From an uncultured Acidimicrobiales bacterium (lineage in GTDB: Bacteria; Actinomycetota; Acidimicrobiia; Acidimicrobiales; JANYDT01): a stretch of DNA of 64,000 nucleotides. The position numbers and the translations under genes are program-made. How positions within the stretch are numbered: the first letter of the stretch is position 1; each line of letters begins with the position of its first letter. Where the stretch lies: assembly GCA_963763135.1 (NCBI GenBank), contig CAVXNJ010000002.1:81562-145561 (forward strand), read 5' to 3'. This document shows, piece by piece, positions 1 through 64,000 of this stretch. The notes beneath the pieces were generated by a model. The model saw nothing but the letters and a program-made list of their open reading frames with translations. It was not told the DNA's origin and did no database searches.

Positions 1-869
1 GACGGCTCGCCTGGTGGGTCAGGTCGGGCGCCTTCGTTCGTGAAACCGACCCGGACGAACCGGCCGAGTCGGCCGGCCCGGAGGAAACCAGGCTCTGCAC
101 CGCGGTGCTGTGTCGAACTGTATGACAGCGGGAGCACCCGGCCGCTGTGAAGACCCCCTGCCCTTCGACCTGCGAGGCCGTGAGCGGTGCTGCGGCGGGT
201 AGGTACTGACCGGCCAGCCATGCCGCAAAGTCGGTTGGTTCATGGGCGACAACGACGACCGGCATGCGGGCGTGGTGGAGTCCGCAGAACTCGGCACACG
301 AACCCTCGAAACGGCCGGGTCGATCGGCTTCGATGATGAGCGTGTTCGTGTAGTCGGGGAACGCATCGAGTTTTCCGCTCAACTCCGGAACCCAGAAACT
401 GTGGATCACGTCGGTTGATCGGAGCTTGAGTTCAACGCGCTGCCCGCTTGGAATGTGAACCTCGTTGGCAGTCGAGACTCCGGCCGATGGGTACCTGACT
501 TCCCACCACCATTGGTGCCCGGTGACCTCCACGACCATCGAACCGGGAGCGCCCCGGTCGGCGATCGTGACCATGGCCTTGGCCGTGAACCCGAAGGCAA
601 TGAGAAGAACCACGGTGGGCAAAACGACACCACCGAACATCAACCAGCGATGGGTGAACGGTTGCGGCGTCGCCGTGGTCTCCGCGGCCAAGCTCGACTC
701 CGTCGTCACCCTCGGATCGCTGGGATCGTCGCAGACCGACGAAGAGCGCGAGCAGGAACAGTCCGTAGACGAACGCTCCGAGAGCGAGAAGAACCCACAG
801 CAGTTGGGCGATGGCCGACGACGTGGGGCCTCGAGGCGTGAAGGCAGCCAGCGTGAACGTGTAGGTCAT
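1..869 (-). pseudogene. ctaC: cytochrome c oxidase subunit II with fused C-terminal cytochrome c domain (caa3-type); 3' end leaves the window; apparent single-base frameshift between TM1 and TM2
   Basis: Not present as one ORF in the track. Hand translation of the minus frame over 1..~700 gives FTHRWLMFGGVVLPTVVLLIAFGF, VEVTGHQWWWEVRYP, VHIPSGQRVELKLRSTDVIHSFWVPELSGKLDAFPDYTN and GSCAEFCGLHHARM (cupredoxin/CuA site), then GCSRCH and APDLTHQASR (heme c site). The expected first TM helix (MTYTFTLAAFTPRGPTSSAIAQLLWVLLALGAFVYGLFLLALFVGLRR) is the N-terminus of ORF 432..869, one frame away. The CuA frame has a TGA at ~867 and no ATG before TM2. Confidence 0.75.
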
Positions 870-990
870 GCACCACCCCGATCGCGATCAGGAGCCGTCC
901 CTGACTTTTCGTCCCCGGTGTGTACCCTCGTGCGCGTCGCGCGAAACGTTGTTTCACGCTGGCTGGTCCCGCCGCCGGAACCCGCGAGTT

Positions 991-1848
991 CTATCCCTTG
1001 ACCGCTCCGCTGGTGAGACCGGCCACGAACCAGCGCTGCAGCAGCACATAGGCGACAACCATGGGTGCGCTCGCGATGACGACACCGGCAAACAGCGCCG
1101 GGTAGTCGGTGAGGTATTCGCCCCGTAACTGGGCGAGTGTCCGCGGGATGGTCCACTTCGACTCGTCGGTCACGAGGAGAAGCGGGTAGTACAGATCGTT
1201 CCAGTGCATAACGAACAGGAAGATCGCCACCGCGGCGACCGATGGCATCGAGAGAGGTATGGCGATCGAGCGGTAGAGCCGCCATGGGCTGGCCCCGTCG
1301 ACGACGCCGGCTTCGAACAGTTCCCGGGGGAGGGTCTTCATGAACCCGGTCAGGATGAACACCGACACGGGCAGCGTCACGGCGATGTTTATCAGAACGA
1401 GTCCGTGCAGGGAGTTGTTCAAGTGAAGCTGTTTGAACAACGCGTACTGCTGGATGCCATTCACCTGGGCCGGCACGGCCATACCGAGGGTGAAGAACCC
1501 GAACAGCACATTCGATCTCCAGCCCCCGAGGCGGGTCACCGCAAACGCGGTCAGCGAGGCGAAGAAGAGGGTCAACGCCACTGATGACCCGACGACCAAC
1601 ACCGAGTTCTTCAGAGAACGAAAGATATGTTCGCTTATGACCTTGCGGTAGCCTTCCAGATCACCTGAAGAAGGCGGACCGAGCGGGTTTTTGAAGATCT
1701 GTGCCTGTGACTTGAACGAGCCGAAGATCACGACCGCGATCGGAATGACAACGAGCAGCGCGTAGACGCCGAGCATGGCCCGAGGGCCGAGGCGGTTCAG
1801 GAACGTGGGCCGGGCCTGACCCGGGTGATGGGAGGAGGTCTGGCTCAT
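991..1848 (-). CDS. carbohydrate ABC transporter permease (MalG-like)
   Basis: 285 aa, multiple hydrophobic segments, EAA-loop motif LFEAGVVDGASPWRLYRSIAIPLSMP. ATGA start/stop overlap with the upstream permease at 1845-1848. Confidence 0.9.
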   Translation of the reverse strand: MSQTSSHHPGQARPTFLNRLGPRAMLGVYALLVVIPIAVVIFGSFKSQAQIFKNPLGPPSSGDLEGYRKVISEHIFRSLKNSVLVVGSSVALTLFFASLTAFAVTRLGGWRSNVLFGFFTLGMAVPAQVNGIQQYALFKQLHLNNSLHGLVLINIAVTLPVSVFILTGFMKTLPRELFEAGVVDGASPWRLYRSIAIPLSMPSVAAVAIFLFVMHWNDLYYPLLLVTDESKWTIPRTLAQLRGEYLTDYPALFAGVVIASAPMVVAYVLLQRWFVAGLTSGAVKG

Positions 1849-2762
1849 GCTGCGCTCGCATTCACGTCGGCCTTGGTCAGGCGGAGAACCCGTCGCTGCA
1901 CGAATGTGATCGCGGCGATCAGCACCATGAACAGCACCGACTCCGTCGCGGCTTCGCCGTACTGCTGGGCCTCAAAGGCCGTGCGGTAGATGTGGAACCC
2001 GAGCACGCGGGTCGAATTCAGCGGGCCTCCCTCGGTCATGATGTACACAAGGTCAAACACCCGAAACGACTGGAGGGTGGTGTAGGCCACCACGATGCCG
2101 GTCGCCGGACCGAGCAGCGGCCAGGTGACCGAGTGGAACTTCTGCCAGCGCGATGCGCCGTCGATCTCGGCTGCTTCGAGATAGTCCTTCGGAACCTGCT
2201 GGAGGCCGGCGACGAACACGACCATCATCTGCCCGGCGTGGAACCACACCTGGACGATCGCCAGAAAGAAGATTGCGGTCTTCGGGCTTCCGAGCAGCGC
2301 CGGGCGGTACCCGATCCCAAGCTTCTCCAGGACCGTCGTGATGAGGCCCGAACTGGGGTCATAGACGAACTGCCAGATAAAGGCGACGGCACTTGACGCA
2401 AGGATCGTCGGGAAGAACAGCAATGCGCGCATAGCAATGGTGGAGCGGTTGTTGCGCAGAAGGAACAGCGAGTAAACGAGAGCGATCGCCGTCTGGGCCA
2501 GCACCACGATGATCATGAACTTCAGGCTGACCCACACGCTGTTGTGGAATGTGGTGTCGTCGAAGAGTTTGGTCTTGTAGTTCTCCAGGGCGACGTAGCC
2601 CGGAGACGTGCCGGGTCCCTCCCAGTTGAAGAAGGAGTAGTACAGCGCCTGCAGCGTCGGGAATACAAAGAACAATCCGTACAGCAGGAGAGCGGGAAAC
2701 GCGAACAGGTACAGCGGTCGTCGCGGCGAGAGATGACGTGAACGAATGGTGGAGGCGGACAT
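1845..2762 (-). CDS. carbohydrate ABC transporter permease (MalF-like)
   Basis: 305 aa, EAA-loop motif YLEAAEIDGASRWQKFHSVTWPLLGP, polytopic membrane profile. Confidence 0.9.
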   Translation of the reverse strand: MSASTIRSRHLSPRRPLYLFAFPALLLYGLFFVFPTLQALYYSFFNWEGPGTSPGYVALENYKTKLFDDTTFHNSVWVSLKFMIIVVLAQTAIALVYSLFLLRNNRSTIAMRALLFFPTILASSAVAFIWQFVYDPSSGLITTVLEKLGIGYRPALLGSPKTAIFFLAIVQVWFHAGQMMVVFVAGLQQVPKDYLEAAEIDGASRWQKFHSVTWPLLGPATGIVVAYTTLQSFRVFDLVYIMTEGGPLNSTRVLGFHIYRTAFEAQQYGEAATESVLFMVLIAAITFVQRRVLRLTKADVNASAA

Positions 2763-2861
2763 GATGACCCTGTCGTAGTTGCGACGGTGTGGTTCCGGTT
2801 CAGGAGCAAACGAAAACGAGGGGCGCTCCGAATCGGAACGCCCCTCGCTGCATACTGGGAG

Positions 2862-4295
2862 CTACTTACCGAGCTTCTGGTCGATGATGGCCTGCGCGTC
2901 GGCGGCGGCCTTCTTCGGATCCTTGCCGCCGGCGACGGCGAGGAACGCATCTTCAACCGCGTTGCGGATGTCGAGGTTCAGGAACTGGAAGCGGGGAGCG
3001 AGGAAGACCCGCTTGTTCGCCCAGGCGCTCGTGTCCTGGAGTTCCTTCGTCTTGTACTTGACGTTCGCCACGGTGGAGTGCTGCGAGGTGCCGTTCGCGT
3101 ACTTCTCCGCGTTCTCCGGCTGGCTCATCCAGTCGACGAACTTGATCGCGGCGGCCTGCTTCTTCGCGTCTTTCTGACGGGCGTTGACGCCAAGAATGAA
3201 CGTGGCGTTGTAGATGCCTTCCCACTTCGGCTTCTGGCCGAGCGGGGTGGTGATCGGCGAGTACAGGTCGAAGTTGAGCTTCGGGTTGAGCTTGAGGGCC
3301 GGACCCATCGAGAACGTGCCGGTGGCGAGCATGAGCGCCTTGCCGTTGGCGAAATCGGCCAGTGCGCCGTTGTCGTTGACGGCGAGCGGGTTGTCGCCGA
3401 AGCAGTCTTCGGAGATCTCCTTGAACGTCTGCAGGCTCTTGGTCATCCAGAAGTCGGTGACCTTCGCCTGGCCCGTGTCGATCATCTCGAAGCCGTTGTC
3501 GGTCGGCATGATGTTCATGACGAGACCGTTCATGGAGAGCTGTCCGGCGTTGCCGCGCACGCCGCCCGGCCATGCGATCGGCGTGATGCCCTTGCTCTTG
3601 ACGGTCAGACAGAAGCGCTGCAGATCGTTGATGGTCTGCGGAAGGGTGACGTTGAGCGACTTCAGCAGGTCGACGTTGACCAGCGGCATGTTGAACACCA
3701 GCTGGTACGGGAGGCCGAGTTGCTTACCGTCGAACGAACCCGGAGCGATGAGGTTCTTGTTGTAGTTCTTCACAAACGGCTGGTTGCTCAGGTCGAGCCA
3801 CACGCTGCCGCCGTTGGCCTTCGCCATGTTGAAGAACTGGGCGCCACGGAAGGCGGTGAAAACGTCGGCCGGCTTGCCGTCGAGGATGTCCTGGAGGGCC
3901 TGCGACTGGTAGTCGTTGGAGTTCTTGATCGACTGCTCGACTTCGATGCCGGTCTTCGCGGTGAAGTCCTTGATGATGTCGGCGATGACGTCTTTGTCTT
4001 CAGCGCGCCAGTGGAAGAACGTGATCTTCGTGCCCTTGAGGTCGTCGGCGGCGGCACCGGCGTTCGAAGCACCTCCAGCGGCGACCGGGGCAATGGTGGC
4101 GGCGGTGACTTCGATTTCACGGTAGACGTACTTGCTGCCTTCCTTCTTGCAGATCAAGGTACCCGTCGTCTTGTTCACCTGCTTCTTGGTGCAGGCGCCA
4201 CCGGCTTTGGCAGCCGTCGCAGCGAATGCGACCGGCGTGACGAGCCCGGCGGCGAGTGTGCACGCGGTTGCGGCCGCGAGCCAGTGTTTCTTCAT
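2862..4295 (-). CDS. extracellular solute-binding protein of the sugar ABC system
   Basis: 477 aa with a signal-like N-terminus MKKHWLAAATACTLAAGLVTPVAFA. First gene of the SBP-permease-permease operon. AGGGGGA Shine-Dalgarno upstream of the ATG. Carries a short Cys-containing N-terminal insert before the SBP fold. Confidence 0.85.
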   Translation of the reverse strand: MKKHWLAAATACTLAAGLVTPVAFAATAAKAGGACTKKQVNKTTGTLICKKEGSKYVYREIEVTAATIAPVAAGGASNAGAAADDLKGTKITFFHWRAEDKDVIADIIKDFTAKTGIEVEQSIKNSNDYQSQALQDILDGKPADVFTAFRGAQFFNMAKANGGSVWLDLSNQPFVKNYNKNLIAPGSFDGKQLGLPYQLVFNMPLVNVDLLKSLNVTLPQTINDLQRFCLTVKSKGITPIAWPGGVRGNAGQLSMNGLVMNIMPTDNGFEMIDTGQAKVTDFWMTKSLQTFKEISEDCFGDNPLAVNDNGALADFANGKALMLATGTFSMGPALKLNPKLNFDLYSPITTPLGQKPKWEGIYNATFILGVNARQKDAKKQAAAIKFVDWMSQPENAEKYANGTSQHSTVANVKYKTKELQDTSAWANKRVFLAPRFQFLNLDIRNAVEDAFLAVAGGKDPKKAAADAQAIIDQKLGK

Positions 4296-4313
4296 GGATT
4301 CCCCCTGGTTGTG

Positions 4314-4409
4314 TTGCAGTGTGAAGTGGTGCGTGTGGAGTGATGTTGCAGTGTGAAGTGGTGCGTGTGGAGTGGTGTTGCAGTTGCAGTGTGGTGTTGC
4401 GTGGAGTGG
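4314..4409. repeat. 32-bp tandem repeat x3 (third copy degenerate) in the 5' leader of the SBP gene; C/A-rich on the mRNA strand
   Basis: Units TTGCAGTGTGAAGTGGTGCGTGTGGAGTG(A/G)TG at 4314-4345 and 4346-4377, degenerate copy at 4378-4409. The sense strand reads CACACTGCAACA.CACTCCACACGCACCACTT. Confidence 0.85.
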
Positions 4410-4427
4410 CTACCGAACCCAGCCTGA

Positions 4428-4439
4428 ACAACCGGTTGT
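4428..4439. promoter_or_regulatory. perfect 12-bp palindrome ACAACCGGTTGT upstream of the sugar SBP operon; possible operator
   Basis: Perfect dyad in the 225-bp region between the oxidoreductase stop and the SBP start. No regulator could be assigned. Confidence 0.25.
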
Positions 4440-4520
4440 GTCGGAATGGCCGGATATCTTCGCACACTTGAGCCAATAATTACACTGAGCCGTGCTGAAC
4501 CGGCCGGAGCCCCCGCTGCC

Positions 4521-5648
4521 TCAGCGGAGTCCGAGTTCCTCCAGGAGTACCGGGCGACCTTCGTCGATGGATCGGTGCGCCGCCACACCCACCGCGATCG
4601 ACCACAGCCCCTCCTCGACGGTCACGGCCGGTGGCTGACCGAGCCGGATGGCGTCGAGGAAACCGAGGTGTTCCAGGTAGCTCGCACCGTGGTGGTACCC
4701 GACATGGCCGACCCGCTCATCGGTCGACGCGTCGAGTTCGATCAGTTTGTTCGGGCTCGGGTGACCATCGGGTTGGGTTGGGATGCGCCGACCGATGGTC
4801 ACCGTACCTTCGGTCACCTTCGACTCAACCTTCCCGCGGTCACCGACCCCGACGAGTTCCTGTTCGTTCTTCGACGCCTCGGCGAACATGCACAGATCGA
4901 GAAGACCGCGTGCTCCGTTGGCATAGTCGACGATGACGAAGGCGTTGTCGAGAATGTCGGGCACTTCGCCGGCCGGGTTGCCCGGATAGCGCTCGTCGAG
5001 GTGGTTCACGTCCTGCCCGCCGCTCGCGTAGACGCGAACCGGGCGCGCGCCGACGGCCAGGTTCATCAGGTCGAAGAAGTGGCAGCATTTCTCGACCAGC
5101 GTTCCTCCCGTGTTCTGCGAGAACCGGTTCCAGTCGCCGACCTTGACGAGGAATGGAAACCGGTGCTCGCGGATCGAGATCATCTTCAGCGTGCCGATGT
5201 TTTCCGACGTCAGCTGGCTGAGGAACTGGGCGACCGGCGGCATGTAGCGGTACTCCAGCCCCATCCACACCACACCCCGGTGGGTCGCGGCCCGGGCCAC
5301 CACGTTCTGCGCGTCTTCGATGGTGGTGCAGAGAGGCTTCTCAACCATTACGTGAAGGTCGGGGGCCAGGGCGAAGATGTCGTCGAGCACGGCGGCGTGG
5401 GTGAAGTTCGGGGTGCAGATCACGACCGCGTCAACGAGGCCCGAGGTGAGCATGGTCCGGTAGTCGTCGAACTCGGTCGGCCCCGGTCGGTCGCCCATCG
5501 CCACGCGGGCCTTCTGTCGGGAGGGTTCGTGCGGGTCGGCGATGGCCGTCACCGAGGTTCCGGGGATGGCCACCAGGTTGCGGATGTGCTCGCAGCCCAT
5601 GAGGCCGGTTCCGATGATGCCGTAGCGGACGTGCGTTCCTTCGTTCAC
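4521..5648 (-). CDS. Gfo/Idh/MocA family NAD(P)-dependent oxidoreductase
   Basis: N-terminal Rossmann motif VRYGIIGTGLMG, then ICTPNFTHAA and VEKPL. Start trimmed to the GTG at 5648, because the 110 aa upstream in ORF 4521..5981 are Pro/Arg-rich and not protein-like. Confidence 0.8.
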   Translation of the reverse strand: MNEGTHVRYGIIGTGLMGCEHIRNLVAIPGTSVTAIADPHEPSRQKARVAMGDRPGPTEFDDYRTMLTSGLVDAVVICTPNFTHAAVLDDIFALAPDLHVMVEKPLCTTIEDAQNVVARAATHRGVVWMGLEYRYMPPVAQFLSQLTSENIGTLKMISIREHRFPFLVKVGDWNRFSQNTGGTLVEKCCHFFDLMNLAVGARPVRVYASGGQDVNHLDERYPGNPAGEVPDILDNAFVIVDYANGARGLLDLCMFAEASKNEQELVGVGDRGKVESKVTEGTVTIGRRIPTQPDGHPSPNKLIELDASTDERVGHVGYHHGASYLEHLGFLDAIRLGQPPAVTVEEGLWSIAVGVAAHRSIDEGRPVLLEELGLR

Positions 5649-5778
5649 GAACGTGACACGGTAGTGCGGCGTGCGGCGGTCAGCGTCGTTGGGATCATTT
5701 CGCGTTGAACAGGTTGGAAACACAGGGTTCACGGGACGGTAAAGCCTGGGAAACTGCCGACCCCTACGGTCGACACCG

Positions 5779-6528
5779 ATGTATACCGACCTGAATACGG
5801 TTCTCGGAAACACCTCGGCGACCTCGCCCACGGGGTCGGTAGGGGGCGCGGCCGCGGGATCGGGTCGGCTCGGTGACGACGCGTACTCGCTGTTGAAGAC
5901 CCGAATTCTGCGGGGCGAGTTCCCCCTGAACGTGCGGCTCGTCGAGACCCGACTGGCCAAAGAACTCGGCCTCTCCCGCACCCCGGTGCGCGAGGCGCTG
6001 GCCCGCTTGGCGGCGGAATCGCTGCTGAAGTCCCATCCCGACGGAGGATTTCAGCCGCGGATTCCCGACACGATCGCCATTCGGGAACTCTACGAAGTGC
6101 GGGCGGCGCTGGAGCACCAGGCCCTGCAGCGGCCGGGGCGCAACGGCACCCAGCACGACCGGACGATTCTTGAACCACTCCGCGATTTCTGGCTCAGCCT
6201 GCTGAACGGGAAACAACCCGAGCCCTCGCCTGAGTTCGTGCTGTTGGACGAATCGTTCCACGTCACCCTCGCCCTGTCGGCGGGTAACCGGGCGACGGCC
6301 GAGATGCTGACCCGGGTCAACGAGCGGATCCGCATCATCCGCATGCAGGACTTCCTCGATGAGACCCGCATCCGATTGACGATCGAGGAGCACCTGTCGA
6401 TCGTCACCGACGTACTCGACGGGAATGTGCTCGCCGCGGAGATGGCGTTCGTGGCGCACCTCGCCGAGTCCATGGCCTTCGTGGCCGAACGCGCGGCAGG
6501 CGGCGATCGCCCGCATGGTGATTGGGGG
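5779..6528 (+). CDS. GntR-family (FadR/FCD-type) transcriptional regulator module; no stop codon, reads in frame into the ABC ATPase
   Basis: The wHTH region is [30 protein letters not shown]. It is followed by an FCD-like helical domain ending about [15 protein letters not shown]. The ORF track shows 5779..7440 as one open frame. Confidence 0.8.
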
Positions 6529-8141
6529 ATGAACATGAACGGACTTCCTGATGCATCGCAACTGCACACATCGCGACCAGAGCCATCGCGACCAGAGGCA
6601 TCGCGACCACCGCTGCTGAAAGCCCGGGCCATCCGCAAAGTCTTCGGACCCGTGCTGGCCAACGACAACGTCGACCTCACCCTGTTGCACGGCGAGGTGC
6701 ACGCCGTTCTGGGCGAGAACGGTGCAGGGAAGTCGACGCTCATGAAGGTGCTGTTCGGCCTGTACCCCGCCGATGGCGGAACGATCGAAGTGGAAGGTCG
6801 AGCCGTCGAGATGGCGAGTCCGGCCATCGCCCGTGAGAACGGGATAGGCATGGTGTTCCAGGATCTCCGGCTCGTGCCGGCGCTGACGGTTGTGGAGAAC
6901 ATCGGGCTTTCGCTGCTCGACCGAGGTCTTCGTTTCGACCGGAAATCGCTGTCCAAACAGATCGTCGAAGCGGCCGAGCAGTTCGGGCTGGCGGCCAACC
7001 CGGCGGCGACGGTGCGGGAGCTGTCGATCGGCGAACGTCAGCGCGTCGAAATACTACGTGTGCTTATGACTGGTGCGAAGCTCGTAATCCTCGACGAACC
7101 GACGAGCGTTCTTGCTCCCCAGGAGGTCGACCAGCTCTTCGCCGGTCTCCGCTCGCTGAAGGATCAGGGCCTGGCCGTGGTCGTCATCACCCACAAGCTC
7201 GCTGAGTCACGCTCGATCGCCGACCGGGTGACGGTGCTGCGCGGGGGACGCCTGATCGTCGACGGGGCCGATCCGTCGACAATGAACAACGACGAGTTGA
7301 TCGAGGCGATGGTCGGCCGATCCGTTCAGGGATTGCCGGCCGACCGGGTGCCAACGCGCGAAGGACCGGCCCGCAGCCCTGTCACTGCGACCGGATCTCC
7401 ATCCACGATCGCCGTCGGGGCAACCTCCTCGAGGACGTGACATTTCAGGTGGAGGCCGGGGAGATGGTCGGCGTCGCGGGAGTGGCCGGTAACGGTCAGC
7501 TTCCCCTCTACGAGGTCGCCCTGGGTCTTGTCGCTCCGACCACCGGGACCCTGTCGATCGGTGGCCAACTGATCGCCAAGCCCACCCCGCAGGCGGTCCT
7601 GGCGGCCGGCGCCGTGGGTGTTCCCGAGGATCCGATCCGTGATGCTGTCGTTCCCGGACTCTCGGTCCACGAGCACGTCGCGCTCGACGCCCGACGACTG
7701 TTTCGCAAGGGTTTGAACATCGACTGGGGCAAGGTTCGGCACCACTATTCCGAGGGCAACCGCTTCAGCGAGTTGCGCGGCGCCCACGGCGACCGGCGGC
7801 TCGAATCACTCTCGGGCGGCAACATCCAACGGGTCATGTTGATACGCGCGCTTAGTGCATCGCATGCTTCGCTCGTGGTGGCGGCGTATCCGAGTCGCGG
7901 CCTTGACATCGCGACCACGCGCCGAACCCAGGAACTCCTCCTGGAAAAACGCGCCGGTGGGGCCGGCGTTCTGTTGATCTCCGAAGACCTCGACGAGCTG
8001 TTTGAGCTGTGCGACCGCATCGCCGTGTTGCACGCGGGTCGGTTGGTCGGCGTGGTCGATCCGAAGGTGTCGGACCGCTACGAAGTCGGCCGCATGATGC
8101 TCGATGCCCACGAACCGGTTGCGGCTGGCGGTGCGAAATGA
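6529..8141 (+). pseudogene. BMP-type (nucleoside/sugar class) ABC transporter ATP-binding protein with two NBDs, split by a frameshift near 7385-7400
   Basis: NBD1 has [21 protein letters not shown] and [12 protein letters not shown]2 (ORF 7437..8141) has GVAGVAGNGQ, LSGGNIQRV and LISEDLDEL. Translating upstream of 7437 in the NBD2 frame gives [23 protein letters not shown], the normal strand preceding Walker A. The two halves are therefore one gene in two frames. Confidence 0.8.
6569..6610 (+). repeat. 15-bp in-frame tandem repeat (2.8 copies) forming the regulator-ATPase linker
   Basis: CATCGCGACCAGAGC, CATCGCGACCAGAGG and CATCGCGACCAC, encoding [10 protein letters not shown] and SRPP. Confidence 0.9.
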
Positions 8142-9228
8142 CATCGACGGACGCTCAACTCACGACCGTCGGAGCGCTCTCGCACAACGAGGTCGTCACG
8201 TCGGACCGCGCCAGGGCGCTCGCCGCAAGCGACGGTCAGGTTTCTCGCGGCCTTCGGCGGCGCGCTCGCGCTGTTCGCGGTGCTCATGCTGATCAAGGGG
8301 GTGAACCCGTTCGTCGCCTACAAAGACATGGTGGTGTCGACGTTCGGGGACTCCTACCAGGTGGCCGGCATCCTCGTGCGGGCCACCCCGATCATCCTGG
8401 CCGGTCTCGCCGTCAGTGTGCCGGCCCGAGCGGGCCTCATCAATGTCGGTGGGGAGGGCCAGTTGATCATGGGTGGCGTCGCAGCGATGGGCGTTTCGTT
8501 GCTCATCGACGGCAGCCTTCCCGGCCCCGTTTCGCTGGTGCTCATGGGTCTTGCGGCGGCCGTCGCCGGTGGGCTCTGGTCAGGGATCGCGGCACTGCTG
8601 CGGTTGAAGATCGGCATCGCCGAATCGGTGACGACCCTGCTGCTCAACTACATCGCCCTCGACATCATGTACTTCCTCATCTACGACCGCTGGAAGGATC
8701 GAGCGGGATCGGGCCAACCGGCCACCCGGCCGGTGTCGACCGGTGAGCACCTGCCGCTGTGGTCCGATACCCGGGTTCACCTCGGCCTGATCGTCGCCCT
8801 GGCGTGTGCCGGGCTGATCTTCGTGCTGTTCCGCAAGACCGGTTGGGGCTTCCAGCTCCGGGTGGTCGGCGGCAACATGGAAGCAGCCCGCCGATCCGGG
8901 CTTAAGGTAAGTGCGCTTATCGTTAGTGCAATGCTCGTGGGTGGAGCCCTCGCCGGGCTCGGCGGCTTTGCCCAACTTGCCGGGGCCGAGTTCAAACTCC
9001 GATCCGGATTCCTTGCCGGTTACGGCTACGTCGGCCTTCCTCGGATCGTGGCTCGGACGCCATCGCCCCGTCGGTGTCACGGTGGCCTGCACGGTGCTCT
9101 CGGCGATCGCCATCACCGGTGACAGCCTGCAACTCGACTCCAAGCTTCCAGCGGCGAGCGTGAACGTTCTCATGGCCCTCGTGCTTCTCGGGGTCTTCGG
9201 TTTCGGCAAGAAGCGAAAGGCTGTTTAA
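8138..9228 (+). pseudogene. BMP-type ABC transporter permease 1, apparently disrupted by two +1 frameshifts (about 8150-8240 and about 9034)
   Basis: The ATG at 8138 overlaps the ATPase stop (ATGA), but it is in a frame that dies. The first TM helix (VRFLAAFGGALALFAVLMLIKGVNP) is in the 8280 frame, which has no ATG/GTG/TTG upstream of it. The C-terminus FLGSWLGRHRPVGVTVACTVLSAIAITGDSLQLD...LLGVFGFGKKRKAV is in the 8911 frame. Confidence 0.7.
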
Positions 9229-9231
9229 GCA

Positions 9232-10149
9232 ATGCTGATGCTTACGGAAGTGCTCACCGGAGGGGTCCGGGGAGGAACCTCGATTCTGTACGCCGCACTC
9301 GGTGAGTCGGTGTCGGAACGCTCGGGTGTGGTCTATCTCGGAACCGAAGGCTCGATGCTCATGGGCGCGCTGGCCGGGTACGCCGTGGCCTCCGAAACCG
9401 GCCAGGTGTGGTTCGGTGTCTTGGCCGGTGCCGCCGCCGGGGGAGCGCTCGCCGCGGTCCACGCGTATCTCGTGCTGAGCCGCGGCGCGAACCAGCTCGC
9501 GACCGGCCTGGTGGTGCTGTTTCTCGGGCTCGGCCTGACGTCGCTGTTCGGTGCGAACTACGTGCAGGCCCTGGCTCCGTCGTTTCGGCCCGTTGCTATA
9601 CCGGGCCTGTCGTCGATTCCGTTTGTCGGCACGGTGCTCTTCAAACAGGACCCCCTGGTCTACCTGTCGTTTGTCCTCGTGCCCGCGCTGTGGTGGTTCA
9701 TAAGTCGAAGTCGATGGGGCGTGCTGCTGCGCGCCGCCGGTGAACGCTCGGAAGTTCTCACCGCCACCGGCCACGGTGTGCTCCGTATCCAGTACGCGGC
9801 CGTCGTCGTGTGTGGCATGTTCGCCGGAATCGGTGGCGTTCACCTTTCGACCGCCTACACGAAGTCGTGGTTCGAGAACATGGCGCAGGGCCGGGGATTT
9901 GTCGCCGTCGCCGTTGTGATGTTCGCCGCCCGTCAACCGTTCAAAGTTGCCGCCGGCGCGTACCTTTTCGGTGCTGCCCTTGCGCTGTCTCCTGCTCTGC
10001 AGGCCCGCGGCTACGGCATCAACCAGTTTGCGCTCGATGCGGTCCCGTATCTGGTGACCCTCGGGGTGCTGATCGTGCTCGGGAAGCGGCGAACCGCCGA
10101 TCTTCCGGAAGGCCTGTCGAAGGTCTTCGAAGCGACGCCCACCACCTGA
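9232..10149 (+). CDS. BMP-type ABC transporter permease 2 (intact)
   Basis: 305 aa, polytopic. Typical motifs are LGESVSERSGVVYLGTEGSMLMGA and GFVAVAVVMFAARQP. Confidence 0.85.
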   Translation: MLMLTEVLTGGVRGGTSILYAALGESVSERSGVVYLGTEGSMLMGALAGYAVASETGQVWFGVLAGAAAGGALAAVHAYLVLSRGANQLATGLVVLFLGLGLTSLFGANYVQALAPSFRPVAIPGLSSIPFVGTVLFKQDPLVYLSFVLVPALWWFISRSRWGVLLRAAGERSEVLTATGHGVLRIQYAAVVVCGMFAGIGGVHLSTAYTKSWFENMAQGRGFVAVAVVMFAARQPFKVAAGAYLFGAALALSPALQARGYGINQFALDAVPYLVTLGVLIVLGKRRTADLPEGLSKVFEATPTT

Positions 10150-10160
10150 GCGCCCAAGAA

Positions 10161-10220
10161 CCCACAGCAACACAACCCCCACAGCAACACAACCCCACAG
10201 CCACACAGCAACACACACAG
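10161..10220 (+). repeat. C/A-rich 17-bp tandem repeat in the leader of the BMP lipoprotein gene
   Basis: CCCACAGCAACACAACC x2, then the degenerate CCACAGCCACACAGCAACACACACAG. Shares GCAACACAACC with the leader of the other SBP gene at 4296-4312. Confidence 0.85.
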
Positions 10221-10256
10221 TAATAAGCACACGTATTAAACCTTCTGGAGGATAAC

Positions 10257-11547
10257 TTGCGATCACGACTTCTCATTCCCGCGGCTTTGGCCGCGCTCTC
10301 GATCCTGGCGGTGGGGTGTTCGAGCGATAAAGCCGCCGACACCACCGTCGCGGCGGAGACCACTGCCGCAGCGGCCGAAACCACGGCTGCTGCGACCGAC
10401 ACGACCGCCGCGGCAGCCACGGAAACGACTGCAGCTGCTGCCACGGAAACGACCGTCGCCGCCGCAACCGAGACCACCGCTGCGGCCGCCGCCACAGGGA
10501 CCGGCCCGGGTGTCGGATCGAAGAAGGTCGGGTTCATCTTCGTCGGCCCGAAGGACGACTACGGATACAACCAGGCGGCGTACGCCGGCAGCCAGGCCGT
10601 GAAGGCGGCGTTCCCCGATCTTGAGGTGTTGACCGCCGAGAACGTGCCGGAAGACGACAACGCGACCCGCATCATGGAGAAGATGATCTCCGATGGCGCG
10701 AAGATCATCTTCGCCACGTCGTACGGTCACCTGGATCCGGCTCTGAAGGTTGCTGCTGCGCACCCTGACGTGGCCGTGGTCCAACAGGGCAACTTCATCA
10801 AGGACGCCGTTCCGGCCAACGCTGGCACCTACTTCGGTACCGTGTACGAGCCGGTGTATCTCGCGGGCATCGCCGCCGGCAAGGCCACCAAGAGCAACAA
10901 GCTCGGTTACGTCTATGCGTTCCCGATTCCGCAGACCATTGCGAACATCAACGCCTTCCAGCTCGGGGCCGCAGTCGGTGAACCCGGCGGTCGAGACGCT
11001 AGTCGTCAACACCTCGAACTGGTGCGACCCGGCCAAGCAGGCCGAGGCCGCGAAGAGCCTGTTCGCCCAGGGCGTCGACGTCATCACCCAGCACCAGGAC
11101 TGCACCGCCACCATCACCAAGGCGGCGGAAGAAGCGGGCAAGATGGTCGTCGGCTACCACGCCGACGCCTCGTCGCTGGCCCCGAAGGGCTGGGTCGCCG
11201 GTTCCGAATGGAAGTGGGACGACCTGTACATCGACATCGTGAAGACGGCTCTTGCCGGTAACTTCACCGGTTCGAAGTACAACGCCAACTTCCGGGTCGG
11301 TTACAAAGACGGTGGTAACCCGTTCGTCCAGTCGAAGTACGGCGCGATGATCGATGATGCGACGAAGGCCAAGATCGAAGAGGCCAAGACGCTGATTTCG
11401 AGCCCCGAAGGTTCCCCGTTCACGGGACCGGTCATGGCTCAGGATGGCTCGGAGATGTTCCCGGCCGGTGTGCCCGACTACGCCACGGTCGAGTCGAAGA
11501 ACACCGTGTTCGTCAAGGGCGTCATCGGAGAAATTCCGAAGGGCTGA
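10257..11547 (+). pseudogene. BMP-family (PnrA/Med-like) ABC substrate-binding lipoprotein, +1 frameshift near 10972
   Basis: TTG start after a GGAGGA Shine-Dalgarno, lipobox LSILAVGCSS, Thr/Ala-rich linker, then VGFIFVGPKDDYGYNQAAY. The N-terminal frame ends at INAFQLGAA. The continuation SVNPAVETLVVNTSNWCDPAKQAEAAKSLFAQGVDVITQHQDC to the true C-terminus is in the 10750 frame. Confidence 0.8.
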
Positions 11548-11563
11548 CCCGTCGGATCTTGGG

Positions 11564-11593
11564 CGGGGGTGGTCGATCCACCGGCCACCCCCG
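11564..11593 (+). terminator. GC-rich hairpin after the SBP gene
   Basis: The 9-bp stem CGGGGGTGG (11564-11572) pairs with CCACCCCCG (11585-11593) around a 12-nt loop. There is no U-tract. Confidence 0.4.
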
Positions 11594-11607
11594 TGCAGTT
11601 CTGCAAT

Positions 11608-11637
11608 TTGATATCGCTTCGGCGGACGAAGTTTTAT
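11608..11637 (+). promoter_or_regulatory. candidate sigma-70-type promoter of the hydrolase/FdrA operon
   Basis: TTGATA, 18 nt, TTTTAT in an AT-rich patch about 30 nt upstream of the AAGGAG Shine-Dalgarno and the GTG at 11664. Confidence 0.35.
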
Positions 11638-11663
11638 GTGTACCTACGATGTAAGGAGTCGGC

Positions 11664-12344
11664 GTGGCCGGACCCGTTCAAGCCCAACCGTACAACTGGC
11701 CCTATGACGACGTGATCGATCCGGCCCGCACGGCGTTGCTGTGCATCGACTGGCAGACCGATTTCTGCGGCGTCGGCGGCTACGTTGATTCGATGGGCTA
11801 CGACCTTTCGCTCACCCGATCGGGTTTGGAGCCGACGGCCGCGGTTCTCGCCGCCGTTCGGACGGCCGGATGGACGGTGATCCACACGAGGGAAGGGCAC
11901 CGGTCCGATCTGTCGGACTGTCCGCCGAACAAACTGTGGCGTTCGAAGGGCATCGGGGCGGGGATCGGCGATCCCGGCCCGTGTGGCCGAATTCTCGTTC
12001 GGGGCGAACCGGGTTGGGAGATCGTTCCCGAGGTCGCGCCGATCGCCGGCGAGATGATCGTCGACAAGCCCGGCAAAGGCGCGTTCTACGCGACCGATCT
12101 TGATCTGCTGCTGCGCACCGCGGGCGTAACCCACCTGGTATTCACCGGCATCACCACTGACGTATGTGTCCATACGACCATGCGGGAGGCCAACGATCGT
12201 GGTTACGAGTGTCTCCTGCTGTCCGACTGCACCGGGGCCACGGACTACGGCAACTACGAGGCGGCCCTGAAGATGGTCACGATGCAAAACGGCGTGTTCG
12301 GCGCCGTTGCCTCGTCGCAGGCGCTGCTGGCGGCGATTGCATGA
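11664..12344 (+). CDS. isochorismatase-family cysteine hydrolase, paralog 1 (BiuH/TrtA/RutB-like)
   Basis: 226 aa. Contains ALLCIDWQTDF (Asp), [13 protein letters not shown] (Lys) and ITTDVCVHTT (catalytic Cys), plus [17 protein letters not shown]. Confidence 0.85.
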   Translation: MAGPVQAQPYNWPYDDVIDPARTALLCIDWQTDFCGVGGYVDSMGYDLSLTRSGLEPTAAVLAAVRTAGWTVIHTREGHRSDLSDCPPNKLWRSKGIGAGIGDPGPCGRILVRGEPGWEIVPEVAPIAGEMIVDKPGKGAFYATDLDLLLRTAGVTHLVFTGITTDVCVHTTMREANDRGYECLLLSDCTGATDYGNYEAALKMVTMQNGVFGAVASSQALLAAIA

Positions 12345-14146
12345 CCTCTGACACGCAAACCGTCGGTTCCATCTCAACGGCAGGCTGGTCGGTCGCGGAT
12401 CACCTCGACGCCCGGCGCCGGGGAGTCTCGGCCGAGCAGGTCATGGACCAGATCCTGGAGCAGCTCGAATCGATCGACGATCCGGCAGTCCTGATCGGCG
12501 AGCCACTCCGACACGCGGCCATGACCGCCGCCCGCGAACTCGATACCCGGGACCCCGCCGACTATCCGCTCCACGGCGTGCCGTTCCTGGTCAAGGACAA
12601 CATCGATGTGCAAGGGGTCGAAACGACGTGCGGTTGCCCGTCGTTCGCCTATGTCGCCGCGGCCGACGCCGAGGTGGTGGCCCGCCTTCGCCGGGCCGGG
12701 GCCATACCGGTCGGCAAGACGAACCTTGACCAGTTCGCGACCGGATTGGTTGGAACCCGGTCGCCGTACGGGACCGCCCGGAACCCCTTGAATCCCAGCC
12801 TGGTTCCCGGCGGCTCAAGCTCGGGTTCGGCGGTGGCCGTCGCCCGCGGCCTGGTGCCGTTCGCACTCGGAACCGACACGGCCGGTTCCGGTCGGGTGCC
12901 GGCGGCCATGTGTGGCATCGTTGGCTTGAAGCCGACGGTCGGGCGCTTCCCCTCCCGAGGCGTGGTTCCTGCCGTCCGGCGAATCGACTGCCCGACGATC
13001 TTCAGCACCACGGTCTCCGACGCCCGGTACGTCGCACGCATCATGGCGGGTCACGACAATCTCGATCCGTTTTCGAAGTCACCGGTCGCTGCGAAGTCAG
13101 CCATCGGAACGATTGGTGTACCGACGAACCTGGGTGCTCTGGTCGAGTTCATGGACGACGATGCTCTGCGTGCATACGAATCGGCGGTCGCGGAAATCGC
13201 GACCCGTTGGAACGTTGTCGAGATCGACATCGAGCCCTACCTCGAGGCCGGACGCCTGCTCTACGGCGGTCCGTTCGTCGCGGAACGAACAGCGGCCGTC
13301 GGTGGATTCCTCTCGAAGGAACCCACGGATCTCGATCCGACGGTGGCTGCGATCATCCGAGGCGGCTCGGCATACGGGGCGGTCGAAGCCTACGAAAACG
13401 AGTACCGGGTACTCGACCTGAAACGGGAGATAGCGGCGGACTGGACGGTGGTTGATGCCATTGCCCTTCCGACCATCCCGGGCACCGCGACGCTGGCCGA
13501 TGTCGAGGCCGAACCGGTGGCGGCCAACGTTCGGCTCGGAACGTTCACGACGTTCGTCAACCTGCTTGATCTTGCCGCGATCGCGATACCGGTTGGTACG
13601 CGCGCTGATGGTCTTCCGTCGGGCCTGCAGCTCATCGGCCCGGCGTGGACCGATGAGGCATTGGCTGATGCGGCCCAGACGCTGCTGGGCGAGCCGATTC
13701 CGGTCGAAGGACCCCGCGTGGGTGAACAGCTGATCGCGGTCGTGGGAGCGCACCTCCAGGGCATGCCGCTCAACCATCAGCTGACCAGCCGAGGCGCCCG
13801 ACTGGTCTCGGTGACCGCCACCGCACCGGCGTACCAACTGTTTGCGCTGCCCGGCACCGTTCCTCCCAAGCCCGGATTGCGTCGGGTGGCTGACGGAGGG
13901 CACAGCATCATCGTCGAAGTGTGGGCGATGTCAGTGGCGGACTTCGGATCGTTCACCGCGGAGGTCCCACCACCGCTCGGTATCGGTTCCGTGGAGCTCG
14001 CCGACGGAACCCTGTGCAACGGCTTCATCTGCGAACCGGGCGGGTTCACCGATGCCACCGATATCTCGCACTATGGCGGCTGGAGGGCGTACCGGGCCGC
14101 GCAGTCCGCTCCCTCCACTACGGTCGAGGCCGGAGGTGCGTCATGA
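12341..14146 (+). CDS. allophanate hydrolase (amidase-signature domain plus allophanate-hydrolase C-terminal domain)
   Basis: The ATG at 12341 overlaps the upstream stop (ATGA). Contains GKTNLDQFA and [12 protein letters not shown]. The C-terminal domain has [21 protein letters not shown]...KPGLRRV...VEVWAM...[11 protein letters not shown]. Confidence 0.9.
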
Positions 14147-14802
14147 ACGTTGAAGCTCGCCCGTTTCCCTTCGTCGCCGATCCCGCGAGCACCGCGTTGG
14201 TGATCATCGACATGCAGCGCGACTTTCTCGAACCGGGTGGATTCGGAGAAATGCTCGGCAACGACGTGTCGCTGCTTCGATCAACGATCGAGCCGACCGG
14301 TCGCGTGCTCGCGGCCGCCCGTGCCGCAGGTCTGCTGGTGATTCACACCCGCGAAGGCCATCGGCCCGACCTCACCGACTGTCCACCGGCCAAGTTGACC
14401 CGGGGCGGCACGACCTTCATCGGAACCGACGGCCCAATGGGTCGAATCCTGGTCCGGGGCGAAGCCGGTCACGCAATCATCCCGGAACTGGCTCCGGTGC
14501 CAGGGGAGCCGGTCATCGACAAGCCCGGTAAAGGGGCGTTTTATGCGACCGACCTGGAGCTGATTCTCCGGGAGCGTCGGATACGCTCGCTGATTGTGTG
14601 CGGTGTGACGACCGAAGTTTGTGTACATACAACGGTGCGTGAGGCCAACGACCGGGGATTCGAGTCCCTGGTCCTCGAAGACTGCGTGGGGTCGTACTTC
14701 CCCGAATTTCAGCGGGTTGCGCTGGCCATGTTTGAAGCGCAGGGCGCCATCTTCGCCTGGGTTGGCGGGTCGGACGATCTTCTGACGGCCCTGAGCAGTT
14801 GA
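14143..14802 (+). CDS. isochorismatase-family cysteine hydrolase, paralog 2
   Basis: ATGA overlap with the allophanate hydrolase stop. 219 aa. By eye about half of its positions are identical to paralog 1 ([45 protein letters not shown]). Confidence 0.85.
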
Positions 14803-15872
14803 GTGTCGTCATGGAGCACTTCTCGGTTGAACGTCGAAGCTTGACTTCCCGCCGGACGGTGCGCGCCACCTCTCGAGGTTCGCTGGTCCCGAGGTCGGGT
14901 GTCGACGTGCGGCTAGGCGAGGTTCGCCTGTTCACCTCCAATGCGTTGTACGTGACCACGTCCCCGTCGTCCACGTCCCCGTCGTCCACTCCGCTCTCGT
15001 CGTCCCCGGCGTCCACTCCGCTCTCGTCGTCCCCGGCGTCGTCTTCCTCGTCACCGGCGTACCTGGACCCTTCCGCGGATGTGCTCTCGCTGCATCCCCC
15101 CGGCGTACCGCGCTCTCCCTGGTCGTTGCATACGGAGGCGTGGGACGCGTATACCGACGGTGGCTTTGAGCCCGGAGACCGGGCGGTCCTGGTGAACGGC
15201 ACGTTGGTGGTGACCAGTGCCTCGGGCAACGTGGTCGTATGCGATTTCGCCGATGCCCCGGTGTGGACCAGCTCCACCGAGATGGTGCCGATCGCCACCG
15301 ACACGGCGAAAGCTGCGCTCGCCGGCCTCCTGACGTTGAACCATGTAGCCATACACGACGCCTGGGACCGCTTGGTCGGGCGCGACGAAGCGTTGGTAAG
15401 CGCGCTGTGCAATCTGTCGGTCGGCTTCGGACACGACGGCGCTGCGTCATCGGATCCGAAGTATGCGGAGGCAGAACGGGCGTTGCTCGTCGAGGTGGAG
15501 CGGCTCACCGGTTTTGGCCCGGGTCTGACGCCCGCGGGCGATGACCTCCTGGCCGCGTGCCTGGTCAGTCTGTTGCGATGGGACGATTCGATGCGCTTCG
15601 GGCGCAGCTTGGCTTCGGCCGTCGCGACGCGATTGGCAATTCCGAACGCTACCGGGTTCGTCAGTCGCCAACTGCTGCAGTTGGCCCGCCTCGGCTTCAC
15701 CCACGAAGCGGTCGACGACCTGCTGCTCGCCGTGCCGCTCGGGATGGCCGCTACGCAACAGGCGGCGGAACGACTCCTGCAGGTCGGACAGACGTCGGGG
15801 TCGGATTCGCTCCTCGGCGTGGTCTCCGCGTTGCGGGTGTACTGCAGCGTGGCTGACCGGATGAGTCGGTGA
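14799..15872 (+). CDS. DUF2877-family protein (E. coli YlbF/AllH-like) with a Ser/Pro/Thr repeat insert
   Basis: The family hallmark is [26 protein letters not shown] overlap with the upstream stop (the ATG at 14811 is an alternative start). The N-terminal low-complexity stretch [33 protein letters not shown] is encoded by 15- and 27-bp DNA repeats at about 14950-15050. Confidence 0.75.
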
Positions 15873-17470
15873 AGTCGATGAGTCAGCCCGATGCGGTCGC
15901 AGCGCTCGAAGGGCGCGTCGCCCGATCTGCCGTTGTCGTGAACCGCTACCGCGATTCGGTGGCCCTCATGCGTGTCGCGGCGGCTGCGATGGCCATCGAC
16001 GGCGTTCACTCAGTGACGGTGGTGATGGCGACCGAGGCCAATCTGGCTGACGCGGCCGAGAAGGGTTTCGCCACCGACGCTGACACCTTTGGCTCAAGCC
16101 CGACGGCGAACGACGTGTTCATCGGCGTGATCGGCGACGAGGACGCCTGTGCGAATGCGCTCGACGAGGTGCGCTCCTCCCTGTCCGGCCGCAACGAAAA
16201 CCCGGGCTCCACCAGATCAGGCCGCAACGACGCGGAACTCACGTTGCCCAACTCGCTGTCTTCGGCGCTTCATCGGGCCGGTGGCTCGGACCCTTTCGAC
16301 GCGACATCGGTGGCCGTGATTTCCGTACCCGCGGTGTTCGCTGCGGCCGAAGCCCGCAAGGCCTTGGGTCGGGGCATGCACGTGATGTTGTTCAGCGACA
16401 ACGTCGACCTGCAGGCCGAAGCCGAGCTGAAGCGGCTGGCCGGTGAACGGGGTCTTCTGCTGATGGGACCGGATTGCGGTACCGCCATGATCAACGGTGT
16501 TCCACTCGGCTTTGCGAACGTGGTGCGCGCCGGTTCGGTGACGGTGATCGGAGCCTCGGGGACCGGGATGCAGGAGGTCATGGTGCACCTCCACCGATTG
16601 GGAGCGGGTGTTCGCCAGGCGATCGGCTGCGGCGGGCGCGACCTTCACCGGTCGATAGGCGGCGCCACGATGATCCAAGCGCTGACCATGGCGGCTGCCG
16701 ATGACGGCGTCGAAGCTGTCGTCCTGATCTCGAAGCCCCCCGACCCGGACGTTCTGGTCAACGTTGCTGCGGCCGCCCGATCGCTGATCGATCGCGGTGT
16801 CCCGGTAATTCTCTCGGCGACGGGCCTTCACGCGGGCGACCTTCCCGAGTCAGGTTTCGTGGTGGCTGACAGCCTCGAGGACGCGGCCCTCTTGGCGGTG
16901 GGGCGCTCGCCCGAAGCGGTGTCGTCGGAAGCGGTGTCGTCGGAACCGGTGTCATCGGAACCGGTGTCGTCGGAACCGGTGCTCGGCGGGTCCGGGAAGA
17001 CGGTCCGGGTCGTCGGGGCCTTCTCGGGCGGTACCCTCAAGACCGAGTTCGTGCACCTCCTCAGCCGCTTCCCCGACACCGTCAGCGTGCAGGCCATCGA
17101 CTTCGGCGACGATGACTACACGAAAGGCCGTCCGCATCCGATGATCGACCCCTCGCAGCGTGACGCCGAGGTACTGCGTGCGCTTAGTGACCCCGACGTC
17201 GACATCGTGCACTTCGATGTCGTTCTCGGTTTCGGGGCATCGATGGACCCGATCGGATCATTGATGGCGCAACTCCCCGCTGTCGCCGACCGCGGACCGA
17301 CAATCATCAGCGCGCATGTTTTAGGCACCGAGCTGGATCCCCAGGGCCGCGACACCATCGTGCGTCGCCTGACCGACGCCGGCGTGAACGTCTTCGACAC
17401 CAACGCGGGCGCCGCTCGGTTCATTCGTTCAGCCGCCCCGCATATCCTGAACGCAGTGGTTACTTCGTGA
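15869..17470 (+). CDS. fdrA: FdrA-family protein (succinyl-CoA-synthetase-alpha-like fold; E. coli FdrA/AllF-like)
   Basis: 533 aa. Contains GPDCGTAMINGVPLGFANVVRAGSVTVIGASGTGMQEV. GTGA overlap with the upstream stop. Confidence 0.8.
   Translation: MKSMSQPDAVAALEGRVARSAVVVNRYRDSVALMRVAAAAMAIDGVHSVTVVMATEANLADAAEKGFATDADTFGSSPTANDVFIGVIGDEDACANALDEVRSSLSGRNENPGSTRSGRNDAELTLPNSLSSALHRAGGSDPFDATSVAVISVPAVFAAAEARKALGRGMHVMLFSDNVDLQAEAELKRLAGERGLLLMGPDCGTAMINGVPLGFANVVRAGSVTVIGASGTGMQEVMVHLHRLGAGVRQAIGCGGRDLHRSIGGATMIQALTMAAADDGVEAVVLISKPPDPDVLVNVAAAARSLIDRGVPVILSATGLHAGDLPESGFVVADSLEDAALLAVGRSPEAVSSEAVSSEPVSSEPVSSEPVLGGSGKTVRVVGAFSGGTLKTEFVHLLSRFPDTVSVQAIDFGDDDYTKGRPHPMIDPSQRDAEVLRALSDPDVDIVHFDVVLGFGASMDPIGSLMAQLPAVADRGPTIISAHVLGTELDPQGRDTIVRRLTDAGVNVFDTNAGAARFIRSAAPHILNAVVTS
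16913..16987 (+). repeat. 15-bp in-frame tandem repeat x5 inside fdrA
   Basis: GAAGCGGTGTCGTCG x2, then GAACCGGTGTC(A/G)TCG x2 and GAACCGGTGCTCGGC. Encodes EAVSS EAVSS EPVSS EPVSS EPVLG. Confidence 0.9.
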
Positions 17471-18909
17471 ACGCCGCAAACGACGGGGCCGTGCGGGTCT
17501 TCAACATCGGCGTTGAGGAATTCCGACGGGGACCTGACTCGGTCGGCGCCGAAGTTCACCAGGTCGACTGGCGCCCGCCACTCGACGGCGATCCACATAC
17601 GGCCGACGTGTGTTCGCGCCTTCTGACCGACGCCCGCGTCGACGATGCCAACGCCGAAGCGGTGGCTCGAATACTGGCGGTCGATCCGACCGTGATCGAC
17701 GTGATCCCGGCGGCGCAGGCCATGCCCGGGTTGAGCGGAAGCGGGCCGAAGCTGCTTCACGCCGGACCGCCCATCGCCTGGGCCTCGATGTGCGGACCCA
17801 TGAAGGGCGCCCTGATCGGCGCCGTCATGTACGAAGGGTGGGCCGGCACCGCTGACGAGGCAACGGCGCTACTGGCCAGAGGACATGTGGGCCTTGAGCC
17901 GTGCCATCATCACGGCGCGGTCGGCCCGATGTCGGGGGTGATCAGCCCCTCGATGCCGGTGTGGGTCGTCGAAGATCCGGCCACCGGCCGACGATCCTTC
18001 AGCAATCTCAACGAAGGACTCGGGAAGGTACTCCGATTCGGGGCCTACGAAGCGTCGGTCCTCGAACGCCTGAACTGGATGGCCACCGAGCTCGCCCCGG
18101 TTCTGTCGGACGCGATCCGCTCGCTCGGCGGAATCGCACTTCGACCAATGATGGCTCAGGCTCTCCACATGGGCGATGAAGTGCACAACCGCAACGCCGC
18201 GGCCACGGGCCAACTCCTCAAACGGCTCGCCGCGCCAATCGCCCAGAGCTCGGCATCGAGCGCTCAGTCGAGCGGACAGTCGAGCGATTCGATTGTGCGG
18301 ACACTCCAGTTCATCGGCGGAAACGACCATTTCTTTCTCAACCTGTCGATGGCGGCATGCAAGCTTCAACTCGATGCCGCGTCAGGTGTACCGCATTCCA
18401 CGCTCGTGACGGCCATGGCCCGCAACGGCGTGAACTTCGGCATCCGGGTCAGTGGTCTTGGCAATACCTGGTTTGAGGCGCCCGCGTCGATGATCGAGGG
18501 TCTGTACTTCGCCGGTTTCGGCCCTGACGACGCCAACCCCGACCTCGGTGACAGCGCGATCACCGAGACCGCCGGGCTGGGAGGGTTCGCGATGGCCGCG
18601 GCACCCGCAATCGTTGGCTTCGTCGGAGGCACATCAGCCGACGCGTTGGCCTACACCCTGCGCATGCGCGAGATCTGTGTCGCGGAGAATCCGGTCTTCA
18701 CCATCCCATCACTCGGCTTTCGCAACACCGGACTCGGCATCGACATTCGACTCGTGATCGATACCGGCATACTCCCGGTTATCAACACCGGCATCGCCCA
18801 CCGTGAGGCCGGAATCGGACAGATCGGCGCGGGCATCACCACCGCACCATTCGTCTGCTTCACCCAAGCGGCTAGCGCACTCGTCGAGGCACAATCCGTC
18901 AGCAGCTAG
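17467..18909 (+). CDS. DUF1116-family protein (E. coli YlbE/AllG-like)
   Basis: 480 aa, GTGA overlap with the fdrA stop. Conserved blocks are HAGPPIAW, GLEPCHHHGAVGPMSGV, HNRNAAATG and ITETAGLGGFAMAAAPAIV. Confidence 0.75.
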   Translation: MNAANDGAVRVFNIGVEEFRRGPDSVGAEVHQVDWRPPLDGDPHTADVCSRLLTDARVDDANAEAVARILAVDPTVIDVIPAAQAMPGLSGSGPKLLHAGPPIAWASMCGPMKGALIGAVMYEGWAGTADEATALLARGHVGLEPCHHHGAVGPMSGVISPSMPVWVVEDPATGRRSFSNLNEGLGKVLRFGAYEASVLERLNWMATELAPVLSDAIRSLGGIALRPMMAQALHMGDEVHNRNAAATGQLLKRLAAPIAQSSASSAQSSGQSSDSIVRTLQFIGGNDHFFLNLSMAACKLQLDAASGVPHSTLVTAMARNGVNFGIRVSGLGNTWFEAPASMIEGLYFAGFGPDDANPDLGDSAITETAGLGGFAMAAAPAIVGFVGGTSADALAYTLRMREICVAENPVFTIPSLGFRNTGLGIDIRLVIDTGILPVINTGIAHREAGIGQIGAGITTAPFVCFTQAASALVEAQSVSS

Positions 18910-19137
18910 TGTCCCGTAAGCCAAATTCGCTGCGTAATTATCGGCCAGCTTCGGCCGTCGCTGCCTCCGTCGGCCGGCAGGGTAGCGAAGCAGGCCCTGC
19001 GCAGATGTTGCGGTTGGGTAAAGCAGGCGCTGCCTTCTGGCGTCCCGCAGGGCTGCGAAGCAGGCCCTGCGCAGAAGTTGCGACGACCAAACCGTGGCTC
19101 GCTAATTACGCGACCGTCTTAACTTACGGGACACTAG
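18906..19137. mobile_element. 232-bp MITE-like element bounded by perfect 15-bp terminal inverted repeats
   Basis: CTAGTGTCCCGTAAG (18906-18920) pairs with CTTACGGGACACTAG (19123-19137). A subterminal GCGTAATTA inverted repeat is also present. Inside are two direct copies of GCGAAGCAGGCCCTGCGCAGA, each able to form a GCAGGG/CCCTGC hairpin. There is no coding capacity. Confidence 0.45.
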
Positions 19138-19189
19138 CTCCCGCTCGATTCCCTTGAGCTGCCGTCGGGTGCGCCGCTGACATCACCGC

Positions 19190-19903
19190 GTGCGTCGAAT
19201 CTGTAAGGCTGGTGCTGTGCCACGCCATCGTTTCGTATCATCCGTCGCCATCGGGGCGCTCGTGACCCTGATCCCGCTTTCCATCGCCTCGTGCAGTTCG
19301 TCGTCGAGCGATGACACCGTCGTCGATACTGCTGTCGATACCGTCGTCGACTCCACGACCACTTCCACCGGAGACACGAGCGCGGTGGATTCGACGACTG
19401 CGTCGAGCGCTGACACGACTGCGACGGGCGCAACCGCTGAAACAACAATCTCTCCGACCGCGGCCGAGTCGACCGTGGCCGTGGCGGCCGACGACTCTGT
19501 CAACATCGCCGGACTCGCACTCGACAGCGCGGAAACGGTGATCGTAGAAATGCTCGGCGCTCCGGACGCCAAGTCGTCGACCGTAGAAGAGGGTGCCACC
19601 GGCGAATTCGTCTCTACCTGGACATGGCCGAAGACCGGTGTGACGGCCAAGATGGCCGCCGCTTCTCCCTCCGGTCCCTTTGTCGTACGTACGCTTACTA
19701 TCGCGCCACCGTCGACACTCCGTACCGTCGCCGGAATCGGGATCGGCTCGACCGATGCGGAGGTTCGTTCCGCCTACGGTGACAGCGTCAGCAAAGAGTC
19801 GACACCTGAACTCCTGATCGTCGGCTCGGTCTTCGGCGGTCTTCTCGTGAGCGTCGCCGACGGCAAAGTGACTGAACTCTTTGTCGGAGCAGCTGCTGAA
19901 TAG
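19190..19903 (+). CDS. hypothetical lipoprotein with a Thr/Ser/Asp-rich linker
   Basis: Signal plus lipobox IPLSIASCSSS, then a low-complexity linker and a globular C-terminal domain. The start is ambiguous (GTG at 19190 or a GTG nine codons downstream). Confidence 0.6.
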   Translation: MRRICKAGAVPRHRFVSSVAIGALVTLIPLSIASCSSSSSDDTVVDTAVDTVVDSTTTSTGDTSAVDSTTASSADTTATGATAETTISPTAAESTVAVAADDSVNIAGLALDSAETVIVEMLGAPDAKSSTVEEGATGEFVSTWTWPKTGVTAKMAAASPSGPFVVRTLTIAPPSTLRTVAGIGIGSTDAEVRSAYGDSVSKESTPELLIVGSVFGGLLVSVADGKVTELFVGAAAE

Positions 19904-20028
19904 ATGCCGCGGTCGGCACAGCGCGGCGGGTGCCCGGGGCTGTTTGGTTGTCAAGGTTCGGGGTTCGGTCAGGCTTGTGCGGACACGCGGGACAGCGTGC
20001 GCCTGCCTGGCCGGGAGGTGGTAGACGG

Positions 20029-21276
20029 TTATGCAGGTGTGCGCAATCGTCTGCCCGGTTGGATGAGTTCACCAGTGTCGCGTTGCACGATGTCAACCAG
20101 GCCGTCGGGTGCGCGTTCCACCACGAGCTCGTTCTCGTGGGTATGCGGGTGATGCGGGCGACATAGCGGCACCATCTTGTCGACATCGGTTTCGCCGTGG
20201 TCGAGGTGGACTTCGTTGATATGGTGAATTTGGCATTGGTCAGCCCATACCTGGCATTCGGGGTACACACAGCGTTGGTCACGGGCGATGATTGCGAGTC
20301 GTTGAACCGCTGTAGGTTCATGTCGGGCGCGTCCGAATTTGAGGACTTCGCCATGCATGTTCTCGAACAGGTAGTAGAGCTCGGAGCGGGTTTGATCGAA
20401 CAGCGACTCGGTGACTGGGATCGGGCCTTTGCCGATCAGGGTGGCCTTCCATTGGTCCACGTTGAATACGATGATCACCGCGGGTTTCGCGGTTTGCACT
20501 ACCGTTCCCGCTACCGGGGTTGAACCGCCAACCACCCGATCATCATCGCTCGCCTGTTCGGTGGGATTGCTGTCGGTGGCGGTGTCGTAGAACGGTCGGA
20601 CACCAGCGATATCGAGTAATGCGTCGGCCATCCGTTGATCGTGACTGTCACCACCGTGCCCACCCGCGGTTCGGGCGCGTTCGGGGTGATCCTTGCGCCA
20701 TTTGGCATTCACCAACGTAGCCAGCACTTCGCGGAAATGTTTCCCGTCGACCGGTGGCAACAACCCGCGAAACGCCAGCATGCCGTCGGGGCCGTCTCCA
20801 AACCGGAGATAGCGCTGCGCTCGCTGACGTTTCGCCGAGTCATCCCCGTGCTCGGCCGCTAGCCGGAACGATTCGACCGTTACCCTGAACTCTTCCGGTG
20901 ATTGCACCACTGCAACATCCAACAGGTCCTCTGCGCCAGCCATAGCGATGACTCGTTCCAACGCGGCCAGATGTTCGGGCGAAACCACACCCCGGCCGAG
21001 CAGTTCACGGGCTCGAGCGAAATTGTCACACGTCACTGCTACCTTGCTTCGTTGAAGCGCTTCCCCCGCCGACACTCCACACGCCCGAGCAATCGCAGTC
21101 GTTTTGTCTCGCGTCTCCGGCATTCCTGCGATCAACCCGGCCATTGCTGCGTGCGCCTCACGCACGATGCGTTCCAGCTCGGCCAAGCCCGCCATGCGCT
21201 CAACCTGCGTGAATCCACTGGCGTCCATCAACGGGACGTGCACGGCGGCCCACAACGCGATTCCGATCACTTCCAT
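20029..21276 (-). CDS. DUF222 / HNH endonuclease (13E12-repeat-like family)
   Basis: 415 aa. The C-terminus has CQIHHINEVHLDHGETDVDKMVPLCRPHHPHTHE (HNH motif). The long helical N-terminal domain is typical of actinobacterial DUF222 proteins. Confidence 0.85.
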   Translation of the reverse strand: MEVIGIALWAAVHVPLMDASGFTQVERMAGLAELERIVREAHAAMAGLIAGMPETRDKTTAIARACGVSAGEALQRSKVAVTCDNFARARELLGRGVVSPEHLAALERVIAMAGAEDLLDVAVVQSPEEFRVTVESFRLAAEHGDDSAKRQRAQRYLRFGDGPDGMLAFRGLLPPVDGKHFREVLATLVNAKWRKDHPERARTAGGHGGDSHDQRMADALLDIAGVRPFYDTATDSNPTEQASDDDRVVGGSTPVAGTVVQTAKPAVIIVFNVDQWKATLIGKGPIPVTESLFDQTRSELYYLFENMHGEVLKFGRARHEPTAVQRLAIIARDQRCVYPECQVWADQCQIHHINEVHLDHGETDVDKMVPLCRPHHPHTHENELVVERAPDGLVDIVQRDTGELIQPGRRLRTPA

Positions 21277-21307
21277 CTATTCTCAACTCCCTCCGGTTTC
21301 GTGTTCA

Positions 21308-21321
21308 CAAACATATGTTCG
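21308..21321. promoter_or_regulatory. imperfect LexA/SOS-box-like dyad upstream of the HNH gene
   Basis: CAAAC-ATAT-GTTCG lies 32-45 nt upstream of the ATG at 21276. It resembles GAAC-N4-GTTC with one core mismatch. Confidence 0.3.
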
Positions 21322-21441
21322 CGTTGAAATGACCCGATGTCAATCGCGATTTCGTCGAACAGGCAGAATTCCCAGGCCGTGTCCGCAGTAATCGGCGATC
21401 GCTTCGGTCCGGCTCAGTGTTGGACCGCTAGGTTGGGCGAC

Positions 21442-21830
21442 ATGGTGATGTGGGCGCATCGAAATTCGGCAACGACACCGTAAGATTTAGGGTGAGCGGC
21501 TCGGGCGACGCTCCAAACGATCCCTTCGACAAACGTGCAAACTGCGTTACATGCGGTCGTCGAAGCCGAGGTTCCCTCGGACCAAGACGCCATCTTCGAG
21601 CGCTTCGCCGTAGCGCAGCTCTCCTCTGCGAACCCTCGGTGGAGCTGAGTCCAGTCGATCTTGGTGCTTCGTCGCGGCGGGTGAGCGGGGGCGCAGCAAC
21701 CACATACCGCAGCGAATCCAACCCCGAAGGTGTCGCTTGGCGGTTCGCCCGACCGGAGGGGCCAGCCCCCCTGGCCTATGCAGCGAAGCTGGAGCATTTG
21801 GCATGGGCGGCAGGGAAGCACTCATGCGAC
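21442..21830 (+). pseudogene. degraded DUF4259 paralog
   Basis: The DNA aligns with the intact copy at 22441 (ATGG.GATGTGGGC..., CAACGACACCG, and an identical 19-mer GGACCAAGACGCCATCTTC). It has a 1-nt deletion after codon 4, giving a TAA 9 codons later, and at least one further frame change. Confidence 0.55.
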
Positions 21831-21924
21831 TCCAACCTTCGCCGTCTTCACCGGACCTTGACAGTCAGATTCAGGCCGTCCTCGAAAGTTGAGGTCAAAC
21901 GGCGACATCTGAGAGCCTGACGGT

Positions 21925-22416
21925 ATGCGTTACGAGGTGGTCGACGAGCTGCAGCCCGGCGAAGTCGATCTCCTTTCGCGGTTGTTGGACGAGGAGTTGG
22001 GCGGTCGTTGGCAGGTCCGCCTCGGAGAGCTGATCGATGTGCTCACCCTGCCGGTGGTGGCCGCACGTTCGGACGAGCGGCTCGGTGGCGTGTGCTGTTA
22101 CGCGCCTGATGTCCCACGGTGGGAGCTCGCCCTGCTCGAAGTCTTTCCTGCGGATCGGGGCAGCGGACTGGGCGGGGTCCTCATCGACGAGGTCGCAGCC
22201 CGAGCCACAGCAGCGGGGGCCGCCGGCCTTTGGCTGACGACCACGAACGACAACATTCCTGCGATCTCGCTGTATACGCGTCACGGCTTCACCGTCACGG
22301 AGCGCCGGCTGGGCGTGATCGCGTCGTACCGAACGTTGAAGCCGACGATTCCGCTGTTGGGCGTGGCCGGGGTGCCGATCACCGACGAGCTGATCCTTCA
22401 CCGAAACCTGCCGTAG
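21925..22416 (+). CDS. GNAT-family N-acetyltransferase
   Basis: 163 aa. The acetyl-CoA motif region is LEVFPADRGSGLGGVLIDEV, followed by NIPAISLYTRHGF. Confidence 0.8.
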   Translation: MRYEVVDELQPGEVDLLSRLLDEELGGRWQVRLGELIDVLTLPVVAARSDERLGGVCCYAPDVPRWELALLEVFPADRGSGLGGVLIDEVAARATAAGAAGLWLTTTNDNIPAISLYTRHGFTVTERRLGVIASYRTLKPTIPLLGVAGVPITDELILHRNLP

Positions 22417-22440
22417 GAATGGACGCTAGGTTCGTCCGGC

Positions 22441-22890
22441 ATGGGGATGTGGGCCGCTTCGGCATTTGACAACGACACCGCAATGGATTGGGCGAGCGGT
22501 CTGAGCGCCCGTCCAGACGAGCCCTTTGGCAAACTGGAAGCAGCATTTCGTGCGGTCGCCGAGGCCGACACGCTCGCGGACCAAGACGCCATCTTCCAGT
22601 GCGTGGGAGCGGCGGCGGCTCTCCTGCACAGCCTTGGTATCTCGACCGCCAGAACTGTCCATGAGGTCGAAACCTGGGCGAAGAACCTGCACGTCCCGAC
22701 ACCCGAAATGCTCCTTCCACTTGGGGTCGCTGCCATGCGAAAGGTCAGCGCAGACCCGGGCGTCGTCTCGAACACCATCGCTGCGCCGCGTGACGTGCTC
22801 CTCCTGGCTCGGCCTATTGGTCAAACTCGAATCGCAATTGTCCGGAGCAGCTCACCCCGCCGCCTCCGTCGATCGGTCAACGATCGATAG
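22441..22890 (+). CDS. DUF4259-family protein
   Basis: The N-terminal hallmark is MGMWAASAFDNDTAMDW. 149 aa. Confidence 0.6.
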   Translation: MGMWAASAFDNDTAMDWASGLSARPDEPFGKLEAAFRAVAEADTLADQDAIFQCVGAAAALLHSLGISTARTVHEVETWAKNLHVPTPEMLLPLGVAAMRKVSADPGVVSNTIAAPRDVLLLARPIGQTRIAIVRSSSPRRLRRSVNDR

Positions 22891-23033
22891 GTCAACCGAT
22901 GATCGAAAAGTCACGCCTGAACCGGCAACTCCGAAGCCGCGACGGCCAAGCGCAACAGAACGACTGATCGGCGGGTGGATGCGTTTGAAGACCGATCCTG
23001 AGTGCGTGGCCTATTGCGTGGCCGAAGCCCGAG

Positions 23034-23357
23034 TTGGTGGTCTCACCCTTATACCGTTTCGTTCCGAACAGGTCTCCGGTCGCTCGGAAGTACGCGCTTG
23101 CGGCGCCTTGGCAACCTCTGAACCTAGATCCTCGAGACGTGCGGAAATACTTCGCCGTAGATGCCAACCTCACGACTGTGGTCGTAGAACTGAACTACTG
23201 GCATAGCTTTCGCGTGTGGTCAGGCACCGTGCCGAAGACATTCTTCGGGTGTGTCGACGGCAAAGTGCGGACGCGCCGGCCATCAAACGCAGTCGTGTGG
23301 GAGAACGGAAACACAGCATCTTCGTACCCAACGCCGGATTGGTGGAAAGCCAATTGA
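23034..23357 (+). CDS. hypothetical protein (weak call)
   Basis: 107-aa ORF in a lower-GC patch. Third-position G+C is elevated only in its C-terminal half. No recognisable motif. The opposite strand also yields protein-like fragments, so this may be gene debris. Confidence 0.25.
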   Translation: MVVSPLYRFVPNRSPVARKYALAAPWQPLNLDPRDVRKYFAVDANLTTVVVELNYWHSFRVWSGTVPKTFFGCVDGKVRTRRPSNAVVWENGNTASSYPTPDWWKAN

Positions 23358-23377
23358 CGCACGGCGAAACGGAGACC

Positions 23378-23885
23378 GGCTACATGAACGTGGGGCTGAC
23401 GAACGTGTGGCCGTAGATGCTCCGCTGTGACGTCTACGGCTACATGAACGTGGGGTTGGCGATCGTGTGGCCGTGGATGCTCCGCTGTGACGTGTACGGC
23501 TACATGAACGTGGGGTTGGCGATCGTGTGGCCGTAGATGCTCTGCTGTGACGTCTACGGCTACATGAATGTGGGGTTGCTGATCGTGTGGCCGTAGGTGC
23601 TCCGCTGTGACGTCTACGGCTACATGAACGTGGGGGTTGGCGATCGTGTGGCGGTAGATGCTCTGCTGTGACGTCTACGGCTACGTGAACGTGGGGTTGG
23701 CGATCGTGTGGCCGTAGATGCTCCGCTGTGACGTCTACGGCTACGTGAACGTGGGGTTGGCGATCATGTGGCCGTAGATGCCTCCGTGACGACATCTACG
23801 GCTACGTGAACGTGGGGGTTGGCGATCGTGTGGCCGTAGGTGCTCGGTGACGACGTTTTCGGCTACATGAACGAGGGGCGGACCG
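23378..23885 (+). repeat. 60/61-bp tandem repeat, about 8.4 copies (MIRU-like minisatellite)
   Basis: The unit is GGCTACATGAACGTGGGGTTGGCGATCGTGTGGCCGTAGATGCTCCGCTGTGACGTCTAC. Copies start at 23378, 23438, 23498, 23558, 23618, 23679, 23739 and 23800, with a partial copy at 23861. Each unit has the hairpin GCCGTAGA-N15-TCTACGGC. Confidence 0.95.
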
Positions 23886-23924
23886 CTGGAGCGAAGAAGA
23901 ATCTGGAACAAATTCCGGGCTACC

Positions 23925-23951
23925 TGTCGATTCCGGGGTACAACGTTCGTT
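23925..23951 (+). promoter_or_regulatory. candidate ECF-type promoter for the DGPF/sigma operon
   Basis: TGTCGA, 17 nt, CGTT about 55 nt upstream of the ATG at 24004. A GGAAC-N16-GTCGA alternative overlaps at 23905-23930. Confidence 0.3.
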
Positions 23952-24003
23952 GTGGTGTCGAGGCCGGCAATCGTGCGGGTCGCACCAACCAAGGAGATCT
24001 GAA

Positions 24004-24363
24004 ATGAGCCAGTACCTGTTGTCAGTCCACGGCAGTGACGAGTCCGTTGCGGCCGTCGATCCGTCCACCATGCAGGGGATGTTCGAGGCGGTTGAAGCGT
24101 TCAACGAAGAGGTGCGCCAGGCCGGTGCATGGGTGTACGCGAACGGCCTGATGTCTGCCAGCACCGCCACAGTCGTCGACGCCACCGGGGGCGAAACCGT
24201 GTTCACCGATGGCCCGTACCTGGAGACCAAGGAGCACATCGGCGGCTTTTGGATCATCGACGTCGCCGACCTCGACGCCGCCCTCGCCTGGGCCGCCAAA
24301 GGTTCCGCGGCTTGCCAGGGTCCGGTCGAGGTCCGTCCGTTCCAGCCCACCGACGGCGCCTGA
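24004..24363 (+). CDS. YCII-related (DGPF) domain protein
   Basis: 119 aa with an AAGGAG Shine-Dalgarno. Contains the motif TDGPYLETKEHIGGFWIIDV. Confidence 0.85.
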   Translation: MSQYLLSVHGSDESVAAVDPSTMQGMFEAVEAFNEEVRQAGAWVYANGLMSASTATVVDATGGETVFTDGPYLETKEHIGGFWIIDVADLDAALAWAAKGSAACQGPVEVRPFQPTDGA

Positions 24364-24371
24364 CGCAAACC

Positions 24372-25776
24372 GTGCCAGATTCGCTCGCTGCCTCCGCCAT
24401 CGGTCGCATCTTCCGGGAGGAATCCGGACGCTCGATCGCCACACTGGTCCGCACCTTCGGCGACATTGACATCGCCGAAGAAGCGGTCCAGGAGGCGTTC
24501 GTCGAAGCGACCAGGCGCTGGCCCGAGTCCGGCCTTCCCCCGAACCCCGGGGCATGGATCACAACGACGGCCCGCAACCGCGCCATCGACCGGATTCGCC
24601 GTGAATCGACCCGCCATGAACGACACACCGCCGCTGCCCGACTCGACCCGGGCGAGGAACAAGCGACGCCGGTCGGCCCCGTGAACGACGACCGACTTCG
24701 GCTGATCTTCACCTGTTGCCATCCGGCTTTGGCCACGACCGCACAGGTCGCGCTGACACTTCGGCTCCTCGGGGGACTCGAAACCGGCGAAATTGCCCGA
24801 GCGTTTCTGGTGCCGGAGTCCACGATGGCCCAACGCATCGTGCGGGCGAAGCACAAGATCAAGGCGAACAACATTCCGTACCGGATTCCCGCCGATCACG
24901 AGCTGCCCGATCGACTCAAGCCGGTCCTTACCGTCGTCTACCTGATCTTCAACGAAGGCTACGCAGCCACGGGCGGCATCGAGCTTGTCCGTGACGACCT
25001 TTGTGCCGAAGCGATCCGACTCGGACGCCTGCTCGCGGAACTGATGCCCGACGAACCCGAGGTGAACGGGCTCCTCGCGCTCGATGCTGTTGATCGCATC
25101 ACGGCGTCCCGCACGGATCGGTCCGAACGGGGAGATCGTGTTGCTAGCCGATCAGGATCGCACCCGGTGGGATCGTGCGCTGATCGACGAGGGCCAAGCA
25201 CTGGTGCGGGCGTCGCTGCGGCGCAACATGCCGGGTCCGTATCAGGTTCAGGCGGCGATCAATGCGGTTCACAGTGACGCGGCAAGTGCATCCGACACTG
25301 ACTGGAACCAAGTGCTCGCGCTCTACGACCTCCTCTACCAGTTGTCGCCGAACGCAGTGGTGGCCCTGAACCGTGCTGTTGTGCTGGCCGAAGTCGAGGG
25401 CACGTCCGTCGCTTTGACCGCGGTCGACGCACTCGACCTCGACCGCTACCATCCGTTTCACGCAACGCGGGGAGAACTTCTCAGCCGCCTCGGCCGCCAC
25501 GCCGATGCCGCAACCGCCTTCCGACGCGCACTCGCCTTGACCACCAACGAGACCGAACAGGGCTTCTACACGGCGGCCGTCGGCCGGGCCATCGCGGCGT
25601 CGGCCGGCACGCGGCCGACGCCGACGCCGATGCCGACGCCATCGCGGCCGCCGACGCCATCGCCATCGCCGCCGACGCCAACCCCAACGCGGCCGCCATC
25701 GCCGCCGACCCCGACCCCAACTAACCGGGCGACAACCCGGTCGTTTCCTGTCCGATCTACCTCTCCATCAAGATAG
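24372..25776 (+). pseudogene. ECF sigma factor with a long TPR-like C-terminal extension (ECF42-like); apparent 1-nt insertion near 25083
   Basis: Sigma regions 2 and 4 are present (AWITTTARNRAIDRIRRE and GEIARAFLVPESTMAQRIVRAKHKI). The first frame ends at EPEVNGLLAL. The continuation MLLIASRRPARIGPNGEIVLLADQDRTRWDR...GPYQVQAAINAVH is in the +1 frame (ORF 25084..25776). Deleting G25083 restores GLLALMLLIA. Confidence 0.75.
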
Positions 25777-25793
25777 TTCGCAAAACTAACTAT
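25773..25793. promoter_or_regulatory. AT-rich inverted repeat, possible MarR operator
   Basis: ATAGTT-N9-AACTAT lies 19 nt upstream of the marR-like ATG at 25812. Confidence 0.3.
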
Positions 25794-25811
25794 CCGACGT
25801 AGACTGGTCGC

Positions 25812-26276
25812 ATGACGAAGAGTGAGCCGTCGATTCAAGAACATGAGCGATCCATCGAAGTGGCCTCACAGTTGCGCGTCGTGGTGGCCCGGTTCGCGTG
25901 GTTGCTTCGCCAACAGGATGACAGCGGCTTCGGGCCGACGCTCTCCGGGGCGCTGTCCACGATCGCCCAGCGCGGTCCGATCACGCTGGGCGATCTGGCC
26001 GAGCGCGAACGCCTGGCCAAGCCGACGGTCACCCGGCTGATCGAGCGTTTGGAAGGCGCCGGCTACGTCGCCCGGAAGTTCGATCCCAACGACAAGCGGG
26101 TCTGCATGGTGGTGGCGACTCCGTCGGGAAAGCGTCATCTGGAGCGGGTACGCGGCAGGCGCACGGCGTGGCTGGCCGAACGTCTGGCCGACCTGAGCTC
26201 CGAAGAAATCGAGCAACTCGAGAATGCTGTCCAGGTGCTGGAGCGAATGTCGCGTCCATTCGGCGAGGGGCGGTGA
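25812..26276 (+). CDS. MarR-family transcriptional regulator
   Basis: 154 aa. The wHTH region is ITLGDLAERERLAKPTVTRLIERLEGAGYVARKFDPNDKR. Confidence 0.9.
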   Translation: MTKSEPSIQEHERSIEVASQLRVVVARFAWLLRQQDDSGFGPTLSGALSTIAQRGPITLGDLAERERLAKPTVTRLIERLEGAGYVARKFDPNDKRVCMVVATPSGKRHLERVRGRRTAWLAERLADLSSEEIEQLENAVQVLERMSRPFGEGR

Positions 26277-26279
26277 TCC

Positions 26280-27614
26280 GTGAAAGTTGAAGAACAACCG
26301 TCGAATGGCACTACCGAGATCCATGGGGCACGGGAGCCGGATGGGGCTGCAGGGAACGGCGACGTCGTAGTGGGCGGCCGACTCAGCGTTGCACTGCACG
26401 AAACCTTCCGCTCGCTTTCGGTCAGGAACTTCCGGGTGTTCTTCGCCGGTCAGACGACCTCGCAGATCGGTAACTGGTTGACGCTGATCGCCCAGTCGCT
26501 GCTCGTGTTGAGGATCACGCACAACAACGGCGTCGCCGTCGGTGTCCTCAACGCGTTTCAGTTCGGACCGGTGCTGTTGCTCGGAGCGTGGGCCGGTCTC
26601 GTCGCCGACCGTAGTGACAAGCGCAAGCTCTTGATCATCGTGCAGACGTGTGCGATGGGTCAGTCGTTCGTGATGGCGGCCCTCGCCTTCACCGGACATC
26701 CCCCGTTGCTCGCGATCTATGCCGTCGCCATGGTCGGTGGAACGGCGAACGCGTTCGATAATCCGGCCCGGCGCGCCTTCGTTACCGAGATGGTTCCGCT
26801 GGATCACGTGCAGAACGCGGTGAGCCTGAACTCCGCGCTTATGACATCCGCTCGGGTCATCGGGCCCACGCTGGCCGGGCTGTTGATCGTCACCGTGGGA
26901 TTCGGATGGTGCTTTGTCGTCGACGGTGTCAGCTACCTGGCGGTCATATTTGGGCTCTGGCGCATCCGCCCGAGCGAGTTGCGCACGCCGAAGCCGACCA
27001 CTCGGGGGAAGGGTCAGATCCGGGCCGGCCTCCGCTATGCCCGATCAGTGCCCGACCTTTGGATTCCCCTCGTGATGACCGCCGTGATCGGTACGTTTGC
27101 CTTCAACTTCTCGGTCGTCGTGCCCCTGTTCGTGAAGCGCACGCTCCACGGCACCGACACCACGTTCACCGTGTTGTACTCCGTTCTCAGCCTCGGTTCG
27201 TTGACCGGGGCGCTGCGAGCGGCCCGACGAACCACGGTGGAGGTCCTCGACGTCGCCAAAGGTGCCCTCTTCTTCGGCGGGGCGATTCTGGCTATGTCCG
27301 TATCGCCGACCCTGGCAACCTCGTTTCCGATCGCCATCCTCCTCGGTTTCGGCGGCATCATGTTCATGAGTTCCTGTAACGCCATCGTGCAGATGCGGTC
27401 GTCGCAGGAAATGCGCGGCCGGGTGCTTGCGCTCCAGGCGATCGTGTTCCTCGGAAGCACCCCGGTTGGCGGTCCGATTCTCGGCCTGATCTGTCAGACG
27501 CTCGGGGCCCGAGCCGGCTTCGTCACCGGCGGTGTTTCGTGCCTGGCCGCTGCAGCGTGGGCCTTCAGCCGGGTCCGAACGTTGTCGAAACCGGTGGCGG
27601 CCGCGATGACCTGA
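26280..27614 (+). CDS. MFS transporter (EntS/MFS_3-like efflux type)
   Basis: 444 aa, about 12 hydrophobic segments. The GTG start is 3 nt after the marR stop. Confidence 0.85.
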   Translation: MKVEEQPSNGTTEIHGAREPDGAAGNGDVVVGGRLSVALHETFRSLSVRNFRVFFAGQTTSQIGNWLTLIAQSLLVLRITHNNGVAVGVLNAFQFGPVLLLGAWAGLVADRSDKRKLLIIVQTCAMGQSFVMAALAFTGHPPLLAIYAVAMVGGTANAFDNPARRAFVTEMVPLDHVQNAVSLNSALMTSARVIGPTLAGLLIVTVGFGWCFVVDGVSYLAVIFGLWRIRPSELRTPKPTTRGKGQIRAGLRYARSVPDLWIPLVMTAVIGTFAFNFSVVVPLFVKRTLHGTDTTFTVLYSVLSLGSLTGALRAARRTTVEVLDVAKGALFFGGAILAMSVSPTLATSFPIAILLGFGGIMFMSSCNAIVQMRSSQEMRGRVLALQAIVFLGSTPVGGPILGLICQTLGARAGFVTGGVSCLAAAAWAFSRVRTLSKPVAAAMT

Positions 27615-27705
27615 TCCAGCGGGGATCACCCCTGTTGAACAGGTCCGAAGCACACCCACCCACCGCTGTCACCGCCTCGGCGAGGCCGCAAGCTACCCTG
27701 AGGCC

Positions 27706-28608
27706 ATGCAGAAACGTGCGTTGGGTAAGACCGGATTATCGGTTGGCGAGATTGCCTTCGGATGCTGGCGATTCGGTGGGGTCGATGTGGCCACCGCCCA
27801 GGAACGTATCGAAACGGCCATCGAAACCGGCATGATCCTCATCGACACCGCCGACGTCTACGGCCTCGACAACAACTGCCCGTGGGGTGGCGCCGAGGCG
27901 TTGCTGGGCGAAGTGTTTGCCGTCGCTCCGGCCCTACGCGATCAGATCGTGCTTGCCACCAAAGGCGGCATCCACCTCGGTCCGGCCCATCAGGGGCGCG
28001 ACGGGCTCGGCGTTCCCTATGAATCGAGTCCGGGCTGGATCACCCACGCGTGCGACGAGTCACTTCGTCGACTCCAGGTCGATGTGATCGACCTCTATCA
28101 AATCCACCGGCCCGACTTCCTCGAGCATCCGGCTTCGACCGCGGCCGCACTCAACGGCCTGGTGCAGTCGGGCAAGGTCAAGCACATCGGGGTCAGCAAC
28201 TACACCGCAGCACAGGTGTCGGCACTACGTGCGCACCTCGATGTGCCCCTGCAAACCATCCAGCCCGAGTTCTCGGTCAGTCACCTCGACCCGATCGACG
28301 ACGGTGTCTTCGATCAGGCCATGGAACTCGGTCTCACTCCACTGGCGTGGAGTCCACTCGGCGGAGGGAGCGTCTTGAGCGCCGACGGTGCACTCGGGGC
28401 GAAGCTCGACGAATTGGCAAGCACGCATAGCACCTCTCGTACCGGAATCGCATTGGCGTTTGTGCTTGCCCACCCGGCCGGCGTCATCCCGATCATCGGA
28501 ACCGGCAAACCCGAACGCATCCGCGAATCGGCGGAAGCCGCAAACATCAAACTAACGAAGGCGGAGTGCTACTCACTCATCGCCGCAGCCGGAAGGGTCC
28601 TACCGTAA
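27706..28608 (+). CDS. aldo/keto reductase
   Basis: 300 aa. Contains LGKTGLSVGEIAFGCW, IDTADVYG and GVSNYTAAQV. Confidence 0.9.
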   Translation: MQKRALGKTGLSVGEIAFGCWRFGGVDVATAQERIETAIETGMILIDTADVYGLDNNCPWGGAEALLGEVFAVAPALRDQIVLATKGGIHLGPAHQGRDGLGVPYESSPGWITHACDESLRRLQVDVIDLYQIHRPDFLEHPASTAAALNGLVQSGKVKHIGVSNYTAAQVSALRAHLDVPLQTIQPEFSVSHLDPIDDGVFDQAMELGLTPLAWSPLGGGSVLSADGALGAKLDELASTHSTSRTGIALAFVLAHPAGVIPIIGTGKPERIRESAEAANIKLTKAECYSLIAAAGRVLP

Positions 28609-29675
28609 TGGAAGTCGCTTGGTTCTCAGCGTTGTGTGACGACGACTACGAGTTTCTCGGAGTCCCCGACCCGACGCTTCGTAGCTCGTGGGAGCACTGC
28701 TCAGACATTGTGAAGCGAGCCGAGGCAAACGGTTTCGACAACGTGCTGCTGCCCTCGGGTTACGAACTCGGTCTTGACTCCGCATCGTTCGCGGCTGCCA
28801 TCGCGCCGCAGACCTCACGGATCAATCTGCTGCTCGCCGTGCGTTGCGCGGAGATGTGGCCACCGCAACTGGCCCGCCAGATTGCGTCGATCGATCGGAT
28901 GGCGAAGGGGCGTCTTGTCGTGAACATCATCTCGAGCGACCTCCCCGGTTCGGTCCTCGACAGTGGCCCCCGCTACCGGCGCAGCACCGAGGTCATGCAG
29001 ATCGTACGCACGCTTCTCAATCGCGAGCCGCTCGACTTCGGCGGCGAGTTCTACCAGCTGAAGCTTCCCGTCCCCAACGTTCACACCGTCTCCGGCAAGT
29101 GTCCGCCGCTGTACTTCGGAGGGCTGTCCGAGGACGCGCGTGAATGCGCAGCAACCGCGGCCGACGTCTATCTCATGTGGCCTGACACTATTCCCGGAAT
29201 CACGTCGATCATCGACGACATGAAAGCCCGCGCCGCCGCGAAGAACCGTTCACTGCGTTTCGGTTACCGAGTTCATGTCGTCGTCCGGGAAACCGAGTCG
29301 TTGGCCCGCGCCGCCGCCGATCGTCTGCTGTCGAAGCTCGACGCAGAAGTGGGCGACGCCATCCGGGCCAAGTCACTCGACTCCCAGTCGGTCGGCGTTC
29401 GACGCCAGGCTGAACTTCGGGAGTCGGCCGCATCAGGTGACGGTTACATCGAAGACAACCTGTGGACCGGCATCGGCCGAGCCCGTTCCGGTTGCGGGGC
29501 TGCGATAGTCGGTGACCCCGACCAGGTGCTGGCCAAGTTGAAGGCGTACGAAGCGATCGGCATCGAAGCCGCGATCTTGAGTGGCTACCCGCACCTCGAC
29601 GAGTGCGACATGTTCGCCAAATACGTGCTGCCGAAGCTCAACCACGCACCTATACACGTTGCCTCAGCCGGGTAA
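28608..29675 (+). CDS. LLM-class flavin-dependent oxidoreductase (luciferase-like monooxygenase)
   Basis: The ATG at 28608 overlaps the upstream TAA by 1 nt. Contains GFDNVLLPSG, RLVVNIISS and PPLYFGG. 355 aa. Confidence 0.8.
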   Translation: MEVAWFSALCDDDYEFLGVPDPTLRSSWEHCSDIVKRAEANGFDNVLLPSGYELGLDSASFAAAIAPQTSRINLLLAVRCAEMWPPQLARQIASIDRMAKGRLVVNIISSDLPGSVLDSGPRYRRSTEVMQIVRTLLNREPLDFGGEFYQLKLPVPNVHTVSGKCPPLYFGGLSEDARECAATAADVYLMWPDTIPGITSIIDDMKARAAAKNRSLRFGYRVHVVVRETESLARAAADRLLSKLDAEVGDAIRAKSLDSQSVGVRRQAELRESAASGDGYIEDNLWTGIGRARSGCGAAIVGDPDQVLAKLKAYEAIGIEAAILSGYPHLDECDMFAKYVLPKLNHAPIHVASAG

Positions 29676-29792
29676 AACCCGAACCTTAGGGTTTCGGGTC
29701 GTGTGGCGAGTTTGTGGTCAGCGAACGGGTTTGTGGGCGTTGTGCATCCTGCTGGCTGCCCCCGAACCTGCAGACTGACCCGGAACCAGTGA

Positions 29793-30326
29793 CTACGCCG
29801 ACGCGGCGAACGCGTCGGTCACCCACTTCCAGTGCATGCGACCATGACCCGCGTTGGCGGCGAGTACTCCGCCAACCGTGCCATCGGCCCAGGGCGCGCC
29901 CGGCAGAACCTCACCCAGCTGCTCATCGCTAAGTTCACTTAGCAATGTGAGCGTGACCGCACGCGACTCCTGACCGAGCGCGACGACCGCATCGAACGAC
30001 TTGCCCGCGTGCTTCACCTGCCATTCATCGGTCATAGCGTGCACCGACGCCATGATCTCCGGCATCGTGCGCGGGTTGCCGGCATCGTCGTTGCGGAGGC
30101 CAACCGGGTTCGCATGGCCCGCGACATGGCGACGCACCATCGCAGCGAAGTTGTGCTCGATCAGCGACAGGTGGGCCAGGTGATCAAGCGCGCTCCACAT
30201 GTTCGACGGATCATGCTCGCTCGGCGTGAGCCCCCGCTGCATCTCCTCTTCGCTCAAACCTTTGAATTGGTTCAGCAACCAGATCCGGCCCTCGTGAAGT
30301 TCAATCTCAATGTCGATGCGTCGCAT
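29793..30326 (-). CDS. DinB-family protein
   Basis: 177 aa four-helix-bundle type with His ligands (LDHLAHLSLIEHNF and HGRMHWKW). Confidence 0.65.
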   Translation of the reverse strand: MRRIDIEIELHEGRIWLLNQFKGLSEEEMQRGLTPSEHDPSNMWSALDHLAHLSLIEHNFAAMVRRHVAGHANPVGLRNDDAGNPRTMPEIMASVHAMTDEWQVKHAGKSFDAVVALGQESRAVTLTLLSELSDEQLGEVLPGAPWADGTVGGVLAANAGHGRMHWKWVTDAFAASA

Positions 30327-30383
30327 CGGACTGGTCTAGCCGATCGGCTTCGCATCGTCCATTGCGCTGCGACTCTTGGTTTG

Positions 30384-30427
30384 TGTCCACACTTTGCACG
30401 AAATACGTGTCAAGCGTGGACATAAAC
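30384..30427. repeat. dispersed 44/45-nt AT-rich hairpin motif, copy A
   Basis: TGTCCACACTTTGCACGAAATACGTGTCAAGCGTGGACATAAAC. About 82 percent identical to 50417..50461. The stem is GTCCAC/GTGGAC. Confidence 0.8.
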
Positions 30428-30445
30428 GCTCGCTGAAGAGCGGAA

Positions 30446-31564
30446 CTACTTGGCGCAGACGGCGGCCAGGCTTCCGATTGCGCTGCCGCGGCGGGGTTCG
30501 CGAACGACGTTGAGGTCGACGCCGTTCGTGCAGTAGCCGAGTGACAGGCCCGTGGCCGGGTCGGCCCAGGCGAGTTGACCGGCGGCGCCGTTGTGTCCGA
30601 AGGCGCCGGCCGACACCGTGCGGCCCATGCCGCGAAGATGCGACTTGCCGTCGCTGCCGGCCAACACCAGGCCGAGGCTGCGGTTCGCCGGGATGCCGGT
30701 GAGACGGTCGGGGAGCGAGTTGCGGACCACGCTTGTTACGTTGGCGCGGATGGCCGGATCCCAGATCGTGCCGTCGTCGTGAAGGAGGCGCTGGTAGTAC
30801 AGCGCGAGATCACATGCGCGCATACAACCTCCGCCGCCGGGCACGCCGACCGTGCGAGCAGCCGGGTCGTTGAACCCGAGCAACGCGGCCGGGGTCACTT
30901 CGGTGACGGGCAGCGAGTCCACGCCGAACGCCGAACGAATTTCCTCGGTCGACGCCACATCGCCGACGGTGACCAGCTCGGCGATGTTGTCCTGCTGGTC
31001 CAACGGGATGGCGAGCAGGCGGGGGAGTCCGGCGGGCGTGGTGACCCGGTCCTGCACGACCGTGCGGAAGTCGATACCGGTCACGCGCTCGATGATCTCG
31101 GCGAGTACCCAGTGCGCACTTGTCGCGTGGTACTCGAACGATGTGCCCGGCTCCCAGTTCAGGCGCCACTGGGCGAAGCGGGCCGTGCGACCTTCCGACG
31201 TCGCCCCGACTGGAATCGGCATCGGTGCATGCGGGAAGCCCGAGGTGTGCAGCATGACCTGCTCGACCGTGATCTTGTCCTTGCCGTTCGCCCCGAACTC
31301 CGGGATGTAATGAATGACAGGGAGGTTGACGTCGATCAGCCCGTCGCCGATGAGCGCCCACACTGCACCGGCCACGAACGCCTTCGTGCAGGAGAACACC
31401 GAGTAGCGAGTGTCGAGCGTCGCGTCGCCGAAGGCCTCGTATGCCACCAGCTCGCCGTTGAACGCGAGCGCCACCTGAGCCGACGGAAGGAGCCCTTCGT
31501 CGACCTCCTTGCGTGCTCGGGCAATGAGTGCAGCAACGGCAGCGGAATCGATCGAGGTGCTCAT
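30446..31564 (-). CDS. serine hydrolase, beta-lactamase/esterase (class C-like) family
   Basis: 372 aa. The SxxK motif is in YSVFSCTKAFVAG, and a YHA/YxN-type region is present. Confidence 0.8.
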   Translation of the reverse strand: MSTSIDSAAVAALIARARKEVDEGLLPSAQVALAFNGELVAYEAFGDATLDTRYSVFSCTKAFVAGAVWALIGDGLIDVNLPVIHYIPEFGANGKDKITVEQVMLHTSGFPHAPMPIPVGATSEGRTARFAQWRLNWEPGTSFEYHATSAHWVLAEIIERVTGIDFRTVVQDRVTTPAGLPRLLAIPLDQQDNIAELVTVGDVASTEEIRSAFGVDSLPVTEVTPAALLGFNDPAARTVGVPGGGGCMRACDLALYYQRLLHDDGTIWDPAIRANVTSVVRNSLPDRLTGIPANRSLGLVLAGSDGKSHLRGMGRTVSAGAFGHNGAAGQLAWADPATGLSLGYCTNGVDLNVVREPRRGSAIGSLAAVCAK

Positions 31565-31711
31565 GGCGCCACCTTATGTCCCAGCCGGGCGAACATGCGA
31601 GGTCAGAGTCCGATGGTCGGCTTGTGTGCACTGGCGTAGTCCCGGGCTAAGAAATCGCACACACTCCGACCGGTTACACCGCTTGCTGTTTCCACCGGGC
31701 AAGATGAGGAA

Positions 31712-32200
31712 ATGCCGAGCGAACCCGACCCGATCGAGGAGATCCTCACGGCTCTCGCCGAATCGCCCGCAACCATCGAGCGGTTGACCGCTGGCCTTGC
31801 ACCGGCGCTCCTTCGAACGCCTCCGGCGCACGGTGAATGGTCGGCGAATGAGCTCCTGGCCCATCTCCGAGCCTGCGCGGACGTGTGGGGCGACTGCATC
31901 TCGGTCATGTTGAACCGAGACGAGCCCACCATCAAAGCGGTGAATCCACGACAATGGATCAAGAAGGTTGACTACCCGAATATCGAGTTTCGCGGCTCTC
32001 TCGAGGCCTTTACCACCCAACGCCACAGCCTGATCGCCCAATTGACGAGCCTGACTGCGACGCAATGGGAGCGGAGCGCGACCGTAACCGGCGCCGGCAG
32101 CCCCCTCCATAAAACCGTCCATGACTATGCGTTTCGTATGAAGAAGCACGAACGAGTCCATCTCGTCCAGTTGGCGCAGATCGTGCGGTCGTTCGGCTAG
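31712..32200 (+). CDS. DinB-family protein
   Basis: 162 aa. Contains WSANELLAHL and KKHERVHLVQL. Confidence 0.65.
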   Translation: MPSEPDPIEEILTALAESPATIERLTAGLAPALLRTPPAHGEWSANELLAHLRACADVWGDCISVMLNRDEPTIKAVNPRQWIKKVDYPNIEFRGSLEAFTTQRHSLIAQLTSLTATQWERSATVTGAGSPLHKTVHDYAFRMKKHERVHLVQLAQIVRSFG

Positions 32201-32449
32201 GACGAATGGTCACGAAGGGTCACGAAGTGGGCCCTGCGCAGATGAAGTGGGCCCTCCGCAGATGAGGTCCCAGGGGCCAGCTCGAGGGTCCAGTTAGGGC
32301 CCGGATCGCGTAACGACTCCCGGCTGCTAACCTTGCCGGGTTCCCTTGGACAGCTTCGTAGGGCTCACGCGACCAGATGTCGCCGAGTCGGTTTCACGAC
32401 GCGAGGCTTGCCAAACGGTGTCACCTAGATAAAGAGAGACAGTATTTCT

Positions 32450-32707
32450 ATGCCTGACAAGGCCAAAACCATCACCGAACATCGTCTGCACGAGACCGAT
32501 ACCGGTTCTCCGGAAGTGCAGATTGCGATCCTCACGGAGCGCATCAACCACCTCAACGACCACCTGAAGATGCACAAGGGCGATCACCACACCCGTCGTG
32601 GCCTGCTCCAGATGGTCGGTCGCCGACGTCGTCTCCTCGACTACGTGCGCAACACCGACGTCGAACGCTACCGCGGCCTGTTGGCCAAGCACGGCCTGCG
32701 TCGATAA
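32450..32707 (+). CDS. rpsO: 30S ribosomal protein S15
   Basis: 85 aa. Contains [52 protein letters not shown]. Confidence 0.97.
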
Positions 32708-32717
32708 CCAAGGTTTG

Positions 32718-32747
32718 ACCGAAGCGGCCCTACCCGGCCGCTTCGGT
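32718..32747 (+). terminator. hairpin after rpsO
   Basis: A perfect 12-bp stem, ACCGAAGCGGCC / GGCCGCTTCGGT, with a 6-nt loop. There is no U-tract. Confidence 0.55.
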
Positions 32748-33192
32748 GCATTCCGGGCCCGAATTTTCGGGTGCGGAATGGCACATTCGGCACTGCAAAA
32801 CTGCAGGTAACGCCGAATTCCGGCTCGGTTTGGGCCGGGTCCACCGCTTCTGCGGGTGGCCGAACCAAACTACGCAGGTCGCTCGCGTTCACTCGGAAGG
32901 TCGGGTAACTCAAGCGGCGAAGCAGACCCAGTAACCGGGGCCTTCCACGGGCGGTCAGCTGCCAGTTGTGGACCACTCGCTACGTTTTCCGGCATTGCGC
33001 CGAAACGATCGGCGGGTGCTCGACAACTGGGAACTGACCAAGGCGGGCTCCAACTGCACGAACCTCTCCGGCTGGATCGGCGTCGATTTTCGATATCGAA
33101 CTTCGATTTCGGTCCCGGCCGGGTTCCGAAACGTTCGGCGTGCAGCAAACCACCTGCGTCTCACGAAGAGGCGTAGCAAAAGGAGTATTCCC

Positions 33193-35706
33193 ATGGCAGA
33201 AGCCAAAACCGTTTCGGCGCCCATCAGCGGCACGAACAAAACCATGACGTTCTCGACCGGCAAGCTCGCTCAGCAGAGCCAGGGTGCCGTAGTCGCCAGC
33301 CTGGGCGGCACGTCCGTCCTCACCACCGCCAACGCCGCCAAGGGCGTCCGCGATGGCATCGATTTCTTCCCGCTTACGATCGACGTCGAAGAGCGTGCCT
33401 ACGCCGCCGGCAAGATCCCCGGCTCGTTCTTCCGCCGTGAAGGTCGCCCGACCGACGCCGCGATCCTCACCTGCCGCCTCACCGACCGCCCGCTTCGCCC
33501 GGCGTTCCCCGACGGTTTCCGCAACGAGACCCAGGTCGTCATCACCGTCATCGGTGCCGACCAGATCAACCCCCACGACGTGCTCGCCATCAACTCGGCC
33601 TCGGCCGCGCTGATGATCTCGGGCATCCCGTTCGAGGGCCCGATCGGCGCTGTCCGCATCGCGTACTCGACCGAGGGAGAATGGATCCCGCATCCGACCT
33701 TCGAAGAAGGCGCCGCCAGCACGTTTGAACTCGTTGTCGCCGGCCGCCTGGTCGAAGAGGGCGAGTACTCAGGCGACGTCGCCATCATGATGGTCGAGGC
33801 CGGCGGTACCGAAACCGCATGGGCTTCCTACGAAGACGGCGCCCCGAAGGTCACCGAAGACGTGGTTGCCGACGGCCTTATGGCCGCGAAGACCTGGATC
33901 AAGGAATCCATCGCACTGCAGAAGGAACTCGTCGCAGTTGCCGGTTCACGTCCGACCATGAGCTACGTGCCGGTGTTCGACTACGGCGACGACGTGATGG
34001 AAGCGGTTGAGAAGATCGGCAAGCCGATCCTCGATCCGGTCACCCAGATCATCATCAAGGCCGAGCGCAACGCCGCTACCGACGCCGCAACCTCCGAGAT
34101 CGTCGCCGCTCTCGCTGACCGGTTCGCCGGTCGTGAGAAGGAAATCAAAGAAGCCGTACGTTCACTTACGAAGAAGATGGTCCGTAGTCGGGTCGTCAAC
34201 ACCGGCATCCGCATGGACGGCCGTGGCCCGAAGGACCTTCGCCCGATCAGCGCCGAAGTCGGCATCATCCCGACCGCTCACGGCACCGGCCTCTTCCAGC
34301 GTGGCGAGACCCAGGTCATGAACGTATGCACGCTTGCTATGCCGAAGATGAACCAGATGCTCGACACCCTCGAGCCGGTCACCAAGAAGTACTTCATGCA
34401 TCACTACAACATGCCGCCTTCGGCCAACGGTGAAACGGGTCGTGTCGGTTCGCCGAAGCGCCGCGAAATCGGCCACGGCAAGTTGGCTGAGCGGGCCCTT
34501 CTGCCGGTCATCCCGAGCCAGGAAGAGTTCAGCTACGCGCTGCGTCTCGTCTCCGAAGTTCTGGCCTCCAACGGCTCGACCTCGATGGGCTCGGTCTGCT
34601 CGTCGTCGCTGTCGCTGATGGACGCCGGTGTGCCGATCAAGGCCGCCGTCGCCGGTATCGCCATGGGCCTGATCTTCGACGACGGCAAGTACACCACCCT
34701 CACCGACATCCTCGGTTCCGAAGACGCCTTCGGCGACATGGACTTCAAGGTCGCCGGTACGTCGGAATTCGTGACGGCTCTCCAGCTCGACACGAAGATC
34801 GACGGCATCCCGACCGACGTTCTCGCCGCCGCTCTGCAGCAGGCCAAGGAAGCCCGTCTCGCGATCCTCGAGGTCATGAACGCGGCCATCTCGGCTCCTC
34901 GCACCGAGGTCAACGAGACCGCTCCGAAGATCGTGTCGTTCGAGATCCCGATGGACAAGATCGGCGAAGTGATCGGGCCGAAGGGCAAGGTCATCAACGC
35001 GATGCAGCAGGAGACCGGCGCCGACATCACCATCGACGACGACGGCCGCGTGGGCATCGTCTCGATCGGTTCGACCAACGGCGCAGCCGTCACCGAAGCC
35101 CGTCGTCGCATCGAGTTGATCCTTGATCCGCCGAAGGCCGAAGTCGGCGCTGTCTACATGGGCAAGGTCGTCTCCACGACCAAGTTCGGTGCGTTCGTCA
35201 ACATCCTCCCGGGTCGCGACGGTCTGCTCCACATCTCGAAGATCGGCAAGGGCCAGCGCGTCAACAACGTCGAAGACGTGGTGAACCTGGGCGATGCCGT
35301 GGAAGTTCGAGTCGATGACATCGACGCTCAGGGCAAGGTTTCGCTCAGCTGGGCCGACCAGCCCGCCGGCGAGCCGGGCGCGGCCCGCGAAGACCGTGGC
35401 CCCCGTGAAGATCGCGGCGACCGTGGCGATCGCGGTGGACGCGATGGCGGCCGTTCACGTGACGGCGGCCGCGACAGCGGTCGCTCCCGCGACGGTGGCC
35501 GTCCCGAGCGTGCCCCACGCGCCGAGGCTCCGGCCCCCGGTGGCGCTCCCGTCGTGAGCTTCGAGGAGTCCTTCGACGCCGAGATCGCCGCCGAGTTCGG
35601 TGACCTCGGACCCGCTCCGGTCGAGGCCGACGCCGCTCCCCGCAGCGGTGGCGACCGCGGCGACTCCGGTCCCCGCCGCAATCGCAGCCGCGGCCCGCGT
35701 CGCTAA
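33193..35706 (+). CDS. pnp: polyribonucleotide nucleotidyltransferase (PNPase) with an Arg/Gly/Asp-rich C-terminal tail
   Basis: ATG at 33193 after an AAAGGAG Shine-Dalgarno. Two RNase PH domains, then KH and S1 (VYMGKVVSTTKFGAFVNILPGRDGLLHIS). The last ~117 aa are low complexity. Confidence 0.95.
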   Translation: MAEAKTVSAPISGTNKTMTFSTGKLAQQSQGAVVASLGGTSVLTTANAAKGVRDGIDFFPLTIDVEERAYAAGKIPGSFFRREGRPTDAAILTCRLTDRPLRPAFPDGFRNETQVVITVIGADQINPHDVLAINSASAALMISGIPFEGPIGAVRIAYSTEGEWIPHPTFEEGAASTFELVVAGRLVEEGEYSGDVAIMMVEAGGTETAWASYEDGAPKVTEDVVADGLMAAKTWIKESIALQKELVAVAGSRPTMSYVPVFDYGDDVMEAVEKIGKPILDPVTQIIIKAERNAATDAATSEIVAALADRFAGREKEIKEAVRSLTKKMVRSRVVNTGIRMDGRGPKDLRPISAEVGIIPTAHGTGLFQRGETQVMNVCTLAMPKMNQMLDTLEPVTKKYFMHHYNMPPSANGETGRVGSPKRREIGHGKLAERALLPVIPSQEEFSYALRLVSEVLASNGSTSMGSVCSSSLSLMDAGVPIKAAVAGIAMGLIFDDGKYTTLTDILGSEDAFGDMDFKVAGTSEFVTALQLDTKIDGIPTDVLAAALQQAKEARLAILEVMNAAISAPRTEVNETAPKIVSFEIPMDKIGEVIGPKGKVINAMQQETGADITIDDDGRVGIVSIGSTNGAAVTEARRRIELILDPPKAEVGAVYMGKVVSTTKFGAFVNILPGRDGLLHISKIGKGQRVNNVEDVVNLGDAVEVRVDDIDAQGKVSLSWADQPAGEPGAAREDRGPREDRGDRGDRGGRDGGRSRDGGRDSGRSRDGGRPERAPRAEAPAPGGAPVVSFEESFDAEIAAEFGDLGPAPVEADAAPRSGGDRGDSGPRRNRSRGPRR

Positions 35707-35734
35707 TTCGTAGCCAGCGTTTGTAGTTCCGAGC

Positions 35735-35769
35735 CGAAGGCCGGGTCCTCGTTAAGGACCCGGCCTTCG
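35735..35769 (+). terminator. hairpin after pnp
   Basis: A 14-bp perfect stem, CGAAGGCCGGGTCC / GGACCCGGCCTTCG, with a 7-nt loop. Confidence 0.55.
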
Positions 35770-36052
35770 CCGCGCCCGAGCCCGGGGATGCGAGTGTCGG
35801 CGGGATTTGTGTCGCCGGGCAATCGTCTTTCCGCACACCCCCAAGCCGGTCAGGCCAGTCAGGCCGGTGGGAGCCCGGGCCGTACCGAACCTTGGTGGTC
35901 GTGTACCCAACTTCGGGTGCTTTGGTACACAACCTCCCGGTTTTCGCGTGTCGTGGCCGTTTTTTCGTGGGGGTTGGGTACCTTTGGCCGCCAGGTTCGG
36001 TTCGGCGCGCCCGGGCGATCGTTTTCCCGCACACTCGCGGGCCTCGCGACAG

Positions 36053-36991
36053 CTAGAACTGGGCGAAGAAGGCGGCTACTTCTCGGCTTTCGCCGGGGAC
36101 GCGGGTCCACACGTTGGTGATGCGCCAGCCGTCCCATTTGTGGGCGTTGTCGAGGTATTCGATGGTCGTCATCGGGACTGAGCAGCCGTCGTAGGTGGTG
36201 GTGACACGGGAGTCGGTCCGCACCACGTCGACCTTCGCAGACTCGTCGCCACAACCGTTGGCGGTCCGCCAGGCCTCGACGGTTCCGTCGAAGCCGATCC
36301 AGTCGAACTCCGGATCGCCTGGGGTCATGCCGCCTTCGTAACGGACCCGCTGGTCCTTCGCCCCGTGCATCAACAGAATCGGTACCGGCCCCGTCGGTCG
36401 AAGCGAGTTGCGAACCGTGCCGATCGTGCCCGAGCCGACCGCGATGGCCCGCACCAGCGTTGGGTTCTCGGCGGCAAAGCGTTGCGCCATGAACGCGCCG
36501 TTCGAGAAGCCCACCATAAACACCCGGTCGCGGGGTACGTCGAATTCCACCACGAGCTTTTCGATAAGTGCGCGTAGGAAACTGACGTCGTCGGCCTTCT
36601 CCTTCCACCCGCTTCCGCAACAGAACTGGGCGTTCCAGCCGGGCTTGAGGCCTTGCTGCGTGGGCGAAAGCGCGTCGGGATAGGCAACGACCACCTCCGA
36701 CGGAAACGCATTGTGCAGCGCGGTGTAATAGGCGAACTGACGACCGTCGCCGCCAAAGCCGTGCAGGGCAAGCACCAGGCTCTTCGGCTTCGTGGTGGCG
36801 CCGCGGCGTCCCGTGACCAGGTAGGTCCGCCGGTTTCCCCCAACCACGACGGACGACCGACGATCGAGGAGCACGGCGCGGTCCCGTTGGGTGAACGCCA
36901 CGAGAACGGTCAGGGCGAGCAACACCACAATGACCGTCAGAACACCGCTCAGCACAACCACGAATCGCTTCCATTTCTTCGTCAACGCCAC
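36053..36991 (-). CDS. secreted or membrane-anchored esterase, PHB-depolymerase/LpqC-like alpha/beta hydrolase
   Basis: The GTG at 36991 gives a KKWKR N-terminus followed by a TM helix. Also LALHGFGGDG and the nucleophile elbow GFSNG. Only the 3' third of ORF 36053..37891 is protein-like. Confidence 0.7.
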   Translation of the reverse strand: MALTKKWKRFVVVLSGVLTVIVVLLALTVLVAFTQRDRAVLLDRRSSVVVGGNRRTYLVTGRRGATTKPKSLVLALHGFGGDGRQFAYYTALHNAFPSEVVVAYPDALSPTQQGLKPGWNAQFCCGSGWKEKADDVSFLRALIEKLVVEFDVPRDRVFMVGFSNGAFMAQRFAAENPTLVRAIAVGSGTIGTVRNSLRPTGPVPILLMHGAKDQRVRYEGGMTPGDPEFDWIGFDGTVEAWRTANGCGDESAKVDVVRTDSRVTTTYDGCSVPMTTIEYLDNAHKWDGWRITNVWTRVPGESREVAAFFAQF

Positions 36992-37093
36992 AGTGGTATT
37001 CGACACTACCGGCCGGCTTGGACGTACATCTCGAAAGCCGGGGCCGCCTCCAACGCGTCGTGTGTTCCGGGCTGCACTAACGTTGAATCCCTC

Positions 37094-38377
37094 ATGGCTC
37101 GCTTCGAAGAACACGTCCGTACCACTCGTCTCGATTCCGGGGTCACGGTGGTCACCGAGCACATGCCGAGTTCTCTCTCGGTCACCACCGGTGTCTGGGT
37201 GAATGTGGGTAGCCGCGACGAGCTCCCAGAGCAGGCCGGTTGCTCCCATTTCCTTGAGCATCTGCTCTTCAAGGGAACCGAATCGCGCAGCGCGCTCGAC
37301 ATCGCCCAGGCGATCGATGCCGTCGGCGGCGAGATGAACGCCTACACCACGAAGGAATACACCGCGTTCTACACCCGCACCGTGGCCGACGACGCCGCGC
37401 TCAGCCTCGACATTCTCTGCGACATCATCAGCCGCCCGGCGCTTCGCTCCGACGAAGTCGACTCCGAGCGTCAGGTGATCCTTGAAGAGATTGCTATGCG
37501 CGCTGATGATCCTGGTGATCTGGTGCACGACGTGATCCACGAATCCGTCTTCCCCGGCCATGGCTTGGGTCGCGACACTGCGGGCACCGCAGAAACCGTC
37601 GCGGCAACCACACGCGACCACATCGAAGACTTTCTTGATAGTACGTATACGTACGATTCGATCGTTGTTGCTGCGGCCGGAGCGGTGGACCACGAGTCCA
37701 CCGTGCAGCAGGTCAGCGAGCAGCTCCGGCGGCACACCTCCGACGGCGTTGGCGATCGGCATCGGCCCTCGGCGCCCAGAATCTCGTGCACCGTGGTGGA
37801 AGACGACACCGAGCAAACGCACATGGTCATTGCCTACCCGGGCATGAACCGCGACGATCCCGACCGCTTCGCCATGAGCGTCCTCGATCACGTGTTGGGC
37901 GGCGGGATGTCAAGCCGCCTGTTTCACGAGATCCGGGAGAAGCGCGGCCTCGCATACTCGGTTTACTCGTACCGGGCCTCCTACGCCGACGCAGGTTTCA
38001 TCGGCATCTACGCCGGTACCGCACCCAAGCGTACGGTCGAAGTGCTCGACCTCATCGCGAGCGAACTGGAGCGGCTACGCATGCACGGCCTCACCGATGA
38101 AGAACTTCGGCGGGCCAAGGGTTCCGTTCGTGGAGCGACCGCGCTGAGCCTGGAAGACTCCGGTGCCCGCATGACCCGTATCGGTCGAAGCCAACTCCTG
38201 ATGGGGGAGATCACGCCGGTCGAGGAACTCCTCGCCAAGACCGAGTCGGTGGAGTCCGCAGATATTCAACGGGTCATCGAGCGCTTCCTCGGCGGCCCGG
38301 CCTGCATCGCGGCGGTTGGCCCGTTATCAATGGCTGAAATCGCCGACCATCCGCTACTTTCGGGACCCAGCAAATAG
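37094..38377 (+). CDS. M16-family zinc peptidase (PepR-like)
   Basis: Contains the HxxEH motif GCSHFLEHLLFKGT. 427 aa. Sits at the conserved position downstream of pnp. Confidence 0.9.
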   Translation: MARFEEHVRTTRLDSGVTVVTEHMPSSLSVTTGVWVNVGSRDELPEQAGCSHFLEHLLFKGTESRSALDIAQAIDAVGGEMNAYTTKEYTAFYTRTVADDAALSLDILCDIISRPALRSDEVDSERQVILEEIAMRADDPGDLVHDVIHESVFPGHGLGRDTAGTAETVAATTRDHIEDFLDSTYTYDSIVVAAAGAVDHESTVQQVSEQLRRHTSDGVGDRHRPSAPRISCTVVEDDTEQTHMVIAYPGMNRDDPDRFAMSVLDHVLGGGMSSRLFHEIREKRGLAYSVYSYRASYADAGFIGIYAGTAPKRTVEVLDLIASELERLRMHGLTDEELRRAKGSVRGATALSLEDSGARMTRIGRSQLLMGEITPVEELLAKTESVESADIQRVIERFLGGPACIAAVGPLSMAEIADHPLLSGPSK

Positions 38378-38411
38378 CTGCCGGGCGGATCGCTCGAAAA
38401 AGGACCTTCAC

Positions 38412-39194
38412 ATGCGCGTTGTAGTTTTTGGAGCAGCTGGCCGGATGGGTGCCGAGGTGTGCCGCACGGTTCATGACGATCCTGACCTGGAGCTCGTTGC
38501 TGCTGTCGATCCGTTCCATGCGGGGAAGGATCTCCGGGCCGTCACGGGCGGCGTGCACATCAACGGCATGCAGATCGCGGCCACCGCCGACGAGATCCTC
38601 ACGACCAAGCCCGATGTCTGCGTCGACTTCACGCACCTCGACGCGGCGGTGCCGAACATCCTGTGGTGTGCGGCCAACGGCATCCATTGCGTGGTCGGCA
38701 CCACCGGGTTCACCGAAGCCCACCTGGCCTCCTTCCGGGAAGCGTTCACGAAGAGCAACCTGCTGATCGCGGCGAACTTCGCGATCGGGGCGATTCTGAT
38801 GATGCGATTTGCCGAGCAGGCCGCGCCGTACTTCGAAACCGCTGAGGTCATCGAGTTCCACCACGACCAGAAGATCGACGCACCATCGGGCACGGCCATG
38901 GCCACTGTCGCCCGCATGGCCGCGGCCAAGAGCGTGTGGGCCGAGGATCCGACCAAGAAGGAAGTGCTGCCGGGGAGCCGTGGCGGCAAGGGTGCTGCTG
39001 ACATTCGCGTCCACGCGGTCCGGATGCGCGGCATGGTGGCGAGTCAGGAAGTGATCCTGGGCACGACCGGCCAGACGCTCGTGATCCGCCACGACACGAC
39101 CGATCGCACGAGCTTCATGCCCGGTGTGCTGATCGGCGTGAAGAAGATCGCTGCGCATCCCGGCGTGACGATCGGCCTCGACAGCTACCTGTAG
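38412..39194 (+). CDS. dapB: 4-hydroxy-tetrahydrodipicolinate reductase
   Basis: Contains MRVVVFGAAGRMG and EFHHDQKIDAPSGTA. Confidence 0.93.
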   Translation: MRVVVFGAAGRMGAEVCRTVHDDPDLELVAAVDPFHAGKDLRAVTGGVHINGMQIAATADEILTTKPDVCVDFTHLDAAVPNILWCAANGIHCVVGTTGFTEAHLASFREAFTKSNLLIAANFAIGAILMMRFAEQAAPYFETAEVIEFHHDQKIDAPSGTAMATVARMAAAKSVWAEDPTKKEVLPGSRGGKGAADIRVHAVRMRGMVASQEVILGTTGQTLVIRHDTTDRTSFMPGVLIGVKKIAAHPGVTIGLDSYL

Positions 39195-39248
39195 GTTCCG
39201 GCCGGCGCGGCTGTCCGGCTGTCCGTCGGGTTGCCGACCCGACCGCTC

Positions 39249-39920
39249 TTACTTCTTGAAGAAGCCCTTCACGGCGCCGGCGCGCTTTGAACCGATGCGC
39301 AGCACGATGATGACCGTCGTCGTGACCGTTAGTACCAACAGCCACTTCGAGTACTTTGCGTTGAAGCTCAGGAACGAAGTGATTGGACCTTCGATCTGCT
39401 TGGCGAAGATACGCAACGCAAGAACGACGAGGAACGTGCCGATCACGTCGAGGGTGAAGAAACGCTTCGGATTGAGTCGGGCCGCTCCGGCCAATACACA
39501 GATGATCGGTCCGGCGAAGAACAGTGCCATCACGGTGCCCGCCTTCACGAAGAAGTTGCGCGTCGAGTCCATGGCCGGCTTGCCGAGGGCGTCTTCGAAG
39601 AACGAAATGGCCTTGTCGCCGTAGATCCAGCCGAGCATGAAGTAGATCGGGTCGGACGCGAGCAGGCGGATCACGCCGATGCCCATAAATGGCGCAAAGT
39701 CGACATTCGGCGACGCAACCACCATGTAGCGGTACCGCGGCGACAGCGCCATGAGCGTGAGCGGGTGGTTCTTCAGCAATTCCGGAGCAGCGCCGCCGGT
39801 GGCGAAACCGAGTATCCACAACCCGGCCACACAGGCAATGAGCACCCCGCCAAGCCACTTCGGATGGCCGCTGGAGTCGAGGGCCGTGAGGCCGTCGTGC
39901 CCGTTGTCGTCGTCAGTCAT
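39249..39920 (-). CDS. integral membrane protein (possibly DedA/VTT-like)
   Basis: 223 aa with 5-6 hydrophobic segments. The family assignment is weak. Confidence 0.5.
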   Translation of the reverse strand: MTDDDNGHDGLTALDSSGHPKWLGGVLIACVAGLWILGFATGGAAPELLKNHPLTLMALSPRYRYMVVASPNVDFAPFMGIGVIRLLASDPIYFMLGWIYGDKAISFFEDALGKPAMDSTRNFFVKAGTVMALFFAGPIICVLAGAARLNPKRFFTLDVIGTFLVVLALRIFAKQIEGPITSFLSFNAKYSKWLLVLTVTTTVIIVLRIGSKRAGAVKGFFKK

Positions 39921-40026
39921 GATCCAACGACGCTAGTGCGAGTTACGCATCAGATGGTGACGAAGCCTCCAGCCCGCGCACCTCGGTGGCACCACCCGGC
40001 ACCACCCGGCACCACCCGGCGCCCGT

Positions 40027-41043
40027 CTACGCCGGCTGGCCGACCTTCGCCGCGGCGACGTCTTGGGTCGCAGCGGCCTCGCGGCTCGTGAGCCGGCGCC
40101 ACAGCGCCATGTAGTTCTCGTAGACGAGACCTTCGGGGAAGTACCCGGCCGCTTCCAGTTCGGCGTGGAAACGGGGAAGGTTGCGCCAGGTCACTCCGGC
40201 GTCGAGGTGGTGGGCGACGTGCCATCCCGTGTGGAAGGGGACCATCCAGAAGCGGGCCATGAGGCTCTGCTTGCAATGGTGGGTGATGAGTCGCTCGTCG
40301 GAACTGGCCTGCATGCCACCGTGCTCGGCGATCGCACGCAGCCGGTTGATGACCCGCCAAACCGTCATCCACGGGGCGAACCACAGCACCGGGTAGGCCC
40401 ACCAACCGACCGTCAGCGTCAATACGACGATCAAAACGATCTGTGCGCTTAGGATCTTGACGACCGACATGCGGGCGACCGGATTCCTAAGTCCACGTAG
40501 CAATCCGCGGAAGATCTTGAGTCCGGACTCGCCGAAGGCGTCACGGCGCAGCTTTCGCTTGAACGACGCCTTGGTGATCGGATATCCGGCGTAGAGCGAC
40601 TTGTCGGGCTCATCGGGGCCGAGGGCATCGCGGTGATGCGCCATGTGCGAGCGGCGGTAGGCACCTTGCGACACGAAGGTCGGAGCGTTCACGAGCCAGA
40701 TGCCGGCGAAGTCGTTGATCTTCTGGCTCGAGAACAACAGGCGATGCGCCGACTCGTGACCGAGAATGCCGAACAGGCCATGACCGCGGCCCATAAGTAC
40801 GAAGACCGCGATCCACAGCGGCCACCAACCCGTCTGTGACACAACCCACTGGGTGGCGAGGATGAGGCCGAGCGTCTGCGCCCACACCGACGCGAGCGTG
40901 ATCGCGTTGCGGAAGTTTTCTATGTGGCGTAACTCGCCCCGGAGCGGCATGACCGCCATGCCCTTGGCGTTCAATCGATCGGTCGGAAGAACCGCGGGGA
41001 GAAGGCGGGGGTCGGGCAACATAGTGGTGGCCATGCGATTCAT
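40027..41043 (-). CDS. membrane fatty-acid desaturase family protein
   Basis: His boxes HESAH, HMAHH and HVAHH. Start set at the ATG at 41043 (MNRMATTM). The upstream part of ORF 40027..41565 is not protein-like. Confidence 0.8.
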   Translation of the reverse strand: MNRMATTMLPDPRLLPAVLPTDRLNAKGMAVMPLRGELRHIENFRNAITLASVWAQTLGLILATQWVVSQTGWWPLWIAVFVLMGRGHGLFGILGHESAHRLLFSSQKINDFAGIWLVNAPTFVSQGAYRRSHMAHHRDALGPDEPDKSLYAGYPITKASFKRKLRRDAFGESGLKIFRGLLRGLRNPVARMSVVKILSAQIVLIVVLTLTVGWWAYPVLWFAPWMTVWRVINRLRAIAEHGGMQASSDERLITHHCKQSLMARFWMVPFHTGWHVAHHLDAGVTWRNLPRFHAELEAAGYFPEGLVYENYMALWRRLTSREAAATQDVAAAKVGQPA

Positions 41044-41061
41044 ATTACATTCTTTGGACAA

Positions 41062-41874
41062 ATGACGAAAGTCCGTAACAACGAGTCGGGTCCGGCCGAC
41101 GAACCGGTGACCCTTCGACCGCTGAGCGCGAGGTCGGTCATCGCCAGCACGCTCCTCGGGACGCGTCCGCCGTCGCTCCCCGGGCGGCAACTCGTCCGGT
41201 CCTGCGAAATCCTTGGTATAGCCGGGGGGACCGCCCGGGTGGCGATGACGCGCATGGTTGCGACCGGTGAACTCGAGGCCGACGATGGCCGGTACACGCT
41301 CATCGGTCCGCTGCGTGAGCGGCAACGACGACAGGACGAAAGCCTTCGGGGAATCTCCGGCGTGGCGGACCCCACGACCGACGGCACCTGGTCGATGTTC
41401 GTGATCGACGGCTCCGGATCGCGCTCGGCGGGGGAACGGTCCTCGCTCCGGGCTGCGCTGCTGCGCTATCGCTACGGGGAAGTCCGGGAAGGGGTCTGGG
41501 CGCGGCCGGCGAACCTCGGCGACCGCACCCAAGCGCTGGAGGTGATTTCCCCTAACGCCACACACTGGATCGCGACCCCTGACGACGCGAAGGTGCTGGT
41601 CGACGCCCTGTGGGATCTCGACGCCTGGTCGATCGAAGCCGCCCGGTTACGCAACGCCATGAGGAAAGGGCAGCGAGACCTCGACGCGGCGGTCGCCGCG
41701 TCGTTGCCGGAGAACTTCGCCCTGGATGCCGCCGTGATCCGCCATCTTCAGGCCGATCCGCTGCTTCCGGCCTCGCTGCTTCCCGATAACTGGCCCGGTC
41801 GGGAACTGCGGGCTGAACACGCGACGTTCGACGCAGCATTCAATCGCGTGTGGCGCGCCGCGCTGAAAGCATGA
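41062..41874 (+). CDS. PaaX-like transcriptional regulator
   Basis: Contains LRPLSARSVIASTLLG...ILGIAGGTARVAMTRMVATGEL...GRYTL. Divergent from the desaturase gene. Confidence 0.7.
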   Translation: MTKVRNNESGPADEPVTLRPLSARSVIASTLLGTRPPSLPGRQLVRSCEILGIAGGTARVAMTRMVATGELEADDGRYTLIGPLRERQRRQDESLRGISGVADPTTDGTWSMFVIDGSGSRSAGERSSLRAALLRYRYGEVREGVWARPANLGDRTQALEVISPNATHWIATPDDAKVLVDALWDLDAWSIEAARLRNAMRKGQRDLDAAVAASLPENFALDAAVIRHLQADPLLPASLLPDNWPGRELRAEHATFDAAFNRVWRAALKA

Positions 41875-42019
41875 CGATGACCATGGGGCGCCGGCGGCAA
41901 CTCGTTGTCACCGTTCTCTCAGGACATTGCCGTTACGCTTCGCACGGGTCATCTTCTCCCGACCCGTCTGACGCTCGACGAAGTTTCGCACCGAGATTCA
42001 CATTGAGACTCGCACTGAC

Positions 42020-42874
42020 ATGAAATCCCGATCCTCCACCGCCGCTATCACGACGTTCCTGTTGATGTTCGCGTTCGGGTTTGCCGGTGCGTTCGCTGTC
42101 GTCCAGCAGAAGAACAAGTCCGACGTGGTCGTGGTCGACACCACTGACGCCGGAGTTGACACCGCTGCCGTCGATACGACGATTGCCCTGGGGCTCGACA
42201 CGACGATCGCGGATACCTCCGTTGCCGACACGACCGAGGCGCCACCTGAAACGGATCCGCCGACCACCGCCCCCAAGCCGACAATCCCTGCGGCCCGGTC
42301 CGAGCCGCCGATTTCGACCGACGGCGCGTTCCTCTCGACCCCGGACTCACCCGAACCCCGGCAGTACAACCCCGACGACGCCTGCAACAGCCTCGCCCGC
42401 ACCGGGTCTTCCGACGTCTGTGCGACCATCGGTATCGGTGACGCGACCTTCGCCTGGGTGTTCGAGAGCGGGGGAGAGGGTGTGGACCTCCTCGCGGCCG
42501 ACGCGGACCTGCCCGATGTGTACACGGTGCAACTGCGGGCAAACGGCCTCCCGGCTCAGCCGCCCCGCATCGTCGACGTGACCGGCGACGGCCAGGACGA
42601 CATCGTGCTCGGCTGGCGCAACGACGACGGCCTCCTGAACGTCGACATCGTCGAAGCCCGCGGCCGCTCACTCGTGGTCACGCTGCACCTCGAACTCGTC
42701 GACGGGCGGGTTTCCGCTGGTGGCGGATCACTCGACGTGTGGAACGGCGTCCCCCAGCCGGGCGACGACCCGGCCAATCCGAGCAGCTTCGACCGCTGGA
42801 GCTACGAAAAGCGTGGTGGTCGCTGGGTTGCCACCGCCGAGCGAGACGACAACCCGCCGAGCGGCCAGATCTAG
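42020..42874 (+). CDS. secreted hypothetical protein with an FG-GAP/VCBS-like motif
   Basis: Signal/TM sequence AITTFLLMFAFGFAGAFAVV, an Asp/Thr-rich linker, and VDVTGDGQDDIVLG. Confidence 0.6.
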   Translation: MKSRSSTAAITTFLLMFAFGFAGAFAVVQQKNKSDVVVVDTTDAGVDTAAVDTTIALGLDTTIADTSVADTTEAPPETDPPTTAPKPTIPAARSEPPISTDGAFLSTPDSPEPRQYNPDDACNSLARTGSSDVCATIGIGDATFAWVFESGGEGVDLLAADADLPDVYTVQLRANGLPAQPPRIVDVTGDGQDDIVLGWRNDDGLLNVDIVEARGRSLVVTLHLELVDGRVSAGGGSLDVWNGVPQPGDDPANPSSFDRWSYEKRGGRWVATAERDDNPPSGQI

Positions 42875-42886
42875 CGGGTTCGCCGT

Positions 42887-42937
42887 GGGAGTGGGTGCAG
42901 TTCGGCAGCCCGGGGCTGAGCGAATGCACCCACTCCC
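42887..42937 (+). terminator. long hairpin after the secreted-protein gene
   Basis: A perfect 13-bp stem, GGGAGTGGGTGCA / TGCACCCACTCCC, with a 25-nt loop, followed by TTTC. Confidence 0.55.
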
Positions 42938-42947
42938 TTTCAGATCC

Positions 42948-43111
42948 GTCTACCGACGGTGACAGCCGTCAATGTGATCGTTCACTGTGCTTGAGCCCCC
43001 GGGTTCCGGGTCACGTCTACCGACGGTGACAGCCGTCAATGTGATCGTTCACTGTGCTTGAGCCCGGTTCCGGGTCACGTCTACCGACGGTGCAGCCGTC
43101 AGATCGTTCAC
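42948..43111. repeat. 64-67-bp tandem repeat (2.5 copies) comprising the 3' end of tag plus its 3' flank
   Basis: Copy A is 42948-43014, copy B 43015-43078, and copy C (attached to the gene, with 4-nt and 1-nt deletions) 43079-43111. Confidence 0.9.
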
Positions 43112-43654
43112 CATGCCGGAACTCTGCATGAACGCGTACATCGTCGTCGGTCCCACGAAGCGGAATCCAAGCTTCTTCAACGCCTTCGACATGGCTTTGG
43201 ACTCAGCGGTCTCGGCTTGAATCGGCTCGTCGAGTTCGATGCCGGCTTTGCGATCGGTCGGTGCGAAGGACCACACGAACTCGTCGAGCGACTCGCCGCG
43301 GTCCAACATGGCGGCGGCCATTTGGGCGTTGGAGATCGCCGCGTTGATCTTGGCCCCGTTGCGAATGACGCCAGGGTTCGCCATGAGCCGGGCGACGTCG
43401 GCTTCACCGAACCGGGCGACGGTTTCGATGTCGAAGTTGGAGAACGCTTCCCGGAAGGTCTCGCGCTTGCGAAGGATCGTGATCCAGGACAACCCGGCCT
43501 GCATGCCTTCGAGCGTGATCTTCTCGAAGACCTTGTTCTCGCCGTGGAGGGTCACACCCCATTCGGTGTCGTGATAGCGCTGGTACAGGTCGTCGCTTGC
43601 GCACCAGGAGCAGCGAACGATGCCGTCGGAACCGGTATGGAGTCGGTCAGCCAT
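43049..43654 (-). CDS. tag: DNA-3-methyladenine glycosylase I with an altered C-terminus
   Basis: Contains RCSWCASDDLYQRYHDTEWG, EGMQAGLSWITIL and VGPTTMYAFMQSSGMVND. The ATG at 43654 has an AGGA Shine-Dalgarno. The ORF stays open to 44005 through a repeat region. Confidence 0.85.
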   Translation of the reverse strand: MADRLHTGSDGIVRCSWCASDDLYQRYHDTEWGVTLHGENKVFEKITLEGMQAGLSWITILRKRETFREAFSNFDIETVARFGEADVARLMANPGVIRNGAKINAAISNAQMAAAMLDRGESLDEFVWSFAPTDRKAGIELDEPIQAETAESKAMSKALKKLGFRFVGPTTMYAFMQSSGMVNDLTAAPSVDVTRNRAQAQ

Positions 43655-43697
43655 GATGTGATCCTGGCACGTTGAGGCGACTGGCTCGCCACGGAGA

Positions 43698-43990
43698 GGT
43701 CGCTCCGGAGTCGTTTTTGTTTCCGGTGGGTAGGTTTTCGGCTCCGGAGCGGTGTTGTCCGCGGCGGGTTTGGTCGCTCCGGAGTCGCCGGGAGTCGTTT
43801 CGTCGCTTGGGGGTCGACTTTTCGGCTCCGGAGCGGTGTTGTCGGTGGTGGGTTTGGCCGGTCTAGGTCGCTCTGGAGTCGTTTCGTCGCTTGGGGGTCG
43901 ACTTTTCGGCTCCGGAGCGGTGTTGTCCGCGGCGGGCTTGGTCGCTCCGGAGTCGCCGGGAGTCGCCGGGCGCCGACCCTTGGGAAACCG
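43698..43990. repeat. tandem repeat with alternating 74- and 94-bp spacing (168-bp super-unit, about 1.8 copies) between tag and dapA
   Basis: GGTCGCTC(C/T)GGAG anchors lie at 43698, 43772, 43866 and 43940. TTTTCGGCTCCGGAGCGGTGTTGTC recurs three times. Confidence 0.85.
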
Positions 43991-44091
43991 AGCCGTGCGA
44001 CTCATCGGGCGTCACCCACTAGAGTTCACGGGCAACACAGCGACGTCGGAAAACGGCGCTCGGATACGCCGCAGGAAAGAAGATCTTAAAG

Positions 44092-44979
44092 ATGGCCAGA
44101 TTTGGTGAAGTTCTAACGGCAATGGTCACCCCCTTCGATGCGAACGGAGCGCTCGATCTCGACGCTGCTCAGGTCCTCGCCAAGTGGCTGGTCGACCGAG
44201 GCAACGACGGCCTGGTCGTGGCCGGGACCACGGGGGAATCGCCGACCCTGACCGACCAGGAGCAGCTCGACCTGGTGAAGGCGGTCTGCGAAGCGGTGAA
44301 CGTGCCGGTAATTGCAGGAGCGGGCTCAAACGACACGCCCCACGCAATCCATCTCACGAAGGCGATGGCCGGGCTCGGGGCCGCCGGCGTGCTCTCCGTG
44401 ACCCCGTATTACAACCGTCCGTCACAGGTTGGCATCGCCAACCACTTCCGGGCCGTCGCCGCAGCGACCGAGCTCCCCGTCATCCTCTACGACATTCCGG
44501 TCCGAACCGGTCGCAAGATCGAAAACGCCACGCTCTGGAAGCTGGCCAGTGAGGTTCCGAACATCGTCGCCGTCAAAGACGCGGCCAACGACGTCGCCTC
44601 CAGCGCCACCCTGATGGCTCACGCCCCGTCGGGTTTCGAGCTCATCAGCGGCAATGACAACCAGACCCTCCCGCTGATGGCGATCGGGTGCACCGCGGTC
44701 ATCGGCGTAGCCACCCACTGGTCGGGCATGGAGCACAAGGAAATGATCACGTCGTTCAAGAAGGGCGACGTTGACCACGCCCGCCGGGTCAACGCCCGCC
44801 TGCTCGAGTCCTACGTGTTCGAAGGGAGCGACCTCACCCCGAACCCGCAGCCGTCGAAAGCGATGATGCGCACCCTCGGACTGAAGGTCGGGCGTTGCCG
44901 TCCGCCGATGGACGGCGAGCCGAGCACTCTCGAAGACACCGCCCGATCCGTGTGGAGCAATCTTCAGGCGAGCGCATGA
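44092..44979 (+). CDS. dapA: 4-hydroxy-tetrahydrodipicolinate synthase
   Basis: Contains TAMVTPF, VVAGTTGESPTL and IVAVKDA (active-site Lys). Confidence 0.93.
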   Translation: MARFGEVLTAMVTPFDANGALDLDAAQVLAKWLVDRGNDGLVVAGTTGESPTLTDQEQLDLVKAVCEAVNVPVIAGAGSNDTPHAIHLTKAMAGLGAAGVLSVTPYYNRPSQVGIANHFRAVAAATELPVILYDIPVRTGRKIENATLWKLASEVPNIVAVKDAANDVASSATLMAHAPSGFELISGNDNQTLPLMAIGCTAVIGVATHWSGMEHKEMITSFKKGDVDHARRVNARLLESYVFEGSDLTPNPQPSKAMMRTLGLKVGRCRPPMDGEPSTLEDTARSVWSNLQASA

Positions 44980-46727
44980 CGCCGAGCGCCCGCAAAGGCG
45001 CTTCAAAGTCAACCGCAAACAAACCGACCACGGCCATGACCACGTCTCCCACTACGCCAAGTTCGCCCACTCCGCCCGTCCGCGTCATCTTCTTCGGCGG
45101 CCTTGGGGAGATCGGTCGTAACTGCTCGTGCATCGAGGTCGAAGGTCGGCTCATGCTGATCGACGTCGGCCTGATGTTCCCCGAAGACGACATGCCGGGC
45201 ATCGACCTCGTGCTGCCCGACTTCACGTTCCTGCGGGAGAACGCCGACCGCATCGAAGGCGCAATCCTCACGCACGGCCACGAAGATCACGTCGGCGCGC
45301 TCTCGTACCTGCTGCGCGACATCTCGTTCCCGCTCTTCGCCACACAGCTCACGCTGAACCTGGCCCGGGGTCGCATCGAAGAAGCCGGGCTGACGAGCCG
45401 CACGAGTTTCAACGTGATCCAAGACGGTGAACGTCGCCAGATCGGCCCGTTCGACGTCGAGTTCATTCCCGTCGCGCACTCCGTGCCCGACTCGATCGGC
45501 ATTGCGTTCCACACTCCGCAGGGCGTGATTTACCACACGGGCGACTTCAAGCTCGACCTCACGCCCATCGACGGCCGCACCACCGACCTCGCCCGCATCG
45601 GCGCAATCGGCAAGGACCCGGGCATCCGCCTGCTGCTGTCCGACTCCACCAACGCGGAGTCCGACGGCTACACCGAGTCGGAGAAGGTGATCGGCAAGAA
45701 CCTCTCGAACATCATCCGCGACAACACGGGCAAGCGGCTCATCGTCGGGTGTTTCGCCTCGCACATCCACCGCGTGCAACAGGTCATCGAAGCCGGCGTC
45801 GCGTCGGGCCGCAAGGTCACTACGCTCGGCCGGTCGATGCGTCGCAACATCCAGATCGCCCGGGAAATGGGCAAGCTGACGATCCGCGACGAAGACCTCT
45901 TCGACATCGAGAAGCTCGGTGATCACGATCCGAGCAAGGTGCTGATTCTGTCGACGGGTTCGCAGGGCGAGCCGATGTCGGCGCTCGCGCTGATGGCCGC
46001 CGGTGAGAACCGTTTCGTGAAGATCGGCCCCAACGACACCGTGCTGCTGTCGTCGCATGCGATTCCCGGAAACGAGACGAGCGTCGGCCGGGTCATCGAC
46101 GGCCTCACCCGCCTCGGCGCCGACGTGATCCACTCCGGCCTGGCCAAGGTTCACGTAAGTGGGCACGCCAAGCGGGAAGAGCTGAAGACGCTGCTGGCCG
46201 TCGCCAAGCCGAAGTACTTCATCCCGATCCACGGCGAGTACCGCCACCTCACCCACCACACGCGTCTTGCAATGGACATGGGTGTTCCGCCCGACCACAT
46301 CCTGCTGTGTGAAGACGGCGACAGCGTGGTGCTTACCGATGAAGGCATCGACTTCGGCGACACCGTTCCGGCCGGATTCCTTTATGTCGACGGCATCGTC
46401 GGCGACGTAGGCCAGGGCGTGCTTCGCGACCGCAAGGTGCTCTCCAACGAGGGTGTTGTGGTCGTGATCGTGACGGTCGACGAGCAGGGCGGCGAGATCG
46501 TCACCGGCCCCGAGATCATCACGCGTGGCTGGGTCTACGCCCCGGAGGCGGAGACGCTGCTCGGCGAGGCGCAGGAGGTCATTCGCAAGAAGCTCCTCGA
46601 CTCCATGTCCGACGGTGGACGAGACCTCGAATCGATGAAGCGCACCGTCCGCCAGGCCACCGGCAAATTCGTAAGTGAACGTACGAAGCGCCGCCCCATG
46701 ATCGTCCCGGTGATCATCGAGGTGTAG
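44976..46727 (+). CDS. rnj: ribonuclease J
   Basis: ATGA overlap with the dapA stop. Contains ILTHGHEDHVGAL (metallo-beta-lactamase motif), a beta-CASP region, and HVSGHAKREE. Confidence 0.92.
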   Translation: MTPSARKGASKSTANKPTTAMTTSPTTPSSPTPPVRVIFFGGLGEIGRNCSCIEVEGRLMLIDVGLMFPEDDMPGIDLVLPDFTFLRENADRIEGAILTHGHEDHVGALSYLLRDISFPLFATQLTLNLARGRIEEAGLTSRTSFNVIQDGERRQIGPFDVEFIPVAHSVPDSIGIAFHTPQGVIYHTGDFKLDLTPIDGRTTDLARIGAIGKDPGIRLLLSDSTNAESDGYTESEKVIGKNLSNIIRDNTGKRLIVGCFASHIHRVQQVIEAGVASGRKVTTLGRSMRRNIQIAREMGKLTIRDEDLFDIEKLGDHDPSKVLILSTGSQGEPMSALALMAAGENRFVKIGPNDTVLLSSHAIPGNETSVGRVIDGLTRLGADVIHSGLAKVHVSGHAKREELKTLLAVAKPKYFIPIHGEYRHLTHHTRLAMDMGVPPDHILLCEDGDSVVLTDEGIDFGDTVPAGFLYVDGIVGDVGQGVLRDRKVLSNEGVVVVIVTVDEQGGEIVTGPEIITRGWVYAPEAETLLGEAQEVIRKKLLDSMSDGGRDLESMKRTVRQATGKFVSERTKRRPMIVPVIIEV

Positions 46728-46805
46728 GCCTGGTCCGGCGGCCGCACGGCCGCCTGGTTTGTGGATGATCTTTGTCGCCCAGCGACCGTTTTCATCCATA
46801 ACGGG

Positions 46806-47429
46806 TTACGCGGCGCTGGCGTCGCGGGGAAACAGCAGCGGTCGCACGTGGGCCGTGCCGCCGCGGTTCTGGCCGGCCATCGGGAGGAAGCGTTCGACGA
46901 TCTCGTCGTGGGTGACTTTCCCGCTGCGGAGGAAACGGCGCAGGAGGTCCTCGGCGCGGCCGGGTCGGGCGTCGTTCATCAACAGGTCGACCGCGGTCCG
47001 AGCGGGTGACGTCACGAGCGCGCCGCTGGGCAGGGCGATGACGTCGTCGGGCTGCAGGTCCGATCTACGGGTCACGATCGCAAGCGGGTTGGGATGACGG
47101 TCGCCGCGGGAGGCGATCAGCTGGGGAACGCCGCGTCGTTCGAAGCCCGGAAAGCCGTGCATCGCCGCCGCGGTGAGGTGCGACAGGGCCGACGGGTAAC
47201 GCCGGTCGGCACCGAACAGCCATGCTCCGATGCAGATGCGCTCCCAGGTGGGTTCGGTGAAGGGGAGAACGTAGATGCTGCGGCAGAGGGGAATCAGCCG
47301 GGCCAGATTCACGCGCCGGTCGATCTGCCGCTCGGTGAACCCGAGCTCGAGCAACTGCCAACGTGCCACGACCCCGTGCTGCGTTGTCATGAGACTGCGG
47401 AAAACTTCATCAACAAACATGAAATGCAT
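46806..47429 (-). CDS. hypothetical protein with an AbiEi-antitoxin-like N-terminal domain
   Basis: GVVARWQLLELGFTERQIDRRVNLARLIPLCRSIYVL resembles the AbiEi_4-type wHTH. The 5' end is AT-rich. No AbiEii partner is present. Confidence 0.5.
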   Translation of the reverse strand: MHFMFVDEVFRSLMTTQHGVVARWQLLELGFTERQIDRRVNLARLIPLCRSIYVLPFTEPTWERICIGAWLFGADRRYPSALSHLTAAAMHGFPGFERRGVPQLIASRGDRHPNPLAIVTRRSDLQPDDVIALPSGALVTSPARTAVDLLMNDARPGRAEDLLRRFLRSGKVTHDEIVERFLPMAGQNRGGTAHVRPLLFPRDASAA

Positions 47430-47517
47430 TCAAATGCACAGAACTGCCATCGTCAAGTGGCGCCAACCGCGGCGGTGCAGGCCGGGGGTGATGTCGTCCT
47501 GCTACCGTTGAAGCACT

Positions 47518-50394
47518 GTGCCTTCCTCCCAGCGGCCTTCCCCACGCTCGGGCGGTACGAGGGCTTCGGCATCTCGTGCACGCTCATCTTCGGCCAAGCG
47601 CACTTCGTCGCGGGCGCGCAGCCGTCCATCAGTGTGGTCCGGCGTCCGCGAGTTCTTCGGCCGACATCTGGGTGGTCAGTCCGACGACGTGTGGGGCCTC
47701 GTCCTCGTCGTAGTCGGCGTGCTCGCCGGTCTCGGTATGTGGCTCAACCGCACCGGCCCGTTCGGTCGGATGGTTCGCGACGCCACCGGCGCAGCGCTCG
47801 GCACGGCCAAGTTCCTGGTTCCTCTTGCGCTCGTCGCAATTGGCTGGAGCATGATCCGAGGCCGTGAGTACAAAGAACCGATCCCGGTCGGCATCGGTTC
47901 CACGTTCCTGATCGTCGCCGCCACCGGCCTGTTCCATCTGCGCAACGACTCGCTCCCGTGGGGCACGCCGGTTGGCCGCCTTCGTTCCGGCGGCGGACTC
48001 CTCGGTCTGATCGTCGCTGAGCCCCTGCAGAAGGTCGTCGCCACCTGGGGCACCGTCATCGTGCTGAGCGTGTTGGTATTGATAGGTCTACTTATCTTTG
48101 CCCGACTCGGCATCCGCGAAGCCGTTGATCGCACCGCGGAGCGTGTCGCACCGGTCGGTGGTGCGGCCGGCCGTGGTCTGCGCTCGCTGTTCTCCCTGGG
48201 TGAAGGCGAAGAGGATTACGACGAGATGGCCGATGAGCCGCTCAACGAAACGCATCGCACACGGCGCACGTCGCGGCCGGCCCGATTCTCCAAGGCACTC
48301 GTAGCGGCCGGTGCGGTCGGGACGCTCGACGGCACGCCTCGTCGTCCGGCGAGGCCATTGCGCACCGAGCGCCGCTCGGGCCATTACGCCCTTCCTGAAT
48401 ACGACAACATCGAGCCCTATTCCGACGATTACGCGACCGGCTACGCCGCTGACGGTTCCGACGCTTTCGACTCTGACACGATCGATCTCGACGCCAAACC
48501 GAAGCGCAAGAAGCGGGCCAAGAAGGCCAAGATCGTCGACGGCGACGCCAGCGGCTGGCTCGGCGACGACGAACTTCCGCACACCATCGATCTGGCCGCC
48601 GCCGAAGACGCCTCGGTTGCCGCGGCCCGCGGTCAGGTCAAGATCACGTTTCCACCCGAGCCGGTATGGACCGAGGAGCAGCCGACTCCGGAGCCCGTTC
48701 CGTTGCCCGGCCTCGATCCCCAGAAGCCTGCGATCGTCTGGAAGCTTCCTCCTCGCTCGATCCTGAAAAAGGGCAAAGCGATCGAGATTGATAAGCGCGC
48801 AGTCGAAGCGTTGGGCCGCACGCTCGAAGAAGCACTCGCGGCCCACGGCGTGGAGACCCGTCTCGTCGGTATGACGGTCGGCCCGACGGTGACCCGCTTC
48901 GAACTCGAACTCGCGCCCGGGGTCAAGGTCGCGAAGGTCACCGCGCTGCAGAAAGACGTGGCGTACGCCATGGCGACGGCCGACGTCCGCCTCCTCGCTC
49001 CGATCCCCGGCAAGTCGGCCATCGGCGTTGAAGTCCCGAACCGGCAGCGTCAGCTGGTGGCCGTGGGCGACGTGCTCAACACGCCGGATGCGAAAGCGTT
49101 CCCCGGTCCACTCAGTGTCGCCATCGGCCGCGACATCGACGGCAAGCCGGTCATGGTCGACCTCGCGAAGATGCCCCACGTGCTCGTGGCCGGTACCACC
49201 GGTTCCGGTAAGTCGAGCTGCATCAACTCGCTGCTCTGCTCGATCCTCATGCGTTCCACGCCCGAGGAAGTCCGCATGATCCTGATCGACCCCAAGATGG
49301 TCGAGCTCAGCCAGTACAACGGTCTGCCGCACCTTCTCACGCAGGTCGTCACGAACCCGAAGAAGGCCGCGAGCGCGCTGCAGTGGGCCGTCGACGAGAT
49401 GGAACGTCGTTACGAACTTCTGGCGAAGCTGGGCTTTCGCGACGTCACCGGTTACAACGCGGCAGTGGTGCGCGGCGACTTCCTCGATCCCTACGCGAAC
49501 GATCCGGCGGGTGGGATTGGCCTCCCGCCCGCGCCGGTCTACGACAAGATGAGCTTCATCCTCATCGTCGTCGACGAGCTCGCCGACCTCATGATGGTGG
49601 CCGCCCACGATGTCGAAGAATCGATCTGCCGCATCGCGCAGAAGGCCCGTGCGGTTGGCATCCACCTGGTGATCGCAACGCAGCGTCCGAGCGTCAACGT
49701 CATCACCGGTCTGATCAAGGCCAACGTGCCGTCGCGCTTCGCGTTTGCCGTAAGTTCGCTTACTGATTCGCGGGTCATCATCGACCAACCCGGTGCCGAG
49801 AAGCTGATCGGTCAGGGCGACATGTTGATGCTCACGGTCTCGTCGAACGTGACCCAGCGGGTGCAAGGCAATTTCGTTTCCGAAGAAGAGATCCGCGCTG
49901 TGGTGTCGTTCTGGCGCAAGCAGAACGAAAGCGTGATCCAGTCACTCCCGGGTGTCGAAGAGGGTAACGAGCCGGGCACCCGTGAAGCCACGAGCGGCTT
50001 CGTCGACTTCACTTCCGACGGCGGCGTCGACCGCATAGAGTCCGCAACACCGAAGATGATCGGCGGCACCCAGGGCGCGTTCGTCTACGGCGGCGTCGAA
50101 GAACTCTCCGGGAAGTCGAGCGGTGGGAGCCTGCTCGGAGGCGACGACGACGGCGATGGCGACGACATGCTCGACGCCGCCATGGAACTCATCGTCCGCT
50201 CCCAACTCGGATCGACGTCGATGCTGCAACGCAAGCTCCGTGTCGGCTTCGCCCGCGCCGGCCGCATCATGGACCTCCTGGAGAACAAGGGCATTGTCGG
50301 CCCGTCGACGGGTTCCAAGGCTCGCGAAGTGTTGATGACGGTCGAAGAACTCGAAGCCCTCATCAAACGCCGCGACGGCAGCACGGGTTTCTGA
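47518..50394 (+). CDS. ftsK: DNA translocase FtsK/SpoIIIE
   Basis: N-terminal TM segments, a long linker, the motor domain with VAGTTGSGKS and IVVDELADLM, and a C-terminal gamma wHTH (MLQRKLRVGFARAGRIMDLLE). Confidence 0.95.
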   Translation: MPSSQRPSPRSGGTRASASRARSSSAKRTSSRARSRPSVWSGVREFFGRHLGGQSDDVWGLVLVVVGVLAGLGMWLNRTGPFGRMVRDATGAALGTAKFLVPLALVAIGWSMIRGREYKEPIPVGIGSTFLIVAATGLFHLRNDSLPWGTPVGRLRSGGGLLGLIVAEPLQKVVATWGTVIVLSVLVLIGLLIFARLGIREAVDRTAERVAPVGGAAGRGLRSLFSLGEGEEDYDEMADEPLNETHRTRRTSRPARFSKALVAAGAVGTLDGTPRRPARPLRTERRSGHYALPEYDNIEPYSDDYATGYAADGSDAFDSDTIDLDAKPKRKKRAKKAKIVDGDASGWLGDDELPHTIDLAAAEDASVAAARGQVKITFPPEPVWTEEQPTPEPVPLPGLDPQKPAIVWKLPPRSILKKGKAIEIDKRAVEALGRTLEEALAAHGVETRLVGMTVGPTVTRFELELAPGVKVAKVTALQKDVAYAMATADVRLLAPIPGKSAIGVEVPNRQRQLVAVGDVLNTPDAKAFPGPLSVAIGRDIDGKPVMVDLAKMPHVLVAGTTGSGKSSCINSLLCSILMRSTPEEVRMILIDPKMVELSQYNGLPHLLTQVVTNPKKAASALQWAVDEMERRYELLAKLGFRDVTGYNAAVVRGDFLDPYANDPAGGIGLPPAPVYDKMSFILIVVDELADLMMVAAHDVEESICRIAQKARAVGIHLVIATQRPSVNVITGLIKANVPSRFAFAVSSLTDSRVIIDQPGAEKLIGQGDMLMLTVSSNVTQRVQGNFVSEEEIRAVVSFWRKQNESVIQSLPGVEEGNEPGTREATSGFVDFTSDGGVDRIESATPKMIGGTQGAFVYGGVEELSGKSSGGSLLGGDDDGDGDDMLDAAMELIVRSQLGSTSMLQRKLRVGFARAGRIMDLLENKGIVGPSTGSKAREVLMTVEELEALIKRRDGSTGF

Positions 50395-50416
50395 CCCGCC
50401 TCGCGACTTGCGTCTA

Positions 50417-50461
50417 TGTCCACGTTTTGCACGACATAGATGTTCAAGTGTGGACTTAAAC
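50417..50461. repeat. dispersed 44/45-nt AT-rich hairpin motif, copy B
   Basis: TGTCCACGTTTTGCACGACATAGATGTTCAAGTGTGGACTTAAAC, between the convergent ftsK and acyl-CoA synthetase genes. Confidence 0.8.
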
Positions 50462-50489
50462 ACCGAGGCGCCACGGTGTTACAGCGGCC

Positions 50490-52034
50490 TTACGGGCGCA
50501 GCTCGCTCTTCACGACCTTGCCGAGGGCGTTGCGCGGTAGGGCGTCGAGGAAGCGAACCGAACGGGGTTGTTTGAAGCGGGCCAGATGCCCGGCGGCGTG
50601 GGCCAGGATGCTGGCTTCGAGATTGGCGTCGCTCAGCTCGCCGCGGGCCGTCGCCACGACGTAGGCGACCACCGTTTCGCCCCATTGCGGATCCGGCACG
50701 CCGGCCACTGCGCATTCGGCCACGCCGGGATGCATCAGAAGGGCTTCCTCGACTTCGCGCGGGTACACGTTGTAGCCACCGGTGATGATCAGATCCTTGG
50801 AGCGGCCGACGATGCTGACGTAACCATCGGGGTCGAACTGCCCGATGTCGCCGGTGAGGAACCATCCTTCGGCGTCGAACGCGGCCTCGGTGGCGCCGGG
50901 GTTCTCCCAGTAAGTGTGCATAACATTCGGTCCGCGCAACAGAATTTCGCCGGGTTCGGTGACCGCTGCGGTTTCGTCGCCGGCCAGCCGAACTTCGACT
51001 CCTGGCAGCGCGATCCCGACCGATCCGGCCCGCCGTTCGCCGTCGTAGGGATTCGAGATGTTCATCACGGTCTCGGTCATGCCGTACCGCTCCACGATCG
51101 TCTGGTGTCCGTTCGTCGCCAGCGAGCGGAACACGTCGGGCGAGAGCGGGGCCGAGCCCGACACGCACAACCGTAGTGCGGCGAGTTCGCCGACCCGGGG
51201 CGACTCGGCGAAACGCACCCACATCGTCGGCACGCCGAAGACCAGTGATGCTTCCTCCGAGGCGACGAGATCGAGCACCGTGTCGAGGTCGAATCGCGCC
51301 ACGATGACCACGCTCGCTCCGGCCAGCAGCGTTCCGTGAACGCCCACGCCGAGGCCGTGCATGTGGAACAGCGGAAGGGCCAGCACGAGTCGATCCTCGG
51401 CCGTCCACCGCCACGCAATCCGCAGCGCTTCCGCGCTGGCCAGGATGTTGCCGTGGGTGAGCACGACACCTTTCGGCTTGCCGGTAGTGCCCGACGTGAA
51501 CATGAGCATGGCCGGGTCGTCGACGTCGCACTGGTCGAGTTGCGCATCGTCGAGTGGCATGGCTGATTCGGCTTGAGCCACGAGTGCTTCCGGCGTCGTC
51601 GACGCGACATGGGGTAGCCGGCTGGCGTCGTCGAGAATGGCGAACACCGGCCGGGACTGCTCGGCCACCGGGGTCACTTCCGACGCTGTGTACGCCGTAT
51701 TGACGGGGACGACGATGGCGCCGAGTCGGAGCGCGGCGACGTGGCTCAGCACGAGTTCCACGGAGGGCGGGGCGCTCATGATGACCCGGTCACCGGCTGA
51801 TACTCCCCAGGCGGTGAGGCACGCAGCCAGGCGGGCCGTTCGTTCCAGCACATCGCTGTTGGTCAGCCACGACGCTCCGGGTGAAAGCAGGGCGGTCGCG
51901 TCGGGATGGGTCCGCCAGTGCGCCGCCCAGGCCCTGGGCAGGGTCCGGGCCGCCACGAGATCGCTCGGTTCACCGGTAAAGCCGTGACGGCTCCAGGCCT
52001 CGTGATCACTTAGGGGTCCCGGTCGCGGCGTCAT
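50490..52034 (-). CDS. AMP-dependent synthetase/ligase (acyl-CoA synthetase)
   Basis: Contains LMFTSGTTGKPKGV, YGMTE and TGDIGQFDPDGYVSIVGRSKD. Confidence 0.9.
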   Translation of the reverse strand: MTPRPGPLSDHEAWSRHGFTGEPSDLVAARTLPRAWAAHWRTHPDATALLSPGASWLTNSDVLERTARLAACLTAWGVSAGDRVIMSAPPSVELVLSHVAALRLGAIVVPVNTAYTASEVTPVAEQSRPVFAILDDASRLPHVASTTPEALVAQAESAMPLDDAQLDQCDVDDPAMLMFTSGTTGKPKGVVLTHGNILASAEALRIAWRWTAEDRLVLALPLFHMHGLGVGVHGTLLAGASVVIVARFDLDTVLDLVASEEASLVFGVPTMWVRFAESPRVGELAALRLCVSGSAPLSPDVFRSLATNGHQTIVERYGMTETVMNISNPYDGERRAGSVGIALPGVEVRLAGDETAAVTEPGEILLRGPNVMHTYWENPGATEAAFDAEGWFLTGDIGQFDPDGYVSIVGRSKDLIITGGYNVYPREVEEALLMHPGVAECAVAGVPDPQWGETVVAYVVATARGELSDANLEASILAHAAGHLARFKQPRSVRFLDALPRNALGKVVKSELRP

Positions 52035-52070
52035 ACTCCGATCGTAGTGAGCGCAGCTGATGTGCCCGGC

Positions 52071-55000
52071 TCAGGGGGTGTATCGGCCGATGCGATTCGC
52101 TGACTGTTGGTTGAAGAGAATGTCGCCCGCGGCCACGATCAGGTCGGCCGTTCCCGAGATGTTCGCGTTGGCGGCCGACCCGGTCAGCAGTGGCAGCAGG
52201 CCCGGCTCGACCACGACACCCAACGTTCCCTTGTCGGCTCCGCTCATCCGGATGCGGAAGATGCGCGGTGCGGTCGTGTCGACGAAGACGATGTCACCCG
52301 ACGGTTCGTAGGCGACGCCGCCGACGTTTCGCAGTTCCGCGCTGTTGGCGAAGATGATCCCTTCACGTTTCGTTCCGCCGCCCGCGACCACCTCGACGCG
52401 GCCGTTCAACAGGTCGACGTGCAGCACGGTGTGATCGTTGGAGTCCTCGGCGATGGCCAGCTTGCCCGTAGGGCCTCCGAACACGTCAATGTCGATCGGG
52501 TTGTCGAGACGGTACTTCACCGCGCCGTCGTAGCCCTGAGGGTCAGACGGGTTTCCGAACACCGTACGTACTTCATTGTTGAGGACGTCGAGCACTCGAA
52601 CCCGCTTGTTTCCGGCGTCAAGTATGTAGACATTTCCGACATTGTCGGTGGCGAGAGCACGAATATCCTTGAACTCCGCCGTCAACGGTGCCCCGGGATC
52701 TGCAGCAAATCCGTTGCTGCCGGTACCGGCGACGGTCGTAATTATTCCGGTCGCGGCGTCAACTTTTCGGATTCGGTGGTTGCCGTTGTCGGCGATGTAG
52801 ATGTCGCCGTTCGGGGTACGTACTGAGGCGCTGGGTGAGTCGAGTTCGGCGTCCCTGGCCGGTCCGCCGTCGCCGGAGAACGCCTTGTTGCCGGTGCCGG
52901 CGACGAGTACCGCGGCGCCCGGGGTCACCATCTTCACCTGATGGGCCACGGGTGACGTCAGGTAGTAGTCGTTATTTCCCGGGCCGTTGGCGATGGTCTG
53001 GACATACAGGAGTCCATGGTTTGCGACCGGCCAAAGGCCGCCAATGAACGTCGAGTCCGTGGAGATCGTTCCGGCGGGCGCGGGTTGGGGTGTCGGGAAT
53101 CCTGCGGTTGGCGCTGGGCGCAGACCGATCCGAAGCGTTGACCAGTCGTTCGCGTCGAAGTATTCGACGATAAAGGTGTGGGGACCGGCCGTGAACGTTC
53201 GTTGGATGGCAAACGACCGAAGGTTGCTGGAAGTCCATGAATCGATGACCGGATCACCGTCTATCCAGACACGAATACCGTCGTCGGCGACCACTTCAAT
53301 ATCGGTCAATCCTGCTGCGAGGATGACGGTCGACTTGTAGCGGGCAGAGAAGTTGTCGGCGGAAACACCGGCGGCGGGTTGGCCGAGGTACCAGCGGTTG
53401 TTGACCATCGAGGTGCATGCCGTGCTCACGAGGCCGGCCGGGCTCAGGCTCGTGTTGTTGAAGTAGGTCGTCTCCCACTGGCCGTCGGAGCAACTCGCCG
53501 GGGCAACGGTGGTTGTCGTGGTGGTTGTGGTTGTTGTTGTTGTGATAGCCGTTGTTGTCGGGGTGGCGGTTGTGGTTGGCGCCACGGTCGTGGTGGTCGT
53601 ACCGGTCGTCGTGGTCGGCGCTACGGTCGTGGTGGTCGCTGCGGCAGTGGTGGTCGTTCCCGCGGGGAGAGTGGTGGTTGGAGCTGTTGTGGTTGGCGGC
53701 TGAGTTGTAGCAGGGGCCGCTGTTGTCGGTGCGACGGAACTACTCGTAGCAACCGTGGTCGGCGCGATCGGAATGGTGGGAGTGGGCGGGCTCGATGGTG
53801 CCTGAGTGTTGGCGCTCGCCGCCGGTGCACTGGTCGATGGCACGGTCGCCTCGGTTGTTGACGTTGACGTTGACGTTGACGTTGACGTTGACGTTGACGT
53901 TGAGGTGCTCGCTCGGGTGGTCGACGATGGCTTCGTCGTCGTCGTTGTCGTAGGTGCCTTCGGTTTCGCGGTGGTCGTGCTCGCTTTCGTCGCGGTGCCG
54001 GTCGACTCGAGTGGGGTGGGTTTGGGGGCGACGGGAGTGTTGCCCGAGGCACTGCTTCCGTCGATGGTCAGCGCCGCGTTAGGCGTCGCCGGAGCCTGGG
54101 GTGCGAGGGGCTCGCTCGATGAGGTGCCGGCGTCCGGTGAGGACGCATCGAAGGTGGGGGCCGCAAGCGCGTCGGAGGCCGCACCCGAAGGAGCTGGCGT
54201 CGGCGCGGATATGTTCGCAGAAGCGGGAGGAACTACCTCCACCGCCGGGCCATCCGGTGCCACGATCGCCGGTGCACCGGCGTCGGTCAGCGGTTGGCCG
54301 TTGCCGGCACGGTCGGTCGCGTCACCCACGGATTCGACGGACAGGATCGTGGTGGTGGTGACTGCGGCCGGAACGGTCAGCGCCAGCCGGTTCGGCACTG
54401 CCGAGTTGGTGGCCACCGGAGTAATCGCGGAGACCGCGCCGACCGCTACGGCGGTGGCCCCACTCAACGTCGCCGCCATCACATTGCTGATCTTCGCAGC
54501 GACGGCGCTTCCGCTTACGCCCAGGGTGGTGGAGCTTTCGATCACGGTCCTGGTGATGGTCGACAGCGGACCGTTGCCGGCTTGGAAATGGGTGATGAAG
54601 GACGAGAACGCTCCGGTCGCCACCCGCGATTTCTTCTCGCCGACCCGCAGCAGCGCCCGCACGACGAGAGGGTCGAAATGCGATCCCGAACAGCGAACCA
54701 GTTCGGCGCGGGCATCGTCCATCGTCATCGGCTTCTTGTACGAACGCGTTGCCGTCATCACTTCGAACGCATCGGCGACCGCGACGATCCGAGAGCCGAT
54801 CGACATCTGGTCACCGGTGAGGCCCAGGGGATAGCCGGTTCCATCCATGCGTTCGTGGTGTTCCCACGCGCAGTGGACCCATTCGCCGAGCCACTCCTCG
54901 ACGCCGGCCAACCGACTTCGCCCGGCGGCCGGATGCCCGCGAAGCGTCGCCCATTCCTCCTCGTTCGGCTTGCCCGCCTTGTTCAGAATCGCCGCCGGTA

Positions 55001-55583
55001 CGGCGAGCTTGCCGACATCGTGGAGCATGGCGCCCCACCGCAGACGCTCGCGGTCCTCCTCGGCCAGGTTCATTTCCTCCGCGATGACGTCAGCAAGGGC
55101 CCGGACCCGCTCGGAGTGGCCGCGGGTGCGTCGGTCGTGACGGTTGAGTTCGGCCACCAGCACGAGCACCTGCTCGGCCGCGGTCTGGGGATCCGACGAC
55201 AGACCGGTCCGTTTGAACGATTCGACGACCCGCTCGCGGTTGGTGGTGTTGCCCATCCGCAGGGCGAGCTTCACCCGGTTCGGCGCCGCTTCAGGGAATG
55301 CCAGGTTGGCCCTCGCCAGGGCCGACAGCGGTATGTAGCGCTCAAGCGCGCGGGACGTGTACTTCGCCAGGAAGCTGGCGACCACGAACGTCCCGAGGAA
55401 CCAGGCGCCCTTCAGCGGTAGCGACCACGACCGTGCGTAGAGAAGCTTGCCCAGGAGGCTGGTGAACAGCGCAGCGACAATGACCGGAGTGACCCACAGC
55501 AGGGCGCGAATGGCGCGAGACAGCCAGGGGCGAGGCTTCCACACCTTTCGGTTGGCATAGTTCTGCGGCGCGGGCGCTGACAC
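52071..55583 (-). CDS. membrane-anchored HD-GYP domain protein with a C-terminal Ser/Thr/Pro linker, a PA14 domain and NHL repeats
   Basis: 1170 aa, GTG start. Two N-terminal TM helices. HD-GYP domain (HSERV, MLHDVGK, HHERMDGTGYP). An Ala/Gly/Val-rich possible TM segment, then about 300 aa of low complexity. PA14-like region (WETTYFNN...FSARYKS...DDGIRVWIDGDPVIDSW...FIVEYFD). NHL-like repeats (GDIYIADNGNHRIRKVD and GNVYILDAGNKRVRVLD). Confidence 0.8.
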   Translation of the reverse strand: MSAPAPQNYANRKVWKPRPWLSRAIRALLWVTPVIVAALFTSLLGKLLYARSWSLPLKGAWFLGTFVVASFLAKYTSRALERYIPLSALARANLAFPEAAPNRVKLALRMGNTTNRERVVESFKRTGLSSDPQTAAEQVLVLVAELNRHDRRTRGHSERVRALADVIAEEMNLAEEDRERLRWGAMLHDVGKLAVPAAILNKAGKPNEEEWATLRGHPAAGRSRLAGVEEWLGEWVHCAWEHHERMDGTGYPLGLTGDQMSIGSRIVAVADAFEVMTATRSYKKPMTMDDARAELVRCSGSHFDPLVVRALLRVGEKKSRVATGAFSSFITHFQAGNGPLSTITRTVIESSTTLGVSGSAVAAKISNVMAATLSGATAVAVGAVSAITPVATNSAVPNRLALTVPAAVTTTTILSVESVGDATDRAGNGQPLTDAGAPAIVAPDGPAVEVVPPASANISAPTPAPSGAASDALAAPTFDASSPDAGTSSSEPLAPQAPATPNAALTIDGSSASGNTPVAPKPTPLESTGTATKASTTTAKPKAPTTTTTTKPSSTTRASTSTSTSTSTSTSTSTSTTEATVPSTSAPAASANTQAPSSPPTPTIPIAPTTVATSSSVAPTTAAPATTQPPTTTAPTTTLPAGTTTTAAATTTTVAPTTTTGTTTTTVAPTTTATPTTTAITTTTTTTTTTTTVAPASCSDGQWETTYFNNTSLSPAGLVSTACTSMVNNRWYLGQPAAGVSADNFSARYKSTVILAAGLTDIEVVADDGIRVWIDGDPVIDSWTSSNLRSFAIQRTFTAGPHTFIVEYFDANDWSTLRIGLRPAPTAGFPTPQPAPAGTISTDSTFIGGLWPVANHGLLYVQTIANGPGNNDYYLTSPVAHQVKMVTPGAAVLVAGTGNKAFSGDGGPARDAELDSPSASVRTPNGDIYIADNGNHRIRKVDAATGIITTVAGTGSNGFAADPGAPLTAEFKDIRALATDNVGNVYILDAGNKRVRVLDVLNNEVRTVFGNPSDPQGYDGAVKYRLDNPIDIDVFGGPTGKLAIAEDSNDHTVLHVDLLNGRVEVVAGGGTKREGIIFANSAELRNVGGVAYEPSGDIVFVDTTAPRIFRIRMSGADKGTLGVVVEPGLLPLLTGSAANANISGTADLIVAAGDILFNQQSANRIGRYTP
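53857..53898. repeat. hexanucleotide microsatellite (GTTGAC)x7 inside the HD-GYP gene linker
   Basis: Seven perfect units, encoding (ST)n on the minus strand. Adjacent poly-Thr tracts are encoded by GGT/TGT-rich DNA. Confidence 0.95.
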
Positions 55584-55913
55584 GTGACACGTTCTCCGTC
55601 CCCTTTATCGGCATACGCCCAAGCGAAGCGAAGCTACGGAGCGTGGCTTTTGGGGAATGCCCTCGAAATGAGACCGGTGGACTACCCGTAGCCATCTGCC
55701 GAAATAGCAGGTTGAGCGTTGACGTAGGAACGCGGCTCAGCGTTGAACCGCTGCTCAGAGTGGTTCTGCATCCGGGGCCAGCTTGTCTTGCACTTGTCCT
55801 ATCGACCGATAGGCTGGAGCAACCGTTTTCCCCGCTTCAGTTCCGATGGCCGCCGGCGAACCGCCCGTGTTCGCGTCTCCTATCGGAGCATCACACTCTT
55901 AAAGGAGCCTCCC

Positions 55914-57134
55914 GTGGCCAACAAGATCAAAGTCGTAACCCCCGTCGTTGAGATGGACGGCGACGAGATGACCCGCATCATCTGGCAGTTCATCAAAGAC
56001 AAGCTGATCCTTCCGTACCTCGACATTGATCTGAAGTACTACGACCTCGGCATCGAGTCACGCGACGCCACCGACGACCAGATCACGATCGACTCGGCCA
56101 ACGCCACGAAGCAGTACGGCGTCGCCGTGAAGTGCGCCACGATCACCCCCGACGAAGCTCGCGTTGAGGAGTTCGGCCTGAAGAAGATGTGGAAGTCGCC
56201 GAACGGCACGATCCGCAACATCCTCGGCGGCGTGATCTTCCGTGAGCCGATCGTCATCTCGAACATTCCGCGTCTCGTTCCGGGCTGGACCAAGCCGATC
56301 GTGATCGGCCGTCACGCGCACGGCGACCAATACAAGGCGACCGACTGGAAGGTCCCGGGTGCCGGTACCGTCACCATGACCTACGTGCCGAAAGACGGCA
56401 GCGCTCCCGTCGAGATGAAGATCGCCGACTACGGCGACGACGGCGGCGTGGTGATGGGCATGTACAACTACAACGACTCGATCCGAGACTTCGCCCGTGC
56501 TTCGCTGCGCTACGGCCTCGACCGCAACATGCCGGTCTATCTCTCCACGAAGAACACGATCCTCAAGGCCTACGACGGCCAGTTCAAGGACCTCTTCGAG
56601 GAGATCTACCAGACCGAGTTCAAAGCCGAGATGGACAAGGCCGGCCTCACCTACGAGCACCGCCTCATCGACGACATGGTCGCCTGTGCCATGAAGTGGG
56701 AAGGCGGCTACGTCTGGGCCTGCAAGAACTACGACGGCGACGTGCAGTCCGACACCGTGGCCCAGGGCTACGGCTCGCTCGGTCTGATGACAAGCGTGCT
56801 TATGACTCCTGATGGCAAGACCGTCGAGGCCGAAGCCGCGCACGGCACCGTCACGCGCCACTACCGCGAACACCAGAAGGGCAACAAGACCTCCACGAAC
56901 CCGATCGCCTCGATCTACGCGTGGACCCAGGGTCTGGCCTACCGCGGCAAGATGGACAACACCCCCGAGGTCACCGCCTTCGCCCACGCGCTCGAGCAGG
57001 TATGTGTTGCGACGGTCGAGTCCGGCAAGATGACCAAGGACCTCTCGCTGCTGATCAGTAAAGACGCCCCCTGGCTCACCACCGAAGACTTCCTCGACGC
57101 CCTCGACGAAAACCTCCAGGCCAAACTCGGCTAA
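55914..57134 (+). CDS. icd: NADP-dependent isocitrate dehydrogenase (homodimeric eukaryote-like type)
   Basis: The GTG at 55914 follows an AAAGGAG Shine-Dalgarno. Contains [29 protein letters not shown] and [14 protein letters not shown]. Confidence 0.93.
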
Positions 57135-57161
57135 CAGAGGTTCTGTTCCGTCCCGCTAAAG

Positions 57162-57207
57162 ACGGGCGGCTCGTGCGTGAAAACGCACGAGCCGCCCGTT
57201 TGCTTTT
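57162..57207 (+). terminator. intrinsic terminator after icd
   Basis: A perfect 17-bp stem, ACGGGCGGCTCGTGCGT / ACGCACGAGCCGCCCGT, with a GAAA loop, followed by TTGCTTTT. Confidence 0.85.
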
Positions 57208-57228
57208 AGCACCCCGCTCCTGGTGCTC

Positions 57229-57630
57229 CGCGAGGTTTGGATGTTTGTTGCCGCTGGGCGGGCAGATTCATCCAAACGTGTGGTGGTGTGTGCTGCGGGT
57301 TCGCGAGGTTTGGATGTTTGTTGCCGCTGGGCGGGAAGATTCATCCAAACGTTGGGTTGGGATCGGCGGGTGCTCGTTTGTGCTCGCCGAGCGAGCAGTT
57401 GTGTCCGTACGTTGAAGCGGGCTGCCGAAGGTCCGCGAGGTTTGGATGTTTGTTACCGCTACGCGGGCAGATTCATCCAAACGTGTGGTGGTGTGTGCTG
57501 CGGGTTCGCGAGGTTTGGATGTTTGTTACCGCTACGCGGGCAGATTCATCCAAACGTGTGCGGGTGGGAGCTGCTTGTTCGCGAGGTTTGGATGTTTGTA
57601 ACCGCTGGGCGGGCAGATTCATCCAAACGT
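57229..57630. repeat. five copies of a 51-bp hairpin-containing repeat at 73-bp spacing (one 132-bp gap)
   Basis: CGCGAGGTTTGGATGTTTGT(T/A)(G/A)CCGCT(GG/AC)GCGGG(C/A)AGATTCATCCAAACGT occurs at 57229, 57302, 57434, 57507 and 57580. The outer stem is GTTTGGATG/CATCCAAAC and the inner stem CCGC/GCGG. Confidence 0.95.
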
Positions 57631-57645
57631 TGGGAACGGTGGGGG

Positions 57646-58677
57646 TTACCGGCGGCGGCCGCGGTTTATCGCTCGGGTGCGTTCCACCTGGCGTTGGGCC
57701 AGATCGGTCTGCTCGGTGATGAGCTTCTTCCAGCCCGCGACGCGGGCGGCGTCGAGCGTGCCCGCTACCACTGCGGCGTTGACCGCACATCCGGGTTCGA
57801 GGTTGTGCTGGCAGTCGGCGAACCGACAATTGAGCGCCACGGTTTCGAGGTCGCTGAAGGCCTCGGCGGTGCCCGCTTCGGCGTCCCACAACTGCAGTTC
57901 CCGAAGGCCCGGGGTGTCGATGAAGAGGGTGCCGTCGTTCATCACCAGAAGTTGGCGGTGTTTCGTGGTGTGACGGCCCCGGCCGTCGTTGCGGACGTCG
58001 CCGGTGGCCATGATCTCGGTGCCGGCGAGCCGATTCACGAGCGTCGACTTTCCGACGCCGGAGGATCCCACGATCGCGAGCGTCTTCCCGTGACCCATAT
58101 GTGCGCGTATCAATTCCAGGCCGAAGTCGGTGACCGACGATACGGGGACCACTTCGCTTCCGACTCCGATGGCCCGAACCTCGGCGGCCAGGGCATCCCG
58201 TACTTCCGGCGTCACCGCGTCGGCTTTCGTAAGCGCGACTACGATCTGCGCGCCGCTTTCGAAGGCCATTGCGAGGAAGCGTTCCAGGCGTCGGACGTTG
58301 AAGTCGGAGCCGTAGGCCATTGCGATGATCAAGACGTCAACGTTGGCCGCGAGGGGTTGGGCCTCGGTCGTGTCACCTGCGACTTTTCGGGCCACGAGGG
58401 TCCGGCGCGGTACCAGGCCCTGGATCGAACCGACCTGTAGGGTGCTGCCCGGCTTGATGACCACCCAGTCGCCGACCGTCGGCATGTCGAGCGCCTGCGA
58501 CACGTGTTTGAATCGGCCGGTAAGCGAACAGATGGCCACGGCGTCTTCGGTGACGACCTCGATGTGGCCTCGAGCGTTGGAAACGACACGGCCGACGATC
58601 GAACCGGCGGGCACCTGAAGCTGACCCATCGTGCCGAGCCCAAGGTCGGCGAGAGACGGGCGTGCTGCGCTACTCAA
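57646..58677 (-). CDS. rsgA: ribosome small-subunit-dependent GTPase A
   Basis: Contains the circularly permuted GTPase motifs (LTKAD and GSSGVGKSTLVN) and the zinc knuckle CRFADCQHNLEPGC. The start is uncertain (TTG at 58677 or ATG at 58629). The ATG at 58761 would overlap the upstream gene by 77 nt. Confidence 0.85.
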   Translation of the reverse strand: MSSAARPSLADLGLGTMGQLQVPAGSIVGRVVSNARGHIEVVTEDAVAICSLTGRFKHVSQALDMPTVGDWVVIKPGSTLQVGSIQGLVPRRTLVARKVAGDTTEAQPLAANVDVLIIAMAYGSDFNVRRLERFLAMAFESGAQIVVALTKADAVTPEVRDALAAEVRAIGVGSEVVPVSSVTDFGLELIRAHMGHGKTLAIVGSSGVGKSTLVNRLAGTEIMATGDVRNDGRGRHTTKHRQLLVMNDGTLFIDTPGLRELQLWDAEAGTAEAFSDLETVALNCRFADCQHNLEPGCAVNAAVVAGTLDAARVAGWKKLITEQTDLAQRQVERTRAINRGRRR

Positions 58678-58684
58678 AGGCCAC

Positions 58685-59644
58685 TCAACGAGCGACGGGG
58701 CGGAGGTGCGTGGGCTTACTCGCCGAACGGGACGCCGCTCGTGAACCCCTGCGGCCAGCACCGGTCTTGCGGTTACGGGCGTCGTCCCAGCTGACCGGCT
58801 TCGGGAACATGGAACGGAGCAGAATCGGTGCTTCGAACGGCCGCCAGTCGTCGATCGGTTGCATCAGGCGGTCGGAGATGGCGTAGTGAACAGCGGGGTT
58901 GAAACCGAGGCCGGAATGGCTGCCGCGCACCTCGATGTTTTCGTGGTTCTCGTCGACCATGTCGATGCACGTGTGCCAACGCACCACACCGTCGGTGCGG
59001 GAGTAGATGGCGGTCGACGGAACGGTGAGCGGTGGCTTGTCGGCTTCGTTCATCGCGAGGCGGAGTACTTCATCGCTCCACGTCGGAGACAGGCGGTCGA
59101 CGAGCCCGGAGATCGACGAACGATCGGCCAGCGTCAGTCGAAATGGGCTGCCCAACGTGATGACCTGGCGGACGGCTTCGGGATTGTTGCGCGCCAGTTC
59201 GCGTGCATAGATACCGCCCAGACTCCAGCCGACGATGCTGACCGGTTTGTTGTGGCGCTGGTACAGCTTCTCCAAGCGATCGTGGATGCCGTCGAAGATC
59301 CGGTCAGTCGGGCCGATGTTCAGCCCAAGATTCCAGCCGTGCGCCCAGTACCCCTGGGAGCGGATCGTCCAACGTAGAGGAACAGTCGACAGGTCACCCG
59401 CCGTGAACCCCGGCAACACCAGGACCGGGTGGTTGTCGCCACGCCCCAGCAGACGAAGAATCGGTGACGACGCTGCGAACGCCCCGGCCTCGAAGATCGC
59501 CCGGCTTTCCGCCAACCGCAACAGCAGATGCGGCGCGCCCGTAAATCGGTGTTCCTTCGGCGCCTCAGCGCTTGGCGCAGTGTCGTGTTCTTGCACGTTC
59601 CCACGGTACCGCCGAAACCAGGGGAGTGGTAGTCGACGACGCAT
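58685..59644 (-). CDS. alpha/beta-fold hydrolase
   Basis: Start set at the ATG at 59644 (MRRRLPLPWF). Contains PVLVLPGF and the nucleophile elbow GWSLGG. The upstream 95 codons of ORF 58685..59929 lie in a tandem repeat and are not protein-like. Confidence 0.7.
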   Translation of the reverse strand: MRRRLPLPWFRRYRGNVQEHDTAPSAEAPKEHRFTGAPHLLLRLAESRAIFEAGAFAASSPILRLLGRGDNHPVLVLPGFTAGDLSTVPLRWTIRSQGYWAHGWNLGLNIGPTDRIFDGIHDRLEKLYQRHNKPVSIVGWSLGGIYARELARNNPEAVRQVITLGSPFRLTLADRSSISGLVDRLSPTWSDEVLRLAMNEADKPPLTVPSTAIYSRTDGVVRWHTCIDMVDENHENIEVRGSHSGLGFNPAVHYAISDRLMQPIDDWRPFEAPILLRSMFPKPVSWDDARNRKTGAGRRGSRAASRSASKPTHLRPVAR

Positions 59645-59750
59645 GAAAAGGACCTTTGAACCTACGCGGTGCTCCGAGTGTCCCGGTCTCCAACGTTGAC
59701 GCCGAAGGTACCCAACCCGGTGGTTCTTCGACGCTGCAGTGCGGTTTTTG

Positions 59751-59885
59751 GTCGGGTTGGGGACCAGGGCTGCCGGGTTGGAGGCCAGGGCTGCCGGGTT
59801 GGGGACCGGAGCGCCAGGGCTGCCGGGTTGGGGACCGGAGCGCCAGGACTGCCGGGTTGGGCTACGGAGCCCCGGAGTCGGGGGA
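59751..59885. repeat. 21-29-bp tandem repeat, about 4.5 copies, between prmA and the hydrolase gene
   Basis: The unit CAGG(G/A)CTGCCGGGTTGG(G/A)G(A/G)C(CGGAGCGC) is repeated head to tail. Confidence 0.85.
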
Positions 59886-59891
59886 CTCGGC

Positions 59892-61280
59892 CTACGGGCG
59901 CTCGAGTACGAGACCGACCCAGTTGCCATCCGTGGAGACGGCTGACAGTCGAAGGCCGTAGCGCTGGTAGGCGTCGACGACGGCGGCTCGTTGTTCCTCG
60001 ATGAGGCCGGCGAGAATCAGGTGGCCACCGGCTCGGACCCGTCCGCTGACGGGTTCGGCCAGCAAGATCAGCACCGGCGCCAAGATGTTGGCAACGACGA
60101 CGTCAAACGTTCCGGCGACGTCGGCAACCGGGCTGGTCGACGCGGTCAGCACCTCCCGACTGACCCCGTTGCGATCAGCGTTGGCCAATGTGTTGTCGAC
60201 CGCGGCCGCCTCGATGTCGACGGCGACCACGCTCGTCGCGCCCAATAGTGCTGCCGCGACGGCCAGGACGCCGCTTCCACATCCGACGTCGAGCACCGTG
60301 CGTCCCGCTTGCACCAGCGTCTCGAGGGCCGCCAGCGACAGGGCGGTCGTCGGATGGGCTCCGGTGCCAAAGGATCGGCCCGGGTCGATCACAAGCGGCT
60401 TCAAGCCCGAATCCGACCCCGGTCCCGACGCCTGGCCTGGGCCGAGATGGAGCGGGTCGAGATGGGGAGCCAGTGCGTCGTCGTCCCACCAACCGGGGAG
60501 GAGCAGGAACCCGCCAAGCTGCGTCGGCTCAAAGTGCTCACGCCACGCGTCGAGCCAGTCGTCGCCCAGGAGAACCTCGAAGCGGGGATTCCAGGCCGGA
60601 TCGAGCTCGGCCTCGGCGTCGGCGGCGGCCTCGTCGGAAGGAAACCCCGCCCGTAACGCGATCGTTCCTTCCGCCAGCGTCACCCGAGACCTGGGCCACG
60701 TGAGCTCCCCGACCGTGAGCTCCTCGATCCCGATGGTTCCGAGGTCGTACAGCTCGCTGCTCACCCACTCGAGATCGTCGGGCGAGATCGCAAGCTCAAC
60801 GACGGGAAAGCGGGCCGAGTCGGCCCCCGGGAGCTTGCGGACAACCCGAAAGGTTTCATAGGTCACGAGCGTGTCGTCGGTGATGGACCACGCGGGATCG
60901 TTGATATGTGTACGTATTTCTTCGGTGAACTGTGACCAGAACCGTTCGTGTCCTTCCCGCCAGTGCTCGACCGACATGAACGACTCACCTTCGGACTTCG
61001 CCTGTTCCCAGGTCACTTCGCTGATGGGCAGAACCGAAACCGTCAACGACTCCACCAACGCGATCGGCGCCCCGTTGGTACTGCGCATCACGAACACCGT
61101 ACCGGGCGATGGCGCGTCCTCGGGGTACATCTCGTTCAGCACGACGAGCGACATCGTGCCGGTCTTGCGCCCGGTCAGGGCGAGGCCGTTGAGTCGTTCC
61201 CGAAGCGGTCCGGGAGTTGCGAACTCCCAGTTGGGATAGGCGGAAAGCGCCTCGGAGGAAAGTAGTGGTTCGGTGGCCAA
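59892..61280 (-). CDS. prmA: ASCH-domain / ribosomal protein L11 methyltransferase fusion protein
   Basis: The N-terminal ~150 aa are YhfF-like ASCH (LALTGRKTGTMSL...EGESFMSVEHWREGHERFW). A complete PrmA follows (FEPTQLGGFLLLPGWW, DPGRSFGTGAHPTT, VLDVGCGSGVLAVAA). Confidence 0.75.
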   Translation of the reverse strand: MATEPLLSSEALSAYPNWEFATPGPLRERLNGLALTGRKTGTMSLVVLNEMYPEDAPSPGTVFVMRSTNGAPIALVESLTVSVLPISEVTWEQAKSEGESFMSVEHWREGHERFWSQFTEEIRTHINDPAWSITDDTLVTYETFRVVRKLPGADSARFPVVELAISPDDLEWVSSELYDLGTIGIEELTVGELTWPRSRVTLAEGTIALRAGFPSDEAAADAEAELDPAWNPRFEVLLGDDWLDAWREHFEPTQLGGFLLLPGWWDDDALAPHLDPLHLGPGQASGPGSDSGLKPLVIDPGRSFGTGAHPTTALSLAALETLVQAGRTVLDVGCGSGVLAVAAALLGATSVVAVDIEAAAVDNTLANADRNGVSREVLTASTSPVADVAGTFDVVVANILAPVLILLAEPVSGRVRAGGHLILAGLIEEQRAAVVDAYQRYGLRLSAVSTDGNWVGLVLERP

Positions 61281-61309
61281 GATGTCAGCCTACCCACGTT
61301 CGACAAGCG

Positions 61310-62803
61310 CTAGGCCGGTACCGGGCGACCGACGTAGGCGACAAGTTCTTCGAGGGGTGATCCCGGGCGGCCGAGAGCAACCGGTTCGTCGAACATGCCC
61401 GGACCGCGACGCGGTGGCACGTACTCCTCGGCGAACGAGCGCACCCGCTCGATGATCTTCGGGTCGATGTCAAAGCCTCGGCCGAGGGACTGCGCGAGGT
61501 CCCAGGCGTGTACGACATCGTCGCCGATGAACATCTCGGCGAGGTAGGAACCGGTACAGGAACCCCACGGCATGTTGATCGATCGTTCGAGAAGGCCGGC
61601 GTCGTCTCGGAACAACGTCGCCATCTCATCGACGGCGTCGCGATGCGCCTTCACCGGATCATCGCCCAGGTGGTTGCCGTAGAACTCGGGACCGATCTCA
61701 CGTCCGGTCAAACCATAAGTGACCATATGAATACCGCCAACTATGTGGTTGACGAGGGCCCGGACATCCCACGCTTCGCACGGGGTGGGCTTGGTCCACT
61801 CGTCGGGCTGGATCTGAGCGATCTGGTCGTGAAGCTGATCGCTCAGCACGAGAAGATCGACCAGTGGCTGCACCGAACCCGGGGCGAGCGGCGGTAGACG
61901 GCGAGCGTGGGCCTCGGCGGCGGTGAAGTAGACCATCCCTGCTCCCCAGTTGTGGGCCACCGTGCCGGGTGGAACCGCATGGTGGTCAGCGGCGTTGGCG
62001 CCGCACAGGAATGCCAGCTCGGTCGACGTGAGGACACCCCATTCGGCGAACGCCTCCGCTGGAGTCGGGTCGGGGCACGCGTCGGCGGTCGAGCCGGGGC
62101 TTACCGTCTCGAGCGCGTCGAGGTACGCGGCGAACGGCATCCAGCCGGGGACGGTCACCTCGCCGTTCGTGCCGCGGAAGATGAGGGTTGGGAACGCGTA
62201 ACGGTCGTGTCCCTCGGAGTGCTTCAAATTACCTATGCCCACATAGTTTCCTTCGAGGAAGCGGACATGGTCATTCGGTCGCCGGGTCTCCTCCCAGTCG
62301 GCCTGATACGCAGCGGCGACGGAAGGATCCGACAGGTCGGCCACGAAGCGCTCGACGTCGAGGCCGGGGACACCCTCCACGGCGGCGACGAACTCATCCG
62401 CGGTGTAGGGCGTGATGCCGAAGACAAACGTCGATTCGCGCAGCCGACGCAATACCCGGGCGGCGACTTCCGGCCCCTGGCGAAGTGCCGCGTGGACAGC
62501 GCGTCCGGCGGGGTCGGTGGAGCGTGCCATCCGACGCATGGGAACCGGGTAGGGCTGTCCGGTGTAGCGGTTGGTCTGTCGCCAGTAGGCCTGCATGGGC
62601 TTGGCCGCCAGAGCCGGATCCCAGTCGGGACGACCGTTCGTGGCGTCGCCGATGAGGCCACCCATCACCGTTCGCCATGCCATTCGGTGCCCGTGCCTCC
62701 ACCGCAGGAGTCGAAGTTTGGGCTCCGTGCCCCACGCCCAGGAGCAGATCGGGTCGGTGTACTCCGTGACGGAAACGGAAGCTTCGTTGGGCAGCGCGGA
62801 CAT
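61310..62803 (-). CDS. DsbA-like thioredoxin-fold domain fused to a DinB/MDMPI-like (TIGR03086-type) domain
   Basis: The N-terminus YTDPICSWAWG is a DsbA-family-like CxxW site. The C-terminal ~190 aa (WTKPTPCEAWDVRALVNHIVGG...HAWDLAQSLG) resemble a mycothiol-dependent-type DinB fold. Confidence 0.6.
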   Translation of the reverse strand: MSALPNEASVSVTEYTDPICSWAWGTEPKLRLLRWRHGHRMAWRTVMGGLIGDATNGRPDWDPALAAKPMQAYWRQTNRYTGQPYPVPMRRMARSTDPAGRAVHAALRQGPEVAARVLRRLRESTFVFGITPYTADEFVAAVEGVPGLDVERFVADLSDPSVAAAYQADWEETRRPNDHVRFLEGNYVGIGNLKHSEGHDRYAFPTLIFRGTNGEVTVPGWMPFAAYLDALETVSPGSTADACPDPTPAEAFAEWGVLTSTELAFLCGANAADHHAVPPGTVAHNWGAGMVYFTAAEAHARRLPPLAPGSVQPLVDLLVLSDQLHDQIAQIQPDEWTKPTPCEAWDVRALVNHIVGGIHMVTYGLTGREIGPEFYGNHLGDDPVKAHRDAVDEMATLFRDDAGLLERSINMPWGSCTGSYLAEMFIGDDVVHAWDLAQSLGRGFDIDPKIIERVRSFAEEYVPPRRGPGMFDEPVALGRPGSPLEELVAYVGRPVPA

Positions 62804-62857
62804 GGCCGTGACCCTACCGGGTTGGCTTCACGTTCGCACGAGCGGGGCCCGATCCGC

Positions 62858-63637
62858 TTACGTTCGCTTCGGTGGGCGGGGGATGAAGGAGCTGGTTCGG
62901 GCGATGTATTCCGCGTAGCCGGGTCGGCGGCGACCGATCGTCTTCTCCAGCATGGGCACACCGGAGACTCGAACAAGCAAGATCGTCATGGCGACACCGC
63001 CGATGATGCTCGCCAACGCCACCCCGCCGCCATCCATCGCCATCAGCGTCAGACCGATCCAGACACACGAGTCACCGAAGTAGTTGGGATGGCGGGTCCA
63101 GGCCCACAGGCCTCGGTCCATGACCTTCCCGGCGTTGTCGGGATTTGCTTTGAAGCGGGCCAACTGCGAATCGCCAATCGCCTCGAACGCCAGACCGACG
63201 GCCCAGAGCGCAACTCCGACGAAGGCCACCGGGCCGAGGGCCCGCTTCGGCATCTGGCCCAGCTGTAGGGGCATCGACACGACGAACATCAACAGTCCCT
63301 GGAGGCCGAACACCGAGTACAGCGACACGATCGGGAATCGGTCGCCGAACTTCTTCCGCATCGCTCGGTACCGGAAGTCTTCGCCTTTGCCGTGGTTACG
63401 CCAGTAGAGGTAGCCGGCGAGTCGAAGCCCCCACAGGGTCGCGCATCCGACGAGGAGATTCTGGCGGGCGGAGTTGCCGTTGGCGACGGCACGGGCGACC
63501 CACGCGACGACCACGAATCCGAATCCCCAGATGATGTCGACGATGCTCGCGTCTTTGAGTCTGACGCTGACCAGCCACATCGAAAACATAAGCACACATA
63601 CTGCTGCGGCCGACGCCCCGAGAACGCTCCACTGCAT
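62858..63637 (-). CDS. DUF1295 / steroid-5-alpha-reductase-like membrane protein
   Basis: 259 aa, polytopic. Contains GLWAWTRHPNYFGDSCVWIG. Confidence 0.75.
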   Translation of the reverse strand: MQWSVLGASAAAVCVLMFSMWLVSVRLKDASIVDIIWGFGFVVVAWVARAVANGNSARQNLLVGCATLWGLRLAGYLYWRNHGKGEDFRYRAMRKKFGDRFPIVSLYSVFGLQGLLMFVVSMPLQLGQMPKRALGPVAFVGVALWAVGLAFEAIGDSQLARFKANPDNAGKVMDRGLWAWTRHPNYFGDSCVWIGLTLMAMDGGGVALASIIGGVAMTILLVRVSGVPMLEKTIGRRRPGYAEYIARTSSFIPRPPKRT

Positions 63638-63646
63638 GTGCTGGGC

Positions 63647-64000
63647 CTACTTTCTGGTTGTGATCGGAAGTGCCAATTTCTCGGCTACCCACGAGTCCAT
63701 TTCCTCGAAACGGTCGAAGAGCCAAACATACGCGGCTTTCGCGTCTACCGGTATTTCAGCTCGCGGGATGCGCCACATGTGGACGTGAACGGTTCGCCGA
63801 AACGGCAGGTTGGCGAAGATTTTCGCGAGGTTAACGAACGGTTCGAAACCGGAATGCACGATGAGTACGACGTCGGCTTTGGGGTCTCGCTCCAGCATGG
63901 CGAGTGCACCACCCGTGCGGGGCGGAAGGACATGACGCAGGGCCTTCGCCCGGTCGACCAACTCCGGAGCCTGGGTCTCCAGGCGGCCGACGGCTCGATC
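63647..64000 (-). CDS. C-terminal part of a lysophospholipid-acyltransferase-like protein (5' end outside the window)
   Basis: The frame stays open to the window edge. The family call rests only on general resemblance of the C-terminal region. Confidence 0.4.
   Translation of the reverse strand, partial: DRAVGRLETQAPELVDRAKALRHVLPPRTGGALAMLERDPKADVVLIVHSGFEPFVNLAKIFANLPFRRTVHVHMWRIPRAEIPVDAKAAYVWLFDRFEEMDSWVAEKLALPITTRK

Follow-up and report, generated by a model that had tools for sequence, protein, structure and literature searches.

The locus described here raises the question of what could be accomplished together by six tightly packed genes which join a known triuret/biuret hydrolytic route to a three-subunit carbamoyl-transferring enzyme. 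It occurs in a 64,000-nucleotide stretch of DNA (the window) from an uncultured Acidimicrobiales bacterium. Triuret and biuret are condensed ureas that occur as by-products of urea fertilizer and, to our knowledge, oxalurate is the sole known substrate of three-subunit enzymes of the AllHFG type.

The six open reading frames (11664-18909) are co-directional on the + strand, follow the order BiuH-AtzF-TrtA-AllH-AllF-AllG and encode proteins of 226, 601, 219, 357, 533 and 480 amino acids, respectively. All five junctions consist of 4-nt overlaps (ATGA at 12341, ATGA at 14143, TTGA at 14799, GTGA at 15869 and GTGA at 17467), which confirms the coordinates and tetranucleotides proposed by a previous sequence-only reading of this DNA; the starts of genes 4 and 5 are uncertain, with alternative ATG codons at 14811 and 15878, respectively, which keep the gene spacing at or below about 10 nt. 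The identities which that reading attributed to all six genes are also correct, according to profile matches to Isochorismatase, Amidase plus AH_C, DUF2877, FdrA-type and DUF1116. Purifying selection acts on the six genes, with dN/dS values of 0.06-0.28 between the window and the metagenome contig L001, a pair in which both members are devoid of a carbamate kinase.

Gene 1 (11664-12344, + strand) codes for a BiuH-type biuret amidohydrolase of the isochorismatase-like cysteine hydrolases (Pfam Isochorismatase). It scores 411 bits against the NCBIfam BiuH equivalog (cut-off 370), has Herbaspirillum BiuH as top PDB match (6XJM, 395 bits), contains the BiuH-consensus residues Y35, Y41, D160, T187 and V205, and falls inside the BiuH clade with a bootstrap of 100/100 in a neighbour-joining tree. 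Gene 2 (12341-14146, + strand) codes for a full-length allophanate hydrolase AtzF, comprising the Pfam Amidase and AH_C domains, with 684 bits against TIGR02713 (cut-off 511), a GGSSSG motif at residue 157 and a KDN lysine at residue 85. Gene 3 (14143-14802, + strand) codes for a second isochorismatase-like cysteine hydrolase (Pfam Isochorismatase), of the TrtA type (triuret hydrolase-like), whose top PDB match is TrtA (6XIX, 274 bits, 61% identical) and which scores 276 bits against the BiuH model, under the cut-off of 370. It displays all of the published TrtA discriminating residues, namely F35, N41, A134, E160, Y187, Q202 and I205 (criteria of PMC7948467). Genes 1 and 3 are 54-55% identical and share the Asp/Lys/Cys triad, in line with the two half-identical paralogs already recognized from the sequence. 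In the neighbour-joining trees, rooted on RutB, gene 3 is placed outside the BiuH clade; the bootstrap values leave the sub-clades within the TrtA-type group unseparated, and Herbaspirillum TrtA forms no separate clade from the AllHFG-linked TrtA-type proteins (2/100 bootstraps).

Gene 4 (14799-15872, + strand) encodes the AllH/DUF2877-type subunit, with PF11392 at residues 236-344 and the GxGxGLTPxGDD and SGxD motifs common to E. coli AllH and YahE; a Ser/Pro-rich tandem repeat at 14956-15047 is a lineage-specific insert, absent from homologs. Gene 5 (15869-17470, + strand) encodes the succinyl-CoA-synthetase-alpha-like AllF/FdrA-type subunit (Pfam CoA_binding and Ligase_CoA), which matches the PDB FdrA structure 3DMY (E = 2.7e-69), reaches 347 bits against the NCBIfam FdrA model NF004760, under its cut-off of 433, and is 36% identical to YahF and 35% to AllF; it carries a 15-nt tandem repeat at 16913-16989. 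Gene 6 (17467-18909, + strand) encodes the AllG/DUF1116-type subunit (PF06545, 306 bits; PDB 3CLQ, E = 1.8e-116), 50% identical to E. coli AllG and 45% to YahG. Tandem repeats, all in frame, thus occur within genes 4, 5 and 6. In a neighbour-joining tree of AllG, gene 6 belongs to a clade of proteins encoded beside TrtA or AtzD; E. coli AllG, YahG and a xanthine-dehydrogenase-linked group lie outside this clade. The comparison with E. coli AllF/G/H made by the sequence-only reading holds for the families; the order H-F-G is that of E. coli yahEFG and not allFGH, and the sequences are equidistant from both.

Several known systems resemble parts of this assembly. The triuret/biuret pathway of Herbaspirillum sp. 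BH-1 and Rhizobium leguminosarum (PMC7948467) similarly combines, in one operon, TrtA-type and BiuH-type proteins about 50% identical with a full-length AtzF, and displays the same catalytic triad and discriminating residues. The window differs by the AllH-AllF-AllG genes packed behind TrtA, by an operon without any TrtB decarboxylase gene, and by an upstream ABC (Bmp/Nup) importer. E. coli AllFGH, which catalyzes the reaction oxamate + carbamoyl phosphate <-> oxalurate + Pi (PMC11326118) and is accompanied by the kinase AllK, shares the FdrA, DUF1116 and DUF2877 families, an identity of 35-50% for the F and G subunits and, presumably, the phosphorolysis of an N-acyl-urea to carbamoyl phosphate. 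In contrast to E. coli, the window has the order H-F-G instead of F-G-H, an AllG with an N-terminal extension of about 55 residues and a position in the separate TrtA- or AtzD-linked clade, no carbamate kinase (tblastn of the window with E. coli AllK and YahI) and no AllC, AllD or AllE homologs. The uncharacterized E. coli paralog yahE-yahF-yahG-yahI has the same DUF2877-FdrA-like-DUF1116 order, which in relatives precedes a carbamate kinase, and a YahG of similar length to AllG, but its identity to the window proteins is only 36-45%, YahG belongs to a different neighbour-joining clade, and the yah cluster carries the amidohydrolase YahJ instead of a TrtA-type hydrolase. Two further enzymes are missing from the window: tblastn detected no AtzD-family cyanuric acid hydrolase, and the sole ORF exceeding 1000 aa is an HD/PA14/NHL protein and not a urea carboxylase. 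The absence of these two enzymes and of the kinase had been correctly noted from the sequence.

The sequence-only reading knew of no described pathway joining both modules; their side-by-side occurrence was in fact published in 2025 for comammox Nitrospira and ammonia-oxidizing archaea, in which trtA-biuH-atzF-bmpA-nupABC adjoins allFGHK, and was interpreted as two separate pathways, for triuret/biuret and for oxalurate (PMC12625717). These contigs also resemble the window by the collocated Bmp/Nup ABC transporter and GntR regulator, and two Nitrospira loci of our own survey contain H-F-G-K together with BiuH, TrtA and AH_C. However, the published modules occupy distinct blocks of genes and include a carbamate kinase, whereas the window offers six overlap-coupled, kinase-less genes in an actinobacterial lineage.

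The association was further explored in about 160 other loci. An AllG-anchored survey of 80 genome loci, the best matches to the queries among GTDB representatives, yielded 43 loci flanked by at least 6 kb on either side of allG. A TrtA-type gene occurs in 30 of these 43, in many phyla, and an AtzD-family ring-opening amidohydrolase replaces it in six others; the two never co-occur (0/43, Fisher one-sided p = 0.0003). Stand-alone AH_C, corresponding to the C-terminal domain of AtzF, and AtzF itself are found in 24 and 6 loci, respectively, and never together (0/43, p = 0.004), both p-values overstating the evidence because the loci are phylogenetically non-independent and represent the best 80 matches. 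A carbamate kinase is present in 34/43. Among the 30 TrtA-positive loci, the kinase accompanies 29, AH_C or AtzF also 29, and BiuH only 3. A co-directional TrtA-H-F-G-K-AH_C-permease arrangement recurs in Serratia, Burkholderia, Caballeronia, Aeromonas, Vibrio, Chryseobacterium and Dyella, and Mycobacterium and Chloroflexota MAGs contain the same genes arranged differently. Among 16 TrtA-type metagenome loci flanked on both sides by 5 kb or more, AllF/G occurs in nine, BiuH in five, and both in none (p = 0.005, which likewise overstates the evidence). Owing to this linkage across phyla, and since AllHFG and BiuH never coexist in the TrtA-anchored metagenome loci, the conserved unit is TrtA-AllHFG, often extended by carbamate kinase and AH_C, with BiuH-AtzF as a less common addition. 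The module boundary drawn previously, which grouped the second isochorismatase-like gene with BiuH-AtzF, was thus misplaced. The window is a rare hybrid containing both routes, without carbamate kinase.

By a slight balance of probability, the locus can be read as one operon that mineralizes triuret and biuret as a nitrogen source, with AllHFG acting on a triuret-derived ureide. From homology and signature residues, gene 3 would release NH3 from triuret by hydrolysis to leave carboxybiuret, gene 1 would likewise release it from biuret to leave allophanate, and gene 2 would break allophanate down to NH3 and CO2, the GntR regulator and the Bmp/Nup-type ABC system upstream serving as conserved regulator and importer. 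Genes 4-6 would constitute a carbamoyltransferase similar to the E. coli oxamate carbamoyltransferase but operating outside allantoin catabolism and, with phosphate, would cut the terminal carbamoyl group from a triuret-derived acyl-ureide to give carbamoyl phosphate. The likeliest substrate would be carboxybiuret (carboxybiuret + Pi -> carbamoyl phosphate + allophanate), a reaction directly analogous to oxalurate + Pi -> carbamoyl phosphate + oxamate; alternatively, the complex could use allophanate or biuret. Carboxybiuret, a close analogue of oxalurate, is made by both TrtA and cyanuric acid hydrolase. In this respect, the AtzD-family gene located beside AllFG in L050, the one of the six such loci that was tested, reaches 551 bits against the NCBIfam cyanuric acid amidohydrolase equivalog (cut-off 360), so that two unrelated carboxybiuret-making enzymes alternate beside the AllHFG clade. 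Both the gene neighborhoods and the chemical analogy suggest a triuret breakdown product rather than oxalurate as the substrate, and the earlier proposal of a carbamoyl-transferring or carbamoyl-cleaving FdrA complex, whose substrate would be a carbamoylated, nitrogen-rich relative of biuret and triuret, gains comparative-genomic support. Carbamoyl phosphate formed in the window might enter biosynthesis or be used by a kinase whose gene lies in another part of the genome. The absence of the kinase, present in 29/30 TrtA-linked loci, counts against the scheme. Nor does a simple conversion of carboxybiuret to carbamoyl phosphate and allophanate account for the stand-alone AH_C.

A clearly less probable alternative assumes two independent neighboring pathways, a hydrolytic one for triuret and biuret (TrtA, BiuH, AtzF) and an oxalurate-degrading AllHFG, co-regulated because both substrates would come from oxidative purine breakdown, as read by PMC12625717. 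Oxalurate may be the AllHFG substrate, since gene 6 is 50% identical to genuine E. coli AllG, whose oxamate carbamoyltransferase activity is experimentally established (PMC11326118) and gave the Pfam families their names, and the comammox and archaeal contigs were published precisely as two collocated pathways. Against this stand the neighborhoods themselves: AllC and AllE homologs occur in none of the 80 genome loci and AllD is represented by a single weak match, the partner of the AllHFG clade is of the TrtA or AtzD type in 36/43 well-flanked loci, and AH_C or AtzF, which oxalurate cleavage would not need, is nearly obligatory. In addition, the mutual exclusion of AllHFG and BiuH as partners in the TrtA-anchored loci suggests substitution within one pathway instead of two parallel ones.

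It is rather improbable that the TrtA-type protein acts on another small amide of oxalurate chemistry, as an accessory hydrolase to an oxalurate-specific AllHFG, either making oxalurate (e.g., from oxaluramide) or removing product (oxamate -> oxalate + NH3). Isochorismatase-like hydrolases accept many small amides, gene 3 and the characterized TrtA share no more than 61% identity, and the linkage of TrtA-type genes to AllHFG is tight and mostly without BiuH. However, every AllHFG-adjacent TrtA-type protein keeps the full active-site and second-shell signature of TrtA (A/S allowed at 134 and I/L at 205), the characterized Herbaspirillum enzyme does not branch apart, and the replacement of the hydrolase by a cyanuric acid hydrolase in six loci suggests that the common intermediate is carboxybiuret.

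Upstream of the operon, all on the + strand, a GntR/FCD regulator runs into a NupA-type double-ABC ATPase (5779-8141), with GntR, FCD and ABC_tran matched by the ORF 5779-7440 and ABC_tran once more by the ORF 7437-8141; the ATPase is split across two frames near 7437, its L001 ortholog being one 543-aa ABC protein. ABC permease 1 (BPD_transp_2, 8238-9222) differs from L001 by one inserted base near 9032, the L001 permease aligning by tblastn in frame 3 (8238-9032), then in frame 1 (8956-9222), with one extra base in the DNA alignment. Permease 2 (BPD_transp_2 by Pfam, 9232-10149) is intact and 97% identical to L001 over its full length (dN/dS 0.02). The Bmp/PnrA-type substrate-binding protein (10257-11547) also has one base inserted near 10972 by DNA alignment with L001, its Pfam match crossing two frames (tblastn frame 3, then frame 1). 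With three transporter genes that look frameshifted, the locus may be less than fully functional in its source genome.

Two hairpins (11563-11632, + strand) separate the transporter from the operon. The first has a G+C-rich stem of 13 bp (about 11563-11594; fold of 11545-11665, -49.8 kcal/mol, z = -2.25); the second, at 11616-11632, is small, comes with a U-run and was reported by a terminator-like scan. The hairpin and AT-rich patch noticed earlier are real (47% G+C at 11596-11663, against 64% for the window), but "promoter-like" describes composition, since a sigma-70 consensus scan upstream of gene 1 gave no + strand promoter. A Shine-Dalgarno AAGGAG (11653-11658, + strand) lies 5 nt 5' of the gene 1 GTG start. 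Directly 3' of the operon stop codon, an inverted-repeat element (18893-19150), with arms at 18893-18943 and 19100-19150 around two 47-nt direct repeats and no match in Rfam, could act as a terminator or represent a MITE-like insertion. An 8.8-kb segment missing from the closest relatives is bounded on its left by this element, and the aldo-keto reductase that directly follows allG in L001 occurs at 27706 in the window. The gene arrangement is the same in two metagenome contigs, L001 and L002 (AllG 79% identical), and, with its 4-nt overlaps, in the Acidimicrobiia MAG L003, where a carbamate kinase is coupled to allG. A reading of the AllHFG module, or possibly of the entire locus, as a remnant in decay would agree with the loss of this kinase, the uneven spread of frameshifts (at least three within the 5.7 kb of transporter genes, none across the remaining syntenic genes, about 17 kb), the in-frame repeats and the 8.8-kb insertion, but is very unlikely given six intact reading frames across 7.2 kb, low dN/dS against the likewise kinase-less L001, conserved catalytic and family motifs, and frameshifts that are possibly assembly errors.

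With respect to the single triuret- and biuret-mineralizing operon favored here, the collocation of both modules was already known, and the new elements we infer are the TrtA-AllHFG unit and the carboxybiuret reading. In most genomes, TrtA-AllHFG is accompanied by the kinase and stand-alone AH_C; it then seems to take the place of hydrolysis through BiuH and AtzF, and ATP would be gained.

The six genes lying on the + strand between positions 11664 and 18909 of the window form an array of overlapping ORFs (11664-12344, 12341-14146, 14143-14802, 14799-15872, 15869-17470 and 17467-18909), and the five 4-nt junctions announced by the sequence-only reading (ATGA, ATGA, TTGA, GTGA and GTGA) can all be read in the sequence. 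However, the overlaps at the starts of genes 4 and 5 should be considered plausible rather than certain, because alternative in-frame ATG codons occur 12 nt and 9 nt further in, respectively. The GTG start of gene 1 is preceded, at a distance of 5 nt, by the Shine-Dalgarno sequence AAGGAG. The hairpin and the AT-rich patch previously noticed 5' of gene 1 both occur, the patch (47% G+C, for 64% in the whole window) coming after a strong 13-bp hairpin, then a smaller hairpin with a U-run. A consensus scan of the + strand 5' of gene 1 revealed no sigma-70 promoter, so that the patch is promoter-like by its composition. Terminator-like sites within the six-gene block are not more frequent than expected by chance, and no Rfam family was matched across 11400-24200.

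Profile searches agreed with the family assignments proposed earlier, namely Isochorismatase for genes 1 and 3, Amidase plus AH_C (the C-terminal domain of the allophanate hydrolase AtzF) for gene 2, AllH/DUF2877 for gene 4, CoA_binding plus Ligase_CoA, of the FdrA-like type, for gene 5, and AllG/DUF1116 for gene 6. All components of the operon belong to known families. The two hydrolase paralogs, judged by eye to be about half identical, share 54-55% identity. The identification of either of them as a nicotinamidase or an isochorismatase was rejected, the corresponding scores amounting to at most 36 bits versus several hundred for biuret amidohydrolase (BiuH) and triuret hydrolase (TrtA).

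Gene 1 exhibits the isochorismatase-like fold (PF00857, 141 bits) with a complete Asp-Lys-Cys triad equivalent to D24, K129 and C162, passes the NCBIfam BiuH equivalog NF050097 (411 bits, cut-off 370), and has Herbaspirillum BiuH as its closest solved structure. The residues that distinguish TrtA from BiuH, in TrtA numbering, are F35/Y, N41/Y, A134/S, E160/D, Y187/T and I205/V, Q202 being common to both enzymes (PMC7948467). With respect to these positions, gene 1 possesses the BiuH residue at five out of six, in a second shell made of Y35, Y41, D160, T187 and V205, and an Ala at position 134 which likewise occurs in Herbaspirillum BiuH. Gene 3, which also possesses the triad, displays F35, N41, A134, E160, Y187, Q202 and I205, i.e., it agrees with TrtA wherever the two enzymes differ; it remains under the cut-off of the BiuH model (276 bits for 370 required) and finds its closest solved structure in TrtA 6XIX (274 bits, 61% identity). 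In a bootstrapped neighbour-joining (NJ) tree rooted on RutB, gene 1 belongs to a BiuH clade recovered in 100/100 bootstraps, and gene 3 falls outside this clade, among TrtA-type sequences whose internal branching is not separable. A distinct sister family of TrtA, suggested for gene 3 by a first NJ tree, was discarded, its split from Herbaspirillum TrtA being recovered in only 2/100 bootstraps. Gene 1 encodes a biuret hydrolase of the BiuH type, predicted by homology to convert biuret into allophanate, and gene 3 is a TrtA-type protein, similarly predicted to convert triuret into carboxybiuret. Gene 2, which associates an amidase-signature domain (PF01425) with a C-terminal AH_C domain (PF21986), passes the allophanate hydrolase equivalog TIGR02713 (684 bits, cut-off 511) and contains the GGSSSG amidase signature and the KDN lysine; it is AtzF, the enzyme predicted, again from its homologs, to release NH3 and CO2 from allophanate.

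Genes 4-6 together encode three subunits, characterized by PF11392, CoA_binding plus Ligase_CoA, and PF06545, respectively. The AllF-type gene 5 matches FdrA (PDB code 3DMY) and the AllG-type gene 6 matches the DUF1116 protein (PDB code 3CLQ); gene 5 scores 347 bits against the NCBIfam FdrA subfamily model, under its cut-off of 433. In Escherichia coli, AllFGH interconverts oxalurate and Pi with oxamate and carbamoyl phosphate (PMC11326118), and its operon includes the catabolic carbamate kinase AllK, whereas the operon of the window is devoid of kinase. No homolog of AllK or of its paralog YahI occurs within the whole 64-kb window, in which the reported absence of a carbamate kinase, an AtzD-family (cyanuric acid hydrolase) gene and an ORF big enough for a urea carboxylase was verified. 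Genes 4-6 follow the order H-F-G, show the same distance to the All as to the Yah paralogs of E. coli, and do not qualify as orthologs of AllG, AllF and AllH, from which they are separated as a distinct clade in an NJ tree built without support values. Yet, the published reading, according to which two independent pathways simply lie next to each other, may still apply, gene 6 sharing 50% identity with E. coli AllG. The oxalurate reading of these genes is weakened because allantoin genes do not adjoin the clusters: AllC, AllD and AllE have no match in the window and, among 80 related genome loci, AllC and AllE were never found as oxalurate-supplying neighbours and AllD gave one weak match.

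The closest relatives of the operon occur on two metagenome contigs, L001 and L002, whose AllG is 79% and ribosomal protein S15 100% identical to those of the window; the nearest named relatives are MAGs of Acidimicrobiia or Acidimicrobiales, which makes a host of this class probable. In one Acidimicrobiia MAG, L003, a carbamate kinase gene overlaps allG by 4 nt. No carbamate kinase is found in the window, L001 or L002, which implies a loss in that lineage. In L001 and L002, allG directly adjoins an aldo-keto reductase gene, whereas about 8.8 kb (18910-27705), absent from both contigs, separate the two genes in the window. This segment encodes a DUF222 protein (20029-21276, minus strand), a GNAT acetyltransferase, a DUF6596/TPR fragment, a MarR regulator and an MFS_3 transporter, and may have been inserted at the site which the carbamate kinase gene occupies in L003 and similar relatives. 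Directly 3' of the gene 6 stop codon, an element of about 258 nt (18893-19150) consists of inverted arms with a perfect core, CTAGTGTCCCGTAAG / CTTACGGGACACTAG, enclosing two 47-nt direct repeats, each with its own palindrome; it has no Rfam match and may represent either a compound terminator or an inserted element of the MITE type. The segment also comprises a tandem array (23377-23878, 8.3 copies of a 60-nt unit, 90% matches) with a hairpin inside every unit (GCCGTAGA...TCTACGGC), a non-genuine-looking minus-strand translation and no Rfam match; a CRISPR nature was ruled out, since whole units are repeated. Two stretches of about 150 nt located 1000 nt apart (21452-21603 and 22452-22602), 71-76% identical, span the ends of the ORFs neighbouring the GNAT gene.

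Upstream of the operon (5779-11547), three of the four ABC-transporter genes are frame-disrupted compared to their intact L001 orthologs: the ATPase is split near 7437, and additional bases occur in permease 1 (+1 near 9032) and in the Bmp binding protein (+1 near 10972). The ORF of a GntR regulator continues into the ATPase with no intervening stop codon, permease 2 and its L001 ortholog share 97% identity, and no frameshift was found in other syntenic genes totalling about 17 kb; the disruptions reflect either genuine pseudogenes or errors in the local assembly. Short in-frame tandem repeats, encoding Ser/Pro-rich or Ser-rich stretches, also occur in allH (14956-15047, 27/15 nt), allF (16913-16989, 15 nt) and allG (18256-18286, 12 nt), the stretch in allH being missing from every homolog compared. 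Loss of the kinase, together with the frameshifts and repeats, suggests a decaying locus, but this is argued against by the intact frames of the operon and by the purifying selection acting on all six genes, with dN/dS values of 0.06-0.28 between the window and L001 at a dS of about 1.0-1.4, close to saturation.

The recurrence of such gene associations was investigated by scanning an AllG alignment against one genome per species and annotating the 80 best-matching loci by tblastn and Pfam, the counts being restricted to 43 loci with at least 6 kb on each side of allG. AllHFG recurs with TrtA-type genes and with AH_C or AtzF. A TrtA-type gene occurs in 30 of the 43 loci and an AtzD-family ring-opening amidohydrolase in six, never together; the one AtzD-family gene that was tested exceeds the cut-off of the cyanuric acid amidohydrolase equivalog (551 bits for 360 required). 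Similarly, a stand-alone AH_C gene (131 aa, PF21986; 24/43) and full AtzF (6/43) are never associated, and AH_C is the sole recurrent small gene revealed by small-ORF clustering across 160 loci. A carbamate kinase is encoded in 34 loci and BiuH in only three of the 30 TrtA-positive ones. The co-directional order TrtA-H-F-G-kinase-AH_C-permease is repeated in Serratia, Burkholderia, Caballeronia, Aeromonas, Vibrio, Chryseobacterium and Dyella, and the same genes are differently ordered in Mycobacterium pinniadriaticum, Chloroflexota and other MAGs. The idea that the TrtA-type protein acts on a different substrate is argued against by the full TrtA signature found in all AllHFG-linked representatives (A/S at 134 and I/L at 205 being allowed) and by the replacement of TrtA by AtzD in some loci.

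In an AllG NJ tree, built without support values, gene 6 and the other TrtA/AtzD-linked proteins cluster in a single clade apart from E. coli AllG, YahG and a group associated with xanthine dehydrogenase and PucR. This separate AllF/AllG clade (L056, L060, L061, L073, L075 and L078, from Firmicutes, Spirochaetes and Anaeromyxobacter) is surrounded by xanthine dehydrogenase subunits, xanthine/uracil permeases, PucR regulators and a putative cyclase, which suggests yet another purine-linked role of the family. A membrane protein of about 540 aa, without Pfam or NCBIfam match, adjoins the TrtA-type genes in some two dozen genome loci and many metagenome contigs (within L004-L079 and L086-L165, e.g., L035:13215-14834) and may be a triuret/ureide permease. 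Its position is occupied by an NCS1 (Transp_cyt_pur) permease in Enterobacteriaceae and Burkholderia.

Metagenome contigs were also scanned with a TrtA-type alignment, the loci being picked irrespective of AllHFG. Among 16 TrtA-type loci with at least 5 kb on each side, nine contain AllF/G, five contain BiuH and none contains both (Fisher one-sided p = 0.005, an indicative value that ignores shared ancestry). Since they never occur together in these loci, AllHFG(-kinase-AH_C) and BiuH(-AtzF) behave as alternative downstream partners of TrtA. Both partners are nevertheless combined in a single overlap-coupled BiuH-AtzF-TrtA-H-F-G block in the window, L001, L002 and L003. In two comammox Nitrospira loci (L043 and L048) both are present but in separate blocks, in agreement with the published description of these bacteria (PMC12625717).

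Carboxybiuret (H2N-CO-NH-CO-NH-COO-) is the nearest analogue of oxalurate (H2N-CO-NH-CO-COO-) and is the product common to TrtA and cyanuric acid hydrolase; for both reasons it is proposed as the substrate of AllHFG, which would convert carboxybiuret and phosphate into carbamoyl phosphate and allophanate. In AtzF, the decarboxylation of N-carboxycarbamate has been attributed to the AH_C domain. Phosphorolysis of carboxybiuret would explain why AH_C or AtzF is near-obligatory, why an ATP-yielding kinase is present and why BiuH is dispensable. In the window, carbamoyl phosphate would either enter biosynthesis or be used by a kinase whose gene lies elsewhere in the genome. Alternatively, allophanate or biuret might be the true substrate. 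It is quite possible, even if we hesitate to call it probable, that the AllHFG clade consists of carboxybiuret (and/or allophanate/biuret) carbamoyltransferases instead of oxalurate enzymes and that, with TrtA or cyanuric acid hydrolase, the kinase and the stand-alone AH_C, it forms a widespread, unrecognised ATP-conserving phosphorolytic route for triuret and cyanuric acid, alternative to the hydrolytic BiuH-AtzF route, the window representing a rare, translationally coupled hybrid of the two.

Triuret and biuret are impurities of urea fertilisers, and cyanuric acid is the hub of s-triazine herbicide degradation. To our knowledge, the established routes for triuret, biuret and cyanuric acid are purely hydrolytic, and E. 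coli AllFGH is the sole characterised member of the new transcarbamoylase family. Triuret and cyanuric acid also arise from oxidative purine breakdown (PMC7948467). In the literature searched, outside subscription journals, the two modules are mentioned together in PMC12625717 alone, and no proposal was found that AllHFG acts on a triuret-derived intermediate. What is new is the conserved unit made of TrtA (or AtzD) and AllHFG, its alternation with BiuH, and the substrate hypothesis which follows from both and is directly testable, as the enzymes already exist in cultured strains. If the hypothesis is true, many proteins annotated as 'oxalurate catabolism' or 'acyl-CoA synthetase FdrA' would belong to users of triuret or cyanurate, in hosts including Serratia, Burkholderia, Aeromonas, Vibrio, mycobacteria, Chloroflexota and comammox Nitrospira. 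The degradation of condensed ureas could then yield ATP or supply carbamoyl phosphate to arginine and pyrimidine synthesis, and the transcarbamoylase family would gain a second physiological function, probably more widespread than that of E. coli AllFGH.

Follow-up and report, generated by a model that had tools for sequence, protein, structure and literature searches.

The locus described here lies within a window of 64 kb, by which we mean the whole stretch of DNA that was analyzed, and is marked by a tandem array of 60-bp units in a 1.1-kb stretch without recognizable genes. The last recognizable gene upstream ends at position 22890, 487 bp before the array. Downstream, a gene for a YCII (DGPF-type) protein of 119 amino acids occupies 24004–24363 on the + strand (Pfam PF03795, E = 7e-15) and is followed by the gene for an ECF42-type sigma factor (24372–25776, + strand; GTG start at 24372), in which Pfam recognizes sigma regions 2 and 4, DUF6596 and TPR. 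These domain matches bear out the operon of a YCII/DGPF protein and an ECF42-like sigma factor that a first-pass annotation of the DNA had proposed at this place. The sigma gene is interrupted by a 1-nt frameshift near 25083. Ahead of the YCII gene, a Shine-Dalgarno-like AGGAGA (23992–23997, + strand) stands 6 nt before the ATG, and a leader stem-loop (23953–23987, + strand) lies downstream of the −10 element of the promoter candidate discussed below. Relatives also have a hairpin at the position of this stem-loop, with different stem sequences. For the gene sets on both sides of the array, the + strand is the sense strand.

To the left of the array, the ORF at 23034–23357 has no Pfam match and, among 1.84 billion protein representatives, finds only two spurious multi-stretch matches. 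We considered whether the 3′ end of some gene upstream gave rise to the repeat unit, and rejected this origin, because neither this ORF nor the frame that is continuous with the unit has homologues. Exact-protein look-ups of the upstream DUF4259 protein and of the orphan ORF, made with a view to comparing copy number from the left flank, returned no record.

The array itself is by far the strongest in the window according to Tandem Repeats Finder (TRF), which places it at 23377–23878 with a period of 60, 8.3 copies, 90% matches and a score of 777. We delimit the minisatellite at 23378–23880 on the + strand, as eight full units of 60 or 61 bp and a degenerate partial unit of 19–20 nt. Each full unit starts with GGCTAC (at 23378, 23438, 23498, 23558, 23618, 23679, 23739 and 23800); five are 60 bp long, and three (starting at 23618, 23739 and 23800) are 61 bp long. 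The consensus of the 60-bp unit is GGCTACATGAACGTGGGGTTGGCGATCGTGTGGCCGTAGATGCTCCGCTGTGACGTCTAC, and the partial unit at 23861–23879 (+ strand) reads GGCTACATGAACGAGGGGC. When the window is searched with a 40-mer of the unit, there are five matches, against none expected in shuffles. From the end of the array to the YCII start codon, the ATG at 24004, the distance is about 124 nt. Earlier reading of the letters had already described a head-to-tail array of about 8.4 copies of 60/61 bp that ends about 120 nt before this codon, and our figures agree with both statements.

The units are not uniform. The first and the last two are the most diverged, and subfamilies of units are present. Both ends of the array carry GGCTACATGAACG.GGGG, a direct repeat of about 19 nt. 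Each unit follows directly on the previous one, which distinguishes the array from a CRISPR array, where unique spacers of similar length separate the direct repeats. In base composition, the array is G+T-rich on the + strand (GC skew +0.24, AT skew −0.27). This richness must be local, because the 64-kb window overall has essentially no base skew, and replication skew is ruled out as its source on the same ground.

An assembly artefact, in which tandem copies were spuriously multiplied during long-read assembly, would find some encouragement in the frameshift of the nearby sigma gene, which could be a sequencing error. However, the array has one other record, the independent short-read contig L001 (Logan ERR12037365), whose 925 bp match the window at 100% identity. 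The contig begins inside unit 8 and covers part of that unit, the partial unit and 860 bp downstream with no mismatch, and its break inside the array is what a real repeat would cause. The units also carry distinct, structured variants, which a spurious expansion does not readily explain. Because of the identity with this contig, we take the array to be no artefact of this assembly and regard a spurious expansion as extremely improbable.

The ECF42-type promoter candidate and the repeat units

Between the array and the YCII gene lies a well-supported candidate for a genuine ECF42-type promoter, at 23925–23950 on the + strand. Its predicted −35 element, TGTCGA (23925–23930), is separated by a 15-nt spacer from a −10 element, TTCGT (23946–23950), which lies within CGTTCGT at 23944–23950. 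Just upstream of the −35 element, the closest relatives conserve an A/T-rich block, GAAGAAGAATCTGGAACAAATTCC (23893–23916, + strand), that may function in the manner of an UP element. The array stops about 13 nt before this block and leaves the promoter region intact.

A scan of metagenome contigs for the YCII protein yielded 80 further loci, in which we compared the 160 nt upstream of YCII. About 60 related loci have the motif TGTCGA(T/A)(T/C)C...cGTTCGT(A/G) in common, 75–80 nt upstream of YCII, and in 62 of the 82 matches to a loose regular expression, 15 nt separate a TGTCGN hexamer from TTCGT. From 59 distinct instances we built a position weight matrix, with which the whole window was scanned on both strands. 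A caveat to this analysis is that part of the core was fixed in the regular expression by which the instances were gathered, so that its invariance there is partly by construction; a looser regular expression gives the same dominant motif and spacing. The site at 23925 scores +30.1 bits, compared with 15 to 42 bits for the training sites (median 32.7), and is the only one above 10 bits in the 64 kb, in which 15 positions score above 0. With this score and its conservation in about 60 loci, the unique TGTCGA...CGTT at 23925–23951, which the first-pass annotation had picked out as an ECF promoter candidate, holds up well.

The target promoters of RpoE10, an ECF42 sigma factor of S. meliloti, include ATGTCGGATCGG...GCGTCA and CTGTCGGCAGG...CCTTCGTCC (PMC6180224). 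The site at 23925–23950 is likewise of the TGTCG(A/G)...TCGT type, and its distance from the YCII gene, which the gene for a TPR-bearing ECF sigma factor follows, is the usual one. The repeat units, in contrast, agree with ECF42 promoters at no more than T-G-T of the −35 element and C-G-T of the −10 element.

This difference bears on what is perhaps the most attractive reading of the array, in which each unit carries an ECF42-like −35/−10 pair and the whole serves as a variable-number promoter array or a sigma decoy, initiating transcription or titrating the sigma factor. The observations from which the first-pass annotation derived this proposal are correct: TGTGAC-N17-CGTG is present at six unit junctions (units 1–6), its outer geometry is that of TGTCGA-N17-CGTT, and the array directly adjoins the true promoter. 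However, these junction sites score −15 to −17.5 bits, and the best matrix score inside any repeat unit is −13 to −18 bits, versus +30.1 at the real site. In fact, the units score below chance positions, because 15 positions of the window exceed 0 bits. Missing from them are bases that are invariant in the 59 instances, namely C and G in TGTCGA and TT in TTCGT. A second pair within the unit, TGAAC-N14/15-CGTG, has a spacer that is 2–3 nt shorter than that of the usual ECF promoter.

The unit also shows no kinship with the promoter. A local alignment between the unit and 23880–24003 scores 16, a value reached by 20–31% of shuffled or real control segments, and this similarity at chance level is a further argument against promoters or decoys in the array. 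The resemblance to the promoter region that had been seen earlier in the last partial unit dissolves with it, and the suggestion that the array arose by duplication of promoter-proximal DNA is not supported. A sigma-70-like promoter was sought in the array region and none was found. With the matrix from 59 related promoters we reject a promoter or decoy array, to which we would grant only the slightest chance. This corrects an appealing but wrong reading of the repeats, and at the same time pins down the operon's own deeply conserved ECF42-type promoter candidate, with its A/T-rich block, TGTCGA-N15-TTCGT and leader hairpin.

Hairpins and codon-like periodicity of the units

Two hairpins recur in every unit. 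The first, H1 (23378–23412 in unit 1, + strand), pairs GGCUACAUGAACG with CGAUCGUGUGGCC in 12 pairs, two of them U-G wobbles, around a 9-nt loop; only RNA of the + strand forms it stably, and 97.9% of its cells are paired across the eight units. The second, H2 (23410–23440 in unit 1, + strand), pairs GCCGUAGAUG with CGUCUACGGC in 10 pairs, one of them a wobble, around an 11-nt loop, and is the hairpin GCCGTAGA-N15-TCTACGGC that had been noticed in each unit from the letters alone. Because H2 overlaps H1 by 3 nt on each side, stems can follow one another without interruption along the folded array.

Predicted RNA folding differs strongly between the strands. A single consensus unit folds at −28.3 kcal/mol on the + strand versus −15.8 kcal/mol on the − strand, and a unit dimer at −68.7 versus −40.7 kcal/mol. 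For the array (23378–23860), the values are −266.3 kcal/mol (z −10.9) and −144.9 kcal/mol (z −4.1), and for the 651-nt region 23360–24010 they are −331.6 kcal/mol (z −10.9) and −204.8 kcal/mol (z −3.2), the + strand being given first in each case. Folded as DNA, the consensus dimer reaches −27.6 kcal/mol on the + strand and −22.1 kcal/mol on the − strand, and both DNA strands can therefore form hairpins of the kind that promotes slippage.

The differences among the eight units can be read against these stems. Standard pairs are formed by 97.4% of the stem cells, and this share falls to 52% or less if the 3′ partners are displaced by 1–3 columns. One-sided variants keep the pairing in eight cases, all of them transitions, and break it in four, all of them transversions; no pair is changed on both sides. 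All six transitions in Watson-Crick stem pairs lead to G-U on the + strand, where the − strand would have A-C (P ~0.016 if both directions are equally likely), and all three wobble pairs of the consensus are G-U on the + strand. Loop positions provide only three transitions for comparison, which gives a Fisher P of ~0.08 by our calculation. This G-U-keeping pattern is suggestive of a constraint on the + strand RNA, but strand-biased mutation is a confounder, and the eight copies from which the pattern is read were duplicated recently.

Known RNA signals were not encountered in the region. Between 22800 and 24200 there are no sites of the intrinsic terminator type, a hairpin followed by a T-run. 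A comparison with Rfam assigns no family to the array and returns only chance matches to microRNA-precursor hairpins, at 30 bits or less against thresholds of 67–110, and nothing in the window reaches an Rfam gathering score.

The units also have features reminiscent of coding DNA. The 10-codon mini-ORF that the first-pass annotation had pointed out, ATG AAC GTG GGG TTG GCG ATC GTG TGG CCG TAG, is indeed present, with a GTG start in units 6–8. In the frame GGC TAC ATG AAC..., each unit reads MLRCDVYGYMNVGLAIVWP-stop, and G+C by codon position amounts to 10/20, 7/20 and 19/20 (permutation P ~1e-4). The TAG is directly followed by ATG or GTG in seven of the eight units. No peptide similar to the one encoded by the unit is encoded elsewhere in the window, and a spurious ORF that crosses the array has no similar protein in a 5.8-billion-cluster collection. 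A coding repeat on the − strand (a 170-aa ORF at 23283–23795) was rejected, as its GC3 is 0.42, its frame changes inside the array and it has no homologue.

Could the hairpins make the array a functional RNA element? Its + strand would then be transcribed from the upstream genes, and the stacked G-U-rich hairpins would act like REP/BIME elements or tandem terminators, protecting the 3′ end of the upstream mRNA and/or blocking read-through, and so insulating the autoregulated ECF42 promoter; an insulator of stacked hairpins was among the proposals of the first-pass annotation. The folding asymmetry of unit, dimer and array is consistent with such a role, as are the near-complete pairing of the stems, the eight one-sided changes that keep a standard pair against only four transversions that break one, and the G-U wobbles of the consensus. 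That the + strand is sense for both flanking gene sets and that the G+T richness is confined to the array in an unskewed window also argue for it. However, the eight units are recent copies of one another, which means that their pairing is largely inherited, and no stem pair is altered on both sides. The same asymmetry would also result from mutation biased by strand (C>T and A>G on the non-template strand), and for comparison the loops supply only their three transitions. With no T-run after a hairpin there is no canonical intrinsic terminator; the gap of 487 bp to the nearest recognizable upstream gene contains an ORF without homologues; and the relatives do without any such element. We consider an RNA element unlikely, if worth keeping in mind.

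A role in translation fares worse. Here the units would form a MIRU-like chain of translated 19-codon ORFs (ATG CTC CGC ... TGG CCG TAG), linked by TAGATG as stop and start, the last of which overlaps the YCII start in ATGA and couples translation. The codon-phase G+C and the adjacency of stop and start codons fit this chain. In addition, a 66-codon ORF upstream runs into unit 1 without a change of frame, and the frame from 23861 is open to a TGA at 24005 that overlaps the YCII ATG, which recalls the ORFs of MIRUs, whose ends overlap adjacent genes (PMC3184786). Yet the three 61-bp units shift the frame and break the chain twice, unit 2 has lost its stop codon, and no Shine-Dalgarno-like sequence is seen before either start. 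Differences that change the amino acid are frequent between units, and searches among billions of proteins returned no homologue of the translated frame, of the ORFs upstream or of the antisense ORF. The permutation P is also overstated, since by our analysis the third codon positions pair with each other in both hairpins and only about half of the observations are therefore independent, and we estimate that an open 48-codon frame ending in ATGA arises by chance about 5% of the time. A chain of translated ORFs is thus very unlikely, and the codon-like periodicity may be fossil coding DNA.

Relatives, known repeat classes and the origin of the array

Homologues of the sigma factor at 71–79% identity come from Ilumatobacteraceae and Acidimicrobiales MAGs, and closer matches are at 83–92%. 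Because the homologues belong to these MAGs, we take the host to be an acidimicrobial actinobacterium. The related loci L021, L022, L023, L104 and L105 keep the YCII-sigma pair and its promoter; their neighbors differ, and there is no array in the DNA present. Upstream of YCII, this DNA amounts to about 112 bp in L021 (87% sigma identity), about 115 bp in L022 (86%), about 141 bp in L105 (79%) and 425 bp of non-repetitive, unique sequence in L104 (83%); in L023, the closest at 92%, the contig reaches only 23 nt beyond the promoter block on the upstream side. Two YCII-sigma modules are present in the complete genome of Aquihabitans sp. G128, with no long-period repeat within 21 kb. TRF finds no tandem array with a period of at least 25 and at least 2.5 copies in 323 kb of related loci, an absence that is biased by the tendency of short-read assemblies to break at such arrays, as the contig that starts inside the array and the early end of L023 illustrate. 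For the window, TRF returns 11 rows with a period of at least 25 (at least 2.3 copies).

The unit itself appears to be confined to this locus. A search for other copies, which the first-pass annotation had called for, was made with nhmmer and found none in the 64-kb window of the source genome or in related loci totaling ~350 kb. An 18-mer taken from the unit has only 19 single matches among 185,579 species genomes (596 Gb), scattered over unrelated taxa and phyla, and we estimate that about this number would occur by chance in 596 Gb. The unit was not found in viral contigs, plasmids or phages.

Among the three hypotheses offered by the first-pass annotation, a MIRU-like VNTR comes closest to the anatomy of the array, but an interspersed family would have related units at other loci, and there is no second copy in the window or the related loci. 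The MIRU-VNTR loci of Mycobacterium tuberculosis were reportedly described by Supply et al. in 1997. They likewise consist of head-to-tail units of 40–100 bp (60 bp here) between the genes of a high-G+C actinobacterium, with internal G+C-rich inverted repeats, and they are likewise absent from the homologous site in relatives (PMC3184786, PMC3635867). MIRUs also carry small ORFs that are oriented as the flanking genes and of which the last ends on the downstream start codon, an arrangement that the TAGATG junctions and the terminal ATGA of the array recall in part. MIRUs, however, are an interspersed family with ~40–50 loci of related units, whereas the 60-bp unit is present at one locus only in the sequence searched (64 kb of the source genome). 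The chain of mini-ORFs is here broken by the 61-bp units. The hosts also differ, MIRUs being found in Mycobacterium and the present array in an acidimicrobial lineage, outside the Corynebacteriales where MIRUs are known.

REP/BIME elements of enterobacteria and pseudomonads measure ~21–65 bp and occur in hundreds of dispersed copies, often with alternating orientation within a cluster. The array resembles them in being extragenic and palindromic and in forming stable mRNA stem-loops, and REP clusters between genes can stabilize the upstream mRNA, but its 60-bp unit is unique and occurs in one direct array, with all units in the same orientation. Generic MLVA minisatellites share with it a repeat length of some tens of bp, a small number of copies, edge units that have degenerated, an intergenic position and a presumed origin by slippage. 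Nothing essential separates the array from these, although its two-hairpin structure, its strand-asymmetric G-U pairing and its codon-like periodicity are unusual. Most likely, the array is an ordinary, locus-specific bacterial minisatellite and belongs to an already-known class of element.

The window contains three other intergenic arrays, whose units are unrelated to each other and to the 60-bp unit. One (57229–57630; 73 bp x 5.7) follows closely on a canonical terminator, in the space between rsgA and a convergent isocitrate/isopropylmalate dehydrogenase gene. Another (42947–43101; 67 bp x 2.4) is found at the 3′ end of a methyladenine glycosylase gene on the − strand, beside a convergent + strand ORF without a Pfam match, and the remaining one (43735–43965; 84 bp x 2.8) separates the divergent methyladenine glycosylase gene from a gene of the DHDPS family (dapA-like). 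Three of the four arrays of the window are G+T-rich on the + strand and strongly structured. Because arrays occur in promoter-proximal, convergent and divergent contexts, their formation looks like a general tendency of the genome and not like something tied to the sigma promoter.

Taken together, these observations favor, with a probability of roughly 60%, a lineage-specific intergenic minisatellite of the VNTR type that is near-neutral and at most a structured spacer. A 60-bp segment bounded by the ~19-nt direct repeat would have been amplified head to tail, probably by replication slippage or unequal recombination with help from the two hairpins that each unit can form in single-stranded DNA, and the subfamilies of units would reflect successive duplications. 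The product would be a structured spacer of 0.5 kb. If transcription reads in from the co-directional upstream genes, the + transcript would fold into a chain of G-U-rich hairpins (about −266 kcal/mol), which could hinder read-through or 3′ exonucleases. In our view, the array is neutral or nearly so and would do without any sequence-specific binding of the sigma factor.

Two features of the locus sit uneasily with plain neutrality: the folding advantage of the + strand, with its G-U-keeping variants, and the codon-like periodicity of G+C. In a bolder reading, which we hold to be decidedly unlikely, the array would be a selected, transcribed MIRU/REP-like module in Acidimicrobiia, whose + RNA hairpin chain, possibly together with coupled mini-ORFs, insulates or tunes the autoregulatory ECF42 promoter and whose copy number is an evolvable dial. 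If this were true, the other G+T-rich hairpin minisatellites of the genome would be independent instances of the same strategy. And if the strand-asymmetric pairing reflects selection, the array would exemplify a structured RNA spacer that acts beside an alternative-sigma promoter.

The near-neutral minisatellite remains the reading that we prefer, and the locus is one of four long-period intergenic minisatellites in 64 kb. If this density holds genome-wide, the arrays could serve as strain-typing markers, and the lineage would be well suited to the study of how hairpin-bearing minisatellites originate.

Promoter and leader upstream of YCII

The region upstream of the YCII gene that carries the promoter and leader (window 23893-23987) has counterparts upstream of the YCII genes in the related loci L021-L105, and the full architecture is common to about 60 related loci. 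An A/T-rich block precedes TGTCGA-N15-TTCGT, which is followed by a (G/A)TGAG motif and then a stem-loop. The (G/A)TGAG motif is found 7 nt downstream of the -10 element in 39 of 63 loci. The stem-loop has a loop of 3-5 nt and a stem whose sequence varies from locus to locus. The mean folding energy of the YCII leaders is -16.2 kcal/mol, compared with -12.4 kcal/mol in shuffles, and RNAalifold returned no consensus structure for these leaders from a MAFFT alignment. We suggest that YCII mRNAs under ECF42 control may carry the stem-loop downstream of the -10 element as a conserved hairpin in their 5' leader.

The 60-bp array and its surroundings

The array (window 23378-23880) has a codon-like periodicity, in that G+C in the 60-bp unit is distributed over the three codon phases as 10/20, 7/20 and 19/20, and in both hairpins of the unit third codon positions are paired with third positions. 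The two short-read contigs closest to the window both terminate at or beside the array position. In L001, which is identical to the window over its 925 bp, the first base lies within unit 8 of the array (contig positions 1-60). In L023, whose sigma factor is 92% identical, the contig has 23 nt ahead of the conserved promoter block (contig positions 1-25); a contig edge at this point might reflect a repeat in this relative as well.

Upstream, a stretch of 487 bp (22891-23377) separates the array from the DUF4259 gene. Its G+C content is 57-58%, compared with 64%. It contains a single ORF of appreciable size (23034-23357, 107 aa), which lacks a Pfam match and for which a search of 1.84 billion representatives gave no credible homologue. 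The stretch probably represents non-coding or decayed DNA. Some 2 kb before the array, the minus strand encodes a DUF222-family protein of 415 aa (20029-21276), a type that in actinobacteria is frequently annotated as an HNH endonuclease; next come a GNAT acetyltransferase gene and then the DUF4259 gene.

With four intergenic arrays of long period in its 64 kb, the window has a high density of such repeats. A minisatellite of 5.7 copies of 73 bp (57229-57630), G+T-rich on the plus strand and with a hairpin GTTTGGATG...CATCCAAAC in each unit, lies between a convergent isocitrate/isopropylmalate dehydrogenase gene and rsgA, immediately following a canonical terminator made of a hairpin and a T-run (~57156-57210). 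The other two lie on either side of the methyladenine glycosylase gene: an array of 2.4 copies of 67 bp (42947-43101) is at the 3' end of the gene, and an array of 2.8 copies of 84 bp (43735-43965) is in the promoter region that the gene shares with a divergent DHDPS-family (dapA-like) gene. The units of these two arrays are related neither to one another nor to the 60-bp unit.

The sigma gene and related modules

The ECF42-type sigma gene is broken by a 1-nt insertion (...GCG CTC G ATG CTG...) within DUF6596 (window 25070-25095). The reading frame is intact in homologues at 79-92% identity, which are 411-421 aa long. Either the gene is a genuine pseudogene or the extra base is a sequencing error; L001, the sole independent contig, stops short of the insertion site. 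At its 3' end (25610-25719) the sigma frame specifies a low-complexity tail that is rich in Pro and Thr (TRPTPTPMPTPSRPPTPSPSPPTPTPT...) and composed of short imperfect tandem repeats. Since the frameshift-repaired query is 409 aa long without this tail, close to the length of the intact homologues, most of the tail appears to be extra relative to them.

The complete genome of Aquihabitans sp. G128 (L106) carries two divergent modules of YCII plus an ECF42-type sigma gene within about 5 kb, one on the minus strand (L106 6062-7665) and one on the plus strand (L106 9645-11224). Paralogous YCII-sigma modules are therefore common in the group. The loci treated as non-syntenic 'relatives' of the window's YCII-sigma operon may be paralogues rather than orthologues.

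Follow-up and report, generated by a model that had tools for sequence, protein, structure and literature searches.

A stop-codon-spanning tandem array at the 3' end of tag in uncultured Acidimicrobiia, with a frameshifted gene-attached copy in one assembly

The tag junction and its tandem array

The window (the whole 64-kb stretch of DNA that was analysed) carries a tag gene whose product matches PF03352 (Adenine_glyco) with 230 bits and E = 1.6e-68 against a cut-off of 25, covering positions 1-170 of the 177 of the profile. The start of the gene was placed at the ATG at 43654, which aligns with the starts of the orthologs, and the ORF as assembled is 100% identical to the database protein P0001, with orthologs ranging from 95% to 55% identity. 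The surrounding genes, namely dapA, an RNase J gene, a PaaX-like gene, a desaturase gene and dapB, form a conserved neighbourhood, and the 284-aa gene converging on tag is its conserved partner in every lineage in which the tail of tag is duplicated (synteny in L002, L163, L166 and L167; these and the other relatives are listed below). The features of the junction are the following.

43049..43654, minus strand: tag (DNA-3-methyladenine glycosylase I), ORF as assembled, 201 aa, PF03352, with a frameshifted C-terminus
43081..43111, minus strand: copy C, the gene-attached repeat core, 31 nt, without ACAT and one T as compared with copies B and A
43053..43080, minus strand: spacer S1, 28 nt, 3 nt fewer than S2
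43017..43052, minus strand: copy B, a silent intact tail, 36 nt, encoding VNDHIDGCHRR-stop
42986..43016, minus strand: spacer S2, 31 nt, unique in the window, identical at 25 of 31 positions to the spacer of the relative L001
42950..42985, minus strand: copy A, a silent intact tail, 36 nt, identical to copy B
42887..42937, no strand: strong hairpin between the array and the convergent gene, with a 13-bp perfect outer stem within 25-nt arms (inverted repeat and fold)
42020..42874, plus strand: convergent neighbour gene from the ORF list, 284 aa, function not assigned, stop codon at 42874

The 3' end of tag, 36 nt long and followed by a spacer of 28-31 nt, is present three times in tandem, as an earlier note on this DNA had claimed and as the sequence itself, a repeat search, a three-way alignment and TRF all confirm; the TRF entry spans 42947-43101, with a period of 67, 2.4 copies, 95% matches and a score of 276. 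No match to either the 28-nt repeat core or the spacer is expected in shuffled sequences, so that chance is not an explanation of the repeat. When the unit of the gene-attached copy is compared with that of copy B, three deletions (of 4, 1 and 3 nt) and no substitutions are found. The 3-nt deletion, a detail that was absent from the earlier note, lies in the spacer, where it turns CCCGGGGG of S2 into CCGGG in S1. The repeat core contains two small near-palindromes (GTGA-ACGA-TCAC and TGAC-GGCT-GTCA), and each of the two deletions of copy C lies in a 3' arm of these, which may be a coincidence or a hint of hairpin-associated deletion.

Copy A is followed by 12 further nt and then by the hairpin at 42887-42937, which has no T-run and, judging from its position and fold, is probably a bidirectional terminator; with such a role, the silent copies would belong to the 3' UTR of tag.

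On the other side of the gene, the intergenic DNA that separates tag from the divergent dapA is filled by a different tandem repeat (84 nt, 2.8 copies, 85% matches, 43735-43965), which generates a spurious N-terminal extension of 117 aa with PEPKSRPPSDETTPE-type repeats. The longer tag ORF of 318 aa, which reaches 44005 and crosses this repeat, is probably spurious. The same intergenic region holds a 23-nt repeat in 7.5 copies in L163 and measures approximately 120 nt in L002, and the contig of L001 terminates at its edge.

The window is rich in minisatellites: its 64 kb hold four arrays with a period of 60-84 nt and a TRF score above 270, besides many shorter ones (28 TRF rows). At 23377-23878, a 60-nt unit is repeated 8.3 times with 90% matches in poorly coding DNA upstream of a small gene (approximately 24004-24363); each unit has an in-frame TAG, and the variation among the copies consists mostly of substitutions and of differences in the length of a G-run. 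The region 18900-25000 contains few ORFs with the coding-type GC3 seen elsewhere in the window and could represent an island, or DNA that is degraded or foreign. At 57229-57630, a 73-nt unit that contains a hairpin (GTTTGGATG...CATCCAAAC) is repeated 5.7 times between a convergent isocitrate-dehydrogenase-like gene (end at 57134) and a GTPase-like gene (end at 57646), in an arrangement that resembles REP/BIME elements, with the gene ends outside the units. A genome-wide habit of duplicating gene tails was rejected within the window: these two arrays are intergenic and contain no gene ends.

The frameshifted tail and the zinc ligands

In Tag, a 'zinc snap' is formed by an N-terminal Cys and His together with a C-terminal His and Cys. 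The zinc ligands have been reviewed as highly conserved, with a presumed structural role. Their positions in the window were obtained from a phmmer alignment to solved structures, in which residues 14-185 are paired with residues 3-175 of the TAG proteins of Salmonella and E. coli (E = 3e-49). The N-terminal pair is kept, as previously noted, with C15 and H28 corresponding to Cys4 and His17, and is invariant among the orthologs. At the other end of the protein, L185 occupies the site of His175, and the equivalent of Cys179 is missing from the assembled ORF. The body of the protein and the N-terminal Cys and His are, thus, conserved with respect to the E. coli, Salmonella and S. aureus enzymes (PDB 1LMZ, 1NKU, 2OFK and 4AIA), which differ from the window ORF in the residue at position 175 and in the presence of Cys179.

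The loss of these residues follows from the alignment and the translation of the array. With ACAT and T absent from copy C, the frame of the attached copy reads VNDLTAAPS... instead of the usual ending, runs into copy B and stops at a TGA within it, so that the ORF ends with VNDLTAAPSVDVTRNRAQAQ and reads ...SSGMVNDLTAAPSVDVTRNRAQAQ-stop, with neither DHxxxC nor any His or Cys in the tail. Both C-terminal zinc ligands are, therefore, lost in the sequence as given. Copies A and B encode what had been taken to be the canonical Tag C-terminus, and comparison bears this out: VNDH-x-x-G-C is found in 16 of the 16 closest orthologs, and DHxxxC (counting from the conserved Asp, His at +1 and Cys at +5) in 168 of the 168 other tag loci that were fetched. 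Among the 120 best database matches, the frameshifted tail is covered by P0001, the window's own protein, alone, and an LTAAPS-type ending, which might have been the natural one in this group, was found in none of the relatives.

Restoring the single T in copy C is sufficient for the frame to continue through S1 into copy B and to produce the tail VNDLTAVTVGRRDPEPGSSTVNDHIDGCHRR-stop (which reads VNDLTAVTVGRRDPEPGSST-VNDHIDGCHRR), in which both ligands reappear after an insertion of 20 residues. Thus, one base decides whether the ligands are encoded. As judged from the sequence, the protein encoded by the assembled ORF is most likely unstable or inactive.

The array in related lineages and its probable concerted evolution

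Relatives were selected by their common gene order, in which dapA diverges from tag and tag converges on the 284-aa gene. In the genome collection, which does not include the window's own genome, the nearest neighbours are uncultured Acidimicrobiia, the best match being an Acidimicrobiia MAG of 84% identity; a metagenome scan for close relatives gave identities of at most 59% among the matches listed. The copy number of the tag tail varies from 1 to 3 across eight related lineages, as listed here with protein identities to the window.

L001, 95%: two copies, 38 nt identical, attached copy intact
L002, 85%: one copy
L003, 84%: two copies and a 12-nt stub, attached copy intact
L163, 83%: two copies, 38 nt identical
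L164, 80%: one copy
L166, 80%: one copy
L167 and L168, 77%: identical 28-nt duplicate, spaced by 58 nt

The array is, therefore, carried in 1.5 to 2.3 copies by four of these Acidimicrobiia lineages, all of which share the gene order, and the attached copy is intact in each of them. L167 and L168 are independent assemblies from different samples, and the observation of the array in independent assemblies indicates that it is real. In the second copy of L003, GAG has become GAA and the Cys codon TGT has become the stop codon TGA. A scan of 166 tag loci limits the repeat of the coding tail to this Acidimicrobiia group: in approximately 155 more distant loci no coding-tail repeat was found, with short repeats after the stop codon only in L010 and L095, and more distant relatives with another gene order have neither room for a repeat nor a repeat. 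The intact attached copies of the array-bearing relatives imply that the array is older than the frameshift and that the latter is private to this assembly. The array is, thus, specific to one clade and predates the frameshift.

In L006, a 73% relative (Acidimicrobiia MAG JANOWU010000274, approximately 3575-3680), the sequence found in two to three copies at this junction is the 3' end of the neighbouring gene (GGTTCGCTACAGCTGGCCCGCCGG), which suggests that gene ends tend to be duplicated at the convergent junction as such.

The comparison of the window with L001 is informative on the age of the duplication. The two tag genes are 86% identical at the nucleotide level (pS = 0.51, dS = 0.87), and the spacers are homologous (25 of 31 positions, p < 0.001 by shuffling), which places the duplication before the split of the two lineages. 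Nevertheless, the copies within each genome are identical or nearly so, and the substitutions that are specific to a lineage are common to its copies (GAC..CGG TAG in the window, GAG..CGC TAA in L001). Copies that carry the changes of their own lineage imply either that unequal crossover or gene conversion has homogenised them or that the duplication has taken place repeatedly, and the pattern suggests that a MIRU/VNTR-like minisatellite lying across the stop codon has undergone concerted evolution. The spacers of L163 and L167 show no detectable homology to the other spacers; a single origin with divergence and several origins at a duplication-prone junction are both possible.

A simple tandem duplication was rejected as the sole origin of the array. 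The spacer resembles the flanking DNA (upstream of the repeat or beyond the last copy) significantly only in L001 and L003, and spacers that are mostly dissimilar to their flanks mean that one clean tandem duplication is not a full explanation of the repeat-spacer-repeat anatomy.

Nature of the array and of the frameshift

By analogy, the closest known kind of element would be the actinobacterial MIRU/VNTR/ETR minisatellite. The MIRU-VNTR and ETR loci of Mycobacterium tuberculosis are likewise head-to-tail repeats of 40-100 bp at gene boundaries of an actinobacterium, with variable copy number and no proven function, and the length of the tag unit falls within the minisatellite/VNTR range (approximately 40-100 bp). 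One of these loci, VNTR3239/ETR-F, adjoins the DNA glycosylase gene fpg1, and in species without the repeat only a few bp separate the flanking genes (PMC2734929); it is similar to the tag array also in lying beside a gene for a DNA glycosylase. The differences are equally clear. MIRUs are a family dispersed over approximately 41 loci of the whole M. tuberculosis chromosome (PMC2734929), whereas the repeat core and spacer of tag, when searched across the 64-kb window, had no occurrence outside the tag junction, so that within the window the unit is confined to one locus. The tag unit is flanked by convergent genes, not placed within an operon, and, unlike a MIRU, takes in the 12 terminal codons of the gene together with its stop codon, leaving silent copies of a functional C-terminus; the variation in its copy number is a variation between species rather than between isolates.

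Processes that expand, contract and homogenise short duplications, such as microhomology-mediated tandem duplication, slipped-strand events and unequal crossover, provide a second likeness. A preprint (bioRxiv 10.1101/2020.03.03.972455) reports that microhomology-mediated tandem duplications can reversibly disrupt or restore reading frames; in the tag array, in contrast, the frame is broken by deletions inside one copy and not by the duplication. The pilE/pilS system and the diversity-generating retroelements (DGR) share with it an expressed gene end with near-identical unexpressed copies nearby. Unlike pilE/pilS, the tag copies are 36 nt long and in direct tandem, and the relatives show no sequence diversification; a reading of the copies as pilS-type cassettes was rejected, no dedicated recombinase being found in the conserved neighbourhood. 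A DGR (TR/VR) was similarly discarded, since the differences are three deletions and are not adenine-specific, and neither a reverse transcriptase nor a dedicated recombinase is present in the conserved neighbourhood. The 28-31 nt between the repeats leave no room for an integrase-bearing element, as a duplicated att site would require, and a CRISPR array is at odds with two spacers of the same sequence bar a 3-nt indel and with a repeat that is the coding end of tag.

It seems rather probable to us that the locus is a recombining minisatellite lying across a stop codon, the expressed copy of which was recently frameshifted by lesions that would be biological. Its unit of 62-67 bp would consist of the terminal 36 nt of tag, stop codon included, and of 26-31 nt of spacer, in the tight junction of tag and the convergent gene. 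The array would have arisen in the ancestor of the related Acidimicrobiia group, or more than once within it, and its copy number would then have varied between 1 and 3, while unequal crossover or gene conversion kept the copies alike. Copies beyond the first stop codon would be untranslated 3'-UTR DNA, and would stay identical as conversion couples them to the copy under purifying selection rather than as a purpose-built reserve; with such a link to a selected copy, pristine silent copies need no function of their own. The spare copy of L003, with its Cys codon turned into a stop, indicates that the coding capacity of a spare is not selected. In the window, the deletions of 4 and 1 nt would have shifted the frame of the expressed copy, with loss of the His and Cys partners of Cys15 and His28, and the outcome would be a very recent pseudogenisation. 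The three deletions without substitutions in the unit of copy C could also be the result of a single complex mutational event.

The main competitor, which we regard as possible but distinctly less probable, accepts the three-copy array as real and attributes the three small deletions to polishing or consensus errors, caused by reads of mixed copy number or by misaligned units; the gene would truly end with VNDHIDGCHRR, and the true sequence would show GATCACATTGAC and GCTGTCACC. The concentration in the first unit of three deletions, one of which is a homopolymer contraction (CCCGGGGG to CCGGG), with no substitutions, is what such errors might leave, and the other arrays of the window vary mainly by substitution, with indels at 2-7%. 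The contig, at 574 kb, would fit a long-read metagenome assembly, and the confinement of the frameshifted tail to P0001 among the 120 best matches would also be consistent with an error. However, long uninterrupted ORFs with coding-type GC3 elsewhere in the window and six full-length syntenic genes around tag argue for a low general rate of indel errors; the ACAT deletion is not a homopolymer error and, in a short-read assembly, the variant k-mers would have to exist in the reads. Of the two readings offered by the earlier note, a switch and a snapshot of gene decay, the latter is the better one, to be held together with the chance of a consensus artefact just described.

A selected role for the spare copies was considered in two forms. 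In the first, which we find very unlikely, the clade would keep conversion-coupled 'spare tails' and a conserved spacer by selection, as templates that could repair, or toggle in a reversible manner, the zinc-ligand C-terminus, and this genome would have been caught in the OFF state. If this were true, the spare tails would represent a cassette-type contingency mechanism on a glycosylase. The second form, which has hardly any probability in our view, is a contingency or phase-variation locus proper, with the silent tails as donor cassettes and recombination toggling Tag between OFF and ON, thereby modulating alkylation repair or the mutation rate. Such a switch would find intact donors 59-126 nt downstream of the lesion copy, in an array that persists in several species and in which copies do exchange sequence over evolutionary time; the rapid reversion of microhomology-mediated tandem duplications, as described in the preprint cited above (bioRxiv 10.1101/2020.03.03.972455), would provide a precedent. 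The geometry of the repeats is, however, unfavourable. A restoring crossover must fall in the homology 5' of the first lesion, which measures only 10 nt (GTGAACGATC), so that restoration by crossover should be rare, while the longer blocks of identity (27 and 23 nt) are 3' of the lesions, where exchange deletes the spares and keeps the lesion. Efficient restoration of the frame, as expected of a phase-variable contingency locus, is not provided by this arrangement; gene conversion across both lesions from a one-sided 10-nt anchor is possible. Furthermore, the attached copy is ON in all four array-bearing relatives, the spare of L003 with a stop in place of Cys shows that spares are not maintained as coding cassettes, the OFF allele is absent from the other lineages (168 tag loci and 120 best database matches), and no recombinase or invertase lies within the syntenic neighbourhood. 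The idea of an on/off switch is left without positive support.

The proposal that the spacer and the silent copy form a functional element, either a 3'-UTR/terminator element or a protein-binding site, kept by selection and not by conversion alone, is highly improbable, and the conservation of the spacer is the observation that speaks for it. The spacers of the window and L001 are 81% identical (31 nt) despite the pS of 0.51, a value close to that of the promoter region upstream of tag (83%), whereas the intergenic DNA that follows the array on its downstream side can hardly be aligned (approximately 50% identical). When S2 (42986-43016) is compared with positions 666-696 of L001, no difference is found in the final 14 nt (GGGGCTCAAGCACA), and the mismatches are grouped in the middle of a small stem-loop. 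An identity above that of synonymous sites and of the downstream DNA is not predicted by a purely neutral array and is weak evidence against it. On the other hand, the conserved stretch amounts to only 31 nt, with low statistical power, and the spacer folds no better than its shuffles, the z-score of -4 for the fold of the whole region stemming from the downstream hairpin and from pairing between the repeats. Rfam, promoter and terminator scans returned nothing relevant, the spacers of L163 and L167 are unrelated, and three close relatives are without the element.

Two other possible sources of the conservation of the spacer were eliminated. A hidden ORF across spacer and silent copy is contradicted by hand translation, in which the differences between the window and L001 are non-synonymous in every alternative frame of both strands, and a recombination tract by the even spread of the mismatches between the window and L001 along tag.

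The comparative evidence makes this locus a clear case, found in nature, of concerted evolution along a tract of homology no longer than approximately 36 nt: a minisatellite that spans a stop codon persists across species whose synonymous sites are nearly saturated, with silent copies that track the coding copy exactly. It also illustrates that the space between convergent genes can be filled out by tandem duplication with both ORFs undamaged. In metagenome-assembled genomes, such loci easily mislead gene callers and distort the counts of pseudogenes. A genuine frameshift would mean that the constitutive 3-methyladenine glycosylase of this organism has been lost, or all but lost, very recently, and that the locus preserves the event ahead of any other decay.

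Follow-up and report, generated by a model that had tools for sequence, protein, structure and literature searches.

How can an enzyme that hydrolyses cyclic dinucleotides in the cytoplasm be combined, within one polypeptide, with domains that are typically found outside the cell? This question is raised by a gene located at positions 52071..55583 (-) of the 64,000-nucleotide stretch of DNA analysed here (hereafter the window). According to the ORF list, its translation and full-length homologues of the same architecture, it represents a complete CDS consisting of a single unbroken ORF with a GTG start, encoding a putative receptor-type HD-GYP phosphodiesterase of 1170 aa. A probable Shine-Dalgarno sequence, GGAG, was read 10 nt upstream of the start codon (55594..55597 (-)), and no match to a sigma-70-type promoter was obtained in the region. 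With 0.77, the GC3 value is typical for genes of the window, whose RNase J shares 67-68% identity with proteins named Acidimicrobiales. Judged by sequence comparison, the fusion of HD-GYP, PA14 and NHL domains is a real gene and not an artefact of assembly or a frameshift, because the same combination of HD_5, PA14 and NHL occurs in five independent database proteins (P0001, P0004, P0005, P0006 and P0008; 1045-1133 aa; originating from JGI, ENA and NCBI).

The HD-GYP catalytic domain comprises aa 142-306 (54666..55160 (-)) and was recognized by the Pfam model HD_5 (PF13487; E 3.9e-37), scoring 128.1 bits (cut-off 27.2) and covering profile positions 3-169 of 170. All Pfam matches of the protein were judged against the curated gathering cut-offs and lie above them. 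The motif HHERMDGTGYP is located at aa 242-252 (window 54828-54860). Metal ligands H156, H188-D189, H217, H242-H243 and D271 are all present and align with those of PmGH (4mcw), PA4781 (4r8z) and V-cGAP3 (5z7c). Among 58 aligned relatives, these residues together with E244, D247, G248 and G250-Y251-P252 are invariant or nearly so. The AlphaFold model reaches pLDDT values of 90-98 over the domain, and its best Foldseek matches are PA4781, PmGH and DvhD, each with a probability of 1.00. In PmGH, a Glu residue four positions before the first His ligand binds a third metal; at this site, PmGH reads D-P-E-T-Q-N-H, whereas the query reads D-R-R-T-R-G-H (Glu to Arg), in agreement with the consensus HDRxTRGH of its relatives. 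Assignment to the trinuclear-iron PmGH-type subgroup was ruled out, since the third-metal Glu is absent. The domain is predicted to be catalytically intact and of the binuclear type. Lack of this Glu is also a likeness to PA4781, an enzyme of low activity on c-di-GMP.

Upstream of the catalytic domain, two hydrophobic helices were identified, namely TM1 (aa 21-48, 55440..55523 (-); KD 2.06; AlphaFold helix 19-48) and TM2 (aa 55-75, 55359..55421 (-); KD 1.51), the latter running on as an extended helix until aa 91 (AlphaFold helix 55-91). Both were modelled with pLDDT above 90 and are adjacent in all relatives. The N-terminus preceding TM1 is basic, with six K/R within aa 1-30. The loop between the helices measures only about 6 aa, and an N-terminal ectodomain is therefore lacking. 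A conserved juxtamembrane region, predicted to be cytoplasmic, follows at aa 76-141 (55161..55358 (-)) and is marked by invariant columns in the alignment of relatives (P85, F96-P97, A100-P101 and R103).

Downstream of the HD-GYP domain, a candidate third helix (TM3) is located at aa 365-391 (54411..54491 (-)), a segment rich in A, G, V and T without any charged residue in 27 aa. Its KD peak of 1.66 is barely above the classical threshold of 1.6. On an approximate translocon scale it scores about +2.8 kcal/mol vs +6.6 to +9.5 in non-TM controls. In the AlphaFold model, aa 371-426 are non-helical with pLDDT below 50, so that no confident helix is present, and TM3 of the query protein itself is marginal. 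In 209 relatives, the best hydrophobic window after the HD-GYP domain lies a median of 107 aa past the HHE motif (10-90%: 98-122), its median KD being 1.69 as compared to 1.09 inside the HD-GYP domain. At this position, KD values of at least 1.4 were found in approximately 96% of these relatives, and 97% feature 20 or more consecutive residues without charge. On the approximate translocon scale, the family median amounts to 3.2 kcal/mol at the segment vs 9.3-10 in both the HD-GYP domain and the next 130 aa of linker; because that linker scores so differently, linker composition does not explain the TM3 signal. Net charge is +1.3 in the preceding and -2.0 in the following 30 aa. Correspondingly, the query features seven K/R vs two D/E before TM3 (aa 307-364) and mostly acidic residues after it. 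Hence, aa 365-391 probably form a third membrane helix. The original prediction, which had suspected such a helix in an Ala/Gly/Val-rich segment, is supported by position and charge pattern in about 200 relatives, but not by the marginal KD value of the query nor by its AlphaFold model.

A low-complexity stalk rich in Ser, Thr, Pro and Ala extends from aa 392 to 692 (53508..54410 (-)), with these four residues accounting for 75% of its 301 aa. Within it, an (ST)n run is encoded by a perfect GTTGAC repeat of 7.8 copies (53857-53903) detected by tandem-repeat search, and the stalk-coding stretch causes a local peak in GC skew. Just past TM3, the motif P-x-x-[LIV]-A-[LF] is represented by P397-N-R-L-A-L402 (54378..54395 (-)). 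It is conserved in relatives, occurring within 50 aa past TM3 in 91/193 of them vs 12/193 in the next 50 aa. No sortase signal was found in the 1170-aa protein.

The stalk is followed by a PA14 beta-sandwich (aa 701-823, 53115..53483 (-)) and a six-bladed NHL beta-propeller (aa 839-1170, 52074..53069 (-)). Pfam PA14 (PF07691) matches aa 701-819 with E 1.3e-10 and 41.7 bits vs a cut-off of 24, and the AlphaFold model of the C-terminal part (pLDDT 88, pTM 0.82) places the strands of the sandwich at aa 703-823. Cys698/Cys723 and a conserved DDG motif were noted in this domain. Its closest solved relative is the extracellular PA14 dyad of RsgI3 (6qe7, E 2.3e-11), where DDGVRLWVDG aligns with ADDGIRVWIDG of the query. 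For the propeller, NHL (PF01436) and TEN_NHL (PF25021) reached 35.6 bits vs 20 and 38.4 vs 27.1, respectively, with E 1e-9. It was modelled with 24 strands in six blades, mostly at pLDDT above 90. Foldseek returned 295 matches to NHL propellers at E <= 1e-3, including teneurin-like NHL domains, SOQ1, the TRIM and Brat NHL domains and Pizza6 designs, which derive from PknD (target-normalised TM-score up to 0.87). Sequence matches include the PknD sensor 1rwi (E 2.3e-5). The domain order that had been read from the translation, i.e., two N-terminal TM helices, an HD-GYP domain with the motif HHERMDGTGYP, about 300 aa of low complexity, a PA14-like domain and NHL-like repeats, is upheld by these results; the HMM searches and the AlphaFold model that had been proposed as checks agree with all three domain assignments.

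By sequence, the query is one member of a large family with a constant enzyme head and swapped C-terminal domains. These include PA14, NHL, Big_9/cadherin-like, FG-GAP, fn3, LTD, CBM_2, PKD, Calx-beta, SdrD_B and Big_3_5 domains, which are always positioned after the hydrophobic segment and are almost all of extracellular types; pentapeptide repeats, present in 16 of 120 listed relatives, are not specifically extracellular. Exported proteins are the usual setting of CBM_2, cadherin-like, FG-GAP, PKD, Calx-beta and SdrD_B domains and of linkers rich in Thr and Pro. The named members all originate from Acidimicrobiales, Ilumatobacteraceae or Actinomycetota MAGs. The architecture had been considered unusual, and a database survey had been suggested: measured against the literature searched, it does stand out, but it is neither rare in nature nor a one-off, being one variant of a large family. 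Neither the query locus nor the homologue loci revealed a conserved gene neighbourhood or partner gene pointing to a pathway. A motif search of the window for GGDEF and HD-GYP detected no GGDEF gene; such a gene is located 4 kb from homologue P0010, and c-di-GMP synthesis therefore exists in a related genome.

The C-terminal PA14 and NHL domains are most likely extracytoplasmic, as had been assumed. This placement is favoured because about 200 relatives share the post-HD hydrophobic segment, which obeys the positive-inside rule, because the C-terminal domains of the family are of extracellular types, because 95 of 120 HD-GYP-free propeller homologues begin with a signal-peptide-like hydrophobic region, and because the best solved PA14 and NHL relatives come from RsgI3 and PknD, where they serve as sensor modules outside the cell. 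Given the marginal TM3 of the query and the missing AlphaFold helix, the topology is inferred.

Based on these results, a three-pass membrane receptor phosphodiesterase with outside-in signalling is proposed for a monoderm Acidimicrobiia-like actinobacterium, with an estimated probability of about 0.55. The basic N-terminus would remain inside the cytoplasm, with the tight TM1-TM2 hairpin serving as anchor, and the HD-GYP domain would be attached to the membrane at either end. The weakly hydrophobic TM3 would take the chain outward, the Ser/Thr/Pro stalk of about 300 aa would cross the wall, and the PA14 domain, which is of a Ca2+/glycan-binding type, would be shown at the surface together with the propeller. 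When the ectodomain binds a polysaccharide or a ligand at the surface, or when load is put on the stalk, TM3 might then be shifted relative to the TM1-TM2 hairpin and to the juxtamembrane helix conserved in the family; this could alter HD-GYP activity and hence the cellular level of c-di-GMP or a related cyclic dinucleotide. A sensing function of the C-terminal module is plausible. More tentatively, the family may constitute a previously undescribed class of one-component receptors for cyclic dinucleotides with 'reverse topology', apparently concentrated in Acidimicrobiia, in which a constant module (TM hairpin, HD-GYP, TM3 and PxxLA(L/F) motif) would read many surface or polysaccharide cues via exchangeable C-terminal ectodomains. 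In this reading, the PxxLA(L/F) motif might represent a regulated cleavage or docking site gating the enzyme.

Signalling could also run in the opposite direction, with the PA14-NHL module being a surface adhesin or binding protein. In a LapD-like manner, the HD-GYP domain would then mainly sense the nucleotide and anchor the protein, governing whether the ectodomain is displayed or shed, or which conformation it adopts, possibly by cleavage at PxxLA(L/F). Such a device is unlikely, yet it is the most credible of the alternatives. The long stalk and the cadherin-like, SdrD_B, fn3 and PA14 domains resemble Gram-positive surface proteins, the conserved juxtamembrane motif lies just past TM3, and the PA14 domain weakly matches the Lap-type adhesin 6m8m (E 0.0026). 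However, family-wide retention of the metal ligands and the GYP motif is expected of an enzyme and not of a degenerate receptor; moreover, the protein carries no sortase signal, and the surrounding genes include no conserved protease or partner. A receptor of the same topology acting on 3'3'-cGAMP, pGpG or another nucleotide ranks next and is likewise improbable. Regarding sequence, the cGAMP phosphodiesterase V-cGAP3 and the c-di-GMP phosphodiesterase PmGH fit equally well: the cGAMP-specific V-cGAP3 is the best PDB sequence match of the HD-GYP domain (E 2.4e-35), marginally before PmGH, and the Glu-to-Arg exchange is as in binuclear HD-GYPs. Pfam/NCBIfam and structure matches, however, are mostly c-di-GMP phosphodiesterases, a GGDEF gene is close to a homologue, and no CD-NTase gene was seen, the motif search of the window having covered GGDEF and HD-GYP only.

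Least probable is a protein held by the two-helix anchor only, in which the A/G/V-rich segment would be a flexible or amphipathic linker and the whole C-terminus would be cytoplasmic, with PA14 and NHL binding an intracellular ligand or protein. Consistent with this arrangement are the weak hydrophobicity of the segment, its lack of an AlphaFold helix, the presence of lysines at this place in P0005, P0006 and P0008, its closest PA14/NHL relatives, and the occurrence of NHL propellers (e.g., those of TRIM and Brat) and pentapeptide repeats in cytoplasmic proteins too. It is opposed by the uncharged hydrophobic segment kept across the family, the charge asymmetry fitting in-to-out insertion, the far lower hydrophobicity of the adjacent linker by the same measure, the exported-type domains and Thr/Pro-rich linkers, and the mostly signal-peptide-bearing propeller homologues.

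In the literature searched, no description of an HD-GYP protein with a C-terminal PA14/NHL ectodomain, or of its family, was found. Sensory domains of c-di-GMP enzymes in the literature surveyed are N-terminal to the catalytic domain, and the main text of a census-type review from 2022 on the sensory inputs of c-di-GMP signalling mentions neither NHL, PA14 and beta-propellers nor Actinobacteria. If the proposed topology is true, the family demonstrates that an HD-GYP enzyme can be built on the plan of eukaryote-type receptor kinases, its sensor lying outside the cell and downstream of the enzyme, and the abundant, little-cultured Acidimicrobiia would possess a modular means of coupling glycan or surface contact to second-messenger turnover. 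Candidate signals can be read directly from the list of exchanged ectodomains, which includes CBM_2, PA14, cadherin-like and fn3 domains, and the control of an HD-GYP active site by a C-terminal TM helix could be studied in the compact constant head.

Compared with known systems, the query shares its catalytic domain with RpfG-type HD-GYP phosphodiesterases (PmGH 4mcw, PA4781 4r8z, DvhD 9rbz and V-cGAP3 5z7c) at 27-33% identity (Foldseek) and sequence E values of 1e-21 to 1e-35, with HD, HHExxDGxGYP and all binuclear ligands in common. In known HD-GYPs, most of which are soluble, sensor or receiver domains (REC, PAS, GAF, hemerythrin or periplasmic) precede the catalytic domain (PMC1183210; PMC8846402). 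In contrast, the N-terminus of the query is a TM hairpin alone, the presumed sensor is C-terminal, past the probable third TM, and the third-metal Glu of PmGH is lacking. With teneurins and bacterial teneurin-like NHL domains (9ifo, 6fb3), which are the best matches of the propeller (Foldseek E 4.8e-25, phmmer E 1.2e-50; Pfam TEN_NHL), only the propeller is shared, whereas YD shell and toxin cassette are absent. LapD-type receptors are membrane proteins tying cytoplasmic c-di-GMP to cell-surface events; LapD combines degenerate GGDEF-EAL domains with a periplasmic domain capturing a protease. Unlike LapD, the query retains all catalytic residues in its nucleotide domain, and no partner protease was seen among the neighbouring genes.

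The layout proposed for the query is described for RsgI anti-sigma-I factors of Clostridium thermocellum, whose RsgI3 PA14 dyad (6qe7) is the closest PDB relative of the query PA14 domain with the DDG motif conserved. RsgI paralogues also occur with CBM3 and GH sensor variants. RsgI is an anti-sigma factor associated with the membrane; its extracellular module senses polysaccharides and is exchanged between paralogues, PA14 being one of the variants (PMC6852018), and its signalling involves autoproteolysis and RseP cleavage (PMC10328401; PMC12203970), of which there is no evidence in the query. The output of the query is an enzyme and not sigma-factor release; its classification as an RsgI anti-sigma-I factor was rejected, as Pfam matched no RsgI_N domain in the protein and no sigI or other sigma-factor gene is present among ten neighbours. 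Mycobacterium tuberculosis PknD possesses an N-terminal cytoplasmic catalytic domain, a TM helix and a C-terminal extracellular six-bladed NHL propeller (PMC1262709). The order of cytoplasmic effector, TM and C-terminal propeller in this Ser/Thr kinase (1rwi/1rwl) is also the one proposed for the query. The query differs by an HD-GYP domain instead of a kinase (a Hanks-type receptor Ser/Thr kinase was rejected, Pfam giving no Pkinase match), two extra N-terminal TM helices, the added PA14 domain and a stalk of much greater length. A PknD- or RsgI-receptor-like layout with cytoplasmic effector, TM helix and C-terminal extracellular sensor is proposed for the family; if the reverse-topology class is true, RsgI biomass sensors and PknD-type receptor kinases would have an equivalent in c-di-GMP signalling.

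The putative receptor-type HD-GYP protein is encoded by a single unbroken minus-strand ORF (52071..55583, 1170 aa, GTG start) featuring a GGAG motif 10 nt upstream of its start codon and a GC3 value of 0.77, which resembles that of other genes of the window (G+C 65%). Plus-strand ORFs overlapping this gene (53806-54834, 54294-55421) were dismissed as its shadows. Moreover, a fusion or frameshift artefact was rejected, given that full-length homologues occur independently. No promoter or terminator signal above chance bearing on the gene was found. Pfam matches, all of which exceeded the curated cut-offs, placed the HD-GYP model HD_5 at aa 142-306 (-) (E = 3.9e-37), PA14 at aa 701-819 (-) (E = 1.3e-10) and, likewise encoded on the minus strand, NHL and TEN_NHL (E = 8e-9 and E = 1e-9, respectively). 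The motif HHERMDGTGYP occupies aa 242-252. Furthermore, Kyte-Doolittle analysis revealed hydrophobic segments at aa 21-52 (2.06), 55-73 (1.51) and 368-391 (1.66), and Ser, Thr, Pro and Ala account for 75% of aa 392-692. Based on ORF structure, Pfam matches, hydropathy and composition, the elements named in the original prediction, i.e., two membrane helices, an HD-GYP domain, a possible third helix, a low-complexity stretch, PA14 and NHL repeats, are all present in the order claimed. Within the low-complexity stalk, an (ST)n run originates from the perfect hexanucleotide repeat GTTGAC x7.8 (53857-53903), which causes the GC-skew spike at this gene and at which in-frame slippage could alter stalk length. 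Imperfect 18/21/39-nt repeats were also observed at 53565-53656.

AlphaFold modelled the C-terminal region (aa 690-1170) with a pLDDT of 88.4 and a pTM of 0.82; in this model, a beta-sandwich is joined by a short Pro-rich connector to 24 strands arranged as six four-stranded blades. Foldseek matches of this model comprised a bacterial teneurin-like protein, teneurins, the lumenal NHL domain of SOQ1, NHLRC2 and Pizza6 designs. The propeller sequence matched the sensor that PknD of M. tuberculosis exposes outside the cell (1rwi, E = 2.3e-5). Among solved structures, the PA14 domain is most closely related to the extracellular PA14 dyad of RsgI3, an anti-sigma factor of C. thermocellum (6qe7, E = 2.3e-11), with which the DDG segment aligns. 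Predicted folds and Pfam matches thus back the PA14 and NHL assignments, and both parts are clear members of these families.

The N-terminal region (aa 1-430), modelled by AlphaFold from a 58-sequence alignment (mean pLDDT 78.5), showed long helices at aa 19-48 and 55-91 followed by a high-confidence HD-GYP domain, for which PA4781, PmGH (4mcw), DvhD and Bd1817 are the closest PDB structures. Residues H156, H188-D189, H217, H242-H243 and D271 as well as those of G-x-GYP were invariant among 58 aligned relatives, and the ligand residues coincide in the alignment with those that bind metal in PmGH, PA4781 and V-cGAP3. The catalytic domain clearly belongs to the HD-GYP family. In PmGH, a Glu supplies the third metal; at this position the protein carries an Arg (family consensus HDRxTRGH), and this replacement, as read from the alignment, predicts a metal site of the binuclear type.

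By word-indexed search, 779 relatives were retrieved. Among the matches listed, five database proteins (P0001, P0004, P0005, P0006, P0008) combine HD_5, PA14 and NHL, nine contain PA14 only and two NHL only. Most other relatives listed kept the N-terminal module and carry different C-terminal domains (pentapeptide repeats, Big_9/cadherin-like, FG-GAP/VCBS, fn3, LTD, Big_3_5, PKD, CBM_2, Calx-beta, SdrD_B). An extra domain well C-terminal to HD-GYP was found in all ten relatives checked for domain names and positions. An exhaustive phmmer search with aa 1-345 against 1.84 billion 50%-identity representatives yielded 6312 matches at E <= 1e-30. Among the best 150 of these, the alignment covers nearly the entire module, including the membrane hairpin, and almost all continue C-terminally for hundreds to more than 2000 residues. 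Given the number of matches and a score of 283 bits for the 150th-best, the family is large. Relatives with a source name all originate from Acidimicrobiales, Ilumatobacteraceae or Actinomycetota MAGs, and are annotated in generic terms, as 'HD-GYP domain-containing protein' or as 'Ig-like domain-containing protein'. A genome-contig scan with aa 1-430 detected only distant proteobacterial HD-GYP loci and no close relatives. The architecture had been regarded as unusual; this holds for the open-access literature searched, where no description of the architecture was found and matches to 'PA14' were dominated by the P. aeruginosa strain of that name, but the protein is no singleton.

Regarding topology, the protein starts with a basic stretch (6 K/R in 30 aa), and the loop between the first two helices (TM1, TM2) comprises approximately six residues, which implies a cytoplasmic HD-GYP domain and the absence of an N-terminal ectodomain. 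The candidate third helix TM3 (aa 365-391) contains zero charged residues, is preceded by a region of net charge +5 (aa 307-364; 7 K/R, 2 D/E) and is followed by acidic sequence. On an approximate translocon scale, the values of which reportedly stem from Hessa et al., TM3 scored +2.8 kcal/mol, a value between those of TM1 (+0.9) and TM2 (+4.6), whereas controls taken from the HD-GYP domain, linker and propeller scored far higher (+6.6 to +9.5). In a set of 209 relatives, the window of highest hydrophobicity downstream of HD-GYP is conserved in position, with a median distance of 107 aa from the HHE motif (10-90%: 98-122). Its median Kyte-Doolittle value was 1.69 versus 1.09 for a control inside HD-GYP, with values >= 1.4 in 96% versus 9% of the relatives. 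A stretch of 20 or more uncharged residues was present in 97%, and the flanking net charge was +1.3 before and -2.0 after the segment. The family median on the translocon scale was 3.2 kcal/mol versus 9.3 for the next 130 aa of low-complexity linker, which lack a hydrophobic signal; the signal is thus positional, not compositional.

The gene neighbourhood was inspected as well. Neighbours in the window are dapA, rnj, ftsK, an acyl-CoA synthetase gene, icd, rsgA and prmA, and a conserved neighbourhood was rejected, as these are housekeeping genes and the homologues P0010 and P0005 reside in unrelated contexts. No GGDEF gene occurs within the 64-kb window, while at locus L001 one lies approximately 4 kb downstream of the HD-GYP-PA14 homologue P0010. 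An AbiEii/AbiEi toxin-antitoxin pair is located directly upstream of P0010 (L001 5456-7220 (-)). At L003, a 1085-aa SdrD_B/CarboxypepD_reg repeat surface protein (14050-17307 (+)) is encoded two genes downstream of P0005, after ClpB; in P0016, SdrD_B also forms the ectodomain attached to the HD-GYP head. The window's core genes follow the order pnp-dapB...dapA-rnj-ftsK, the usual actinobacterial core arrangement, and its RNase J shares 67-68% identity with proteins named Acidimicrobiales; judged by such named homologues, the window likewise derives from an Acidimicrobiia-type actinobacterium. As called, the RNase J ORF (44895-46727 (+), 610 aa) and the end of dapA (44092-44979) overlap; P0358, a database protein of 100% identity, comprises 583 aa, so the true start probably lies about 27 codons downstream. 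The protein encoded at 59892-61280 (-) joins an ASCH domain at its N-terminus (aa 29-147) to a PrmA-type methyltransferase (aa 297-461), which looks like an unusual combination. Moreover, a 497-aa protein (61310-62803 (-)) carries DsbA/thioredoxin-like and MDMPI_N (mycothiol-dependent isomerase/DinB-like) domains. Neither tRNA genes nor Rfam families at the gathering threshold were detected in window positions 1-64000.

A C-terminus residing wholly in the cytoplasm would agree with the weakness of the TM3 segment, with the AlphaFold model, in which pLDDT fell below 50 over aa 371-426 and TM3 was not resolved, and with the lysines that the closest PA14/NHL relatives carry in this segment. The conserved segment and its charge asymmetry argue for export, as do the family's C-terminal domains, which are overwhelmingly of exported types, and the propeller homologues without HD-GYP, of which 95 of 120 show a signal-peptide-like hydrophobic start. 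An extracytoplasmic C-terminus, as originally predicted, is hence supported computationally, with a probability of roughly 0.8. Concerning the substrate, the top NCBIfam match was a c-di-GMP phosphodiesterase model, under its full-length threshold; V-cGAP3 (cGAMP) and PmGH (c-di-GMP) scored almost equally against the protein, so that the sequence is compatible with either substrate, and one other than c-di-GMP is a rival reading. Likewise, the protein could act inside-out or as an adhesin; it contains no LPxTG sortase signal, and housekeeping neighbours together with unrelated homologue contexts provide no operon partner separating these readings.

The interpretation as a surface-sensing HD-GYP receptor is supported on computational grounds. 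Its layout would comprise a cytoplasmic effector, a membrane helix, a Thr/Pro-rich stalk and an exchangeable extracellular binding module, and outside-in signalling is proposed by analogy with RsgI and PknD. Binding of a ligand or glycan, or load on the stalk, would shift TM3 relative to the TM1/TM2 hairpin, of which TM2 is predicted to extend as a long helix into a conserved juxtamembrane region and onward to the HD-GYP domain. This region (aa 76-141; 55161-55358 (-)) features the family-invariant residues P85, F96-P97, A100-P101 and R103, is covered by no Pfam model and possibly represents a family-specific signal-relay element. Furthermore, a P-x-x-[LIV]-A-[LF] motif occurs approximately 14 residues past TM3 in 91 of 193 relatives, versus 12 of 193 for the next 50 residues, and acidic residues frequently follow the motif. 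In the protein studied here it reads P397-NRLAL402 (54378-54395 (-)), and it could serve as a docking strand or cleavage site.

According to Galperin's census, HD-GYP domains mostly occur in soluble proteins (PMC1183210). Sensory inputs to c-di-GMP signalling were covered by a comprehensive 2022 review, which describes sensors at the N-terminus, periplasmic or cytoplasmic, and whose main text mentions neither NHL or PA14 domains nor beta-propellers or Actinobacteria (PMC8846402). The novelty of the protein lies in its arrangement, family size and modularity, not in a new fold or chemistry. The same layout of effector, membrane helix, stalk and module is known from the biomass-sensing RsgI anti-sigma factors, whose PA14 dyads bind pectin or xylan (PMC6852018), and PknD joins a kinase via a membrane helix to extracellular NHL repeats (PMC1262709). 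The protein belongs to neither the RsgI nor the PknD family, yet it is built similarly to both.
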